From Rebecca billardiae RCC1528 (lineage: Eukaryota > Protista > Haptophyta), in assembly GCA_965240325.2 (NCBI GenBank), contig OZ251235.1:620001-684000 (forward strand): 64,000 nt of DNA, given 5' to 3'. A program made the translations under genes and the position numbers. The notes under the pieces were generated by a model. That model did no database searches, was not told where the DNA came from, and saw only the letters and a program-made list of their open reading frames with translations. How positions within the stretch are numbered: the first letter of the stretch is position 1; every line of letters starts with the position of its first letter. Positions 1-64,000 of the stretch are shown here, one piece after another.

Positions 1-10
1 TTCAGTGGCG

Positions 11-562
11 ATGGCTGTCGTGCAGCTCGCAGTGGCGGCCCTGGCCTTCACCACCCGCTCGGCCGGCCACGTGGGTGTACGCGGCGGCGCAGGAGCCGGC
101 CTCGTCCGGCCGCTCCAGCTCAGCAGGCGCAGCCTGGTCGTCTCCTCGGACGGCGAAGAGCCCGGCGAGGTGCCGAGGCTCGCGGACGACCAACGGAGCG
201 GACCGAGCGAGTCGGAGCTGCTGAGCGACATCGCGCGCTTCAAGGAGCGCGAGGCGGTATCTGCGCAGGAGGCGGCCGAGAGCGGGCCTGACATCGCAAT
301 GACCATCATCAACGGGCTCGGCGTCATCCTCACCTGCAACTTCGTCATCATCGTCGGGTTGTTCGGCTGGTTCCTCGTAGGCGCGGTCGGACAGCTCGGC
401 TTCAAGAACACGGGCGTCATCGAGAGCTTCCGCGGCGCGTGGGACCCGTTCATCCTGCCGCTGCTCACCACGCACATGGCGCTCACGTTCCTGTCCAAGG
501 GCATCGAGAAGGTGTCTGGCAAGGAGGATGAGGGGTCGATCAGCGGCGGCTGGAAGATCTGA
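11..562 (+). CDS. Hypothetical membrane protein, probably plastid-targeted
   Basis: ATG at 11. Hydrophobic signal-like N-terminus ending ALA-F, then an R/S-rich transit-like stretch and two C-terminal hydrophobic helices. Coding-like codon usage. Confidence 0.7.
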   Translation: MAVVQLAVAALAFTTRSAGHVGVRGGAGAGLVRPLQLSRRSLVVSSDGEEPGEVPRLADDQRSGPSESELLSDIARFKEREAVSAQEAAESGPDIAMTIINGLGVILTCNFVIIVGLFGWFLVGAVGQLGFKNTGVIESFRGAWDPFILPLLTTHMALTFLSKGIEKVSGKEDEGSISGGWKI

Positions 563-1501
563 TTGATCATCGGCGCGCGCGTGGACCGTGGACCCGTGCC
601 GGCTGCCTGTCGCCAGAGCCGCAACGCCCGTCGGCTCGGCACGACGTAATCTGGGACGCATGGGCGGCGGGCACCGAAGCTGCTCCCGATACCTGCCCTG
701 GCAAACGGTGGCATCTGCTGTGGGCCCCATCTCGGTGACATCTGCTGTGGGCCCACGCAGCGCAGGTCTCCCGAGGACGGAGAGTGAGGCCCGCCGCTGG
801 GCCGCCGCGCGCCGTTGTCCGTTCACGGCGTTCACCGCGGGGCGGCCTCCAAGGCCGATTCGTACGTATAGTTCACATTTATTCCTCAACGACGAGCCGG
901 ACCCGGTATTTTAATAATAATAATAATATTATTATTATTAAATATACTGCGTGACCTATTTAAGCCGAGTCTCAGGGCCTCCGAGTGGCATCGGCGCACG
1001 GTGTCGCACAGACAGATCCTGTAGTGGCACAGTCCCGCGACTGCGGGCGAGTCGGCGACTGCCGGGCCGCGAGTCCGATAAACTAGTTGTACTTGAGCAC
1101 GGCCGCAGTAATAATAATACTAAGATCAGGGGACCTGTCGGTCCTGTCCGCCTCTGCCTCTGGGGCCCGCGGGCTCGGCCTCGGGACAAGTCGGGTCATG
1201 GGCCGCGACTAATTAGGGCTTAGGCGCGAGTGCGACCGGCGACCGACCTCGACCGTTGCCGGCGGCGTTCGGGTCCGATCTGAGTCTCCATCAAGTGCAG
1301 ACCACCTCGCCACCCGACGACATGGCGACGTCCCGGGCCACAGGCCCGCGCCGTTGCGTCGACGACGGGCGAGCGCAATGGAGGTCCGAGGGGTCTTGCT
1401 GAAGTCTGAAGAGGCGCATGCCCCGCCTGAAGGAGCACCCAGAGGGCTGCTGCGCCCCAGGCCACGCCGCGTGTCACGCAGGGCAGGCCGCCGCTGAGCG
1501 C

Positions 1502-2998
1502 CTATCGCAACCGCCGCTTGCCAAACGCGCCGATCTTGCTCAGGATCGCCTCGAACCGCTCGTGATAGACCTCTTCGAACGTCTTGTTCTCGCTCAGCAT
1601 CGCCTGCTCGATGAGATCGTGCTGCTCCTGGGCGTAGTCGTGCGCCTGCTGCGCCTGCTCCTTGAGCTGCTTGCGCACCTCCTTCTGCTTCTTGTACTCA
1701 TCGTGAGTAAGCAGGTCCTCCCCCTTCACCTTTCCATGCCACTTGCGGTAGCCCTTCAGCAGGCCCGTCTTATGGTCGCGCTGTGCCTCGTACGTGGTGA
1801 AGTCGTCCTGGAAGCCGTCGAACCATTCCACCCTCGACTCGTTCAGCCCGCGCGTGCCGCACACCATGTGCGCCGCGCCCACGTGCCGCTCGTGATCGTC
1901 CAGCTCGTACCCGTCGTCGTCGCCGTTGCGGCATTTCAGGTGGTTATTCGTGGCCTTGGACATGGTGGCGCGCCCGCACAGCTGCGGCGCGCCGCCTTTG
2001 TGGCAGGTGATACTGACGGTCCCCGCGCTGCAGGCATCACCCTCGCAGTCCACCACCTCGCACGCCTGGCGGCGCGGGGGCGCAGCGCGAGGGGTGGCAT
2101 GGCGATGAGCGCGCCGCGCCGCGCTGCCACGGCACCGCGCCCCGCGCCGCGCGCCCCGCGCACCGACATGCTTTTGGCCGAGACTGATTCGGCGCTGCAC
2201 TTGACGAGCTTCTTCGGCGTCCTGTACTTGTCCAGGTACACCGCGGGGTAGTCCGGCTCGCCGTGGTGCCCGTTGATGGTCCGGACCTCCTCAAAGTTGA
2301 GCGCGCGGCACACCGTGGCGCCCAGGTTCCGCAGGTGGGTTTCGTCGACAGACTTGGGCGACACAAAGACCCAGCCCTCGTGCTTGTCCCAGATCTGTAT
2401 GTGCCCCGTCTCGTACGTGGTGAGCCGCACGTCGACGTTGTGGATTCCGTTGTTGCACCACTCCTTCTGGTCGATGCACGGGTGCGCTTCCGTCACGTAG
2501 TCGATCGGAGCCATGTCGCCCTCGGTGAAGTTGCAGCGCACATAGTTCTGGACGAAGCTAATGAAGTTGCCACCGTGTCCACTCACAATGCCAGGAATAG
2601 GCCTGTGCGCGCGCGCCACGCACGGCGCACCCGGCGACGGCAGGCACGCGGGCGCGCGTGAGCAAGCACAGCTGCACTCGCGCTCGTCACTCACCCCGCG
2701 CTCGCCGCACACACCTGCACGCGCACTTGTGGTCGAAGATGCCCTTCAGCCCGGCACAACATGCCGCGCCGTCGACGTTCGATTTGCACGGCATCAGGCG
2801 AATGTAATCCCCGAGCGCGCACGAGCCGTGCACGTCGTCGCCCTTATACCATTTCTCCACCTCCTCCCGCTCGGGCCGGCCGCCGGGCGCGGCTGTTCGT
2901 TCTGTGTCGACGAAGAGCTGCACGAGCGCAAAGACTAGCAGTGCCCCGCCCACTGCCGCCAGCGCTTGCGCCCTCGCGGAGGCCTGCGGCCCGGCCAT
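1502..2998 (-). CDS. Type II membrane/secreted Cys-rich protein with SRCR-like domain; 3 exons (introns 2603-2714, 2066-2163)
   Basis: Three ORF fragments join in frame at GT..AG sites (TGC AG|G CCT; TCG|GCG). N-terminal hydrophobic anchor. VRL...GHIQIW...GWVFV...ATVCRALNF resembles the SRCR start. C-terminal coiled-coil. Confidence 0.7.
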
Positions 2999-3401
2999 CA
3001 GCCCCGACGCCGCGCACCTCCACCGAGGCCAGCGGCGGAGTAGCAGATGCAGGCCTCCCTGCTTGTCGTGAGGCTGCCTTTTTTTCAAGCGCACCACTTG
3101 TGGATCCACCGATGATGGCGCCACCGGGTTTTGTCCGCCACTTTATTCTCAGCTTCAACCGCCGCGCCGCCGCAAGCCCGCCGCGCGCTCCGGTCGGCGG
3201 CTTTCAGCGGCTCCCAGCGCCCGGAGTTCAAGGGCCGGAGTTGTTGTTCACTCGGTGTTTTGGCGGTGATGACCGTGGGATTGCTATTGTGAATAGCAGC
3301 AGATACTGGGACGAACCGCCACATCCGATCCCAGAATTCCCCTTTGCGCACGCCGCCGGGCGCGCGCTTGCTCACCAGCTCATCCTTTTCGCGACGATCC
3401 C

Positions 3402-4739
3402 ATGGAGGGCACGCGCGCCGGCGCGTGCCCGAAGGGGGTGGAGCCCCCACAGATTGGCGGCGGAACGCAGGAGGTGAGCGTCTCGGGACACCGCCACTCG
3501 TACCTGCTGTACGTGCCGCGCGCCGCAAGCGATGAACCGCATATCGCGCGGCCGCTCGTCCTGCTCGCGCCCTCGAGCCGCACGGGCCCCGAGACGATGC
3601 TGCGGCAGTCGGAGCTCGCAGAGCTGTCTGAGGCGCACGGCTTCGTCATCGCCGTGCTGATCGGGTCGGATAAGCTCAACCTGCACTTCCGCCGCCGGCG
3701 GCTCTCCGCGCAACACCGTGGCGACCGCGACTACGTGCGCAGTGTGATCGCGCACGCCTCGTCCATCACGTGCATAGACCCCGCGCGTGTCGCGTGCACG
3801 GGCATGTCGCGCGGCGCGCGCTTCTGTTCGGTGACGGTGCGTGAGCTATCCGACGTGATCTCCATCGTCGTGCCCGTCTCCGGCGTGCGCTTCCCCCGGC
3901 ACATGCGCGCGCCCCGCGGCGTGCCGCTGCTCACCTTCCACGGCACGGCCGACCACACGAACCCGTTCCGAGGCGGCGGCCCCAAGTACTGGGGCTCGTC
4001 GGTGCACAGCGCGGTGAAGAAGTGGAAGGACTTCAACGGCTGCCGGCGCGCCCTGACGTTCTGCGCGGGCGACCTCACTGCGGAGGTGCACACGGACTGC
4101 CGCGACGGCGCGGACGTGGTGCTGTGTCGGGTCGAGGGCGGCGGCCACCGCTGGCCGCGCGAGGGCGACGCGGGGAGCGGCGCACCGCACCCGAACAGCG
4201 TGATCTGGTCGTTTCTGCAGGCGCACTGGGATGCGGCGCCGCTCAATGGCTCGGCTGCGCCAGGCTGGGATGCGACGCCGCGCAACGGCTCGGCCGCGCC
4301 GGGCTGGGGTGCGACGGCGCACAATGGCACCACCGCAGCGGTCGGGGACGGAACGCCGCGCAACGGCACGGCCGTGGCGGTCGGCCTCGGCACCGAGATC
4401 GCGTGGGTGCCATGCGGCGCGGGGTGGCATCGCCTCCGTCACGACGATGGCGCGCCGCCCGTTCCGCCGCCGGAGCACGTGCACAACCTGACCCACTACG
4501 TGCACGCGCGCGGGAGCCCGACGCTGCACGAGGTGCTGGGCGTCTGGCACCTCACGCAGAGCAAGCCCGCGGCGCAAGGGCCGTTCGACTCGCACCGTCC
4601 ATTGGGGTGGGCAGCTGTGATCACCGTCCCTGCCGCCATGGCGGCAGTTGCGCTCGCGCTGATGGCGGCCTTGCGGCGATGGCCTCGAGACGGCAGCGAG
4701 GCCAGCGCGCGGCGGTCGCGGGCTCGCGGGATGCTGTGA
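3402..4739 (+). CDS. Alpha/beta-hydrolase (PHB depolymerase/LpqC/feruloyl esterase-like) with C-terminal TM anchor
   Basis: GMSRG nucleophile elbow, FHGTAD acid, GGGHRWP His. N-glycosylation-rich repeat stalk and a C-terminal hydrophobic helix. Start uncertain. Confidence 0.8.
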   Translation: MEGTRAGACPKGVEPPQIGGGTQEVSVSGHRHSYLLYVPRAASDEPHIARPLVLLAPSSRTGPETMLRQSELAELSEAHGFVIAVLIGSDKLNLHFRRRRLSAQHRGDRDYVRSVIAHASSITCIDPARVACTGMSRGARFCSVTVRELSDVISIVVPVSGVRFPRHMRAPRGVPLLTFHGTADHTNPFRGGGPKYWGSSVHSAVKKWKDFNGCRRALTFCAGDLTAEVHTDCRDGADVVLCRVEGGGHRWPREGDAGSGAPHPNSVIWSFLQAHWDAAPLNGSAAPGWDATPRNGSAAPGWGATAHNGTTAAVGDGTPRNGTAVAVGLGTEIAWVPCGAGWHRLRHDDGAPPVPPPEHVHNLTHYVHARGSPTLHEVLGVWHLTQSKPAAQGPFDSHRPLGWAAVITVPAAMAAVALALMAALRRWPRDGSEASARRSRARGML

Positions 4740-5574
4740 CCCCCCGCGCCCTGGGCAGCCGACACAGGCTGCTCGGCGCCGCTCTGCACCTCAGCACGCC
4801 CGCGCCAGCTGCCAGCGGCACACTCGGCGTGATCCGAGTAGCCTGTGAGCACCCCTGCGACTGTCGGTGTGGCGCTCCCCGGCCCCGTGCCGACGGGCCG
4901 CAGCCCGGCAGCGACCACGCCGCCGCAGCCTGAGCGCGGGCATCGCTCACTATTCGCTGCTGGGCATCCGCCTCATCGACCTCATCCTGCCGAGATCCCC
5001 GGAGATGTACTGAAGATATATGGTCCCAACTGGGCGGAGTCTCAACCGTCCGCGCTCCAGCTCGACAGCGTGAGCGCCTCCCGCCGGTGTGACCCGGACT
5101 GAACTCGCAACCGTGCCCGCCTATAGCTGCCTGTCGCGCCGAAGACGGCTGGTTAGTTAAAAAAGACTGATATGAGTCAGACCGGGTGAGTGAGTCAGAG
5201 TCTCAGACCCATTCTATGATTTAACGACACAGGTAGGACGGCGCAGGTCTCCTGATTCGTCGACCGGTTGTCCGCCGGGATATAATATATGATCGGCTAC
5301 GCGCCGATCTTCGGGTAGTAAACAACGAAGTTGAGGGCGCACGGCCCTAGCAGCCGGCTTGCATGACGACACGGTCGGACGGTCGGACGGTGCATGCGCC
5401 GTGCAGCCGAGTCACACTGGCGAGTCAGCCGACTGCCAAGTGCTCGGCTCAGTGTGAACGGCGACGCAGCTGAGGCAGAGCGGCGCGCAATAAGATCCGA
5501 CAGCCGGGCGGCGGCGCCGGGGGTGCACGCGAGCTCGCACGCGCGTTGTGTGCGCAGCCGCGCTGCGCGCAGAG

Positions 5575-6243
5575 CAGCCACAGCGCCGCGCCCGACCACT
5601 TCGCGAGAAGGCAGAAGCCGCGCTCGGCGCCGCGCGCGGCGGCCGAGCAGCGGCGCCTCCGCGGCGCGCGCCGCGCCGCCGCCGCCCGCCTCAGCCAGGA
5701 CCACGGCGCGCGAGCGGCTTGCGGCTTGCGGCGGCGGCGGGCAGCGGCGGCTCGGCGAGCGCGCACAGCGCTCCCTCGAGCGAGTCCATAGCCGCGCGAG
5801 CGCGCCCGCACGGCCGAGCGCCGCGGGTCGCGCGCCGCGCGCCATCGCCCACACGGCCGCGGCCGCGTGCGCCGCCGTCCGCCACGAGGGCGCGGTGCAG
5901 TGGTGCGAGCCACAGCGCCGCGCCCGACCACTGCGCGAGAAGCCGCTGCGCCGCGCGCGGCGGCAGCAGCGGCGCCTCCGCAGCGCGCCACGCCGCCGCC
6001 GCCGGCGCGCCTCGCCGCGGCCGCGGCGCGCGAGCGGCCTGCGGCTTGCGGCGGCGGCGGGCAGCGGCGGCTCGGCGAGCGCGCACAGCGCTCCCTCGAG
6101 CGAGTCCATAGCCGCGCGAGCGCGCCCGCACGGCCGAGCGCCGCCGCGTATGTCGGGTCACGCGCCGCATCGCCCGCACGGCGGCCCGGCGGACGCCGTC
6201 ACTCACGCCGGGCGCCGCCGTCCGCCACGAGGGCGCGGTGCGG
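5575..6243. repeat. Imperfect tandem duplication, ~320-340 bp unit, two copies
   Basis: Near-identical ~120 bp blocks (cgagtccatagcc at ~5781 and ~6101). Shared anchors cacagcgccgcgcccgaccact (~5579/5911) and ccgccacgagggcgcggtgc (~5879/6222). Confidence 0.8.
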
Positions 6244-7762
6244 TGGCGCACGCGGCGGGCTCGGCGGGGTCGAGCGCGCAGTGCGCAATCACCTCGAGCA
6301 GCAGCTGCGCCACCTCGTATGCGCGCAGCGTCGGCGCGTCGGCGTGCGGCGCGTGGTGTGGCGCGGCACGTGACGCCTCGCACGGGGGTCCGATTTCAAA
6401 GTGACGGTTCACGACTCGCAACTCGCGCTTATTATTATGGTTTCAGGCTGCTCACAATAATCTCAAATCACATCACGCGGGTGATCACTAATCACCTTTA
6501 CAATTTACAGTCCCGGCCGCCATCATTCGTTGATGAGTGAATTGAGGACTCATCAACAAATGCTCATATGCATCAAGCTGTCCCAGAGACGCCGGTCCGG
6601 AGAGCGAGAACGTTCGTCTTCAGGTTGTGTCGTTCATCTCAAATACGAGAAGCGACGGTTCATGACTTCAGATGCCGGCAATACTTTACTTCAAGCGACA
6701 TAAAAGCCGACCGAACCTCTCTTTTCTATGGTTGGCGAGCTGTTTCAGGCTCTTACAATTCAGGCATATTACTAGGACGGAATGCTCGAACACACGGCTG
6801 GTCTTTTGTGCTATTCCGCCCTGCATTCCCCTAAGTGTTACTATCGTTAAAATTAGCATCTACTACAAACGCAATCATTGCGGCAGCGATATCCACTCAT
6901 ACGTACGCAAGGCCACCCACAAAAATCCCCAAAATCCTGCGCGCATCCTCTTTTTGATTTTGCGGAGCACGTGCGCCGCCCCCCCCCCCGGCTTTCGCTC
7001 ACGCTCAGACCTTTCGGGGGGGGGGCGTGCGCCATAAATATATATGCATCATTTCGATCGTCACCATATTATTCCATTGCCGCCCTGCCATTGGCGGGTC
7101 CCGCGCCGCCGGCGTGAGACGCAGGACACGCGGGTCCGCCCGCCCGGGTCCGCCCGGTCCGTACGCCCGGCCCGCCGCGCCAGCCGGACGGCGGTCAGGC
7201 GACTGATCGATGTATAGACACTATCGGACGACCGACTCTGAGCCCCGTCACTCAGAGCCCGCGTGCCGCTCTGTAGACTGTAGCGGTAGCGCGCCGTCGA
7301 GCGGTCTGAGACTGACTGACTAGTGACTGTGAGTATCGTCGGGCTCGACGTACTGATGACGCGACGTCTAAGTGATGACTCTTAGCCGCGCGCGGCGCCA
7401 GGCCAGCGGGCCGGGTCCCGGACGGACCGACCGACCGGTGACCGTTACTCCGCGCCCGCGGTTCGATCGAATCCTAGGGCTAGCCCGTAGCTACTCTTAT
7501 TGCGGCTCCGTCCCGGACCGTCAGGCGTCACCAACCCCGGTGCGGATGATCGTCGAGACAAAAACAAGTAGCAGATTGTAAAGTATGTGTGGCAGCCCGT
7601 TCGCCCACTCGGCTAGAAGGTCTGGATCATTGGCCGAGTCGGGGCGAAGGGGCTGCGGCGCGGACTCTCGTTGGCCGCCTTCTGACTTGGTTCCGCGAGC
7701 TCTCATGGCCGCTCGTTCCCGGTGACAGACTCAGATCGACCCAAAAATCACCCTGGGTCGCG

Positions 7763-8086
7763 TCAGGTGCTCGAAGAGACAACAGCATAGAACGATACGA
7801 ACGCAAGCGCGAACGCGACAACCACACCCGCGACGTAGGGCGCGAGGTAGCTGATCAGCGAGTCTGCGTCTTCGCGCGGTTGAAGGTCACCAGAGCCACC
7901 AGAGCCGAGCGGCTCATCCTCGTCCGGGAGGTTGGCGGTGGGAAAGGAGCGGGGCCGCGTGGTCGAAGCTACGCCTGGAGCCCAGCCCAAGGGTCGCGCG
8001 CGCGTGAGTCCGCTCTGAGGAGAATGCCATGCGTGAACTTGCACCACCACCAAGCAAGCCAGAAGCCGAGGAAGAAGAGCAGCCAT
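7763..8086 (-). CDS. Small single-pass membrane protein with signal/bipartite presequence
   Basis: MAALLPRLLACLVVVQVHAW signal, R/S/T-rich stretch, acidic linker, C-terminal TM (YLAPYVAGVVVAFALAFVSFYAVV). Confidence 0.6.
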   Translation of the reverse strand: MAALLPRLLACLVVVQVHAWHSPQSGLTRARPLGWAPGVASTTRPRSFPTANLPDEDEPLGSGGSGDLQPREDADSLISYLAPYVAGVVVAFALAFVSFYAVVSSST

Positions 8087-8196
8087 GCTTGCGACCTTCC
8101 CTCCCGGCTCGGCGAGGCTTCTGGACCGTGCGGGCGGTGGCGGCTGCCCACCCCGACCGGTGGTCATTATTATACTGATCAAGTGTTCGTCCGGCC

Positions 8197-10197
8197 ATGG
8201 GCGCGAAGAAGCGGAAGAGCGGGTACCAGCGGCGCAAGGAGCGCCCGACGGAGAGCCGCGGCATCATCTCGTACAAGTACTACCAACGCGGGGTCGAGCG
8301 TCGGGCCCCCACCTATGGGTCGCGCGCGAGCGCGTCGCTCGCGCGCGCGCTCGCCGCGCTGCTGCGCGCGCGGCGCTGGGCGGAGGCGTCGAGCGTGGTG
8401 CCGGCGCTGCTGCGCGCATTCGGCCGCGTGCACTCGTCCGTCTATGTCCTCGCGTTCGAAGTGCTGCGGCACGAGCGCGCCACGTGGCGGCAGGCCATGC
8501 TCTTCGCCCGGAGGCTCATCCGCATCTGCCCTGCGCAGGCGGCGCCGCTGCAGATGATGCTCGCGTGCTTCCTGCTCGAGATCGGCCGGCTGGACGACGC
8601 GATGCACGCGGCCGCCCAGCTGCGCGCATTGCGAGACGCCGGCGACCTCGCCGCACCCGCGCACGCCCTGCAGGCCGCCATTGCCTTCCAGCTCGCGCGC
8701 GCCGCGCTCGTGGGCGGCGCGCGCTCCGCCTCGGCCAGCGGTGCGGCCGCTCGCAGCGACGGCACGCGGGGCGCGATGGTGCCCGGCTCGCCTTCGTCGC
8801 GCCGCGACGCACCGGGCGGCGCGCGCGACGCCGCTCGGCACGACCCCGCAGCCCACGCCGACGTGCTCCAGTGGGACCTGCCCACCGCGCCGAGCGCGCC
8901 CGCGGCGGAGCGCGCGCTGTTGGAGGCGGGCGTGTGCGCCGCTGCCGCGGCCAAGGACGGCGCGCGCGCATCGGGGCTGGTGCTGTGCGCTGCGCAGCTG
9001 CGCGCACGCGCGCACGGCCGCCCCGAGCACGCGCGCCAGCTCGTGCGCGAGCACGCGCACGCCCACCCGGACGACCTCGGCGCGTGGCACGCGTACCTTT
9101 GGCTGGCCGAGCGCGGGGAGCAGGTCGGCGTGGGCGCGGTCGCGGCGCGCGCGGGCGCAGGCGCAGGTGGCGCTCAGGCGCTTGCTGTGCACCGCGCATC
9201 GGCCGCCGCCGAGGACACGGAGGTGCGCGCGCACCTCCTCGACGCGGCGCGCGGCGTGCTGCGCCTCGACGCCGCGTGCGCGCGCGCGCACGCGGCGCTG
9301 CATCGGGCCGCCGGATTGGGAGCCGCCGCCGAGGGAGCGGCGGTGTCCGCCGCTCGGCCGCGCGACAGCGCCGACCAGGGCGGCACTGGTGGCGCACCCA
9401 CGTCCGCGCCGCCGCCCCTGCCCTCGCTCTCAGTGCCCACCGCCGAGCTGCTTGAGACCGCGGCGCAGTGGGTGGAGGGCCACGGGCAGAGTCTGGCCGC
9501 GTGGGAGCGGCTGGCCGAGCTGCTGCGGCTGCAGCTCACGCGCAAGCGCGCCGCTGCGAGGGCGGAGCCGAGCAAGGCGGGCGGCGTGGGCGCGCGCGCA
9601 CTCGTGCCCTCGCCATCCGCGCCGGCCTCTGCGGCCGCCGCCTCGCCGTCGGCCGCCGATACGCTCCGCGCGCTGCTGCCGCTCGAGCTGAGTGGCCCGG
9701 CGTGGGCGGACCGGCGGCGCTGGTGGGCGCGCACGTACTTCCGCTGCGACCGCGTGCTCGCGCTCGCCGCCCAGCCGACGCCGGGCGAGGCGCACGATCT
9801 CGGGCCCACGCTTGGCGTGCGCGCGTTCTGCGCCCTGTGCATGTTTGGCCCGGAGTGCCAGCTGCTCCAGTCGCTGCTGTTCGTGCGCTCGACGGCCGTG
9901 ATGGCGTGCCGGCTGGAGGTGGAGCGGCTGAGCCGCGAGCTCGGCACGAACGTGCGCGCGCTTGAGGACCGCGCGCTCGCGGCGCGGCTGGCGACCAGCC
10001 TCGCCCTGCGCCGCGCGGAGGCGGTGGGCGCGCTGCGCGAGCTGCGCTGGCGCGATCTCGTCGAGCGCGTGCGCGCCGTGCACGCGCGTGTCGCGGCCGA
10101 GATGTGTGACCCTCATTCGGTCGCGCGGCAGCAGGCGATGTCCGAGGTCCTCCGCTGGCGCGAGTCTCGTGCAGCGGAGCCTGCGGCTACTGCGTAG
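8197..10197 (+). CDS. TAF1A/Rrn11-like RNA polymerase I core factor subunit (TPR-like helical)
   Basis: Basic NLS at the N-terminus. LLRARRWAEASSVVPALL resembles the TAF1A/Rrn11 N-terminal motif, and WADRRRWWARTYF resembles the TAF1A WxxRxxWW..xF motif. Confidence 0.55.
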   Translation: MGAKKRKSGYQRRKERPTESRGIISYKYYQRGVERRAPTYGSRASASLARALAALLRARRWAEASSVVPALLRAFGRVHSSVYVLAFEVLRHERATWRQAMLFARRLIRICPAQAAPLQMMLACFLLEIGRLDDAMHAAAQLRALRDAGDLAAPAHALQAAIAFQLARAALVGGARSASASGAAARSDGTRGAMVPGSPSSRRDAPGGARDAARHDPAAHADVLQWDLPTAPSAPAAERALLEAGVCAAAAAKDGARASGLVLCAAQLRARAHGRPEHARQLVREHAHAHPDDLGAWHAYLWLAERGEQVGVGAVAARAGAGAGGAQALAVHRASAAAEDTEVRAHLLDAARGVLRLDAACARAHAALHRAAGLGAAAEGAAVSAARPRDSADQGGTGGAPTSAPPPLPSLSVPTAELLETAAQWVEGHGQSLAAWERLAELLRLQLTRKRAAARAEPSKAGGVGARALVPSPSAPASAAAASPSAADTLRALLPLELSGPAWADRRRWWARTYFRCDRVLALAAQPTPGEAHDLGPTLGVRAFCALCMFGPECQLLQSLLFVRSTAVMACRLEVERLSRELGTNVRALEDRALAARLATSLALRRAEAVGALRELRWRDLVERVRAVHARVAAEMCDPHSVARQQAMSEVLRWRESRAAEPAATA

Positions 10198-10534
10198 TAC
10201 GGAGTGGCACGCGCGTTGCCGAGCCGTGGCCGACCGTGTGGCGTGTGGGCTGTGGCGTGTCCGCGACAGACGCAGTGACGACGAATTCAAGAACTCACCT
10301 CTCGTAGGCTGCGCATGCGGTCAACAGCCGTCATATCGTGCACCGCCCGCCCGGGCGCCCACCGCGCCGCGGCGGGCCACCAGCGGCAGTGCCGGCCGTG
10401 CCAGACGGACGCGGACGCGGGACGGTCGGCGGCGGCACCGCGTCCGCGCGCGCGCGGCAGGCCGCAGGCGCATCAGTGTCCTCAGTCTGCTGGGTACTCA
10501 TTTATAATAATCAGCCAACTACTTACTATACTAA

Positions 10535-10555
10535 TATAATATATATATATTATAA

Positions 10556-10593
<38 letters not shown>
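10535..10593. repeat. (TA)n microsatellite / AT island
   Basis: Long tatata run in an otherwise GC-rich sequence. Confidence 0.95.
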
Positions 10594-10597
<4 letters not shown>

Positions 10598-12803
10598 AAC
10601 TATTTGACTCATCCCCGGGCTGATTCATCCGTAATATCCTATGGTGTCCACGGGGGCGGCGCGGACCGTGCGCCGGCCCCGGCTCACTCGGCACTGCGCG
10701 GCCGTGCCGCCGGGCCCGGCGAGTCCGCGGGCGCCGCGGCCCGCGCGCGCGCCGCGGACTAACCGAGTACGGTCCGCGACCCGGCCTGGCCGGCGCGGCG
10801 GACCGCGCCGTCGACGAGCTGAGCTCTCAGCCTGGCCTGGAGTCACAGGGCACAGTGTGCCCGTTACGGCGCATACGCTTGTCAGCTCCTAACGGATGAC
10901 GAGCGCGGCGAATCTGGCGAGCACACCTCTGCTCGTGTGCGCTCTCCTCTCGATTCGTCGTCGGAGAACTCAGTGACAGTTGTGCTGTTGCAAGGTCGAT
11001 CGTGCTTCTGCTGTGGTTGTCGCTTGGGCGATGGCTGCTCATCGTAGGCGTCCGGCGAAAAGTAGCGTATGCGGCCGTCGTCGGGACGACTCGATCCGGG
11101 GCGTGCTCGCTTCTTGCCCGCCGTCGCCTTCTCGCCGCTGAGCAGGGCGCTGCTCGTGTCGATCACGCCAAGGATCTCGTCGCACGCGCAGAGTGACTCG
11201 CTCAGTAAGCGGCAGGCCAGCTTGTACTCCAATGTGCTCTCTGGCTTTCTGCCGAGGCTCAGCGTCGCCTCCGCGACGTGGCTGTCCAGGGTGTCTGGGA
11301 GGTGCATGGCGCCGGTTGCCGGCGGCGCGGCGGTGTCGTTCGTGAGTAAAAGCGGATGATCTGATGTGCAGTGGAGGGTGTGTTCGCGGTGAAGAAGGTC
11401 AGGGTCGCTCGGGCAAGTAGGACTTGGTTACCTGCATGAGCGAACCTTATTTTTTGCACGACCAAGTTGGCTTTGGCTCGTGTTCTCCGCTCCATTTACG
11501 GTTGAGGAAGGGCCGCCTGATTACGAGAGGAAGGTTCCCTGGCCGTTCGCCACAGCGCCGATGGGTGATGAATAGGGTATATTGTCTTCATTAAAGTTTG
11601 TCGACGCTTCCAGGGCTCATATTCTCCGCCATCTGATTACAATGTGGGAACGCACGCCGTAGTAATAGTACGCGTGTGTGAGAGCTATCATCATATCAGG
11701 ATTCCTGCCTATGTAAGTTGCATATCATGTTTACCGAATCAATCTCGTGGATCTAACCCAGTGAAACGTTGTTTTTGACCGCCTTGATGAGTCCCCATAT
11801 TCAATATGGGGGTATCCCTCTCAATTGTGTGAGTGTGGTTACCACGTTCGATTACGGCGGCCTCTAATTAAACGTCGGAAATCCGAGGAAAATGCCGATC
11901 GGAAACCGGAGTATTCAGTATTATGCTGATGTTGAGCGCCACGGAAGCTCTGGTCGTGAAATAATAATATTTTGCACGGCGGGAGCCTTCTCACGAATGC
12001 ACATCAGCGGTGAGAATCGGAAATCAGCGCAAAATACCCCCACCGCGGATCTACCCAGTCGATTTTTATGCGCGCCAAGAATTCTGATATCTGAGATCGA
12101 TGACAATGACGATGCCGACGACGACGACGTGCCACGCATGAGACTTCGCATCGGCTATGCTGGTTGCGTGCTCTCCGCACTGAGCGGCCGCTCACCGCGA
12201 GAGCCTCCCGCCCACCCGTCGTCCCTGGTCGCGCGGCAGCCGCGGACGGCCGCCCCGCCAAGTGCCAGCGCTTCGCATTGGCACTCCGAAGGCGCCCGTC
12301 TGCTCCGGCCAGCCCGCGGTCACACGGAAAGCGCGCACTTCTCTCATTTCTCAGCCTGTGGTGTGCACCTCTTTTGTGAGCCTTGCGCACCGAGTCAGGA
12401 GCTGGCAATGGGTTGATGGGGCGAGCCGTCTGGGGCGCACTCAGCAGTCAGTGCCCAATGCCAATGCTTCGGGTCGCGATTGCGGCCCGGGCCGCTCCGC
12501 GAACTACTGCCGAGCGGCAAGCGCCCAGCCGCCCGCATGCCCGCACAGCAGGGGAGTGGCGTTGCGCTGCGCTCACTTGCTCAGAGACGTTGGCCGTTGC
12601 TGATGATCGAGTGGTCGCCCTCCCTCGATTCGGCGCTGCATCCACTCGGCGGGAACCTACCGCCTTGCTCGGAGAGGTCCCTCGCGCCACCACCACAACT
12701 TCCGGACCTATTTCGTCATCCCGGATGCCCGGACCACGGTTCAAAGGGGTCCCAGCTCCGGCCGAGCTTTGGCGGAAGGACGTCGCCCGCCCGATTGGCC
12801 GCG

Positions 12804-14195
12804 ATGCACGCCGAGAGCGGCGAGGCCGCGACGTATGAGCCCCTCGTCGAGGGAAATGCGCCCAAGCGCCGTGGTCCGCCGCGCTGGTGCATCATCACCG
12901 GCGTGGTCCTCGTGGTGCTCCTCGCGGCGGGGGGCGCGGCCGTGTACTTGGCCGCGGCCGGGCGGCACAGCGCGGCCGCGAGCTCGCCGCCGCTTCCTGT
13001 CTTCCCACCGCCGCCGCCGCCGCTGCCCGAGTGCCACTTCTCGGTGGGCCACCAGCGCCGCACGCGCATAGTCGAGTTCGTCAATGAGTGCAAGGGCGAC
13101 CTGATGGTGAATATCCAGGGCTTCACGTGGCACCAGCCCGCGGACTTCCTCAAGCACGAGCTGCCGGGCGACGGCGGCTTCAAGCTCGCGGAGGGCGAGC
13201 GCATCGAGCACGAGATCTCGGAGCAGCTCTTCTCCGGGCGCATCTGGGCGCGCCCGAACTGCACCTCTCCGTGCAACCCGCTGTCGTGCGGCCCGGCCGG
13301 CACGATGTGGTGCGACACGGGCAACTGTCCGGGCGCCAACGAGACGACGTGCCGCCAGCCGAACGGCGCGTTCGTGGGCGGGCTGCCGCCCGGCCCGCTG
13401 CTCGAGCTCACGCTGTGCGGCGGGCGCGGCGCGAACCCCGCATGCTACGTCGGATCCGACGCGTACAACGCGGATGTGTGCAACGGGATGCCGTTCAACG
13501 ACTTTTACGACGTGTCCAACGTGGACGGGACCTCGCGCGTCTGGGCGTCGCTCGAGGCGCTGCGCGGCCGGCCGCTCACCGGCTCGGGCGCGCCGGATCC
13601 GGCGTACAACTGCGGCTCGCCGAGGATGCCCGGCGCCTTCGACTTCGCCAAGTGCCCCATGCCGCTCCGCATCGCGCGCAACGACACGGACGCCTTCGGC
13701 TTCAGCCCCAACGCGTCGGTGGGCAAGTCGATCGGCTGCCTCTCCGCGTGCAACTTCATGTCGCTCGTGGGGAAGCACTACGTGGCCGACCGATCGGCGG
13801 TCGGCGCGCGGCCGCACAACAAGTCGGAGCCGCTGGTGGGCATGGTGACCGACGACGACATCGCCACGACGTGCTGCGAGTGCGGCCACGGCGTGGACAA
13901 CGGCGTGTGCCCCGCGCCGAAGCCTGACGGCACGTTCCCGCCGCCCAACACCGCGTGCATCGCCGGCTGCTCGCCGTTTGGCGGCTACCCCCACTCGTAC
14001 AAGTCGAGCGAGTGCTCGCTCGCGCGCATGCCCGCCATCCGCGTGCGGCGCAACGTGTCCATCGAGCTCGCCTCCGTGCAGGCGGCCTTCAAGGCGTACG
14101 CGCCCGACGCGTACTCGTGGCAGTTCGACGACTTCAAGAGCACCTTTGTCTGCTCGCAAGCCGATTACCGTGTGTCCTTCTGCCCCGGGAAGTGA
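12804..14195 (+). CDS. Thaumatin-like protein (PR-5 family) with N-terminal type II membrane anchor and Pro stalk
   Basis: FVNEC, GGFKL, SGRIWARPNC, CDTGNC, ELTL, DFYDVSNVDG, GCLSAC and FKAYAPDAYSWQFDD..STFVC...YRVSFCP. TM segment IITGVVLVVLLAAGGAAVYL. Confidence 0.9.
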   Translation: MHAESGEAATYEPLVEGNAPKRRGPPRWCIITGVVLVVLLAAGGAAVYLAAAGRHSAAASSPPLPVFPPPPPPLPECHFSVGHQRRTRIVEFVNECKGDLMVNIQGFTWHQPADFLKHELPGDGGFKLAEGERIEHEISEQLFSGRIWARPNCTSPCNPLSCGPAGTMWCDTGNCPGANETTCRQPNGAFVGGLPPGPLLELTLCGGRGANPACYVGSDAYNADVCNGMPFNDFYDVSNVDGTSRVWASLEALRGRPLTGSGAPDPAYNCGSPRMPGAFDFAKCPMPLRIARNDTDAFGFSPNASVGKSIGCLSACNFMSLVGKHYVADRSAVGARPHNKSEPLVGMVTDDDIATTCCECGHGVDNGVCPAPKPDGTFPPPNTACIAGCSPFGGYPHSYKSSECSLARMPAIRVRRNVSIELASVQAAFKAYAPDAYSWQFDDFKSTFVCSQADYRVSFCPGK

Positions 14196-17025
14196 GCGCG
14201 CCCGGCGCGCCGGGGCGGGCGCTGGCGCGGTGTGCGTACGCACGCGTGCGTGCCGCCGGGGCTCCGCGCACTCGAGCGCCGCCCACGGTGCCACCGCTCC
14301 ACATGCTCGGGAACGTGCCTTCCGCATCACGCGTGGCCGTGGGGGGCTGGCGGGTCATGGGCGCTGGCCTCGTCGCCTGCCCACGGCGCACTACGAGCAG
14401 GCGTTCGTAACGAGGCACGCCTCACGGTCGTAACGTGCTGCTGCTGCCAGACATCACGGTCATGCCACCCTCACTGCTCACGATTCGCCGTTCAGACTAC
14501 GGTCCCGCCAGCGGTAGTCGAGACTCTGAGCCCGCTCGGGCCGGCTCGGGTTCACGACCGAGACTGACGGTACTGAGTACTGTGACTGAATCCTGCGCTG
14601 CTGACTACGGTTCAGAATCAGAACCCGGGTCCGGGAGCCGTCACTCGAGTCAGTCGTCGCCTGTCCGCCGGGTCGTCACCGTCACCGCGTGCTCGGACCG
14701 CGCACGGCGCAGGCGGCGCGGCAGGCGGCAGGGCCCGCTGAGGCGCCCGGAGTCCGGGTCCGAATGGTTATGTGGCGGCACCGTCTAACAGTCGGACCGG
14801 GACTGAGCCCGCGACGCCTGCACGCCGCACGGGCTGCACATTCAGCACAATAACTCTTCGGGCAGCTAGTTCGAGACTCTCACTCTGTGACGAAGCCTGT
14901 GTCTGTGTTGAGTCGCGGTCCGGACTCAGACACTCGGCGGTGACTCGGCCTGCGCGGTCCGCCCACCGGACCTTGGCGCACCTGGCCGACCGCGCCGCCG
15001 TCGATGGCACAGAGAGAGACGACTCACTAGACGGAGGAGTCTTCAGTGCATGTCCACTCGATCTTGGCTGCACGGGCCTGCAGCCAGTGTCTGTGACAGA
15101 CGCCATCACAGATCACAGTGATCAGTTGATCACTCTCACTGCAGTTTAAGCTACTCACTAGCCACTGGGGCTCAGGCTCAGCGGCATTCGCTGCGAGTGC
15201 GGCTCGTCAATCGACGCCGCGCCGAGCACGGGGCTCGCCGCTTGGCGCGCGGAAGCCGGCGGAGGCGTCATATACTCATTCGTCAACGCGTGCGGGATGA
15301 TCATGATGTAAGAGATACTGGCCGGATAAGAATTAAGATTCGTCTGGACGAAGGTCGGTCATCGCCGTCATCGACGCCGACGGTGAAAACTGAAATATAA
15401 TCCACCAGCATCCGTCACTCGTCAGTGAATAGTGATACTGTACTCCGTCCTGAGTCCGCGTCGGGCGTCGGTTCAGACCCCTGCCAGGCTGAGAAACGGC
15501 CCGCGGGCACTAACGACTACTGTGACTGACTGTCACTGTACTGTACTACATCCTCATCCTGTCGGCGCGCTGTCGCATCGGCGCCCAGTCGGAGAGTTGA
15601 AGTTCGGACGACGACGTTTTGTGGACGACGGTGGGGCGAGGACGATGGGCACTGGCGCGCCGTGAGCGGCGAGGCGCCGCGGGCCGCAGCCCTCATCCAG
15701 GCCTCGCAGGCGGACGGCTGAACGAATCTTCCGCGACGGCGCTACCATCGGCGACGGCTTCATAGTTCATGGGCGGTGACAGTTGGCGGGCGTCAATCTC
15801 GCCTACCTAGTACCTGACTGTCCTGAGCTGTGTGCGTCTCATATTATTCGTCAACTGTTTCAAGCTCCGCCCGTAGTCTAAGAAGACGCGGCGGCATGTC
15901 AAAGAGTGGCACACGTGAACCGTACCTGCATCAGTCACCGTGCGGGAGGAACTGACCAAGCCGATGGGTGCCTAGCTAAACTGCTAGCTGGATGCCAGAG
16001 TACGCGACGACGCTTAATATTCATGAGACGAGGCCGGTCGAGGGCGTCGGATCAAAGATGTTTTTGAAACGTGGTTCGGGCCCGCCGCAGTGCGGGCTCC
16101 ACGCTGCTGCGCGCTCCGCCCTGCAGCACTCTGGCCGCCTGCACCGCGGGCCATCAGCCTATCAGAACGCGCCCGTGTGGACCGGGGACTTCAGAAAAAT
16201 GCGGTACGTATATATCGTCTATCTATAATATTAGGTCATGGCATGCGGCATGCGAGACTGACGGTATTGGCGCGGCGAGGTGAATGAGTAGGTATGCAGT
16301 GACGATGACAATGGAGTCATGGGATGGATGGAGAGCCGCGTGATGGCCACTGTGACTGGGCGGGCTTGGCATGGCATGGAGATCGATGGTACGGCGGTGA
16401 ATATTGGTACGGAGGCGGTGCACCGGGGTCCTTGGCCACGTGTGGGGTGCCGAGCGCGGCGTCGCTGCTCGCGAGAGCATGAGCGGGTGCCGCGCGCCGT
16501 CGTGGACGCCCGAGCGTGGCAGTGCTCCGGCATGCATGCAGATGGCGTGCAACGAGTGGCCCCTCCGCTGGGGCGGCGAGGTCACAGGAAGGTGCAGATG
16601 GGCGACGAGCGTTGCAGCCGGGAGCTGCGCGCCGTCACGACTCGCCTCTCTCGGCCGGGCTGCTGCGCTCGCGGTCCAAACCCCGCGGCTGCCTGCCGCG
16701 GCCGGCAGCCGGCGGGCGGCGGGCGCCCATCGCCCACCGCCCGACGCGAGGGGCGGCCGCCTGCGCCGTCCACTCGCTCGCACGAGCCGTGCGCGCGGCG
16801 CGGCCCGTCTTTTCCTCTCGCGCGCGTCGCCGGGCGGCGTCGACGCCCCCACGACGCCGCCCGCGCCCCTCGCCTGCTCGGGGCGCGGGCGATGCGCTCC
16901 CGCGTCCGCGTGTGCTCGCCTCGCACTCGCGTGACACGTGTGTACCACACGCGCGCGCGTGTGTGCGTGCGAGTGTGTCACCGGGGTCACTCACTCGCCC
17001 ACGCACACGCGGCACACGCGCGTGC

Positions 17026-20000
17026 TTACATCCCCTCGATCTTGTCGTCCACCTCCTGGTAGAGCTGGCGCAGGCGGTCGAGGTTCTCCTCCGAGGTGTC
17101 CCAGTAGCCGCGGCCGTTGGCCTCGAGGAAGGTGGTCACCATGTCGCGGAACGCGTTCGGGTTTGTGTCGAGCAGCCGCTTCTGCATCTCAGGGTCCTTG
17201 ATGAAGACGTCGTTGGCATCCTCGTACACGAAGTTGTCGACCGCGCCTGGGGCCACGGTGGCGGGGGTGGCACGCGGGGGGGCGCGCGCGTGAGCGCGGA
17301 GCGCTGCCGACGCGCAGAGCCGCGCCGCGCCGCGCGAGCGTGCGCGCGGCTGCGCGCGCGCGCGGGTGCGCGCACCGGCGGTGGCGGACCAGCCCATCGT
17401 GTTGCGCAGCCGCTTGGTGATCTCCCGGGTGCCCTCGTAGCCGCTCTTGAGCATGCCCTCGTAGAACTTGGGGTTGAGCAGCTTGGTGCGCGCGTCGAGC
17501 CGGACGGTCTCCGAGAGGGTGCGCACCTGCGCGTTCGCGGTGGTGGTGTCCGCGACGAAGGCCTTGGGCTTCTTGCCATCCTTGCGCAGCGTGGACACGA
17601 CCTTGGTCGGGTCCGAGTCGAAGTAGTGCGACACGTCCGACAGCGAGATCTCCGAGGAGTCGAGGTTCTGGAAGGTCACGTCCACCTTGGAGAGGGAGGA
17701 CTTGAAGACGGCGTCCTGCTGCTCGAGCATCCCCGGCTTGTCCGCGTTGAACGCGAAGCCCTTGCGCGAGAGGTACTGCTCCTGCAGCTGCGACTCGTCC
17801 TCCCACCCGCCGTTCTCGATCGCGAGGCCGACGTTGGCGGAGTAGGAGCCTGAGGGCAGACACGAGGCCGCGCGCGCGAGAGCGAGGGAGGGAGCGCGCG
17901 AGCGCGGGCGGGCGGGCGGGCGGCGAGGGGCGGGTTGCGGCGGAGTGAGGGAGGGCGCGCGGCGGCGGCGCGGCCCCGGCGGCCCAGCTGCACGGCGCGA
18001 GCGCGCGCGGCCGCGCGCCCGCGGCCGCGCGCGCGGCGTGTGCTGCGCGCGGTGCGCGGCGAGCGGTGCGCGGCGCGCGCGCGCGCGCACCGGCCGCGTT
18101 GGAGAAGACGCGCGTCGCCGCGTCGCGCAGCGAGACGCCGAGCTCCTCGGCCTGGTCGATGGCGTGCTTGCGCACGAAGTTCATCTCGAGCGGCTCGTCC
18201 GCCTCCGCGGCCATCTTGACCGCGCGGTCGAGCAGGTTCATCTGGTTGATGAACAGGTCGCGGAAGACGCCCGAGCACGTGACGACGACGTCGATGCGCG
18301 GCCGGCCGAGCTCCTCGAGCGGGATCAGCTCGAGCTTGTTCACGCGGCCGATCGCGTCGGGGACGGGCTTCACGCCGACCATCCAGAGCACCTGCGCGAG
18401 GGACTCGCCGTACGTCTTGATGTTGTCCGTGCCCCACAGCACAAACGCGATCGACTCCGGGTACGCGCCGTCGTTGTCCAACGCCTGCCGCTCGAGCAGC
18501 CGGTCGACCACGACCTTTGCGCAGTCGCACGCGGCCGTGGTCGGGATCGCCTGCGGGTCGAGCGCGTGCATGTTCTTGCCCGTCGGCAGCACGCCGGGGT
18601 TGCGGATCGGGTCGCCGCCGGGGCCGGGCAGCGTGTACTTGCCGTCCAGCCCGTTCACCAGCGCGCCGAGCTCGTTGTCGGCGACCACCTGCTTGAGGCA
18701 GAACTCGAGGTACCGCACGAGCGGCTCGAGGTCGGCCTCGGAGCACGCGCCAAAGCCGTTGGCGCTCAGCGCCTCGAGCCACGGCGCCTTGGACATGCCG
18801 AGGGCGCGGCCGAGGTTGGCGAAGACGGACTGAACGGACTCGACGCGGCCGTCCTCGTTGGCCGACTGCTCCACGAGCGCGCGCACCGACGCGCGCGTCG
18901 CCTCGACGATCTGGTTGCGCAGCGCGGCGTCCTCGAGCACGCCCGCGTCCGAGTTGCGGTAGACCTCGTCAATGTCGCGCCCGACCGACGTCGCGATGAT
19001 GCGCGGCAGCGACTTGGTGCCCTCCTCGGGCCGGTCGATCGAGGCGATGTTCACGAGCGTCGCGATCGCCTCCTCCGCCGTCGGCGGCACGCCCACCGTG
19101 TGCAGCCCGCACGGCAGCAGCCGCGACTCGATCTCCATCAGCCGCGCGTACACCTTGCCCACGACCGTGTCGCGCTCGTCGAGCGAGAGCGCCGACATGT
19201 CCGCCTCCTCCGACGGGAGGTCGGTGATGTCCTTGTCGAGGTTGCACGTGCGCGCGGACGCGACGATCGAGCCGACAATGTTGGGGCCGCGCCCCGTGTC
19301 GCGCAGCCCCTGGTACGACGAGACCAGCTCGCCCAGCTCCTTGAGCCCCTTGTACAGGCCCGCGTTCTCGGCGGGCGGCGTGAGGTAGGAGATGGTGTTG
19401 GCGTACGAGCGCCGCTTGGCGATCGTCGCCTCGGACGGGTTGTTCGCGGCGTAGTAGTAGAGGTTGGGGATGCTGTGGATGAGGCGGTCGGGGTAGCACT
19501 CGCCCGACATGCCCACCTGCTTGCCCGGCATGAACTCGAGCGAGCCGTGCGTGCCGAAGTGCAGCACCGCGTCCGCGCCGAAGACCTTCTCGACGTACGA
19601 GTAGTACGCGGCGAAGCCGTGGTGCGGCGACGCCGACTTCGAGAAGAGCAGCCGCATCGGGTCGCCCTCGTAGCCAAACGACGGCTGCACGCCGATGAAC
19701 ACGTTCCCGTACGTCTTGCCGTACACGAGCAGGTTGGCGCCGTCCGAGTTGAGCTGCCCCGGCGGCGGGCCCCAGCTCTCCTCGAGGTCCTGCGCGTACG
19801 GCGTCAGCTTCTTGTACTCGTCCACCGACATGCGGTACTCGACGTTGAGCTCGGGCGAGGTGACGCGCGCCTCCTTGTCGTGCAGCACCGAGTCGATCAG
19901 CGCCTCGACCGAGTCGGGCAGTTCGCCCACGTCGTAGCCCTCCTTCTGCAGCCCCTGCAGCACCGACCAGATCGAGCCGAACACGTCGAGGTACGCCGCC

Positions 20001-22106
20001 GTGCCCACGTTGCCCTTGTCCGGCGGGAAGGAGAAGATGGTGACCGCGACCTTCTTCTCGGCGTTCTGCTTGCGCCGCAGGTTGGCCCACTTGAGCGCGC
20101 GCGACGAGAGCGACGTGATGCGGTCGGCGAGCGGCACGGAGCGCCCCGTGAGCCCGTCGCGCCCGGCGAAGATGATCGGCTCGATCGCGCCGTCGATCTC
20201 GGGGAGCGCCACCTGCAGCGCCACCTGCACCGGGTGCAGCCCGAGCTCCGAGTCCTTCCACTCCTCGAACGTCTGGAAGACGAGCGGCAGCGCGCACAGG
20301 TACGGCCGGTCGAGCTTCTTGAGGCACTCGACGGCGCGCGGGTGGTCCTGCTTGGCCGGGCCGCCGACCAGCGCGAAGCCGGTCAGGTTGATCACCGAGT
20401 CCACCACCACCTTGCCCGCCGCGTTGTAGAAGTACTCGTCCACGAGCACCGAGAAGTCGAGCGCGCCCGAGTAGGTCGGCACCACCTTGGCGCCCTGCGC
20501 CTCGAGCTCGGAGATGAGCGACACGTAGTGGCCGTCGTCCTTCGTGTTGATGTGCGACTTCTGCAGCAGGATGCCCACGGTCGGCGCCGCGTCGAAGTCG
20601 ATGCCCGTCGCCGGCGCCACCTCGCGCCGGTACCAGTCGAGGTACGAGTCCACGTCCACGAAGATCTCCTTGGCGATCGGGTGCCAGATGCCGCGGTCGG
20701 GGATGAGCCGCGGGTCCTGGATGACTGACTCGGGGAGCAGGTCCTTCGACGCGATCGGCTCGACGTACTTGGAGGCGACGTTGAGCAGCATCGCCTCCAG
20801 GTTCTCCGGCGAGCCGCCGAGCCAGTACTGGAACGAGAGCATGAACGAGCGCGCGTCCTTCGCCTTGTCGTTCGGCAGGTACTTGAGCACCTTGGGCAGC
20901 GCGCGCAGCAGCTTGAGCATCCCGTCCTCAAACGTGGCGCCCTGGGGCTGCGCGAGCGAGCGAGCGCGCGCGCGGCGGGGCGGGGCGGGGGCGGGGGCGG
21001 GGGCGGGGGCGGGGCGTGAGTGCGCGGCGAGGCGCGCGCGCGCGCGAGGCGCGTGCAGCCGGCCGGCTGGCCACTGGCCCCAGCCCGCTGACCGCGCGCC
21101 GGCGGCGCGGCCGCGAGCGCGCGGCCAGCGGGCGCGCGATCGCGCCGCTCGGGCGCGTGCGCCTGCGTATCGCTCTTCCTCCGCGCGCGCTCGCGGAGCG
21201 GCGCACCTTGTTCTTCTTCATGAAGTCGGAGAGCCCGCCCTTCGACGTGCCCGCGTTCTTCATCTCGAACGAGCCCACCTTCTGCAGCCGCATCACGTCC
21301 GGCATCGACGGGAAGACGATGCACGCCGACATCCGGTCGCGGTTCGGCTCGACCGCCTCCACGACCTTGTCCGCGAGCTCCTGCACGAAGATGAGCGAGC
21401 CGATGAAGATGTCGGCCTCGCCCACCTCGCGCTTGAAGTCCTCGTAGTTCTGCGGGTCGCGCAGCTCCTCGAGCAGGTACCCCGAGCACTCGACCGCCAC
21501 GCTCTCCTGCTGCGCGTTGATGCGCTTGCACGCGGCCGTCATCGACGACTGGTACTGGCTCTCGAGCACGACGTACACGACCTTGAACTTGGTGCGCCCG
21601 TTCAGGTCGTCCGGCTCGACGTGGCGGTCGGCGGGGTTCGAGCCCGTGAAGAGGCCCGTGCTCGGGCCGCCGCCCGTCGCCACCATGCTCAGCCGCGCGG
21701 CCACCGACGTCGCCGGCGCGGCCGTGCGCACGGCGCCAGTCGCGACCGAGCGCGCAGCTGCGCGCGCGCGCAGAGGCGGCAGGGCAGGGGGCGCGCCGGG
21801 GGCAGGGCGGGCAGCCAGGCGGTATTGTCAGCGAAACCGTCCGCCGCGCCCACATCCACGCCCTCGGCCGCGCGGTGCGGGCTGCACGCGGCACAGATTC
21901 GCGCGCGTGCGCGCCCGGACGCCGCCGGGTACGCGCGCGCGCCACGCGCGCGCGCCGTCCGCGAGAGCGAGCGCGCGCGGTGGGGGGTACGAGGGGCAGA
22001 TGTGGCACATACCGGTCCGAGGCAGCGCGAATGCGCTCCGAGTCGCGTAGCCAGCGCATGGCGCGGCGAGCGCGACGAGCGCAGCGAACAGAGTCCACCG
22101 CGTCAT
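17026..22106 (-). CDS. chlH: Magnesium chelatase subunit H; 5 exons (introns 21758-22012, ~20948-21206, 17850-18090, 17247-17375)
   Basis: [85 protein letters not shown] and C-terminal EVDDKIEG. All joins are in frame at GT/AG. Exon 1 encodes a signal peptide. Confidence 0.97.
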
Positions 22107-22730
22107 GACGGATGCGCGGGGCCGACGATGCGTCCTCGTCCTCCTAGGCGAGATCGCATCGAGACGACTAGAGAAATTTAATGAGGGCCAGTAGCTTCCC
22201 CGTATTTCAGTCGCGGCTGCACCACTCACGGCGCGCCGCACCTTTGCTTCAAGCCTTGATCTCGCGCCCGCGAGCCAATGCTGAGCTAAATGAATGAAGC
22301 CTCGTCGCCAGGGTGCGGCAGACTGTGTGGAGCCTCGTGCCACCCGACGCGCCATGCGGCTCGATGCGCGCGAGCACGCGCGAACCATGGGCGCTGCGCG
22401 CGGCGCACGACTGCCCGAGCCACCCCCCGACGCTCGGGGGCGCGTCGAGGCCCCGCTGACCCCTCTCGGCGCCGTGCTGGCGGCGCCAGCAGACGCCACG
22501 CGCATGGACGGTGGCCGCGTCCGCGGAGCGTCGGAATCGCTCTCCGGAAGTTGCCCGGCTCGACGAGCTCCCGCCAGATAGAAACTTGGGGGAGGTTCGG
22601 TTCGGAAGATTCCCTTCTGAATGGCGCGGAAAGCGGGCGTAGAATCGGGGCCCTCAATCTTCGGGCCCCTCCCCGAAGCGTCGTCGGCCTGGCTCTGGCG
22701 CGCGCAAGGTCACCAGTGGCAGCGAAATCC

Positions 22731-23435
22731 ATGGCGGCGCGTTTGGAACCCGCGGCGCGGGTGTGCGCGCCGGCGCGGAGGAGGCCATGGCACAGCGCTT
22801 CTGTGGTGGCCTGCCGCGCGTTCGCGACCTCGGGCCGAAGACGAGCGGCAGCCTTCTACGAGGAGCACGCGCGCGCGCGCCGCTACTTCTACCACGTCGA
22901 CCTGCTCGGCCGTCTCTTCAGCGAGGAGACGGAGGTGCGCAACATCGCGACGTGCGTGAAGGGCGAGAAGTTACTGGACTTCTTCTTCAAGAATGTGCAG
23001 CCCAATCGCACGGGCGTGCTCGAGTCCGAGTACGCCCACATCTCCTTCTGCGGCAAGGAGGTGAACTACCTGCACGCCGCAGACACACCAGTCGTGTTCA
23101 CCGATCTCGCTCAGGACGGAGCGGACGCGTGGCTTCGATTCGGAGGCACGCTGCAGGAGCCGTTCGATCCCGCGCAGCTCGCCGTCTCCGAGACCACGGG
23201 GAGGCTGTACCATCCTCTGACCGCGCACAGGAAGCTCTCGCTTGCAGGCCAACCGCCCCCGCGCATGCTGCTGCGCTCGGCACTCGTCAGCGAGCTTGAG
23301 GGCAGCATCCTCAGCGTCGACGAGGCCGCGGCTCCTCCGCCGTCCGGCGCGCGAACCCACGCCAGCTGGCCGCCTCGGTCGGGCGTCGCCTTCCAGTGGC
23401 ACGGTGAGCTCTATCCCATTGAGCTTGTCCCTTGA
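22731..23435 (+). CDS. C8orf82/UPF0598 (DUF4505)-like protein, possible mitochondrial presequence
   Basis: RRYFYHVDLLGRLF...RNIATCVK...LDFFF...N.TG...SFCGKEVNYL...DTPVVF...GRLYHP. Arg-rich N-terminus. Confidence 0.8.
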   Translation: MAARLEPAARVCAPARRRPWHSASVVACRAFATSGRRRAAAFYEEHARARRYFYHVDLLGRLFSEETEVRNIATCVKGEKLLDFFFKNVQPNRTGVLESEYAHISFCGKEVNYLHAADTPVVFTDLAQDGADAWLRFGGTLQEPFDPAQLAVSETTGRLYHPLTAHRKLSLAGQPPPRMLLRSALVSELEGSILSVDEAAAPPPSGARTHASWPPRSGVAFQWHGELYPIELVP

Positions 23436-24077
23436 ATCTATATGATGGCTCGGGATGATATGATGATGATGATGTGACCGATATTATAACCGTACATATC
23501 AATTATCATCCGGTAGTAAAGACACTAAAGTAATAATAGATCGATCGACGACGAGTAGTGTGCTTAGTGATAATGCCAAAGTGATCTCGGAACCGCCGTG
23601 GTTGACGATGCTTGTCGTCGTCGGCTCTGGCTTCGGTTGACCCCTGCCAGACTGCCAGAGACGACGGGCACTGTGTGACTACTCAGTGACTGCTCGTCCT
23701 TCACAATGACATGAAGTCACTCATCCGTCATGAGGTCATCGTGAACTCACAGTCTAACTACGGCGTAGTACAGGCGGGCGCGCTTCAGCAGCTCAAGGCC
23801 GCGCTCAAGCTTTACGATCGCGGTGCAGGCTATGCTCTGCCACCAACGCCGACTTCGTGTCGACGATCGGGCACTGCCGCCGCGACGAATCAGGAGACCT
23901 GCGCCGTCCTACCTGTGTCGTTAAATCATATATATATTGAATGGGTCTGTGATGCCAGTAGGCTTCGTCTATGAACTTCTCTGCTAAGACTTACGGTACT
24001 ATAGGCGGTGCGAGCAGGCGGGAGCGAGCGCAGCCGCCGCCGCATGGCCACGCACGCAGCAGGACGGCCACGCGGTC

Positions 24078-26702
24078 TCAGAGCTCGGCGAGGCGCGCGC
24101 TCACGCTCGCCCACGTGCGCTCCAGGTTGGCCGCGACCGCGTCGTCGAGCGTGCGCCGCTCATTGTCGCCGAGCGACTCGATGGCGGCGCCGAGCTCGTC
24201 GACACTCGAGGAGGACGAGCCGCCCGCGCCAGCGTCCGCGCTGCGCGCGCCCGGCTGCGCGCGGCCAGCGGCGATGTCGAGCGCGCCGCGCGCCGCGTCG
24301 GCGAGGGACTCCTGCCCCGTGCCGCGCGCGAGCGCGCGCGCGCCGTCGAGCAGCAGCCGTGGCAGCGCGAGCACGTCGCTCGAGAAGGCGTCGCCGTTCA
24401 CGACCGCGGCCGCGTCCGGCCCCAGCAGCTCGGCCGCGAGGTCAGCCAGTGAAAGCAGGTACAGCTCCTCCTGCTGCGAGAGCTTGGGCGCCGCGGCCTC
24501 GAGCAGCTCGCGCGGCGTGAGCAGCGTGGGCAGCGCGCTCGGCAGCGTCAGCGCCGGCGCGGCCGGCGCGGCCTGGCGCGCACCGTCGGCGGCGGCGGCC
24601 GCGTGCGCGGGCTGGGCGTGCGCGCGCGCCGTCGCGCCGGGCAGCGTGGCGGGCGGCGGCACGAAAGGCACCGGCACGTCCAGCGGCGACGGGAGGAGGC
24701 CGCCGCCGAGCAGGCCGAACGAGAGCGAGCTGGCCGCACCGTCGAGCGCGGCGAGCGCGCGGCGCACCGTCTGGCGCACCACCAGATCCGTCGCCACCGC
24801 CGCCTCCTCCTGCAGCAGCGCGCGCAGCGAGGAGGCCTCGTCCGAGAGCACGTACCGTAGGGCCGTGGCCGTGTCGACCGCGCCCTGCGGCACGCGGTCG
24901 AGGTCGACCGCGCCCGCATCGCGCTCGACGACGCCGAGCGCGGAGTTGAGGAGCGCGGCGATGCGGTTGCCCTTGAGCCCGCCGCCGCTGCCGCCGCCCG
25001 AGCCGTACAGCGCCTCGGTCAGCGCGCGCTGCGTCTCCGGCCGACCGTCCGCGAGCAGCCGGCGCGCGATGAAGGGGTACGCTTCGAGCACCAGGGAGTA
25101 GTCCGGGTTGCCGGTGAGCGCGATGCCCTCGAGGGTGACGATGGCGCGCGCGAGCAGCGCAAAGTAGGGCGGGATGGTGAACGGCACCTCGTTGAGCACG
25201 GTGAGCATGTCCTGCGTCATCGCCTGGAACCCGCCCGCGCGCTCGAGCACCGCGTCGCCGTACTTCCTGGCGCCCCCGCCCTGGATGTACGGCGTGAGCG
25301 CGCGGTCCATCAGCGGGACGACCACTGGGCGGTTGGTGTCGGCGGGGAGGATCTCGAGGGTGATGAAGTCGTCGACGAGCGAGGTGTAGTCCTTGTTCGC
25401 CAGGTGGATCAGCGCGGAGATCATCGTGTCGCGGTCCTCCTGCCGCACGCGCGCCACCAGCCCAAAGTCGAGCAGCACCAGCCGCTTGCCGTCCGCGCGC
25501 GGCGGCCCGTTGAGCCGCATCAGGTTGCCCGGGTGCGGGTCGGCGTGGAAGATGCCGAGGCGGAGGAGCTGCACGAGGAAGGCCTCCTGCCCGATGGCGA
25601 TCAGCTCGCGCACCTCCTCCGCCGGCAGGTCCGACAGCTTCGTCCCGTCCACCCACTCCGACACCAGCACGCGGCGCGTGGACAGCTCGGGCAGGACCTC
25701 GGGCACAAGCACGCCCTCCACGCCCGCCTCCTCGAGCGCCGCGCGCAGCTGCATCTGGTTGGCGCCCTCGTTGGTGAAGTCGAGCTCGGTGTAGAAGCCG
25801 ATGGACCACTCGTTCAGCAGCGCCACGTAGTCCGTGCGCTGCTGCGGCGCGAGCCGCTCCATCAGGTTCTGGTACACCTCCGCCGCGCGGCGCAGCACGT
25901 ACAGGTCCTTGGAGACGCGCTCGAGCACGCCCGGCCGTTGCACCTTCACCGCGACCTCGCGCCCGCTGGAGGCGAGGGTGGCGCGGTAGACCTGCGCGAG
26001 GGAGGCGGCGGCGACGGGCTCGGCCGAGATGCTCGAGAACACCTCGCACACCGGCCGGCCCAGCTCCGCCTCGATCACCGCCATCGCCTCCGCCGAGTCG
26101 AAGCGCGGCACCGAGTCCTGCAGGATCGCGAGCTCGTCGAGCGCCGGCTGCGGCAGCACGTCCGGCCGGACGGACATCATCTGGCCGAGCTTGATGTACG
26201 TCGGCCCGAGCTGCTCCATGTTCTCGCGCGCCGCGCGCGCGAGCGGGCCCGCCTCGCGCTCGAGCGCCTCCACGCCGCCGGAGAGCGTGAGCGAGGCGAC
26301 GCGCGTGAGGAACGGCACGGCGACGCCCACAAACTCCGACCAGCGCGACTGCAGCGCCGAGCCCTGCCCGCGCCAGTACTTCTCGATCAGCGCGGCGTCG
26401 TAGACCTCGGGAAGGCCGGTCTCGTCCACGGTGTTCGCCCCCGTCGAGTCGAGCGAGACGTACGTCTTCGCCGCGTCCGGCGCGCGCACGCGGTCGCCCG
26501 CCGTCACCTCGGCCGCCGCGATCGCCGCGTTGGCCGCCGCCTCGATGGCGCGCTCCTGCAGCGTGTCGGCCATCACGATGGTCGGCGACGCGGCGCGCGC
26601 CACGCGCGCGCGCGCCACGCGCGCCGCGCCCGGCCTGCGCAGCGCCGCGCAGCCGGCGAGCGCGAGCGCGAGGAGGACGGTCCTGAATGTGCGAGGCGTC
26701 AT
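24078..26702 (-). CDS. ABC1/UbiB atypical kinase (plastid ABC1K family)
   Basis: LGPTYIKLGQMMSVRPD, PVAAASLAQVYRA, VAVKVQRP, ELDFTNEG, FHADPHPGN, LLDFGLV and PFTIPPYFALLARAIVTLEG. Bipartite presequence from ATG 26702. Confidence 0.93.
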   Translation of the reverse strand: MTPRTFRTVLLALALAGCAALRRPGAARVARARVARAASPTIVMADTLQERAIEAAANAAIAAAEVTAGDRVRAPDAAKTYVSLDSTGANTVDETGLPEVYDAALIEKYWRGQGSALQSRWSEFVGVAVPFLTRVASLTLSGGVEALEREAGPLARAARENMEQLGPTYIKLGQMMSVRPDVLPQPALDELAILQDSVPRFDSAEAMAVIEAELGRPVCEVFSSISAEPVAAASLAQVYRATLASSGREVAVKVQRPGVLERVSKDLYVLRRAAEVYQNLMERLAPQQRTDYVALLNEWSIGFYTELDFTNEGANQMQLRAALEEAGVEGVLVPEVLPELSTRRVLVSEWVDGTKLSDLPAEEVRELIAIGQEAFLVQLLRLGIFHADPHPGNLMRLNGPPRADGKRLVLLDFGLVARVRQEDRDTMISALIHLANKDYTSLVDDFITLEILPADTNRPVVVPLMDRALTPYIQGGGARKYGDAVLERAGGFQAMTQDMLTVLNEVPFTIPPYFALLARAIVTLEGIALTGNPDYSLVLEAYPFIARRLLADGRPETQRALTEALYGSGGGSGGGLKGNRIAALLNSALGVVERDAGAVDLDRVPQGAVDTATALRYVLSDEASSLRALLQEEAAVATDLVVRQTVRRALAALDGAASSLSFGLLGGGLLPSPLDVPVPFVPPPATLPGATARAHAQPAHAAAAADGARQAAPAAPALTLPSALPTLLTPRELLEAAAPKLSQQEELYLLSLADLAAELLGPDAAAVVNGDAFSSDVLALPRLLLDGARALARGTGQESLADAARGALDIAAGRAQPGARSADAGAGGSSSSSVDELGAAIESLGDNERRTLDDAVAANLERTWASVSARLAEL

Positions 26703-26936
26703 CGGCACGACTTCTTGGGATGCGGCCGCTTGCAGCTTCGAGAACCTGCACGCCTTTTTGGCGCGCTCACAGGCCCAGCACGTGTGCAGGCGTGGTCCGG
26801 TGGACGCGCTTCTCGAGGTGCAGGCGTCAGGACTGGGTGAAAAGATGCAGCGGCATCTTTCTCCGGTGAGACCGATGCCAGCACTCCTGGAGCGCTTGCT
26901 CCACTGCCGTCCCGCATCTACGGAAGGACGGCCGGC

Positions 26937-28594
26937 ATGGCGAATCGCCGGTGCGCCCGTTCGCTCCTCGCGCTGCTGGTGTGCGCCGCGCGGGGCAGCG
27001 GCCTCGCGCACGGCGCGCAGCCGCAGCGCCCACTGCAGGGCCGCCAGACCGCCTCGCGCCTCGTCGGCGCCGACAAGCCCACCGTCTGGGGCGAGTTTGG
27101 CGTGCTCGCGCGCGAGACGGGCGCGGTCAACCTCGGCCAGGGCTACCCGGACTGGGAGCCGCCAGAGTTCGTGATGCAGGCGGCGCGCGACGCGCTGGGC
27201 GACGGGATCCACCAGTACACGCGCTCTGCCGGCCACCCGCCGCTCGTCGACGTGCTCGCCGAGCGTTACACCCACCACTTTGGCCGGCCAGTCTGCCCGG
27301 ACACCGAGATCGCCGTCACGGTCGGCGCGTCGCAGGGGCTCTTCCTCACGCTGCAGGCGCTCGTCGACCCGGGGGACGAAGTGCTGCTGATCGAGCCCGC
27401 GTTCGACCTCTACTACGGCCAGATCCGCGTCGCCGGCGGCACCGCCGTCGGCGTGCCGATGACGCTCGACGACGGCGGCGAGGACGGCGGCGCCGCGCGC
27501 GAGTGGCACCTCGACCTGGCGGCGCTCGAGGCGGCGATCACGCCGGCGTCGCGCGTGCTCGTGCTCAACTCGCCGCACAACCCGACGGGCAAGGTCTTCT
27601 CCCGCGCCGAGATGGAGGCCGTCGCCGCGCTCGTCGCGCGCCACCCGCGGCTGATCGTGATCTCTGACGAGGTGTACAAGTACACCGTGCACGGCGAGGG
27701 GCACACGCATGTGCACTTCAGCGCGCTGCCCGGCATGGCGGAGCGCACGGTGACGGTCTCGAGCGCGGGTGCGTGCGTGCGCGCGCGCGCGGCGCGGGCG
27801 GCCGTGCGCGCCACCGCGCGCGCGCGCGCGGCGCGGCTCACGCACCCCTGCGCGCGCGCCCGCTCGCGCGCGCCCCAGGCAAGACCTTCTCCGTCACAGG
27901 CTGGCAGGTGGGCTGGTGCGTCGGCCCGGCCGAGCTGATCCGGCCGATCCAGCTGTACCTGCCGTACACGCAGTTCTGCGTGGCCTCGCCCATGCAGGCC
28001 GCACTCGCGCGCGCGCTGCGAAAGGCGGACGAGCGCGTGTGGACGCCGCTGCCGCCGCCGAGCGTGCGCGCCGAGCGCGCGTACGCCGCCGGCACCGAGC
28101 TGGTCGACTACTACGCCTACTTGCGCTCGGTGTACGCGCAGAAGCGCGAGCGGCTCGCGGCGGCACTGCGCGCCGCGGGCATCGCGCCGCTCGCGTGCGA
28201 GGGCGGCGTCTTCATGATGGCGGACACCTCCGCCCTCAGCGTGCCTGAGGCATACTTGCGCGAGTCGACGCCGGCCGCGCCGACGATGACGCGCGACTGG
28301 GCGCTCTGCCGCTACCTGGCGATCGAGCACGGCGTGCTGATGATCCCGGCGAGCCCGTTCTTCGCGTCGAGCGCGCAGCAGGCGCGCGGCGCGCCCAACC
28401 CGGGCGAGAGCCTAGCGCGCGTCGCTTTCTGCAAGTCCGACGAGACGCTGGCGGCCGCCGCAGAGCGGCTGGCGGCGGTGGGCGCGGCGGCGGGTGTGAG
28501 CGGGTCCTCGCTGCACGCCGACGGGCGCGCCGCCGAGCGCGCGGCGCGCACGCTGCAGGCCGAGGCCTTGGCAGCCGCCGCGCAGCAGCAATGA
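26937..28594 (+). CDS. Class I PLP aminotransferase (kynurenine/glutamine transaminase K-like); intron 27769-27878
   Basis: VNLGQGYPD, QYTRSAGHPPL, LNSPHNPTGKVF, ISDEVY. Splicing restores SAGKTFSVTGW, which holds the PLP lysine. RVAFCKSDETL. Confidence 0.92.
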
Positions 28595-29705
28595 GGGGCG
28601 CGTGCTCGAGCAAGCCCGGCGAGCGCGGAGACGTGCGCATCGAACCCGCCCGCCGATTGCTGCTGTTGAGCTGCTGCTGCCAGCAGAGCAGTGCGTCACG
28701 CGGCGCAGGCATACCGCCGACAATCGACATTCACATTCTGATGACAATCATATTATTGTTGTCTTCATGCATGATTCACATGATGTAGTGCACTCCGTCG
28801 TTGTACATCATCACTAGCGCTCCGGAGTCCGGACGATACATGCTTCAGCTTGGCAGCTAGTTTATTAAACTACTAGTTAATAAGTTATAGTAGAATTTCC
28901 CAGACTCGGTTTGTCTAATATATACTGACGAGCAGCTTCGGACGGAGTCGGTAAATCGGACGAGGGACGGAGGTCTGAGAGAGTTCAAAGCAGTAGCCCG
29001 CCCGCCCGGACTCACAGGGTCCCTTGTTCTTGCTGATCGGGCCGCCGGCCAGGCACGGATGCAAATGGCTTGACTACGATTTCAGTCAAGCAAATTAATA
29101 GTCGGCCGCGCAGCAGAGTCTGACCGTCGTGCAGCCTGACATGCATCAATGCCATCGCGTCAGGCTGTCGTCGGAACTCGTCGCTGCGGTGTCATGTATG
29201 ATGTGTCATGACACATCACACACGCGCAGTCCCCGCTGACAATAGTGACAATTGACATGCTGGATAGGCCAATGCCAGGTGGCAATGGCCAGAGGCATAC
29301 GCAGCCGTGTCGCGGGCCAACTACTCACTCTAGAGACGCCTCGAGACAGACCACCGAGCGTGGGGAGGACGCAAAGCTCGCATGCGAACGCTGCCCATCG
29401 GGCGCACCAGGGGCTAGAGCGCATCTCGGCCTCTGGGTGCAGCCTCTCATCCGGCGCGTTGGCCGTGCAAGCTGAGTCACGTCGCTGGCGTCGCACGGCG
29501 CCCGCGCTGAGCAACGCGGTTGGAATGAGGTGACGAGCGGCGGCAGAGGGCGGCAGTACATGTGATCTTGCTCGGCGCACCACGCGCCGCGCGCGCGGGG
29601 ACATCAGCGTGGCCTACGTCGCGTTCTCGCCCGGCGGTGCGACGTGGGAAGAGCGACCCGGACTCATCCTCGCGAGCCTCGGTGATGATGTGAAATCGCT
29701 TCATA

Positions 29706-30377
29706 ATGGTCAGCCTGACGATGAACAAGCTGGCCGGCATGGTCGACGTGGTGAGCCACAAGTGTGATCACACTGGCTGCACCAAGTGGCCTTCGTTCGG
29801 CATGCCGGGCGACGCGCGCGCCAGCCGGTGCCCTGCGCACAAGCTGGCCGGCATGCTCGACGTGAAGCACCGCAAGTGTGAGCACGCCGGCTGCACCACG
29901 CGGCCTTCATTCGGCATGTCGGGCGACGCGCGCGCCAGACGGTGCGCTGCGCACAAGCTGGCCAGCATGGTCGACATGGTGAGCCGCAAGTGTGAGCACG
30001 CCGGCTGCACCAAGTGGCCTTCGTTCGGCATGCCGGGCGACGCGCGCGCCAGACGGTGCGCTGCGCACAAGCTGGCCGGCATGGTACTCAGTCGGCTCGT
30101 CGTCCCCAAGCGCAGTCTGGAGCATGGCACCGGCGACCAGGGCACGCGCGCAGCGACGCGCCGGTACAAACCCACCAGCCGCATTGCCACCGTCTCGGAC
30201 ACCGCCCCGCAGCCGCCCCAACCGCTGCCGCTGGTCAGAAGACTCGAGAGAGGCAACGGGGCGGATTGCCGAATGCCGCCACGCGGTGACGCGGTTGACG
30301 ACGACGACATACAGCAGCGGCATACATTGATGACGAATCATACGATGATGATGAATCTGACCATTGGACAGCCTTGA
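29706..30377 (+). CDS. EsV-1-7-type cysteine-rich repeat protein (possibly a fragment)
   Basis: Three 38-aa repeats CxHxGCxxxPSFGxxGxxxxxxCxxHKxxxMxDV. The tail after the repeats looks non-coding. Confidence 0.7.
   Translation: MVSLTMNKLAGMVDVVSHKCDHTGCTKWPSFGMPGDARASRCPAHKLAGMLDVKHRKCEHAGCTTRPSFGMSGDARARRCAAHKLASMVDMVSRKCEHAGCTKWPSFGMPGDARARRCAAHKLAGMVLSRLVVPKRSLEHGTGDQGTRAATRRYKPTSRIATVSDTAPQPPQPLPLVRRLERGNGADCRMPPRGDAVDDDDIQQRHTLMTNHTMMMNLTIGQP
29724..30085 (+). repeat. 114-bp coding tandem repeat, ~3.2 copies
   Basis: (a/c)acaagctggcc anchors at 29724, 29838, 29952 and 30066. Confidence 0.9.
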
Positions 30378-30600
30378 TGGCATCCGATCTGTCATCGTCG
30401 TCTGATGATATCGACGATGACGATTAATTCCGCGACGATCGCGGCATCATCATCATCTGACGATGATGATATGCGCATATGCATCACTACTTCTTCACTA
30501 CTTCTTGCGCGCACTCAAGAGTCAAGTGAGCAAGAACCGTAAGAAGTAGTGATGCGCATATATATATATATGCGGTTACCGACTTACCGTACCGTTACGA

Positions 30601-32184
30601 CTACCGTAACCTCCTGCTGGCCTCCGTCTCTGCCTCCGGGACCTCTTCCATCGGCGGCACAGCGGCTGCCACGCCAGAGGGCAATGCGCTGGCAGCAGCG
30701 CCCTCAGCAGCGCCAGAATCTCGTCCTGCGAACACGCGCCCCAGTGGCAGCGCACAACTGCCCGCTTGGGCAGTGCTCGGCCTGTCTGAGTCGGAGCCAG
30801 CGGCGCCGCCGACGCTTCGTGGCTGTGCGGCTCGGCTCGTGGCCGCAGCGGCGGGCGTGAGCTCGACGCGGAGGCTGCCTGACGAGGCGTCTCGTGCGAG
30901 TTCGGTGTACGTCGCTGCGTGCGCACGCCGCGTGTGTCGTGCCGCATGCAGCTGCGCGCGCACGCCACCGACCGCGCGGTTCCGGTGCGCGCCGCTGGCG
31001 CCGTCATCCGGCTTGGCCCATCCGGCGCCGCTGTCGGCCTGTGCGGCGCCTGCCTCGAGCTCCTTCTCGGGGTCCGGGCCGTCTGTGCGCGGGTCGTGCG
31101 CCGGGAGCAGCCCCCCCGCGTCGTGCGCGGCCTGGTCGGCCCGCGGCGCCCCGCGCTTCTCGCGCCGCGCCTTGGCCGCCACCACGCACAGCATCGAGCA
31201 GACGATGAGCGACGCACCTGCCACGGAGGTGCGCATGATGTGGTGCTCCGAGGCGGAGGGCGCGAGCGTGGCCTGCCACGTGAAGGCGAAGAGCACCTCG
31301 GTGGAGCGGAAGAGCGTCGCGGTCGCCGTCTTCTCGCGCTGCAGCCCGTACGTGAGGCACACCTGCGACCAGAAGCCGAGCACCCCGATTGTGCCCAGCA
31401 TCAGCCACTGGCGCGGCGTGGGCAGCACCCACTGCTCGCCCGTGACGAGCCCGCCCAGCGGCGCGGCGAGGGCTTGGCCGATGCCCTGGTACAGGACGAC
31501 GGTGGGCAGCGGCGTCTTGATCACCGTGCCCAGATATCGCACCACAACGAACACGCCCGCCGCGGACAGCGCCCCGGAGAGCGAGCACGCGACACCAAGC
31601 GCGCGCGTCGGGTCCAGAGCGGCCGTGCCATCACCCAGCGCCGCGCCGCCGCTCGGCTCGTCGACGGCGCCCGCGCCGAGGAGCGCGACGACGGGCGCGG
31701 GCCTGAGGACAAGCGCCACCCCGCACAGCGCGCCGAACGCGCTGAGCGCCTCGAGCGGGTGCCACGGCTCCTTGAGGAAGACAACCGCCAGGATGGACGC
31801 CCACACGGGCGCCGTCTGCGAGAGGGTGGCCGCGTCGCCCAGCGGGAGCAGCGCGATGGCGGAGAAGCCGCCGCTGATGCCGAGGAAGCCCAGAAAGGAG
31901 CGAAGGCACAGGATCCGCCTCTGCAACGCCGTGACCCCGAGCCAGTCGCGCGGCGAAGTGCCCTTCGCCCAAAACATCAGCACGCAACCAGCCGTCTGCA
32001 TCCAGCCGCGCAGCTCGATCACCTGAAACGGACGGATGCCCGAGTCGTGCGTGAGCGTCTTCACGAGCAGCGCCTGCGAGGAGAAGCCAAGCGTTGCGAG
32101 CACGATGGCGCCCAACGGTCGCACCCGCCTCGCGGTAGTGCTCATGCCGGGAGGCGATGCAGAAGCGGCGGCGGATGCTGCCAT
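30601..32184 (-). CDS. EamA/DMT transporter (SLC35G-like)
   Basis: About 10 TM helices. LPLGDAATLSQTAPVWASILAVVFLKEP, SQVCLTYGLQREK, EVLFAFTWQ and GASLIV. Confidence 0.88.
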   Translation of the reverse strand: MAASAAASASPPGMSTTARRVRPLGAIVLATLGFSSQALLVKTLTHDSGIRPFQVIELRGWMQTAGCVLMFWAKGTSPRDWLGVTALQRRILCLRSFLGFLGISGGFSAIALLPLGDAATLSQTAPVWASILAVVFLKEPWHPLEALSAFGALCGVALVLRPAPVVALLGAGAVDEPSGGAALGDGTAALDPTRALGVACSLSGALSAAGVFVVVRYLGTVIKTPLPTVVLYQGIGQALAAPLGGLVTGEQWVLPTPRQWLMLGTIGVLGFWSQVCLTYGLQREKTATATLFRSTEVLFAFTWQATLAPSASEHHIMRTSVAGASLIVCSMLCVVAAKARREKRGAPRADQAAHDAGGLLPAHDPRTDGPDPEKELEAGAAQADSGAGWAKPDDGASGAHRNRAVGGVRAQLHAARHTRRAHAATYTELARDASSGSLRVELTPAAAATSRAAQPRSVGGAAGSDSDRPSTAQAGSCALPLGRVFAGRDSGAAEGAAASALPSGVAAAVPPMEEVPEAETEASRRLR

Positions 32185-32475
32185 GAACACGCAGCGCGAA
32201 TCTTCCGATAATCCATCACCGTTGCATCAGGAAAGTACTTACGACCTTGCTGTACCGGAAAGCGCCGGCCCCCGGTCCCGGAGGACGACGAACGGACAAG
32301 TGAGTGATGAAGACCGTCGTGCGTCACAGTACTTAGCCGCCAGTACTGCAGTTACACCGTACGTACGCGCCGGTATATGCCACGTGCGGTCGGCCGCGCA
32401 CTGGCTCGCGGTGTCAGCGGGCGCACTCCGCGAGGCGGCAGCCCGACGGGCCCTGCGTCAGCTGGCTCATCCAGC

Positions 32476-33341
32476 TCATTGTGTGAGATTGTATACCGAT
32501 TTGCCGTCCCAGCCACGGGCGCACACCGCCAACACGGGCGGGTTCACGAACGAGCTGAGCTGATTGGCAGGCACAAGTGCGGTCGCGTTGTAACTCTTGC
32601 TGGGGAAGGGGGGGCAGGTGCCTGGCGGCGCGCAGAGGCACAGGGCGGGCGGGATGCGGTGCATAAAGTGACGATGCGCGCGAGCGCGCGCAGATCACGC
32701 GGCGGCGCGAGGGACGTCGCCTGGGCACGCTGCCGCGCTCTCTCTCGCGCGCCGTGGGTCGCACCTGTGATCTGATGCCACGTTGAGAAGACCCAGTCAG
32801 CCTTGTTCCACGCGTTGAACATGTTGCCCGAGCAGCTCCGTGGCGGCGCGGCGGAGCCGGCAGGGGCTTCGTCCCACAGCTCGCAGTTGAGCTCGTCCCA
32901 CGGGATCCCCGTGTTGGCCGACAGCGTGCTGCACGCCAACTCGACCTGGGTGAAGATGTGGATGCTGTTGTCCTCGCGGTTCGCGATGCACAACTCGTTG
33001 CGGGCAGCTGATGCGGGCGCTGATGACGGCGCGCGGCCGCCGTCAAGGGGGCTGCCGCCCAAGCGTGTCGAGCTGTGCTTGTCGCCGCCGCCGGTTGGGA
33101 TGAGCAAGCCCACAACGAGACCAAGGACGAAGAGCTGCGTGGGCGTCGTCGACGGCACGGCGCACCAGCGCGCGCGTCAGCTGCTCCTCCGCCGCGCGCG
33201 CGTGCGGAGCGTGGGCACGCGCACCAGGAGTAGAGACGCGATGAAACCGATGCGCGATGCCCTGAACGCCTCCTTGCAGTGGCTGGACATGGCGCCGATG
33301 CCTCGTCGCGCCTCGGACGGCGGTGGCTCTTGCTCCATCAT
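32476..33341 (-). CDS. Type II membrane protein with X8/CBM43-like Cys domain; 3 exons (introns 33135-33224, 32622-32764)
   Basis: In-frame GT/AG joins give a TM segment (FIASLLL|LFVLGLVVGLLI) followed by LCIAN...VELACS...NC...SC...KADWVFSTWHQITGTC...ATALV. The start may instead be 33290. Confidence 0.6.
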
Positions 33342-33526
33342 TCTTGCCAGCTGGGCGACCAACGTTCGCGAGAGCGAATGACCGATTTTCGTTCGACGAT
33401 CTTTTTTTTCTCGCGCGCTTCGTCACGCCGATCGGAGATCAGCAATTTCGGGTTGTCGGCGGCGCGCGGCGCGGCTCCAATCCGACAACGCGCAACACCG
33501 AGCGAGCCAACCCTCGGCACGCGTGG

Positions 33527-35370
33527 ATGACGAGCACTGCGACAATCTTGGGCGGCGGCGCGAATGCGCTGGCACTCGCTGACATCCTGTCGCGCGCCGC
33601 CTCGCGCACGCCCGGCGGCGACGGGTCTGTCGCACTGTGGGTGCCCGACGACACGCACGACGCCGGGTCTCCCGACGCCGTCTCGGACGACCAGCCGCCC
33701 GTCTTGGAGTCCGAGCTGCCGGCTGCGGTGCACATCGAGCCTGATCTGCGTCGCGCCCTGGCCACCCCAAAGCTCGTCGTCCTCGCGCTCTCGCACCACT
33801 GGCTCGAGCGAGTGGCGCCTTTTGTCGCGGTGTGCGCACGCGCGCGCGTCTCGCCTCAGCGCAAGCGCGCTCGCGCGCGCGCGCGCGTGAGCGGCGGGCG
33901 TCGGCGTCGAACAGTCGCGCGCCGCACTACGCGCGTGGCGCACGCACGCAGGCGCTCATGCCCGAGGGCGCGCACGTGCTCATGCTCGGCGGCGGGCTCG
34001 ACGTGGTGCGCGGTGCGCCGCAGCTTCGCTCGGATTGGCTGAGCGGCCAGCTCGGCTCGCCGCGCGTGTCCGTGCTGGTGACGGCCGGGATGGGGACGGC
34101 CGTGACGCAGTCGCAGCTGGCGGACGTGACGATCGGCGCGCCCAACTACGAGGAGAGCGCCACCTGGCGCCGCGTCTTCAGCCCGCACCCCGCGCTGCGC
34201 GTGCACCTGCTGCCGTCGGTCGGACACGTCGAGCTGCTCGCGGACCTCTCGCACGTGGGCGCGCTCATCGTCGGGCTGGTGCGCGGCGCGGGGGCGGGCG
34301 GGAACACGCAGGCGGCGATGCTTCGGATCGGTACGCGCGCGGCGCGCGCGCCTGCGCGGAGGCCGTGCGCAGCGCGCGCGTCGTCTCGCGGCGCGGCGTG
34401 GCGCGCCGCGCCGCGCCGCGCGCTGGCGTCTGAGTGGGTGTCACGCCCCGCGCCGCCGCCGCCGCCGTTGCCGTGCCACCGTGCAGCGCTGGGCGAGATG
34501 AGCTCGCTGTGCGGCGTGCTCCTCGCCTCGCCCGCGCGCGCGCGCCGCGGCAGCGTGATCGCCGAGGGCGCGCTCGTCGCGCACACCACGCTCCTCAGCT
34601 CAGGCCTGCTCGCGGACATCATCGGCGGCAGCTGGGGCGGCGCCGAGGCGGCGGCGGCTGAGGAGTTTGCGCGAGAGCGCTCGCCCAAGTGGCGCGGCGC
34701 GGGGCCGCCGAGCACGTGGGAGGAGCTCGAGTGCCGCCACCTCGGCGGGCGGCGCTCGCGTGCCATCGTCCTCGTGCGCGCGCTCGCCTCGCTCGCGCGC
34801 GCGCGCGGCGCGGAGGCGCGCTTCCCCACGCTCTTCAGCGCATATGAGGTGGCCGTGCTCGGCCGGCCCGCGGAGACGCTCGTGCCGAGCGACGGGGCGG
34901 AGGAGGCGTGGCGCGCGCTGCGCGCGCGGCGCTGCGCGCACGCGACGGCGCGCGGCGCGTGCGCCGTCGCGATGGCCGCGCTCGTCGGCGTCGGCGTCTT
35001 CATCGGCCAGCGCGCGCTGATCGCGTACGCCCTTCCCCTCGAGCGCTTCCGAGCGGGCGCCGATCGGACGGTCGAGCTGAGCGCGAGCTTTGCCGCGGTG
35101 CTGTGCACGCACTCGTGCCTGCGCTGGGGGCTGTTCGGCCTGAGCCCGCCCTCGGCCGGGCCCGTGCTCAGGCTCGCGGCGGCGCTGGGCGGCGGCCTGT
35201 GGTGCGCCCACCGCACGAGCCTCGCCGTGAAGGAGCAGCTCGGCGCCGAGCCCGCGCTCGGCTGGGTGCTGCTCGCGCCGCTGTGGGCGGTGCTCACCTT
35301 CCGCTGGCTGGTCGAGCCGTACTCGCGCATGAAGGCGGTCGACTTCCTGCTGGCCTACGGCTCGCCGTGA
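33527..35370 (+). CDS. Divergent NAD-dependent glycerol-3-phosphate dehydrogenase-like protein with C-terminal multi-TM region; introns 33830-33951, 34331-34486
   Basis: TILGGGANALALA Rossmann start, VALWV, LPAAV...DL..AL...VVLAL, GGNTQAAMLRIALGEM, GLLADI and FPTLF, then about 4 hydrophobic helices. Confidence 0.65.
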
Positions 35371-35873
35371 GCGCGGCGGGTGCCGAGCGCGCAGGGCGCG
35401 CGCGCTCGCTGGCGCGTATTCACGGAGCAACGGGCTGCATGGCACCCACACGGCGCCGCGGACCACGACAGGCCGGACAAGCGCCCCAGGATGGCCCATC
35501 ACGCAAGCAGCCGCGCGGGCCAGGCGCAGCGGCCACCGGTCCAAGACGCACACGCACGCGTACAGTTTGTATTAGTAACATTCGGAAGAATTATTGTTCT
35601 ATAACCGCGTTCGGTTCTGGGGCGGTGGGTATAATTATTTATAATTATAATAACTTCGCCCACGGGTGTAGCTCACCCCCCTGACCGGCCGCCGTCTAGC
35701 TCCGGACTGCTGTCTGCTGGTGTGTCCCTGTCAGGACTCATCCGGACCTCCTTGGCAGCAAGGTCTCGTCAAAGATTTATTTCCGAACGGTCAGAAACTG
35801 CTTCGGTCGGCTGCAGTCGCGGTCGCTCGGGTCGCGGTCAGGCAGGCAAGATTACTACAGCAGTATTGCAGGG

Positions 35874-37640
35874 ATGGCCGCCGATGACCCGCCACGGCGC
35901 TTTGCGCTACTCCTCGTCGGACTGATCGGCTCTCTGCACAAGCGGGCCTCGAGAGGCGATCACCAGCGGTCGATTAAGAACGCTCCGTTCGAGGAGCTCG
36001 CCTCGCCTCGCATCATCCGGTACGCCACCATGACGCACCGCGCGCTCGTGCTCGATGCGAACGAGCCAGCCGGCGGCGTGGACGTGTTTGCACACTCGTG
36101 GAACCCGCTCGCTGGCGCGTTCCTGGACGCGCAGTTCGGGGATCGGATGCGACTCTCTGCGCACGAGCCCATCGAGCACCACACGAGCGGTCGCTCGCAC
36201 GCCCTCTCCGTAGGGAGGGGCGGCCAGCTCGTGCGCGCGTTTGAGCGCATGCACAACCATTCTTACGAAACGGTGCTCGTGCTCCGGACCGACCTGTTCC
36301 TCACGCGCGCGGTGGACCTGCGCGAGGTCGTCGCGACGGCGTCAGATGGGGGCGAGCTGCTCTGGTTTGCCAGCAAGTGCTGCACCAGCCCGCCCAACTC
36401 GAGCGCAGAAGCCGCCAGCCTCGCGCAGCAGTGCGGCGCACAAGCTGCGGCGGCGCAGGCGGCTGCAGACCGCCGATCGCCGCCACAGTTCGAATCGAGC
36501 ACGGCCGCGTCGCAGCACCAACGCGCCGTGGGCCTGTTCAAGCACGGGTGCTCCGGTGCGTATTACGCTGGCACGGCCCGGCCGCCGCCGCTCGACGTGG
36601 CCTACTTCCTGCCGGACTGGTGGCTCGCTGCGCGCGCACACACGGTGGCCTCGTGGACGAGCCTTGCCGAGCAGTGGGAGGCGTACAGCTGCGCGCTGCA
36701 GCAGCTGATGCGGCACACGGGCCCGTCGAGCGGTTGGTCGCACTTCCGCTGGCCGGTGCACGTGCATGACGCGCTCGGGCTGACCGGCCGCATGCGCTTC
36801 ACGCGCGCCGTGTCCGGCACGATGGCCCGCACCGCCTTCACCGAGGGCTGGCTTCCTCCGGAGGAGCTGCCGGCCGAGTGCGCCGCCGCATTCGGCACGG
36901 CGCGCGCGAGGCGGGGGCGCGGAGGCGGGGGCGACGTGGGCGCCGAGCTGGACGACGTGCTCGAGCTGCGGAGCACGGCACCCGATGGGCATGCCCAGCT
37001 CGCGCGCCACCGCGCCCGCGACCTCGAGCTCGCCCCCGTTGACGTGCGCGCGCCACAGGCCGACCAGGTGCTCGCGCATATGGGGCTCGACCGACGGTTC
37101 GCGGCGATGGCGCGCGCGTGCCCCTGGACTGAGCTCTCCGTGCGCCGCTCGCTCGGTGGAGCGCACGCGCCGCTGGCGCACTGCGCGGAGGGCATGCAGC
37201 CGGTAGGGCTCGTGCTCGGGACCATCTCGCGAGCGTGCGCGCTGCCCGCACCTGCCCGCGAGGGGCCGCACGGAGGTCGGTACATCAGGCCCGAGCTGCG
37301 CCAGTTCCTGGGAAAGTTCCAGGACGGTCTGCCGCGCGCGTGGCGGCGCAGCGTGGATCAGGCGCAGCGCTCCGTGGCGGGCGAGCGCGGGCGGCATGTG
37401 CGTGTGGCGTTGGCCGCCGCTCGCAGAGCACTGCTCCAGCCAGGCGGAGGCGCTCATCGCTCCGCCACATTCACATCGTCGGCGGTTGGCGGTCTGGACG
37501 CTGAGCTCAGCGGCCTCGAGACAGCTGCCGAGGCGATCGCGGCCGAGATGTACAGCGAGATGCAGCTGCATCTGAGAGGGCTCAAGGCGGCCGCTCCCAG
37601 CTGCGGTACAATCGGCGTGGAGGCGCCATCATCGCTGTAA
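35874..37640 (+). CDS. Hypothetical protein, possibly glycosyltransferase-like
   Basis: 588-aa ORF. ALLLVG...DVFAHSW...YETVLVLRTDL pattern resembles algal/viral GT-A-like proteins. Confidence 0.5.
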   Translation: MAADDPPRRFALLLVGLIGSLHKRASRGDHQRSIKNAPFEELASPRIIRYATMTHRALVLDANEPAGGVDVFAHSWNPLAGAFLDAQFGDRMRLSAHEPIEHHTSGRSHALSVGRGGQLVRAFERMHNHSYETVLVLRTDLFLTRAVDLREVVATASDGGELLWFASKCCTSPPNSSAEAASLAQQCGAQAAAAQAAADRRSPPQFESSTAASQHQRAVGLFKHGCSGAYYAGTARPPPLDVAYFLPDWWLAARAHTVASWTSLAEQWEAYSCALQQLMRHTGPSSGWSHFRWPVHVHDALGLTGRMRFTRAVSGTMARTAFTEGWLPPEELPAECAAAFGTARARRGRGGGGDVGAELDDVLELRSTAPDGHAQLARHRARDLELAPVDVRAPQADQVLAHMGLDRRFAAMARACPWTELSVRRSLGGAHAPLAHCAEGMQPVGLVLGTISRACALPAPAREGPHGGRYIRPELRQFLGKFQDGLPRAWRRSVDQAQRSVAGERGRHVRVALAAARRALLQPGGGAHRSATFTSSAVGGLDAELSGLETAAEAIAAEMYSEMQLHLRGLKAAAPSCGTIGVEAPSSL

Positions 37641-38069
37641 GCGCCGCGCCCACGCGGCAGCCGGCGTGGATGTCGGGGCGGCCGCGCCGCGGCCCCGCAC
37701 TCCGTCGGTCCGTGCAGTCGCGGCCGACTCGGCACTAGCCAGGCAGGCCTGGCACGACTCACCACGCGCCGACCGACGCGCAGCTCGGCTGCTGCCCGAA
37801 TGGCGACGATAGTTTGACGCACACTCACTGACACGGTGCTCAGGCAAATAGGCAATGGCAATCAGTCGGGCTCGGCTCGTCCAGAGTCTCGGAGTCATCG
37901 TATTCGTAGCCTGCGGCTGCAGCTGCAGGCGCCCCCCCGCCTCCGCTCACAGTGTCACGAACTACAATTGTACAGACCGCCAGTACCATAAAAGTCTTCT
38001 CGATCAGGACCGTCCAACTTGGTCCAAGCAAGCGCCGTTCTTGGGCGCTTCACGACGTCGGACGCGAGC

Positions 38070-40652
38070 ATGGGCGGCGCTTGCTGCTCGCAGGCTCGCG
38101 ACGACGCCACGCGTGCGGGGACGGCTGCTGTCACGCAGCCAGCTGACGAGGAGGCTGCTAGTAGCGCTTCCCAGGCGCGTTCCGCGGCAGAGCCGTCCTC
38201 GCCGCCCGCCGAGCGCAGCACGACGCCCGCGGCGGGCGCACAGCCGACTGGAGCGGCAGCCACAGGCCCGCCGTCGGCCGCGGAGCCATCGGCGTCGCCC
38301 GCCGCGCGGCCGCCAGAGCAGGCGACTGGCGCAGCGCGAAACGATGGCGCGGAGACGTCGCGCCCGCCGCACCCGCTGATCAAGGCGTGCACCGACTTGG
38401 AGCAAATGGGCATCCCGCGCGCGCGGCTGCGCGCGTACTGCACGCATGTCCCACCTCCAAGCTCGGCGCGCTGGGGTGCGGAGTGGGGCAAGTGGGTGGA
38501 CGGCGTGGCGACCGCCGCGCCCGACGCGCTGCGGACCGACGTGCCCGCGCAGCCGCCGCCTGGCGCGCCCGACGCCGCGTGGCTGGCGTGGTACGACGCA
38601 TTCATGCCGCCGCCACCGCCGCCGCGGCCGCCTCCAGGCTCAGTCGGCGCGGGCGCGGCGCACGGTGGCGACAGCGGCGACGCGGGCTGCACGATCGGCG
38701 AGACTGCGCTGCGCGGCATCACGCTGCGGCAGCTCGAGGCGCTGTACGCGCGCGCGTGCGCGCTCTGCGCCTCGCACCGCTGGACCTCCACCGCGCCCGG
38801 CCGGTCGGACGTGCCCCTGGCGCCAGGCAGCATCACTCTGTACGACCTCAACCGCTACCTGCTGCTGCCGGAGACGGAGGCGCGCGACTGCGCGATGGTC
38901 GAGCTGATCGCGGCGCGGGCGCAGCCGCCGCAGTGGTTCGCGTCGCACTGGTGGGGCGAGCCGGTGGGCGACTTCATCGAGTGCCTCCGCCGCCACGCGT
39001 ACGACCGCGGCCTGAGCGCGGACACGTCGTACTGGGTGTGCGCGTACGCGAACAGGCAGCACAGCATCGGCGGCGAGCTCGGCGGCGGCGTCGAGTCTTC
39101 GCCGTTCGTGCGCGCGCTGCACCTCGCGGACGGGATGGTGAGCATCGTGGACGGCGGCGGCGCGATCTTCACGCGCGTGTGGTGCGCGTACGAGACGCAC
39201 GTCTCCGTGATCGAGCGCGGCGCCGCCTTCCTGCACGACATCTACACCGCCGCCGTCCCCGCCGGCGCCGTGGACGCCAAGGGCGCGGCCGTGCGCGCGG
39301 TGGGCTACGTCGACGGCTTCGCCGTGGACGACGCGCCCGACGGCGAGGGGTACGACTTCCTCAAGGCGCAGCGCGAGAAGGCGTTCCCCCGCGAGCTGAT
39401 CGAGCGCGCCTCCGGCTTCGAGCTCGCCAACGCCGACGCCTCCGTCCAGTCGGACAAGGAGGCGATCCTCGCCGCGGTCGGCGCCGCCTCGGACGCGGTC
39501 GACGCGACGGTGCGCACGCGGTACGCGCAGGGGCTACTGCCCTTCCTGCTCCGCCGCGGGCCGCACTTCGCGCAGATGGACGCGTTCTGCGCGACGCTCG
39601 CGCGCGCGCGCGTGCGCAAGCTCTCCGCCTACTGCGACCAAGAGCCCTCCGACGCCGCGCTCGAGAAGCTCGTCGCGGCGCTGCCGCCCACCGTGGAGCG
39701 CGTCGCGGTCGTGAGCCACGGGCCTGCGGGCACGGCCGGGCTGGGCGCGCGCGTCGCGGCGGGGCAGCTGCGCGAGCTCGTGCTCACGCACTGCAAGCTG
39801 CGCAAGGCGGACGTGGAGGCGCTCGCCGACGCCGCGTGCCACCCCGGCTCGCGCCTCCACACGCTGTGCCTTCGGTACAACGAGTGGCGCTCCCACCCGG
39901 CGCCGCGCATCGGCGCGGAGATGGGGCGCGTGCTCGGCAGCGCGACCGCGCCCGGCGCGCTGCGCGTGCTCAGGCTGTGGGCGAACGAGCTGGGCGACGA
40001 GGGCGTGGGCGCGCTCGCAGCCGGCCTGCGCGGCAACGCCGCCCTGGAGGAGCTCGACGTCTCCGCCAACGACGTGCAGCTCGACGGCGCGCGCGCGCTC
40101 GGCGCGGCGCTCGCCCTCAACCGCCGGCTCCAGACCCTGAACCTGATCTCGAACAATCTCGGGGACAAGGGCGCGGCCGCGCTCGCGGAGGGCGTGGGCG
40201 GGAACGGCGCGCTGCGCACGCTGCTGCTCGCGGACAACCGGCTCGGGGACCGCGGCGCGCGCGCGTGCGCCGAGATGCTCTCGCACAACCGCGCGCTCAC
40301 CGAGCTCGACCTCTCGAAGAACGAGGAGCTCGGAGCGGCCGGCGTGCGCGCGCTCAGCGCCGTGCTGGGCGGCGCCACCGCCGCGCCTCCGCCCGCGCGC
40401 GGCGCCGACGAGCAGTCGCGCGGCGGGGGCGGAGGCACGGACGGGGAGGACGGCGGGCAGCTTCGCGCGCAGGATGGCGCCGCGCACGCGCCGGCTGGCG
40501 ACGCGAGTGGCCGCGCGAATCGCACGCTGCGCACGCTGCGGTTGACCGGCATCGCGACGACGGCGGCGGCGGCGGCGGCGAGCGCGGAGCTGTTGGAGCA
40601 CTGGCAGCGCAGCGGCAGGGAGCGCGCACGACTCGGCCTGTCGTCGTCCTGA
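38070..40652 (+). CDS. Lipidation-motif (MGxxCCS) HET-like domain + RI-type leucine-rich repeat protein
   Basis: MGGACCS N-terminus. RGITLRQL, WFASHWWGEPV, YWVCAYANRQH and FTRVWCAYE, then 28-aa LRRs (LxLxxNxLGDxGAxALA). Confidence 0.85.
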   Translation: MGGACCSQARDDATRAGTAAVTQPADEEAASSASQARSAAEPSSPPAERSTTPAAGAQPTGAAATGPPSAAEPSASPAARPPEQATGAARNDGAETSRPPHPLIKACTDLEQMGIPRARLRAYCTHVPPPSSARWGAEWGKWVDGVATAAPDALRTDVPAQPPPGAPDAAWLAWYDAFMPPPPPPRPPPGSVGAGAAHGGDSGDAGCTIGETALRGITLRQLEALYARACALCASHRWTSTAPGRSDVPLAPGSITLYDLNRYLLLPETEARDCAMVELIAARAQPPQWFASHWWGEPVGDFIECLRRHAYDRGLSADTSYWVCAYANRQHSIGGELGGGVESSPFVRALHLADGMVSIVDGGGAIFTRVWCAYETHVSVIERGAAFLHDIYTAAVPAGAVDAKGAAVRAVGYVDGFAVDDAPDGEGYDFLKAQREKAFPRELIERASGFELANADASVQSDKEAILAAVGAASDAVDATVRTRYAQGLLPFLLRRGPHFAQMDAFCATLARARVRKLSAYCDQEPSDAALEKLVAALPPTVERVAVVSHGPAGTAGLGARVAAGQLRELVLTHCKLRKADVEALADAACHPGSRLHTLCLRYNEWRSHPAPRIGAEMGRVLGSATAPGALRVLRLWANELGDEGVGALAAGLRGNAALEELDVSANDVQLDGARALGAALALNRRLQTLNLISNNLGDKGAAALAEGVGGNGALRTLLLADNRLGDRGARACAEMLSHNRALTELDLSKNEELGAAGVRALSAVLGGATAAPPPARGADEQSRGGGGGTDGEDGGQLRAQDGAAHAPAGDASGRANRTLRTLRLTGIATTAAAAAASAELLEHWQRSGRERARLGLSSS

Positions 40653-40974
40653 GTGTCGCCTACGACGACGAGGCGGACACATCGGCGCTGCCGCGTGCCA
40701 TGGCCACTGCGGGTAGGGTGTTGGTGTTCCGCACCCACGGTCAACGGACGGACGGCTGGCGAGCGGCGCATCATGCGGATTCATCATCATCGTAGGAATC
40801 GGGTCGATCGACGAAGAACTGCATGTATCATAAAAGCTCGGATCCGATTATTCGATCGCCGATCCGACCGGGGAGACGATTCCCCGGAGCGACCGGTCCG
40901 CCTAAACGACCAGTCCCCACGGCCCTTGCAGTCCCTCCGCCACGTCACGCCACCCGCTGCCGTCGTCCTCGCCC

Positions 40975-43284
40975 ATGACAGACAACAACGGCACGAACGA
41001 CTGGGTGAGTTTGCCATCCGCGCCCCTCGCCGCATTCCTCGCGGGCCTCGACCTCGACGCGGACGCCTTCATGCACGCGACCGGCGTGCACACCCTCGAA
41101 GACGTGGCCGGCCTCAACGACTCTGATCTTGAGCGCGCCGCGCAGTCGTTCGAGCCGAAGCTGGACCTCAGCAAGCTTCGCGACGGGCTGGCGCGACTGC
41201 GTGCGAGCCTGGGCAAGCCAGCCCAAGCGGCGCAGAACTCCCCGGATTCGGCTTCGAACCTCGGCGATGGCAAACCCACCGTCGGGGCCACCTCTACCAC
41301 CACGCCGGTCGCCGAGGCCACGCCCGCGCCCGAGGCCGCGCCCGCCCTCGAGGAGGCAAAGCCTCTCGAGGAGGTGACCGCCATCGCGATCGACCGCAGC
41401 GGCTCAATGCGCTCCCCGCTCAGCACCGATCGCACGCGGATGGAGGCCGTCAAGCAGATGTTCTACGCGTTCCGCGACCGCGTCGACTCGCTCGAGTGCG
41501 ACGGCGGCGGCCGCGCACTCGGCTTGCTGCAGTTCGATCACGAGGCCGAGGTGCTGCTGCCGCCCACGACGGACCTCGACTCCTTCGAGGCGAGCGTGGA
41601 CCATATGAAGGAGCGCGGGCAGACCGCGATCTACTCCGCGATCACCGCCGCAGTGCGCACGCTGCAGCCCGCATTCGAAGCGAGCGCGAGCACCGACCTG
41701 CGGATCGTCGCGCTCACCGACGGCCAGAACAACTCCGGGGAGTCGTGGGAGTCCGCGGCGAGGGCGGCGCGGCGTATCGGCGCCGTCGTCGACGCAATAA
41801 TCGTTGGCAGCTCCCCCGACTCGGGGCTGCGCAAGATCGTCACGGCCACCGGCGGGCAGTGCTTCCACATCGCCTCGCTGTCCGCCGGGTTTGAGCTCCT
41901 TGCGGCGGAGGCGGTCGTCTCGCTGCGTGCGCGGCGCGGCGGGCGCGACAAGCCGCCGCTCGCGCTCGAGGGCGCCGAGGACAGCCTCGACGGCGTGGAA
42001 CTGGCCACGTTGAACGCCTCGACGTCCGTGCCGCGTGCGCCGGCGCTGGCACCGGCGCAGGCGGCATCCAAGGCGACAAGCGTGCACGCGGCCGTGCGCA
42101 GCGCGGCCACCCACCGGGGGGCGACACGGCGCGCGGGCTGCGGCGCCGCCGCCGGTGACGGTGCGGCTCGCGCGCTGGAGGAGGGCGCGCTCGCCGAGGT
42201 GCGTGAGGCGTTCAGCCTTCACGCCACCGGCGGCGCTGCTGGCGAGCTCGCGCGCGAGCAGCTCGGCGACGTGCTGCGTGCGCTGGGCGTGCCGGCAGCT
42301 TCGGAGCAGCAGCTGAGCAGCATGCACGCCGAGGCACGCGCCGCGTCGCTGCCCTCCAGCGGCGTCACGCTGGCCGGACTCGTCACTGTGCTCTCGAAGC
42401 GCATGCTCGACACGGACAGCGAGGAAGAGGTTCTCGCTGCGTTCAAGGCGCTCGACACGGACGGCACCGGCAGGCTCACGCACGCGCAGATGCGGCACGT
42501 GATGAGCTCGCTGGGCGAGGCCGTGACTGACGCCGAGGTCAGCGAGATGTTGCGCTGCGCCGACTGCGACGCCGACGGGATCGCGGACGACGGCAGCGTG
42601 GACTACAAGGAGTTCGTGCAGATGATGCTGGAGGACAAGGCGGCGCCGCCGCCGAACGCCGGCCTCGGCCTGGTCAGCGGCGGCGGCGGCGGCGGCGGTG
42701 CTGCTGGCGGTGGGGGCGGCGGTGGCGGCGGCACCGCCATCACCAACCCGTCCGCACCTCCAGCGCCGTGCCTCCGGCGCGTGCTCAAGGAGCTACGCGA
42801 CCTCGCGGCGGGCTCGCAGCGCGTGTGGATGCACTCGGGCGAGGGCTGCCACATCTTCCCCACCGAGGGCAACCTCTGCCTCTGGCGCGTGCTCATCGAA
42901 GGCCCCGAGGGCACGCCGTTCGCCGGCGGCGTGTTCGCGGCGCACGTGACGATCCCGGAGGCGTACCCGTTCCGCCCGCCCAAGATCGTGCTGGACACGC
43001 CCATCTTCCACCCGAACGTGTCGGACAGCGGCGGGCTCTGCCTTGACATCCTGCGCGACGCGTGGACGCCGTCGCTCACCGTGCCCAAGTGCGTCGAGGC
43101 CGTGCGCCAGCTGATGCGCGACCCCAACCCGAACGATGCCATGCGCCACTCGATCGCAGAGCTCATGCTCGCGCACCTCAAGCACGGCGACGCCGACACG
43201 CGCTTCGTCGACCGGGCGCGCGAGGAGACGGCCAAGCACGCGTCGCGCAGCGTGGAGGAGTGGCGCGCCGCGTGGGGCTGCTGA
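40975..43284 (+). CDS. SAM-like + VWA + calmodulin-like EF-hand + ubiquitin-conjugating (E2) fusion protein
   Basis: VWA: IDRSGSM, GQTAIYSAI, LTDGQNN. CaM-like: TDSEEEVLAAFKALDTDGTGRL...LGEAVTDAEVSEML...VDYKEFVQMM. UBC: GPEGTPFAGGVF, YPFRPPK, FHPNVSDSGGLCLDIL. Single uninterrupted ORF. Confidence 0.92.
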   Translation: MTDNNGTNDWVSLPSAPLAAFLAGLDLDADAFMHATGVHTLEDVAGLNDSDLERAAQSFEPKLDLSKLRDGLARLRASLGKPAQAAQNSPDSASNLGDGKPTVGATSTTTPVAEATPAPEAAPALEEAKPLEEVTAIAIDRSGSMRSPLSTDRTRMEAVKQMFYAFRDRVDSLECDGGGRALGLLQFDHEAEVLLPPTTDLDSFEASVDHMKERGQTAIYSAITAAVRTLQPAFEASASTDLRIVALTDGQNNSGESWESAARAARRIGAVVDAIIVGSSPDSGLRKIVTATGGQCFHIASLSAGFELLAAEAVVSLRARRGGRDKPPLALEGAEDSLDGVELATLNASTSVPRAPALAPAQAASKATSVHAAVRSAATHRGATRRAGCGAAAGDGAARALEEGALAEVREAFSLHATGGAAGELAREQLGDVLRALGVPAASEQQLSSMHAEARAASLPSSGVTLAGLVTVLSKRMLDTDSEEEVLAAFKALDTDGTGRLTHAQMRHVMSSLGEAVTDAEVSEMLRCADCDADGIADDGSVDYKEFVQMMLEDKAAPPPNAGLGLVSGGGGGGGAAGGGGGGGGGTAITNPSAPPAPCLRRVLKELRDLAAGSQRVWMHSGEGCHIFPTEGNLCLWRVLIEGPEGTPFAGGVFAAHVTIPEAYPFRPPKIVLDTPIFHPNVSDSGGLCLDILRDAWTPSLTVPKCVEAVRQLMRDPNPNDAMRHSIAELMLAHLKHGDADTRFVDRAREETAKHASRSVEEWRAAWGC

Positions 43285-43914
43285 GGCTGAGGCTGTGCGC
43301 CACGTGCCAAGGCTGCGCGCAGCATTGCGCACGACACTTCTTTGCAGCTAGCGCCGCTGATGTACGTACGCGCAATAATGTATGACGACGCGACGACGAC
43401 TGACGTCTGACGCGACGAGACATATCGTCAATAATGACTACGACGACGACAGCAGTAGTGTGATGATGATGAGTGATGATATGAAGAATAACGTAGTACG
43501 ACTACAGCTAGCGCAGCAGACGATGATATGGTAGTAATATGCTGGCGGGCCGGCGCGCATGCATATCATATGATCAGTCCAGCAGGCTGCAGGCGGCGCC
43601 GCGCGGCGGCCCGCATCAGCCTGCTAATACCATATCATCGTCATGCTAGCGCTGATGAGCGGACGACGACTATACTACACTGATGTCACTGAGCGCCTGG
43701 CGGCTGCTCATTATCAGCGCGCACTGACTGATGTCGTCAGTGTCATCGATCACTGCGGCACCTGACACTGGCAGTGCCGCCGCGCGTACTCACGGACACG
43801 GTGCCAACGGTCACTGGTGCGCGCGGCTTACTATACTAACACGTGCGTTATACGGCGCGCTGTACTAGCTGCCGGTATACGTACGTACGACATATGACAG
43901 CTACTAGTACGGTG

Positions 43915-45002
43915 TCAGCTGGAGCACAGGCTGCGGAGCACGCTGAGGAGCGAGCCGACTGTGCTGCCGAGCACCTCGTTGAGCATCTCGGCCATCAGCT
44001 CGTTCGAGGTGAGCCGGTCGAGCAGCCACGGCATGGCCGCGCTCGCTGCGATCATGAGCGGCTCCTCGACCGTCAGCGTCTGCACCTCGGCGAGGCCCCA
44101 GCTCAGCACCATGTTGCGCGTGACCGTCGGGCCGAACGTGCGCGAGAAGATGACGGCGATCATGCCGAGCCCGGTGAAGATGGCCCACATGCTCAGCCAC
44201 GCGAGCGCGATGCGCACGTACGGGTGCGGCGTGAGCGCGCGCTGCGCTGTCGCGAGGTGCTTCCGCCAGCCGCGCCGCCGCCGCTCCTCGCGCGCCGCCG
44301 CCTGCACGCACATCGCGTCGTACCAGCCGACGAGCTCGGCGAACGAGAGCTCGGCGTTCTGGTCCTTGTCGAGCGACGCGACCAGCTTGCGCACGCGGCG
44401 GCGCGACATGCGGAAGCCGAGCTCCGTGAGTAGCGCGCTCAGCTCGGACACGTCCATGTGGCCGCTGCCGTCCACGTCGAACTTGGCAAACTTGGCGCGG
44501 AGCCGGCGCAGCACGAGCGGCGAGAGCGAGTGCGGCGGGAGGTCAGGCTCGTCGTGGCTGGGCAGCGGCTTGGCCGAGCGCGCGCCGGAGCCGCCGCCGC
44601 CGCCGCCGCCGGGGCCGAGCCAGACGGCCGTCGCCGCCGAGGGCGCGTCGGCGGCGCGCGGCGACGACGCGGCGGGCGCGCGCGGCGGCGGCGAGAGCGC
44701 CGCGGGCGCGCAGCCGCGCTCGGTGGACGGCGCGGCCGTGGGCGCGGCGGCCGGCGAGCGGAGCGCAGCCGCGGCCGGCGTGTTTGCGGCGGCCGCGTCG
44801 GCTGGCCCGTCAGAGGCCGGCGAGGGCGGAGAGGAGGCGCGCAGCGGTGCCGCCAGCGGCTGGAGCGGCGGCTGCGGCGGCAGCGGCGGCGGTGCCTCGG
44901 CTGCGCCGTGGGCGACCCCAGACGGCCCCACCGACCGAGGCGGCGGCGGCCGCAGTGGCCCGCCGGATGGCTCGTCGGCCGGGTGCGGGCGTGGCGGCGG
45001 GC

Positions 45003-45039
<37 letters not shown>

Positions 45040-48000
45040 GCGCGCGCCGAGCTGCGAGCCGGGCGCAGGCCGCAGGCTGCGGACGCCCTGGGGCAGCCTG
45101 GGCGGCATGGGCGCGCGCGTGCGCGCGACGCCAAAGCTGGGCGCGCCGCGCGTGGCCGCCGCAAAGTCGTCGGCCGGATCCTCGGGCGGCACGGCGACGC
45201 GCGCGCCCGCCAGCGTGCTGTCGGCGCGCGTGAGCTGCATCGCCGACGCCGGCGCGCCTGGCTCGGGGGGCGAGCGCGGCGGCGAGGGCGGCGGCGTCGC
45301 GTGTGGGATGAAGCCGGGGGGCCCAACCTCGCACGCGCCAGGCGGCGCGCGGCGCGGCGCGGCGCGCCCGGAGGCGGAGCCGCTCGCGCTCGTCGGCCGC
45401 GCGGGCTGCGGCGCGGCGTGCGCCTCCGCCGCGTCCAGCTCCGCGCCCGGCCCCGCCGCGGGCCCCGCCGCCGCGCCGCCCGCCTCCGCCAGCCACTCCA
45501 TCTCGGACACGTCCGACGCGTCCGACAGCTCTGAGGCCGCCCGGCTGAGCCGCGCGCCGCCGCCGCTCTCGGCGCGGCCGTCGTGCGCGCCGCCGCCGTG
45601 CGCGCCAGCGCCGCCCTCCGGCTCGATGCGCACGGTGGGCCGCGCGCCGCCGGCGGCGCTGAGGCCGCGCCAGCCCGCGCCGGCGGGGCTGCCGCCCGGC
45701 GTGCCCCCGGCGGGGCTGCTGCCATCGCCGTCGGCGGCGTCGGCGGCGTCGTCGGCGTCCGCGTGGATGCGCGGGGCGGCGCCGCTGCGCCTGCTGCGCC
45801 CGCGCCAGAGCGCGCTCGCTGACGAGCTGCCGTGCGCGCAGGCGGCCGCCGACTCCTCGCCCTCGCCCTCGGCGTGGATGCGCACAGCGCCGCCGCCGCG
45901 CCCGCGGCGGCCGCGGCCCTCCGCGGGGCTCGCGCCGCCACTGCCTCCGGCGGAGTTTGCACCGCCATCCGCGTCCGCGTCGGCGTCGCTGTCTGCATGG
46001 ACGCGCGGACCGTCGGCAGCGGACGCGCGGTGCGCCGCGCGCCGCGCGCACGAGAGCGCCGCGGCGACGCCGATGGCTGGGGCCGAGTCACGAGCGCGAG
46101 CGCTGCAGCCACCCGCGGCACCGCACGAGGTGGCCGGGGGCGTGGGCCGGGCGGGCGAGGCCGGCGGCCCGCGGCTGCCGCTGCTCGCGCCGCTGCCCGG
46201 CCGCGCGGCGCACGCGCCCAGCGCCGCGATGCGCGGCGAGGCGGCGGCGGCAGGCGCCGCGCCGCCCTCGGCGCGCGCGCCGAGGCCACGCGGGGACGCC
46301 GGGCTGGGCCTGGGCGTGACGTGGTCGCCGCGGAGCACGCGCGCCGACAGCCCGGAGGAAAGAGGGCGCGCGACGCGCGGCGGCTGCACGGCGGGCGAGC
46401 GCGAGCCTGCAGGCTGCTCGCCGTCGGGCCAGACGCGCACGCCCGGGCTTCGAGCGCCGCCGCCGCGCGTGCCGTGCTGCTGCTGCCGCGGCGACGAGTG
46501 CGCGGACGAGCCGTCGGCGTCGGGCCAGACGCGCACGCCAGGGCTCCTTGCCCCGCCGCCGCCGCCGTCCGCGCCTTCGCGCGGCGTCCGCGCGGACGCG
46601 GACGCCGACGCCGCGGGCGCGCCCTCAGCGCGCTGCGCTGCCAGCCGGCCGTCCTCCTCCGCCTCGGGGTCGAGCAGCCTGGCGAACACGCGCGTGGCGA
46701 GCGGCGCCTGCCGGCCGTAGCCGAGCGTGAAGATGGCGCGGAAGAGCGCGAGCGCGGGCAGCGTGAGCCCCGCGGTGATGCACGCGAACAGCACGAGCTG
46801 CACGAGATTGAGCGAGATTGCGCCCTCCTCGCCGCCGCCCGCGCCCGGCTCGGGCGGCGGCGCGCTCGACGTGTCGTACAGCATGCACTCGATCACGAGC
46901 GCGAGCATGCACACGCTCCAGAAGCACTGGCACAGCTCGGCGCGCTTGGCCGTCTCGGGGTCTCCAAACCAGAGGCCGAGCAGAGTGTGTTCCGACTCGA
47001 GCGCGTCGAGCAGCATGCGGTACAGCCGCGTGAGGGAGTGGTCCGCGGCGCGCTCAGCGCCGAGGGCGGGCGCCTCGGCGTGGCCGCGCAGCTGCGCCGC
47101 CTCGCGCCGCGCGGCGCGCCCGCGCGTGGCGGCCTGGATCAGCAGCGCCGCCCTCTCCGCCTGCGCCGCGAGTGCGCCGTCCAGCCGGTCGAGCCGCGCC
47201 TCGAGCGCGGCCGCGCGCGCCTCGCGCGCCGCGCGCCGCGCCTCCTCCTGGCGCGCGGCCTCGAGGCGGCGCCGCGCCGTGTCCGCGCGGTCGCGCAGGC
47301 CGAAGGCGGCGACGGAGAGCGCGCACGCGCCCGCCATCCCGAGCACGAGCCCGTACACCCACGGGTTGTCCGCGATCGCCTCTGGCGAGGCCTGCAGCCC
47401 CGAGCGCGCGTCCTGCGCCGAAAACGTGTTCACGCGCACGCTCGACGCCTCCTGCGCGGCCTCGCCCGCGGACGCGGGCACGGCGATGCCGCCAAAGTCG
47501 GTGAGGTGCGTGCAGCTGCAGTACAGCAGGCTCGGGTCCGCCCCCTGCGGCGCGGGCACGCGCGTGCACCCTTCCTGGCTCCACTCGGCCAGCGTCTCGT
47601 CCCAGTAGAAGCACTGCGCCTCCTCCGCGCACGACGGTCCCGTGTACGGCGGCACGCAGTCGCACGCGCCGTCGGAGGCGCAGTAGCCGCGGCCCAGGTG
47701 CGCGGCGCACTCGTCGAGCTCGGCGCACACGCCCGACGGCCCGACCACGCGCTCCGCCGCCGCGGGCGACAGCGGGAGCCCGATCACGACCGGCTCGTCC
47801 AGGCCCTGCACGCGCACGCTCAGCCCGTCGGCCGCGCCCTTGATCGAGACGGAGAAGACGGCGGTCTGCAGCGGCCCCGTGGACGAGCCGCCGCTCTGCA
47901 GCCGGCGGCGCGCGGTGCGGCGGCGGTCGGCCGCGGCGGAGGGCTGCGCGCCCGCCCCGCCCGGCTGCGCCTGCTCAGCCGCCGCGCACCCCAGCTCGGC

Positions 48001-50445
48001 GTAGATGTTGTCTGCGATCACGGCTGTGTGCAGCACGGCGGCGCCGCCGCTCGCGTTGGCGAGCGCGGCCGCCGAGAGCTCGAGCGCGCCCTGCCCGCCG
48101 GGGCCGGCGAGCGTGCCGTTGGCGAGCGCGGCCTTGGTCGCGACGACGGCGCTGATGTTCACCTTCGGCGTCGTCGCCTCGGTGCCCGGCTCGCCCGGCA
48201 CGCCGCCCGCCGTCATCGTCGACGCGAGCGCGTCCGCCGCCGCCTTGGTCGCGGCGTGCACGGCCGCGAGCGCGGGCGCGGTGCAGTTGGCCGTCTCGTT
48301 GGCGCCCGCCTCGGCGAGGGCGCGGCGGCGGCTGGCGGACGCGTCGGCGGACTGCAGCACGCAGCTCATCGTGCTGACCACGTCGCGCGCGAACGCGTCC
48401 GACGAGCCCTCGCCCGACGCGGCGGCGGCGGCGCCCGCGACCGTGCCGACCGCCAGCAGCTGGCCGCTCTCGTCGAGCGCGCAGCCCGAGCGGAGCGCGA
48501 TGGACGCGACGACGGAGGCGGCCTGCTGCGTGGAGTCGGAGGTGGCGACGGAGGCGGCGGCGACGGCGCTCGCCGTGCTGAGCATCGCCGTGGACACCGC
48601 GCTCGAGCCCCCGCCCGCCGTCGAGTTGGACGAGCCGGTGTCCAGCCGGCGGCGGCGGCGGGCGCCGCCGCCCGCGTCGCAGCCGAGCTCGTCGCCCGCC
48701 GCGCCCGCGAGCGAGAGGAGGAGCTGCATCGCCGACGCGCCCGAGCCGGTGTCCGCCGCGGTGTTGGCGGCGTCGAGCGCCGCGCCGACCGCGTCGCAGT
48801 CCAGCGCCGGCGCCGGCTCGACGCGCACGCCGCCCACCGACGCGCGCGCGGACGCGCCATAAAAGTCGTACACCGACACGGTCACGGCGAGCTCGCCCGC
48901 GGGCAGGAACGCGCGCGCCGTCTTCGCCCTCACGCGCTCGCCGAGCGACTGGGGCGCGTCGGCGCCGCTCGGCAGGTACGAGTAGCCGTACTCGAGCGGC
49001 GAGTCCTCCGGGTCGTCCGTCCAGCCGTTCGCCTGCAGCACAAACTGCGTGCCCAGCTCGACGCCGCCGGCCATCGGCGAGACCGTCAGGTCGCCGCCGT
49101 ACGGCGGCCGGTTCATCTGCACGCTCACCGACGCGACCGCGGGCTGCGAGCCGCCAAAGACGCGGAGCTCGAAGACGTAGATCGCGCCGGGCGTGAGCAC
49201 GCCCGAGCGGAACGCCAGGGCGGGCTGGTCCGCGCCCGTCGTCGTCACGCCCGCCGCGTCCGCGAGGTCGAGCCCCGCGTCGGCGAGCTGCCCCGCGACC
49301 GAGAGCCGCGCGCTCCAGCGGTACGCGAACGCGGCCTGGCCCGCCGCCTCGCGCGCGGCCGAGGCGGCGTCGAGGCTGGTGGAGAGCGAGACGCGCTGCG
49401 TGGGGAGCGACCACGTCGGGTTGTACTTGAGCGCGGTGAGCGGCGCGAACGAGACCACCGGCACCGCGCCGCCCACCACCTCGAGCACGACGGCCGCGCT
49501 CGCGGGCGCGAGGCCGCTCTTTGAGAGCGTGAGGCTGATCGTGTAGTTGCCCTCCGCGAGCTGCACCGCCTCGGGCACGGCGAGCACCGGGCCGTCGAGG
49601 GCGACGCCCGCGTCGAAGGCGGCGGGCGTGCCGTGCGTCGCGTTCAGCCGGCGCGCCACCGACCACGCGAACGAGAGCTCCGGGCCGAGCCCGGCGCCGT
49701 CGGGCACGTTGGGGGCGTACGAGGCGGACGCGTCAATCTCGAGATCTCCCGTGGTGCTCACGCGGCGGTCGCCGCCCGAGATGATGGCCTGCAGCGGCTG
49801 CGCGACGACGACGAGGCGGACCGACGCGCTCGTCGCCGAGCTCGGGTCCGCGCCCATCGCCGCCGAGAGCCTCAGCGTGTACGTGCGCGACGGCACGAGC
49901 GAGAAGGCGGGGATGCGCAGCGACGCGCGCTCCGGCTCGGCGAGCGCGAGCGACGTGTCGGCGCTCGCGTCGGCGCCCGCCGCGTCCGTGATCGACTCGA
50001 CCGACCACGCAAAGTCGATCTGCGCGGAGTCGTCGGCGGGCCAGCAGTCGGCGAGCGCAGCCACGCCCTTGAGCAGCACGCTCGACGCCGGCCGCGCGGT
50101 CAGCTCGAACGGCCCGTCGATCGAGAGCGAGGGCGTGGCGCCGCCCGCGCGCGTGACCGCCCAGCGCACGAGCGCGGACGTGCGGCCGAGGAACGACGAG
50201 ACGCGGAGCAGGAAGACGAAGGAGGAGCCCTCGAGCCCGTCGAGCGTGAGCACCGACGTCGACGGCGGAAAGGCCGCGCTGTCCGCCAGCCGCGCGTTGA
50301 GCTGCGCCGCGAAGTCGGAGACGCCCGGGTCGACGCGCCACGTGTACGTGAGGTCCTTGATGCCGCCGCCGGTCGAGCCGCTGCCGTCGAGCACGAGCAC
50401 CTCGCCCGGGCACGACGAGATCTGGGTGGGCCCGTTGAGCGCGGA
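43915..50445 (-). CDS. Polycystin-1-like membrane protein (REJ, EGF, GPS, multi-TM, IQ, EF-hand pair); 5' part missing or interrupted
   Basis: REJ motifs (LVLDGSGS, IISGGDR, IDASASY, NRPPYGG.L.VSP, WTDD...PLEY). EGF CDCVPPYTGPSC. GPS CFYWD...WSQEGC...CSCTHLTDFG. TM, IQAATRGRAAR, EHTLLGLW. EF loops DVDGSGHMDVSE and DKDQNAELSFAE. C-terminal TMs. Confidence 0.85.
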
Positions 50446-50612
50446 GCGTTTAGAGCTGGTGGCGATTGCAGTCCATCTGTCTGTGAACTGGTCGCTAACT
50501 GACACGGGTGCGACGCAGCAGCCAACGCAGAGTGCTTGCAGCTTGCAGAGGGCCTCCAGCTGCCGGGCGGTTTGCCGCCGCTCGCCGCTGCATCGTGCAC
50601 ACTGCCGTGCAC

Positions 50613-53600
50613 ACGCCCCCGAGGCCCGGGGCGGGCGGCCCGGCGCGCGGCGTGACGGCCGGGGGTGCGCGCGAGGGCCGCCCTGTCCCATCGGCGCCCT
50701 TTGACCCGCCTCGGCGGCTCGCTCCTTCGGCGCGCGCTCCGTCTCGGTGAGCGCCGCCGCCGGCCTGCAGCGCGCGGCAGAGCGCGGCGGCGCGGCGGCG
50801 CGCGACTTGCCCGCTGCCCGCGGCCCAGCGCCCCCGAGGCCCGGGGCGGGCGGCCCGGCGCGCGGCGTGACGGCCGGGGGTGCGCGCGAGGGCCGCCCTG
50901 TCCCATCGGCGCCCTTCGACCCGCCTCTCCGGCGCGCGCTCCGTCTCGGCGAGCGCCGCCGCCGGCCTGCAGCGCGCGGCAGAGCGCGCCGGCGGCTCGA
51001 CTTGCCCGCTGCCCGCGGCCCAGCGCCCCCGAGGCCCGGGGCGGGCGGCCCGGCGCGCGGCGTGACGGCCGGGGGTGCGCGCGAGGGCCGCCCTGTCCCA
51101 TCGGCGCCCTTTGACCCGCCTCGGCGGCTCGCTCCTTCGGCGCGCGCTCCGTCTCGGCGAGCGCCGCCGCCGGCCTGCAGCGCGCGGCAGAGCGCGCCGG
51201 CGGCTCGACTTGCCCGCTGCCCGCGGCCCAACGCCCCCGAGGCCCGGGGCGGGCGGCCCGGCGCGCGGCGCGACGGCCGGGGGTGCGCGCGAGGGCCGCC
51301 CTGTCCCATCGGCGCCCTTTGACCCGCCTCGGCGGCTCGCTCCTTCGGCGCCCGCTCCGTCTCGGCGAGCGCCGCCGGCATGCAGCGCGCGGCAGAGCGC
51401 GCCGGCGGCTCGACTTGCCCGCGCCCGACGGCCCAACGCCCCCGGGGCCCGGGGCGGGCGGCCCGGCGCGCGGCGTGACGGCCGGGGGTGCGCGCGAGGG
51501 CCGCCCTGTCCCATCGGCGCCCTTCGACCCGCCTCGGCGGCTCGCTCCTCCGGCGCGCGCTCCGCCGCGGCGAGCGCCGCCGCCGGCCTGCAGCGCGCGG
51601 CAGAGCGCGCCGGCGGCTCGACTTGCCCGCTGCCCGCGGCCCAGCGCCCCCGAGGCCCGGGGCGGGCGGCCCGGCGCGCGGCGTGACGGCCGGGGGTGCG
51701 CGCGAGGGCCGCCCTGTCCCATCGGCGCCCTTCGACCCGCCTCGGCGGCTCGCTCCTCCGGCGCGCGCTCCGTCTCGGCGAGCGCCGCCGCCGGCCTGCA
51801 GCGCGCGGCAGAGCGCGCCGGCGGCTCGACTTGCCCGCTGCCCGCGGCCCAGCGCCCCCGAGGCCCGGGGCGGGCGGCCCGGCGCGCGGCGTGACGGCCG
51901 GGGGTGCGCGCGAGGGCCGCCCTGTCCCATCGGCGCCCTTTGACCTGCCTCGGCGGCTCGCTCCTTCGGCGCGCGCTCCGCCGCGCGCCGCCGGCCTGCA
52001 GCGCGCGGCAGAGCGCGGCGGCGCGGCGGCGCGCGACTTGCCCGCTGCCCGCGGCCCAGCGCCCCCGAGGCCCGGGGCGGGCGGCCCGGCGCGCGGCGTG
52101 ACGGCCGGGGGTGCGCGCGAGGGCCGCCCTGTCCCATCGGCGCCCTTCGACCCGCCTCGGCGGCTCGCTCCTCCGGCGCGCGCTCCGCCGCGGCGAGCGC
52201 CGCCGCCGGCCTGCAGCGCGCGGCAGAGCGCGGCGGCGCGGCGGCGCGCGGCGGCTCGACTTGCCCGCGGCCCAGCGCCCCCGAGGCCCGGGGCGGGCGG
52301 CCCGGCGCGCGGCGTGACGGCCGGGGGTGCGCGCGAGGGCCGCCCTGTCCCATCGGCGCCCTTTGACCCGCCTCGGCGGCTCGCTCCTTCGGCGCGCGCT
52401 CCGTCTCGGTGAGCGCCGCCGCCGGCCTGCAGCGCGCGGCAGAGCGCGGCGGCGCGGCGGCGCGCGACTTGCCCGCTGCCCGCGGCCCAGCGCCCCCGAG
52501 GCCCGGGGCGGGCGGCCCGGCGCGCGGCGTGACGGCCGGGGGTGCGCGCGAGGGCCGCCCTGTCCCATCGGCGCCCTTCGACCCGCCTCGGCGGCTCGCT
52601 CCTCCGGCGCGCGCTCCGTCTCGGCGAGCGCCGCCGCCGGCCTGCAGCGCGCGGCAGAGCGCGCCGGCGGCTCGACTTGCCCGCTGCCCGCGGCCCAGCG
52701 CCCCCGAGGCCCGGGGCGGGCGGCCCGGCGCGCGGCGTGACGGCCGGGGGTGCGCGCGAGGGCCGCCCTGTCCCATCGGCGCCCTTTGACCCGCCTCGGC
52801 GGCTCGCTCCTTCGGCGCGCGCTCCGTCTCGGCGAGCGCCGCCGCCGGCCTGCAGCGCGCGGCAGAGCGCGCCGGCGGCTCGACTTGCCCGCTGCCCGCG
52901 GCCCAACGCCCCCGAGGCCCGGGGCGGGCGGCCCGGCGCGCGGCGCGACGGCCGGGGGTGCGCGCGAGGGCCGCCCTGTCCCATCGGCGCCCTTTGACCC
53001 GCCTCGGCGGCTCGCTCCTTCGGCGCCCGCTCCGTCTCGGCGAGCGCCGCCGGCATGCAGCGCGCGGCAGAGCGCGCCGGCGGCTCGACTTGCCCGCGCC
53101 CGACGGCCCAACGCCCCCGGGGCCCGGGGCGGGCGGCCCGGCGCGCGGCGTGACGGCCGGGGGTGCGCGCGAGGGCCGCCCTGTCCCATCGGCGCCCTTC
53201 GACCCGCCTCGGCGGCTCGCTCCTCCGGCGCGCGCTCCGCCGCGGCGAGCGCCGCCGCCGGCCTGCAGCGCGCGGCAGAGCGCGCCGGCGGCTCGACTTG
53301 CCCGCTGCCCGCGGCCCAGCGCCCCCGAGGCCCGGGGCGGGCGGCCCGGCGCGCGGCGTGACGGCCGGGGGTGCGCGCGAGGGCCGCCCTGTCCCATCGG
53401 CGCCCTTCGACCCGCCTCGGCGGCTCGCTCCTCCGGCGCGCGCTCCGTCTCGGCGAGCGCCGCCGCCGGCCTGCAGCGCGCGGCAGAGCGCGCCGGCGGC
53501 TCGACTTGCCCGCTGCCCGCGGCCCAGCGCCCCCGAGGCCCGGGGCGGGCGGCCCGGCGCGCGGCGTGACGGCCGGGGGTGCGCGCGAGGGCCGCCCTGT

Positions 53601-56600
53601 CCCATCGGCGCCCTTTGACCTGCCTCGGCGGCTCGCTCCTTCGGCGCGCGCTCCGCCGCGCGCCGCCGGCCTGCAGCGCGCGGCAGAGCGCGGCGGCGCG
53701 GCGGCGCGCGACTTGCCCGCTGCCCGCGGCCCAGCGCCCCCGAGGCCCGGGGCGGGCGGCCCGGCGCGCGGCGTGACGGCCGGGGGTGCGCGCGAGGGCC
53801 GCCCTGTCCCATCGGCGCCCTTCGACCCGCCTCGGCGGCTCGCTCCTCCGGCGCGCGCTCCGCCGCGGCGAGCGCCGCCGCCGGCCTGCAGCGCGCGGCA
53901 GAGCGCGGCGGCGCGGCGGCGCGCGGCGGCTCGACTTGCCCGCGGCCCAGCGCCCCCGAGGCCCGGGGCGGGCGGCCCGGCGCGCGGCGTGACGGCCGGG
54001 GGTGCGCGCGAGGGCCGCCCTGTCCCATCGGCGCCCTTTGACCCGCCTCGGCGGCTCGCTCCTTCGGCGCGCGCTCCGTCTCGGTGAGCGCCGCCGCCGG
54101 CCTGCAGCGCGCGGCAGAGCGCGGCGGCGCGGCGGCGCGCGACTTGCCCGCTGCCCGCGGCCCAGCGCCCCCGAGGCCCGGGGCGGGCGGCCCGGCGCGC
54201 GGCGTGACGGCCGGGGGTGCGCGCGAGGGCCGCCCTGTCCCATCGGCGCCCTTTGACCCGCCTCGGCGGCTCGCTCCTCCGGCGCGCGCTCCGTCTCGGC
54301 GAGCGCCGCCGCCGGCCTGCAGCGCGCGGCAGAGCGCGCCGGCGGCTCGACTTGCCCGCTGCCCGCGGCCCAGCGCCCCCGAGGCCCGGGGCGGGCGGCC
54401 CGGCGCGCGGCGTGACGGCCGGGGGTGCGCGCGAGGGCCGCCCTGTCCCATCGGCGCCCTTTGACCCGCCTCGGCGGCTCGCTCCTTCGGCGCGCGCTCC
54501 GTCTCGGCGAGCGCCGCCGCCGGCCTGCAGCGCGCGGCAGAGCGCGCCGGCGGCTCGACTTGCCCGCTGCCCGCGGCCCAACGCCCCCGAGGCCCGGGGC
54601 GGGCGGCCCGGCGCGCGGCGCGACGGCCGGGGGTGCGCGCGAGGGCCGCCCTGTCCCATCGGCGCCCTTTGACCCGCCTCGGCGGCTCGCTCCTTCGGCG
54701 CCCGCTCCGTCTCGGCGAGCGCCGCCGGCATGCAGCGCGCGGCAGAGCGCGCCGGCGGCTCGACTTGCCCGCGCCCGACGGCCCAACGCCCCCGGGGCCC
54801 GGGGCGGGCGGCCCGGCGCGCGGCGTGACGGCCGGGGGTGCGCGCGAGGGCCGCCCTGTCCCATCGGCGCCCTTCGACCCGCCTCGGCGGCTCGCTCCTC
54901 CGGCGCGCGCTCCGCCGCGGCGAGCGCCGCCGCCGGCCTGCAGCGCGCGGCAGAGCGCGCCGGCGGCTCGACTTGCCCGCTGCCCGCGGCCCAGCGCCCC
55001 CGAGTCCCGGGGCGGGCGGCCCGGCGCGCGGCGTGACGGCCGGGGGTGCGCACGAGGGCCGCCCTGTCCCATCGGCGCCCTTCGACCCGCCTCGGCGGCT
55101 CGCTCCTCCGGCGCGCGCTCCGTCTCGGCGAGCGCCGCCGCCGGCCTGCAGCGCGCGGCAGAGCGCGCCGGCGGCTCGACTTGCCCGCTGCCCGCGGCCC
55201 AGCGCCCCCGAGGCCCGGGGCGGGCGGCCCGGCGCGCGGCGTGACGGCCGGGGGTGCGCGCGAGGGCCGCCCTGTCCCATCGGCGCCCTTTGACCTGCCT
55301 CGGCGGCTCGCTCCTTCGGCGCGCGCTCCGCCGCGCGCCGCCGGCCTGCAGCGCGCGGCAGAGCGCGGCGGCGCGGCGGCGCGCGACTTGCCCGCTGCCC
55401 GCGGCCCAGCGCCCCCGAGGCCCGGGGCGGGCGGCCCGGCGCGCGGCGTGACGGCCGGGGGTGCGCGCGAGGGCCGCCCTGTCCCATCGGCGCCCTTCGA
55501 CCCGCCTCGGCGGCTCGCTCCTCCGGCGCGCGCTCCGCCGCGGCGAGCGCCGCCGCCGGCCTGCAGCGCGCGGCAGAGCGCGGCGGCGCGGCGGCGCGCG
55601 GCGGCTCGACTTGCCCGCGGCCCAGCGCCCCCGAGGCCCGGGGCGGGCGGCCCGGCGCGCGGCGTGACGGCCGGGGGTGCGCGCGAGGGCCGCCCTGTCC
55701 CATCGGCGCCCTTTGACCCGCCTCGGCGGCTCGCTCCTTCGGCGCGCGCTCCGTCTCGGTGAGCGCCGCCGCCGGCCTGCAGCGCGCGGCAGAGCGCGGC
55801 GGCGCGGCGGCGCGCGACTTGCCCGCTGCCCGCGGCCCAGCGCCCCCGAGGCCCGGGGCGGGCGGCCCGGCGCGCGGCGTGACGGCCGGGGGTGCGCGCG
55901 AGGGCCGCCCTGTCCCATCGGCGCCCTTTGACCCGCCTCGGCGGCTCGCTCCTCCGGCGCGCGCTCCGTCTCGGCGAGCGCCGCCGCCGGCCTGCAGCGC
56001 GCGGCAGAGCGCGCCGGCGGCTCGACTTGCCCGCTGCCCGCGGCCCAACGCCCCCGAGGCCCGGGGCGGGCGGCCCGGCGCGCGGCGCGACGGCCGGGGG
56101 TGCGCGCGAGGGCCGCCCTGTCCCATCGGCGCCCTTTGACCCGCCTCGGCGGCTCGCTCCTTCGGCGCCCGCTCCGTCTCGGCGAGCGCCGCCGGCATGC
56201 AGCGCGCGGCAGAGCGCGCCGGCGGCTCGACTTGCCCGCGCCCGACGGCCCAACGCCCCCGGGGCCCGGGGCGGGCGGCCCGGCGCGCGGCGTGACGGCC
56301 GGGGGTGCGCGCGAGGGCCGCCCTGTCCCATCGGCGCCCTTCGACCCGCCTCGGCGGCTCGCTCCTCCGGCGCGCGCTCCGCCGCGGCGAGCGCCGCCGC
56401 CGGCCTGCAGCGCGCGGCAGAGCGCGGCGGCGCGGCGGCGCGCGGCGGCTCGACTTGCCCGCGGCCCAGCGCCCCCGAGGCCCGGGGCGGGCGGCCCGGC
56501 GCGCGGCGTGACGGCCGGGGGTGCGCGCGAGGGCCGCCCTGTCCCATCGGCGCCCTTCGACCCGCCTCGGCGGCTCGCTCCTCCGGCGCGCGCTCCGCCG

Positions 56601-59600
56601 CGGCGAGCGCCGCCGCCGGCCTGCAGCGCGCGGCAGAGCGCGGCGGCGCGGCGGCGCGCGGCGGCTCGACTTGCCCGCGGCCCAGCGCCCCCGAGGCCCG
56701 GGGCGGGCGGCCCGGCGCGCGGCGTGACGGCCGGGGGTGCGCGCGAGGGCCGCCCTGTCCCATCGGCGCCCTTTGACCCGCCTCGGCGGCTCGCTCCTTC
56801 GGCGCGCGCTCCGCCGCGCGCCGCCGGCCTGCAGCGCGCGGCAGAGCGCGGCGGCGCGGCGGCGCGCGACTTGCCCGCTGCCCGCGGCCCAGCGCCCCCG
56901 AGGCCCGGGGCGGGCGGCCCGGCGCGCGGCGTGACGGCCGGGGGTGCGCGCGAGGGCCGCCCTGTCCCATCGGCGCCCTTCGACCCGCCTCGGCGGCTCG
57001 CTCCTCCGGCGCGCGCTCCGTCTCGGCGAGCGCCGCCGCCGGCCTGCAGCGCGCGGCAGAGCGCGCCGGCGGCTCGACTTGCCCGCTGCCCGCGGCCCAA
57101 CGCCCCCGAGGCCCGGGGCGGGCGGCCCGGCGCGCGGCGCGACGGCCGGGGGTGCGCGCGAGGGCCGCCCTGTCCCATCGGCGCCCTTTGACCCGCCTCG
57201 GCGGCTCGCTCCTTCGGCGCCCGCTCCGTCTCGGCGAGCGCCGCCGGCATGCAGCGCGCGGCAGAGCGCGCCGGCGGCTCGACTTGCCCGCGCCCGACGG
57301 CCCAACGCCCCCGGGGCCCGGGGCGGGCGGCCCGGCGCGCGGCGTGACGGCCGGGGGTGCGCGCGAGGGCCGCCCTGTCCCATCGGCGCCCTTCGACCCG
57401 CCTCGGCGGCTCGCTCCTCCGGCGCGCGCTCCGCCGCGGCGAGCGCCGCCGCCGGCCTGCAGCGCGCGGCAGAGCGCGGCGGCGCGGCGGCGCGCGGCGG
57501 CTCGACTTGCCCGCGGCCCAGCGCCCCCGAGGCCCGGGGCGGGCGGCCCGGCGCGCGGCGCGACGGCCGGGGGTGCGCGCGAGGGCCGCCCTGTCCCATC
57601 GGCGCCCTTTGACCCGCCTCGGCGGCTCGCTCCTTCGGCGCCCGCTCCGTCTCGGCGAGCGCCGCCGGCATGCAGCGCGCGGCAGAGCGCGCCGGCGGCT
57701 CGACTTGCCCGCGCCCGACGGCCCAACGCCCCCGGGGCCCGGGGCGGGCGGCCCGGCGCGCGGCGTGACGGCCGGGGGTGCGCGCGAGGGCCGCCCTGTC
57801 CCATCGGCGCCCTTCGACCCGCCTCGGCGGCTCGCTCCTCCGGCGCGCGCTCCGCCGCGGCGAGCGCCGCCGCCGGCCTGCAGCGCGCGGCAGAGCGCGC
57901 CGGCGGCTCGACTTGCCCGCTGCCCGCGGCCCAGCGCCCCCGAGGCCCGGGGCGGGCGGCCCGGCGCGCGGCGTGACGGCCGGGGGTGCGCGCGAGGGCC
58001 GCCCTGTCCCATCGGCGCCCTTCGACCCGCCTCGGCGGCTCGCTCCTCCGGCGCGCGCTCCGTCTCGGCGAGCGCCGCCGCCGGCCTGCAGCGCGCGGCA
58101 GAGCGCGCCGGCGGCTCGACTTGCCCGCTGCCCGCGGCCCAGCGCCCCCGAGGCCCGGGGCGGGCGGCCCGGCGCGCGGCGTGACGGCCGGGGGTGCGCG
58201 CGAGGGCCGCCCTGTCCCATCGGCGCCCTTTGACCTGCCTCGGCGGCTCGCTCCTTCGGCGCGCGCTCCGCCGCGCGCCGCCGGCCTGCAGCGCGCGGCA
58301 GAGCGCGGCGGCGCGCCGGCGGCTCGACTTGCCCGCTGCCCGCGGCCCAACGCCCCCGAGGCCCGGGGCGGGCGGCCCGGCGCGCGGCGCGACGGCCGGG
58401 GGTGCGCGCGAGGGCCGCCCTGTTCCCATCGGCGCCCTTTGACCCGCCTCGGCGGCTCGCTCCTTCGGCGCCCGCTCCGTCTCGGCGAGCGCCGCCGGCA
58501 TGCAGCGCGCGGCAGAGCGCGCCGGCGGCTCGACTTGCCCGCGCCCGACGGCCCAACGCCCCCGGGGCCCGGGGCGGGCGGCCCGGCGCGCGGCGTGACG
58601 GCCGGGGGTGCGCGCGAGGGCCGCCCTGTCCCATCGGCGCCCTTCGACCCGCCTCGGCGGCTCGCTCCTCCGGCGCGCGCTCCGTCTCGGCGAGCGCCGC
58701 CGCCGGCCTGCAGCGCGCGGCAGAGCGCGCCGGCGGCTCGACTTGCCCGCTGCCCGCGGCCCAACGCCCCCGAGGCCCGGGGCGGGCGGCCCGGCGCGCG
58801 GCGTGACGGCCGGGGGTGCGCGCGAGGGCCGCCCTGTCCCATCGGCGCCCTTTGACCTGCCTCGGCGGCTCGCTCCTTCGGCGCGCGCTCCGCCGCGCGC
58901 CGCCGGCCTGCAGCGCGCGGCAGAGCGCGGCGGCGCGGCGGCGCGCGACTTGCCCGCTGCCCGCGGCCCAGCGCCCCCGAGGCCCGGGGCGGGCGGCCCG
59001 GCGCGCGGCGTGACGGCCGGGGGTGCGCGCGAGGGCCGCCCTGTCCCATCGGCGCCCTTCGACCCGCCTCGGCGGCTCGCTCCTCCGGCGCGCGCTCCGC
59101 CGCGGCGAGCGCCGCCGCCGGCCTGCAGCGCGCGGCAGAGCGCGGCGGCGCGGCGGCGCGCGGCGGCTCGACTTGCCCGCGGCCCAGCGCCCCCGAGGCC
59201 CGGGGCGGGCGGCCCGGCGCGCGGCGTGACGGCCGGGGGTGCGCGCGAGGGCCGCCCTGTCCCATCGGCGCCCTTTGACCCGCCTCGGCGGCTCGCTCCT
59301 TCGGCGCGCGCTCCGTCTCGGTGAGCGCCGCCGCCGGCCTGCAGCGCGCGGCAGAGCGCGGCGGCGCGGCGGCGCGCGACTTGCCCGCTGCCCGCGGCCC
59401 AGCGCCCCCGAGGCCCGGGGCGGGCGGCCCGGCGCGCGGCGTGACGGCCGGGGGTGCGCGCGAGGGCCGCCCTGTCCCATCGGCGCCCTTCGACCCGCCT
59501 CGGCGGCTCGCTCCTCCGGCGCGCGCTCCGTCTCGGCGAGCGCCGCCGCCGGCCTGCAGCGCGCGGCAGAGCGCGGCGGCGCGGCGGCGCGCGGCGGCTC

Positions 59601-62600
59601 GACTTGCCCGCGGCCCAGCGCCCCCGAGGCCCGGGGCGGGCGGCCCGGCGCGCGGCGTGACGGCCGGGGGTGCGCGCGAGGGCCGCCCTGTCCCATCGGC
59701 GCCCTTTGACCCGCCTCGGCGGCTCGCTCCTTCGGCGCGCGCTCCGCCGCGCGCCGCCGGCCTGCAGCGCGCGGCAGAGCGCGGCGGCGCGGCGGCGCGC
59801 GACTTGCCCGCTGCCCGCGGCCCAGCGCCCCCGAGGCCCGGGGCGGGCGGCCCGGCGCGCGGCGTGACGGCCGGGGGTGCGCGCGAGGGCCGCCCTGTCC
59901 CATCGGCGCCCTTCGACCCGCCTCGGCGGCTCGCTCCTCCGGCGCGCGCTCCGTCTCGGCGAGCGCCGCCGCCGGCCTGCAGCGCGCGGCAGAGCGCGGC
60001 GGCGCGGCGGCGCGCGGCGGCTCGACTTGCCCGCGGCCCAGCGCCCCCGAGGCCCGGGGCGGGCGGCCCGGCGCGCGGCGTGACGGCCGGGGGTGCGCGC
60101 GAGGGCCGCCCTGTCCCATCGGCGCCCTTTGACCCGCCTCGGCGGCTCGCTCCTTCGGCGCGCGCTCCGTCTCGGTGAGCGCCGCCGCCGGCCTGCAGCG
60201 CGCGGCAGAGCGCGGCGGCGCGGCGGCGCGCGACTTGCCCGCTGCCCGCGGCCCAGCGCCCCCGAGGCCCGGGGCGGGCGGCCCGGCGCGCGGCGTGACG
60301 GCCGGGGGTGCGCGCGAGGGCCGCCCTGTCCCATCGGCGCCCTTTGACCCGCCTCGGCGGCTCGCTCCTCCGGCGCGCGCTCCGTCTCGGCGAGCGCCGC
60401 CGCCGGCCTGCAGCGCGCGGCAGAGCGCGCCGGCGGCTCGACTTGCCCGCTGCCCGCGGCCCAACGCCCCCGAGGCCCGGGGCGGGCGGCCCGGCGCGCG
60501 GCGCGACGGCCGGGGGTGCGCGCGAGGGCCGCCCTGTCCCATCGGCGCCCTTTGACCCGCCTCGGCGGCTCGCTCCTTCGGCGCCCGCTCCGTCTCGGCG
60601 AGCGCCGCCGGCATGCAGCGCGCGGCAGAGCGCGCCGGCGGCTCGACTTGCCCGCGCCCGACGGCCCAACGCCCCCGGGGCCCGGGGCGGGCGGCCCGGC
60701 GCGCGGCGTGACGGCCGGGGGTGCGCGCGAGGGCCGCCCTGTCCCATCGGCGCCCTTCGACCCGCCTCGGCGGCTCGCTCCTCCGGCGCGCGCTCCGCCG
60801 CGGCGAGCGCCGCCGCCGGCCTGCAGCGCGCGGCAGAGCGCGGCGGCGCGGCGGCGCGCGGCGGCTCGACTTGCCCGCGGCCCAGCGCCCCCGAGGCCCG
60901 GGGCGGGCGGCCCGGCGCGCGGCGTGACGGCCGGGGGTGCGCGCGAGGGCCGCCCTGTCCCATCGGCGCCCTTTGACCCGCCTCGGCGGCTCGCTCCTTC
61001 GGCGCGCGCTCCGTCTCGGTGAGCGCCGCCGCCGGCCTGCAGCGCGCGGCAGAGCGCGGCGGCGCGGCGGCGCGCGACTTGCCCGCTGCCCGCGGCCCAG
61101 CGCCCCCGAGGCCCGGGGCGGGCGGCCCGGCGCGCGGCGTGACGGCCGGGGGTGCGCGCGAGGGCCGCCCTGTCCCATCGGCGCCCTTCGACCCGCCTCG
61201 GCGGCTCGCTCCTCCGGCGCGCGCTCCGCCGCGGCGAGCGCCGCCGCCGGCCTGCAGCGCGCGGCAGAGCGCGGCGGCGCGGCGGCGCGCGGCGGCTCGA
61301 CTTGCCCGCGGCCCAGCGCCCCCGAGGCCCGGGGCGGGCGGCCCGGCGCGCGGCGTGACGGCCGGGGGTGCGCGCGAGGGCCGCCCTGTCCCATCGGCGC
61401 CCTTTGACCCGCCTCGGCGGCTCGCTCCTTCGGCGCGCGCTCCGCCGCGCGCCGCCGGCCTGCAGCGCGCGGCAGAGCGCGGCGGCGCGGCGGCGCGCGA
61501 CTTGCCCGCTGCCCGCGGCCCAGCGCCCCCGAGGCCCGGGGCGGGCGGCCCGGCGCGCGGCGTGACGGCCGGGGGTGCGCGCGAGGGCCGCCCTGTCCCA
61601 TCGGCGCCCTTCGACCCGCCTCGGCGGCTCGCTCCTCCGGCGCGCGCTCCGTCTCGGCGAGCGCCGCCGCCGGCCTGCAGCGCGCGGCAGAGCGCGCCGG
61701 CGGCTCGACTTGCCCGCTGCCCGCGGCCCAACGCCCCCGAGGCCCGGGGCGGGCGGCCCGGCGCGCGGCGCGACGGCCGGGGGTGCGCGCGAGGGCCGCC
61801 CTGTCCCATCGGCGCCCTTTGACCCGCCTCGGCGGCTCGCTCCTTCGGCGCCCGCTCCGTCTCGGCGAGCGCCGCCGGCATGCAGCGCGCGGCAGAGCGC
61901 GCCGGCGGCTCGACTTGCCCGCGCCCGACGGCCCAACGCCCCCGGGGCCCGGGGCGGGCGGCCCGGCGCGCGGCGTGACGGCCGGGGGTGCGCGCGAGGG
62001 CCGCCCTGTCCCATCGGCGCCCTTCGACCCGCCTCGGCGGCTCGCTCCTCCGGCGCGCGCTCCGCCGCGGCGAGCGCCGCCGCCGGCCTGCAGCGCGCGG
62101 CAGAGCGCGGCGGCGCGGCGGCGCGCGGCGGCTCGACTTGCCCGCGGCCCAGCGCCCCCGAGGCCCGGGGCGGGCGGCCCGGCGCGCGGCGCGACGGCCG
62201 GGGGTGCGCGCGAGGGCCGCCCTGTCCCATCGGCGCCCTTTGACCCGCCTCGGCGGCTCGCTCCTTCGGCGCCCGCTCCGTCTCGGCGAGCGCCGCCGGC
62301 ATGCAGCGCGCGGCAGAGCGCGCCGGCGGCTCGACTTGCCCGCGCCCGACGGCCCAACGCCCCCGGGGCCCGGGGCGGGCGGCCCGGCGCGCGGCGTGAC
62401 GGCCGGGGGTGCGCGCGAGGGCCGCCCTGTCCCATCGGCGCCCTTCGACCCGCCTCGGCGGCTCGCTCCTCCGGCGCGCGCTCCGCCGCGGCGAGCGCCG
62501 CCGCCGGCCTGCAGCGCGCGGCAGAGCGCGCCGGCGGCTCGACTTGCCCGCTGCCCGCGGCCCAGCGCCCCCGAGGCCCGGGGCGGGCGGCCCGGCGCGC

Positions 62601-64000
62601 GGCGTGACGGCCGGGGGTGCGCGCGAGGGCCGCCCTGTCCCATCGGCGCCCTTCGACCCGCCTCGGCGGCTCGCTCCTCCGGCGCGCGCTCCGTCTCGGC
62701 GAGCGCCGCCGCCGGCCTGCAGCGCGCGGCAGAGCGCGCCGGCGGCTCGACTTGCCCGCTGCCCGCGGCCCAGCGCCCCCGAGGCCCGGGGCGGGCGGCC
62801 CGGCGCGCGGCGTGACGGCCGGGGGTGCGCGCGAGGGCCGCCCTGTCCCATCGGCGCCCTTTGACCTGCCTCGGCGGCTCGCTCCTTCGGCGCGCGCTCC
62901 GCCGCGCGCCGCCGGCCTGCAGCGCGCGGCAGAGCGCGGCGGCGCGCCGGCGGCTCGACTTGCCCGCTGCCCGCGGCCCAACGCCCCCGAGGCCCGGGGC
63001 GGGCGGCCCGGCGCGCGGCGCGACGGCCGGGGGTGCGCGCGAGGGCCGCCCTGTTCCCATCGGCGCCCTTTGACCCGCCTCGGCGGCTCGCTCCTTCGGC
63101 GCCCGCTCCGTCTCGGCGAGCGCCGCCGGCATGCAGCGCGCGGCAGAGCGCGCCGGCGGCTCGACTTGCCCGCGCCCGACGGCCCAACGCCCCCGGGGCC
63201 CGGGGCGGGCGGCCCGGCGCGCGGCGTGACGGCCGGGGGTGCGCGCGAGGGCCGCCCTGTCCCATCGGCGCCCTTCGACCCGCCTCGGCGGCTCGCTCCT
63301 CCGGCGCGCGCTCCGTCTCGGCGAGCGCCGCCGCCGGCCTGCAGCGCGCGGCAGAGCGCGCCGGCGGCTCGACTTGCCCGCTGCCCGCGGCCCAGCGCCC
63401 CCGAGGCCCGGGGCGGGCGGCCCGGCGCGCGGCGTGACGGCCGGGGGTGCGCGCGAGGGCCGCCCTGTCCCATCGGCGCCCTTTGACCTGCCTCGGCGGC
63501 TCGCTCCTTCGGCGCCCGCTCCGTCTCGGCGAGCGCCGCCGGCATGCAGCGCGCGGCAGAGCGCGCCGGCGGCTCGACTTGCCCGCGCCCGACGGCCCAA
63601 CGCCCCCGGGGCCCGGGGCGGGCGGCCCGGCGCGCGGCGTGACGGCCGGGGGTGCGCGCGAGGGCCGCCCTGTCCCATCGGCGCCCTTCGACCCGCCTCG
63701 GCGGCTCGCTCTTCCGGCGCGCGCTCCGCCGCGGCGAGCGCCGCCGCCGGCCTGCAGCGCGCGGCAGAGCGCGGCGGCGCGGCGGCGCGCGGCGGCTCGA
63801 CTTGCCCGCGGCCCAGCGCCCCCGAGGCCCGGGGCGGGCGGCCCGGCGCGCGGCGTGACGGCCGGGGGTGCGCGCGAGGGCCGCCCTGTCCCATCGGCGC
63901 CCTTTGACCCGCCTCGGCGGCTCGCTCCTTCGGCGCCCGCTCCGTCTCGGCGAGCGCCGCCGGCATGCAGCGCGCGGCAGAGCGCGCCGGCGGCTCGACT
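50613..64000. repeat. GC-rich satellite array, ~64 monomers of 205-216 bp with higher-order repeats; runs off the window end
   Basis: Anchor gtgcgcgcgagggccgccctgtcccatcgg recurs at 50665, 50880, 51075, 51283 ... 63652, 63868. About 85% GC by hand count of one monomer. Confidence 0.98.

What the first reader, a model, noticed from the sequence alone, without database searches (positions are those of the whole stretch)
38070..40652. Membrane-tethered HET(TIR-like)-LRR protein without an NTPase: candidate minimal immune/cell-death receptor
Seen: an MGGACCS N-terminus (myristoylation plus palmitoylation pattern), a domain with SHWWG / YWVCAYANxQ / TRVWCAYE, and RI/NLRC3-type LRRs. No P-loop (NACHT or NB-ARC) lies between them. 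Known: these motifs match the pattern of the fungal HET domain (PF06985), a TIR-related cell-death effector with a conserved Glu. Inference: a direct sensor-effector fusion in an alga.
Basis: partly seen in the sequence, partly recalled or inferred. Interest (0 to 1): 0.75.

Follow-up and report, generated by a model that had tools for sequence, protein, structure and literature searches.

The report
Lipid-anchored TIR-like enzyme domain plus LRR
A GC-rich haptophyte alga has a real single-exon gene joining a predicted lipid anchor, a Pfam-unrecognised domain predicted to have the TIR (immune NAD-cleaving) fold with a conserved glutamate, and a leucine-rich-repeat module with no NTPase switch; it belongs to an unnamed family across marine phytoplankton whose function is untested.

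Summary
Window 38070-40652 (+) is one 860-aa open frame. It starts MGGACCS, carries the three quoted motifs at aa 292, 321 and 368, has RI-type LRRs at aa ~505-770, and has no Walker A or NACHT/NB-ARC.

- No Pfam model, HET or TIR, matches the middle domain at E<=10. The HET model finds nothing over its cut-off in the whole genome.
- The near-invariant Glu375 sits on the helix after strand C, where TIR enzymes hold their catalytic Glu.
- A profile comparison links the domain (prob 90%, P 1.4e-6) to the HET/TIR-like domain of H-NOX fusion proteins in this genome. Earlier notes of this scan had flagged those fusions.

The family has 27 loci here, mostly with LRRs. It also occurs in other haptophytes, diatoms and dinoflagellates (a chlorophyte lead rests only on ESM Atlas look-alikes), fused to LRRs, EF-hands, kinesin or ankyrin/CAP-Gly. 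About a quarter of members start with a myristoylation pattern.

Best reading: a membrane-tethered TIR-superfamily effector controlled by its LRR. NADase activity and an immune or death role are inferred, not shown.

The parts
38070..40652 (+). Complete single-exon coding sequence, 860 aa plus stop
   Evidence: Open frame and translation. GC3 0.93. Collinear homologues down to E 5e-83. An identical gene sits next to the same VWA-E2 neighbour on an independent Logan contig.
38070..38090 (+). MGGACCS: N-myristoylation pattern (Gly2) with Cys5/Cys6 as candidate palmitoylation sites
   Evidence: Fits M-G-{EDRKHPFYW}-x-x-[STAGCN]-{P}. The same pattern, mostly MGC or MGG, starts 8 homologues and paralogue L005. 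The modification itself is inferred.
38091..38360 (+). Ala/Pro-rich low-complexity linker (aa 8-97)
   Evidence: Composition of the first 205 aa: 48 Ala, 34 Pro. Not aligned to homologues.
38361..38609 (+). Small conserved N-terminal module (aa 98-180), function unknown
   Evidence: Aligns only with the closest homologues P0004 and P0005. No Pfam hit.
38682..38918 (+). N-terminal helical subdomain of the conserved domain (aa 205-283; RGITLxQL and NLYD blocks)
   Evidence: Conserved across the family. pLDDT above 90, two long helices. Lies outside the part that aligns to TIR structures.
38919..39569 (+). TIR-like core (aa 284-500): five strands and flanking helices, with a large insertion before a long last helix
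38943..38960 (+). SHWWGE block at the end of strand A (aa 292-297)
   Evidence: S, H, W and G at least 90% conserved; E297 at least 90% in A1/A2 only. Strand at model residues 85-88. Aligns with FVSHxW of the H-NOX-fused domain.
39030..39059 (+). YWVCAYANRQ block, strand B and the following loop (aa 321-330)
   Evidence: W322 and A327 are invariant in every alignment of other-species homologues; C324 and Q330 are invariant in A1/A2 and at least 90% in A5. Strand at model residues 116-118.
39171..39194 (+). TRVWCAYE block at the start of helix C; candidate catalytic Glu375 is codon 39192-39194
   Evidence: R369 and W371 invariant, C372 and E375 at least 90% conserved. Helix at model residues 166-178, right after strand C at 151-155. 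hhalign puts E375 on the invariant Glu of this genome's canonical TIR_2 domains, though the alignment is weak (P 0.025).
39438..39470 (+). AS-x3-D-x3-IL block at the start of the long last helix (aa 457-467)
   Evidence: D462 and I466 invariant in A1/A2 and at least 90% in A5; A457 at least 90%. Aligns with AxCxxxADRxxL of the H-NOX-fused domain.
39582..40379 (+). Ribonuclease-inhibitor-type LRR module, about 7-8 repeats of 28-29 aa (aa 505-770)
   Evidence: Pfam LRR_6 1.4e-17. Repeat starts at aa 567, 631, 659, 687 and 715. PDB sequence matches to RI, NLRP and NOD LRRs down to 7e-25.
40380..40649 (+). Gly/Ala-rich C-terminal tail with one more LRR-like unit (aa 771-860)
   Evidence: Translation. 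Poorly aligned to homologues.

Best explanation
The gene encodes a cytosolic protein that is probably held on a membrane by N-terminal myristate and palmitate.

Its conserved 296-aa domain is a divergent member of the TIR superfamily, on the HET-like side. It has an extra N-terminal helical subdomain and a conserved polar pocket: His293, Trp295, Glu297, Gln330, Asp361, Arg369, Trp371 and Glu375.

By analogy with enzymatic TIRs, Glu375 would cleave the glycosidic bond of NAD(P)+ or a related nucleotide once domains come together. That would either make a nucleotide signal or deplete NAD+.

The C-terminal RI-type LRR would be the regulatory part. It could bind a ligand or partner, or hold the enzyme domain inactive. 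Because there is no NTPase switch, activation would have to come straight from LRR-driven clustering on the membrane.

Shown here: gene, architecture, predicted fold, residue conservation, family spread. Inferred: acylation, catalysis, how activation works, biological role.
For: - Coding single-exon ORF with collinear homologues.
- E375 is at least 90% conserved. It lies four residues after invariant W371 on the helix following strand C. It aligns to the invariant Glu of canonical TIR_2 domains of this genome.
- hhalign links the family to the H-NOX-fused HET/TIR-like domain (prob 90.4, P 1.4e-6). That domain scores P 0.0017 against TIR_2 and weakly hits Pfam HET and TIR_2.
- Partners differ between members: RI-LRR, other LRRs, EF-hands, kinesin, Ank+CAP-Gly. 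This fits an output module joined to different sensing or targeting modules.
- The MG(C/G) acylation pattern recurs in 8 homologues and one paralogue.
- LRR_6 1.4e-17. No Walker A or NACHT/NB-ARC.
Against: - No sequence method places the domain in TIR or HET directly: Pfam has no hit at E<=10, the PDB profile search found nothing relevant, and hhalign against TIR_2 gives only P 0.025.
- I could not superpose coordinates, so the equivalence of E375 to the TIR catalytic Glu rests on secondary-structure order and a weak alignment.
- Many TIR domains are non-enzymatic adaptors.
- Several paralogues (L008, L013, L020) have lost the motifs.
- No expression, infection or biochemical data exist for this gene.
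- Kinesin, CAP-Gly and EF-hand partners point as much to cytoskeletal or calcium signalling as to immunity.
Confidence: 0.55

Rival explanations
1. Non-catalytic adaptor. The TIR-like domain only mediates protein-protein assembly, as in MyD88, MAL or TRIF. The protein would be a membrane scaffold that recruits partners through its LRR and TIR-like surfaces.
Against: A set of polar residues (H293, E297, Q330, D361, R369, E375) is invariant or nearly so across haptophytes, diatoms and dinoflagellates. That pattern is more typical of an active site than of an interface. The best neighbours are the enzymatic plant TIRs and SARM1.
Confidence: 0.15
2. True HET domain (Pfam PF06985): an algal orthologue of the fungal heterokaryon-incompatibility death domain.
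For: By eye there are three collinear blocks resembling the HET pattern. Dyrka et al. 2014 (PMC4986451) report HET homologues in Haptophyceae and a remote HET-TIR homology. The related H-NOX-fused domain hits HET at E 0.052 over HET positions 5-74 and is linked to this family at hhalign prob 90%.
Against: The curated HET model gives no hit at E<=10 for this protein or for 12 paralogue domains. It gives nothing over its cut-off anywhere in the genome (best E 0.17, at unrelated places). No homologue carries a precomputed PF06985 label. The strand-B block lacks the Asp that the H-NOX-fused relatives keep (FVDKxCIxQ against YWVCAYANRQ).
Confidence: 0.12
3. Housekeeping nucleotide-processing or second-messenger enzyme with no link to defence. 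One example would be an ADP-ribosyl-cyclase-like source of calcium-mobilising messengers. Another would be a nucleoside or nucleotide hydrolase of the deoxyribosyltransferase/DNPH1/MilB type, targeted to membranes or the cytoskeleton.
Against: TIRs consistently outrank deoxyribosyltransferases. Twenty-seven loci in one genome, with LRRs more diverged than the enzyme domain in the closest paralogues (27-30% against 48%), look more like a receptor-type expansion than a housekeeping enzyme.
Confidence: 0.18

Closest known systems
Enzymatic TIR domains of plant NLRs and TIR-only proteins (RPS4, RUN1, RPP1, L6) and of SARM1/TIR-1
   Different: No Pfam TIR model matches. The core is about 220 aa instead of 140-170, because of an insertion before a long last helix. 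There is an extra 80-aa N-terminal helical subdomain. The family-specific SHWWGE and CAYANRQ blocks are absent from TIRs. The partner is an RI-type LRR directly, without NB-ARC (plants) or ARM-SAM (SARM1).
Fungal HET domain (PF06985)
   Same: Remote TIR-related effector domain that occurs with varied sensor partners. A similar three-block pattern by eye. Indirect profile link through the H-NOX-fused domain.
   Different: Fails the HET model completely. The block on strand B lacks the acidic residue. How HET works is itself unknown (PMC10890737).
H-NOX fused to a HET/TIR-like domain in the same genome (13 HNOB loci; earlier notes s1-343702, s1-346296)
   Same: hhalign prob 90.4, P 1.4e-6, with collinear FVSHxW...Q, F[ST]RxWCxxE and AxxxxxDRxxL blocks.
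   Different: Separate loci and a separate family: the family HMM does not detect them. The sensor is a haem NO-binding domain instead of an LRR. They keep FVDKxCIxQ on strand B.
Toll-like receptors and NLRs (NLRC3/NOD-type LRR)
   Same: LRR plus TIR-type module at a membrane. The LRRs are of the RI/NLR 28-29-residue class.
   Different: No signal peptide or transmembrane helix, so both modules are cytosolic. The order is TIR-like then LRR. There is no NACHT or NB-ARC.

Membership tests
TIR superfamily (fold level) | Three-layer alpha/beta fold with five parallel strands A-E, and TIR domains as nearest solved structures | tested here: met
TIR superfamily (sequence families PF01582, PF13676 and kin) | Match to a curated TIR profile | tested here: not met
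   No TIR family at E<=10 for the protein or for 12 paralogue domains, and none among the 25 of 55 families listed for the 29 homologues. hhalign against this genome's TIR_2 domains gives P 0.025, prob 2%. The genome's canonical TIR_2 loci lie elsewhere.
Enzymatic TIR (NADase) | Conserved catalytic Glu on helix C facing the NAD+ pocket | tested here: inconclusive
   E375 is at least 90% conserved and lies at the start of the helix after strand C. It aligns to the invariant TIR_2 Glu in a weak hhalign. No coordinate superposition was possible.
Enzymatic TIR (NADase) | NAD+ cleavage dependent on that Glu | not testable with these tools
   Needs a biochemical assay of wild type against E375A.
HET domain (PF06985) | Score over the Pfam gathering cut-off (22.5 bits) | tested here: not met
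   No hit at E<=10. In the whole-genome six-frame scan the best hit is 17.6 bits, E 0.17, at unrelated places.
HET domain (PF06985) | Three conserved blocks in the HET order | tested here: inconclusive
   Collinear blocks are seen by eye. The only indirect tool support is that the H-NOX-fused relative matches HET positions 5-74 at E 0.052 and is linked to this family at prob 90%. The HET consensus itself is recalled from memory.
NLR / STAND receptors | Central NACHT or NB-ARC NTPase with a Walker A motif | tested here: not met
   No such Pfam hit. No [AG]x4GK[ST] or GK[ST] anywhere in the protein.
Ribonuclease-inhibitor-type LRR (LRR_6) | Pfam LRR_6 over its cut-off, with a 28-29-residue period | tested here: met
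   62.7 bits against a cut-off of 23.4. Repeat starts 28 residues apart at aa 631-715. RI and NLRP matches.
N-myristoylated / palmitoylated proteins | M-G-{EDRKHPFYW}-x-x-[STAGCN]-{P} at the true N-terminus, with nearby Cys | tested here: met
   MGGACCS fits, and it is the only ATG upstream of the conserved parts. The modification itself is not testable here.
Toll-like receptors | Transmembrane helix between an extracellular LRR and a cytosolic TIR | tested here: not met
   Best 19-residue Kyte-Doolittle mean is 1.3, so no membrane helix. The order is TIR-like then LRR.

The most novel reading that the evidence does not exclude
Together with its H-NOX-fused sister family, this Pfam-invisible TIR/HET-like domain would be the output module of a phytoplankton-wide signalling and death system that works without NLRs. 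Different sensors (LRR for ligands, EF-hand for calcium, H-NOX for NO) would directly switch on a membrane-tethered NAD+-cleaving enzyme. Its products or NAD+ depletion would then decide cell fate during viral infection and bloom collapse.
Probability: 0.2. Interest if true: 0.85.

Novelty: new variant of a known kind. Interest (0 to 1): 0.6.

Why it matters
TIR enzymes are central to immunity in bacteria, plants and animals. In marine microalgae only Pfam-detectable TIRs have been looked at, and those were reported to lack LRR or NBS partners (PMC12489294).

This gene belongs to a separate family with a TIR fold that standard profiles miss:
- it has 27 loci in this genome;
- it occurs in haptophytes, diatoms and dinoflagellates, and perhaps chlorophytes (ESM Atlas lead only);
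- it is usually joined directly to LRRs or other sensor-like modules, and often to a lipid anchor.

If the conserved Glu is catalytic, the family gives a simple two-part sensor-effector design with no NTPase. It also gives a testable candidate for NAD-based signalling or cell death in bloom-forming algae. A Pfam model for the domain would re-annotate many proteins now labelled hypothetical.

Tried and rejected
- Pfam on the whole protein, on three sub-regions, on 29 homologues and on 12 paralogue domains at E<=10: only LRR, EF-hand, Ank, kinesin and CAP-Gly partners, nothing for the domain.
- PDB sequence search with the domain and with a family profile: only noise.
- Pfam HET model over the whole genome: nothing.
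- ESM Atlas: 30 nearest clusters, all unnamed. The nearest named one (H-NOX, 0.75) served only as a lead.
- hhalign against canonical TIR_2 domains: correct register but not significant.
- Family HMM against the H-NOX proteins: no significant hit. Only profile-profile comparison linked them.
- IMG/VR scan with the two best motifs: 25 pattern matches, none a relative. The first try with alignment A3 failed for lack of a conserved stretch.
- BFVD viral structures: no match under E 0.18.
- A third word search, with a profile, added one EF-hand fusion and no HET- or TIR-labelled protein.
- PF27087 on the closest homologues is an LRR family (LRR_TMOD-LMOD), not the new domain.
- Literature searches found no description of this family.
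- The large profile search (search of protein representatives) was not run. The fold and family scans had settled the main question, and the operators flagged its cost.
- Rejected: a chance ORF in GC-rich DNA (homologues and GC3 exclude it); a hidden NTPase; a transmembrane receptor.
Full report
**Observation**

The window is very GC-rich, 60-86% in 2-kb steps. Long ORFs therefore appear in every frame around 38-41 kb.
- It runs from 38019 to 40652 on the + strand.
- Its first ATG, at 38070, gives 860 aa beginning MGGACCS.
- GC3 is 0.93, against 0.60 at second codon positions.
- Collinear homologues reach E 5e-83.
- Conservation shared with the closest homologues begins upstream of the next Met (aa 113), so 38070 is the likely start.
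- An independent Logan assembly holds the identical gene beside the same VWA-EF-hand-E2 neighbour. There the gene caller started at Met113.

All quoted motifs lie at the stated places. The protein has no Walker A or GK[ST] motif and no stretch hydrophobic enough for a membrane helix.

**What standard annotation sees**

Pfam finds only RI-type LRRs (LRR_6, 1.4e-17) in aa ~560-765. The best solved sequence relatives of that part are ribonuclease inhibitor, axonemal RI-like proteins and NLRP/NOD LRRs.

The 330 residues before the LRR match no Pfam family at E<=10 and nothing in the PDB by sequence. The HET model (PF06985) also finds nothing over its cut-off in a six-frame scan of the whole 72-Mb genome.

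**The family**

Word-based searches returned 43 proteins in all, one of them this gene's own product.
- Sources include Pavlovales sp. CCMP2436, the diatom Seminavis robusta, the dinoflagellate Polarella glacialis and MMETSP transcriptomes.
- None has a name or a Pfam label for this domain.
- The ESM Atlas lists 30 unnamed look-alike clusters. The three shown are commonest in diatoms, chlorophytes and haptophytes.
- Partner domains differ: RI-type LRR, other LRRs, EF-hands, a kinesin motor, ankyrin plus CAP-Gly.

In the window's own genome, 38 matching pieces fall into 27 loci on 20 contigs. Seven of ten paralogue ORFs scanned also carry LRR_6 over its cut-off, and an eighth has a weaker match.

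Residue conservation across 29-37 sequences from other species:
- invariant in all three alignments: W322, A327, F346, R369, W371, F439;
- invariant or at least 90% in all three: S292, H293, W295, G296, C324, A325, Q330, D361, E375, D462, I466;
- at least 90% in two of three: E297, Y326, C372.

Three paralogues (L008, L013, L020) have degraded motifs.

An MG(C/G) start fitting the N-myristoylation pattern, often with Cys3, occurs in 8 homologues and in paralogue L005. Membrane tethering therefore looks like a recurring trait of the family, although it is only predicted.

**Fold**

AlphaFold2 on aa 205-500 with 28 sequences gave pLDDT 92.4 and pTM 0.91. The core alone (aa 280-500, 37 sequences) gave pLDDT 90.1.

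| Search | Model | Best matches |
|---|---|---|
| Foldseek, PDB | aa 205-500 | weak, E >= 0.065; TIRs among the top rows |
| Foldseek, PDB | core, aa 280-500 | top 9 all TIR; RUN1 E 6e-3 |

Secondary structure follows the TIR order:
- strand A: WFAS, followed by the HWWGE loop;
- helix A;
- strand B: YWV;
- a loop and helix B;
- strand C: MVSIV;
- helix C, beginning RVWCAYE;
- strands D and E;
- a roughly 60-residue insertion;
- a long last helix.

An 80-residue helical subdomain precedes strand A and has no TIR counterpart.

**The glutamate**

E375 lies four residues after invariant W371, at the start of helix C. From my own knowledge, plant TIRs (SxWCLxEL) and SARM1 (W638...E642) carry the catalytic Glu in the same arrangement.

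As a tool test I aligned nine canonical TIR_2 domains from this same genome. Their only invariant residues are one Gly and that Glu. hhalign of the family against them is not significant (P 0.025), but it uses the expected register and places E375 on the TIR Glu. I could not superpose coordinates, so the equivalence is probable, not proven.

**Link to HET**

Earlier notes of this scan (s1-343702, s1-346296) reported H-NOX proteins with a TIR/HET-like domain in this genome. I tested the connection.
- The 13 HNOB loci are distinct from the 27 family loci.
- The family HMM does not detect them.
- Six of them carry collinear blocks FVSHxW, FVDKxCIxQ, F[ST]RLWCxxE and AxCxxxADRxxL.
- Local hhalign of the two alignments gives prob 90.4, P 1.4e-6, and the register extends over all blocks.
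- One H-NOX protein weakly hits Pfam HET (E 0.052, HET positions 5-74) and TIR_2 (E 0.13).
- The H-NOX domain scores P 0.0017 against TIR_2.

The family therefore sits in a HET/TIR-like neighbourhood. It is not a member of PF06985.

Dyrka et al. 2014 (PMC4986451) describe the remote HET-TIR homology and HET homologues in Haptophyceae. PMC10890737 states that the mechanism of HET is still unknown.

**Mechanism**

The most economical reading has four parts:
- a lipid-anchored cytosolic protein;
- a TIR-like domain that is an enzyme using E375 on NAD(P)+ or a related nucleotide;
- activation by self-association, as in known TIR enzymes;
- a C-terminal LRR that supplies regulation through ligand or partner binding, or through autoinhibition, because no NTPase switch exists.

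The varied partners in other members fit an output module combined with different inputs. Among the closest paralogues the LRR part is more diverged (27-30% identity) than the TIR-like part (48%). That is compatible with diversifying recognition but does not prove it.

I put 0.55 on this reading, including Glu-dependent catalysis regulated by the LRR; the TIR fold alone I rate higher, near 0.8, and an immune or death role lower, near 0.3.

Three rivals remain: an adaptor-only TIR, a non-immune nucleotide or second-messenger enzyme, and true HET membership.

**Novelty**

I found no paper on this family. A 2025 study of Gephyrocapsa huxleyi (PMC12489294) defined TIR genes by Pfam TIR families and reported that they lack LRR or NBS partners, so it very likely did not capture this family. 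No viral relatives appeared in IMG/VR or BFVD.

I class the finding as a new variant of a known kind: the TIR superfamily fold in an unrecognised sequence family and an unreported architecture (acyl anchor, TIR-like domain, RI-LRR, no NTPase).

**Limits**

I did not verify this.
- The large profile search was not run, for cost reasons, so the size of the family outside this genome is not measured.
- No spliced model was needed.
- Nothing here looked human, viral or toxin-related.

Noticed in passing
G000 C14:1154811, C14:1160487, C24:210120, C3:2180662, C3:2510871, C27:332360, C36:466462 and six more (loci L036-L047): There are thirteen H-NOX (PF07700) loci. At least six of the ORFs carry a C-terminal HET/TIR-like domain with FVSHxW / FVDKxCIxQ / RLWCxxE blocks. 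One hits Pfam HET at E 0.052 and TIR_2 at E 0.13.
   Followed up: partly
G000 C13:293189, C5:1949398-1950210, C13:1545244-1546164, C34:1015527, C10:3069773 and others (L023-L034): At least ten canonical TIR_2 domains score over the Pfam cut-off. They include two ORFs that each hold a tandem pair of TIR_2 domains (C5, 898 aa; C13, 888 aa).
   Followed up: no
L010:1054-2169, L016:1501-2511, L020:895-1842: Three paralogues carry long Arg/Ala-rich in-frame insertions inside otherwise conserved blocks. They look like unspliced introns read through in GC-rich DNA.
   Followed up: no
L013, L020, L008 (paralogue domains in alignment A3): These paralogues have lost the SHWWG block and, in L013 and L020, the RxWC block too (L008 keeps R and W but not the Cys); L013 has also lost the Glu. 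Their frames stay open, so they may be pseudo-enzymes or decoys.
   Followed up: no
window 40975-43284 (+): The downstream neighbour is a 769-aa ORF with VWA, EF-hand and ubiquitin-conjugating (UQ_con) Pfam hits on the matching Logan contig. Another note of the scan already covers it.
   Followed up: no
window 35874-37640 (+): The upstream neighbour is a 588-aa ORF of unknown nature. It was not examined.
   Followed up: no
window 44000-64000: GC content rises to 77-81% at 44-52 kb. It reaches 85-86% with strongly negative AT skew from about 52 kb to the end of the window, consistent with the satellite array noted by other readers.
   Followed up: no
L035:1246-3492 (Logan ERR14847151 contig): The public gene call for this protein (P0001, 748 aa) starts at internal Met113. 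It therefore misses the acylation motif and the conserved residues upstream of that Met.
   Followed up: yes
window 38361-38609 (aa 98-180): A small Trp-rich module (HPLI...RAYC...W..W) is conserved only with the two closest homologues, P0004 and P0005. It has no family hit.
   Followed up: no
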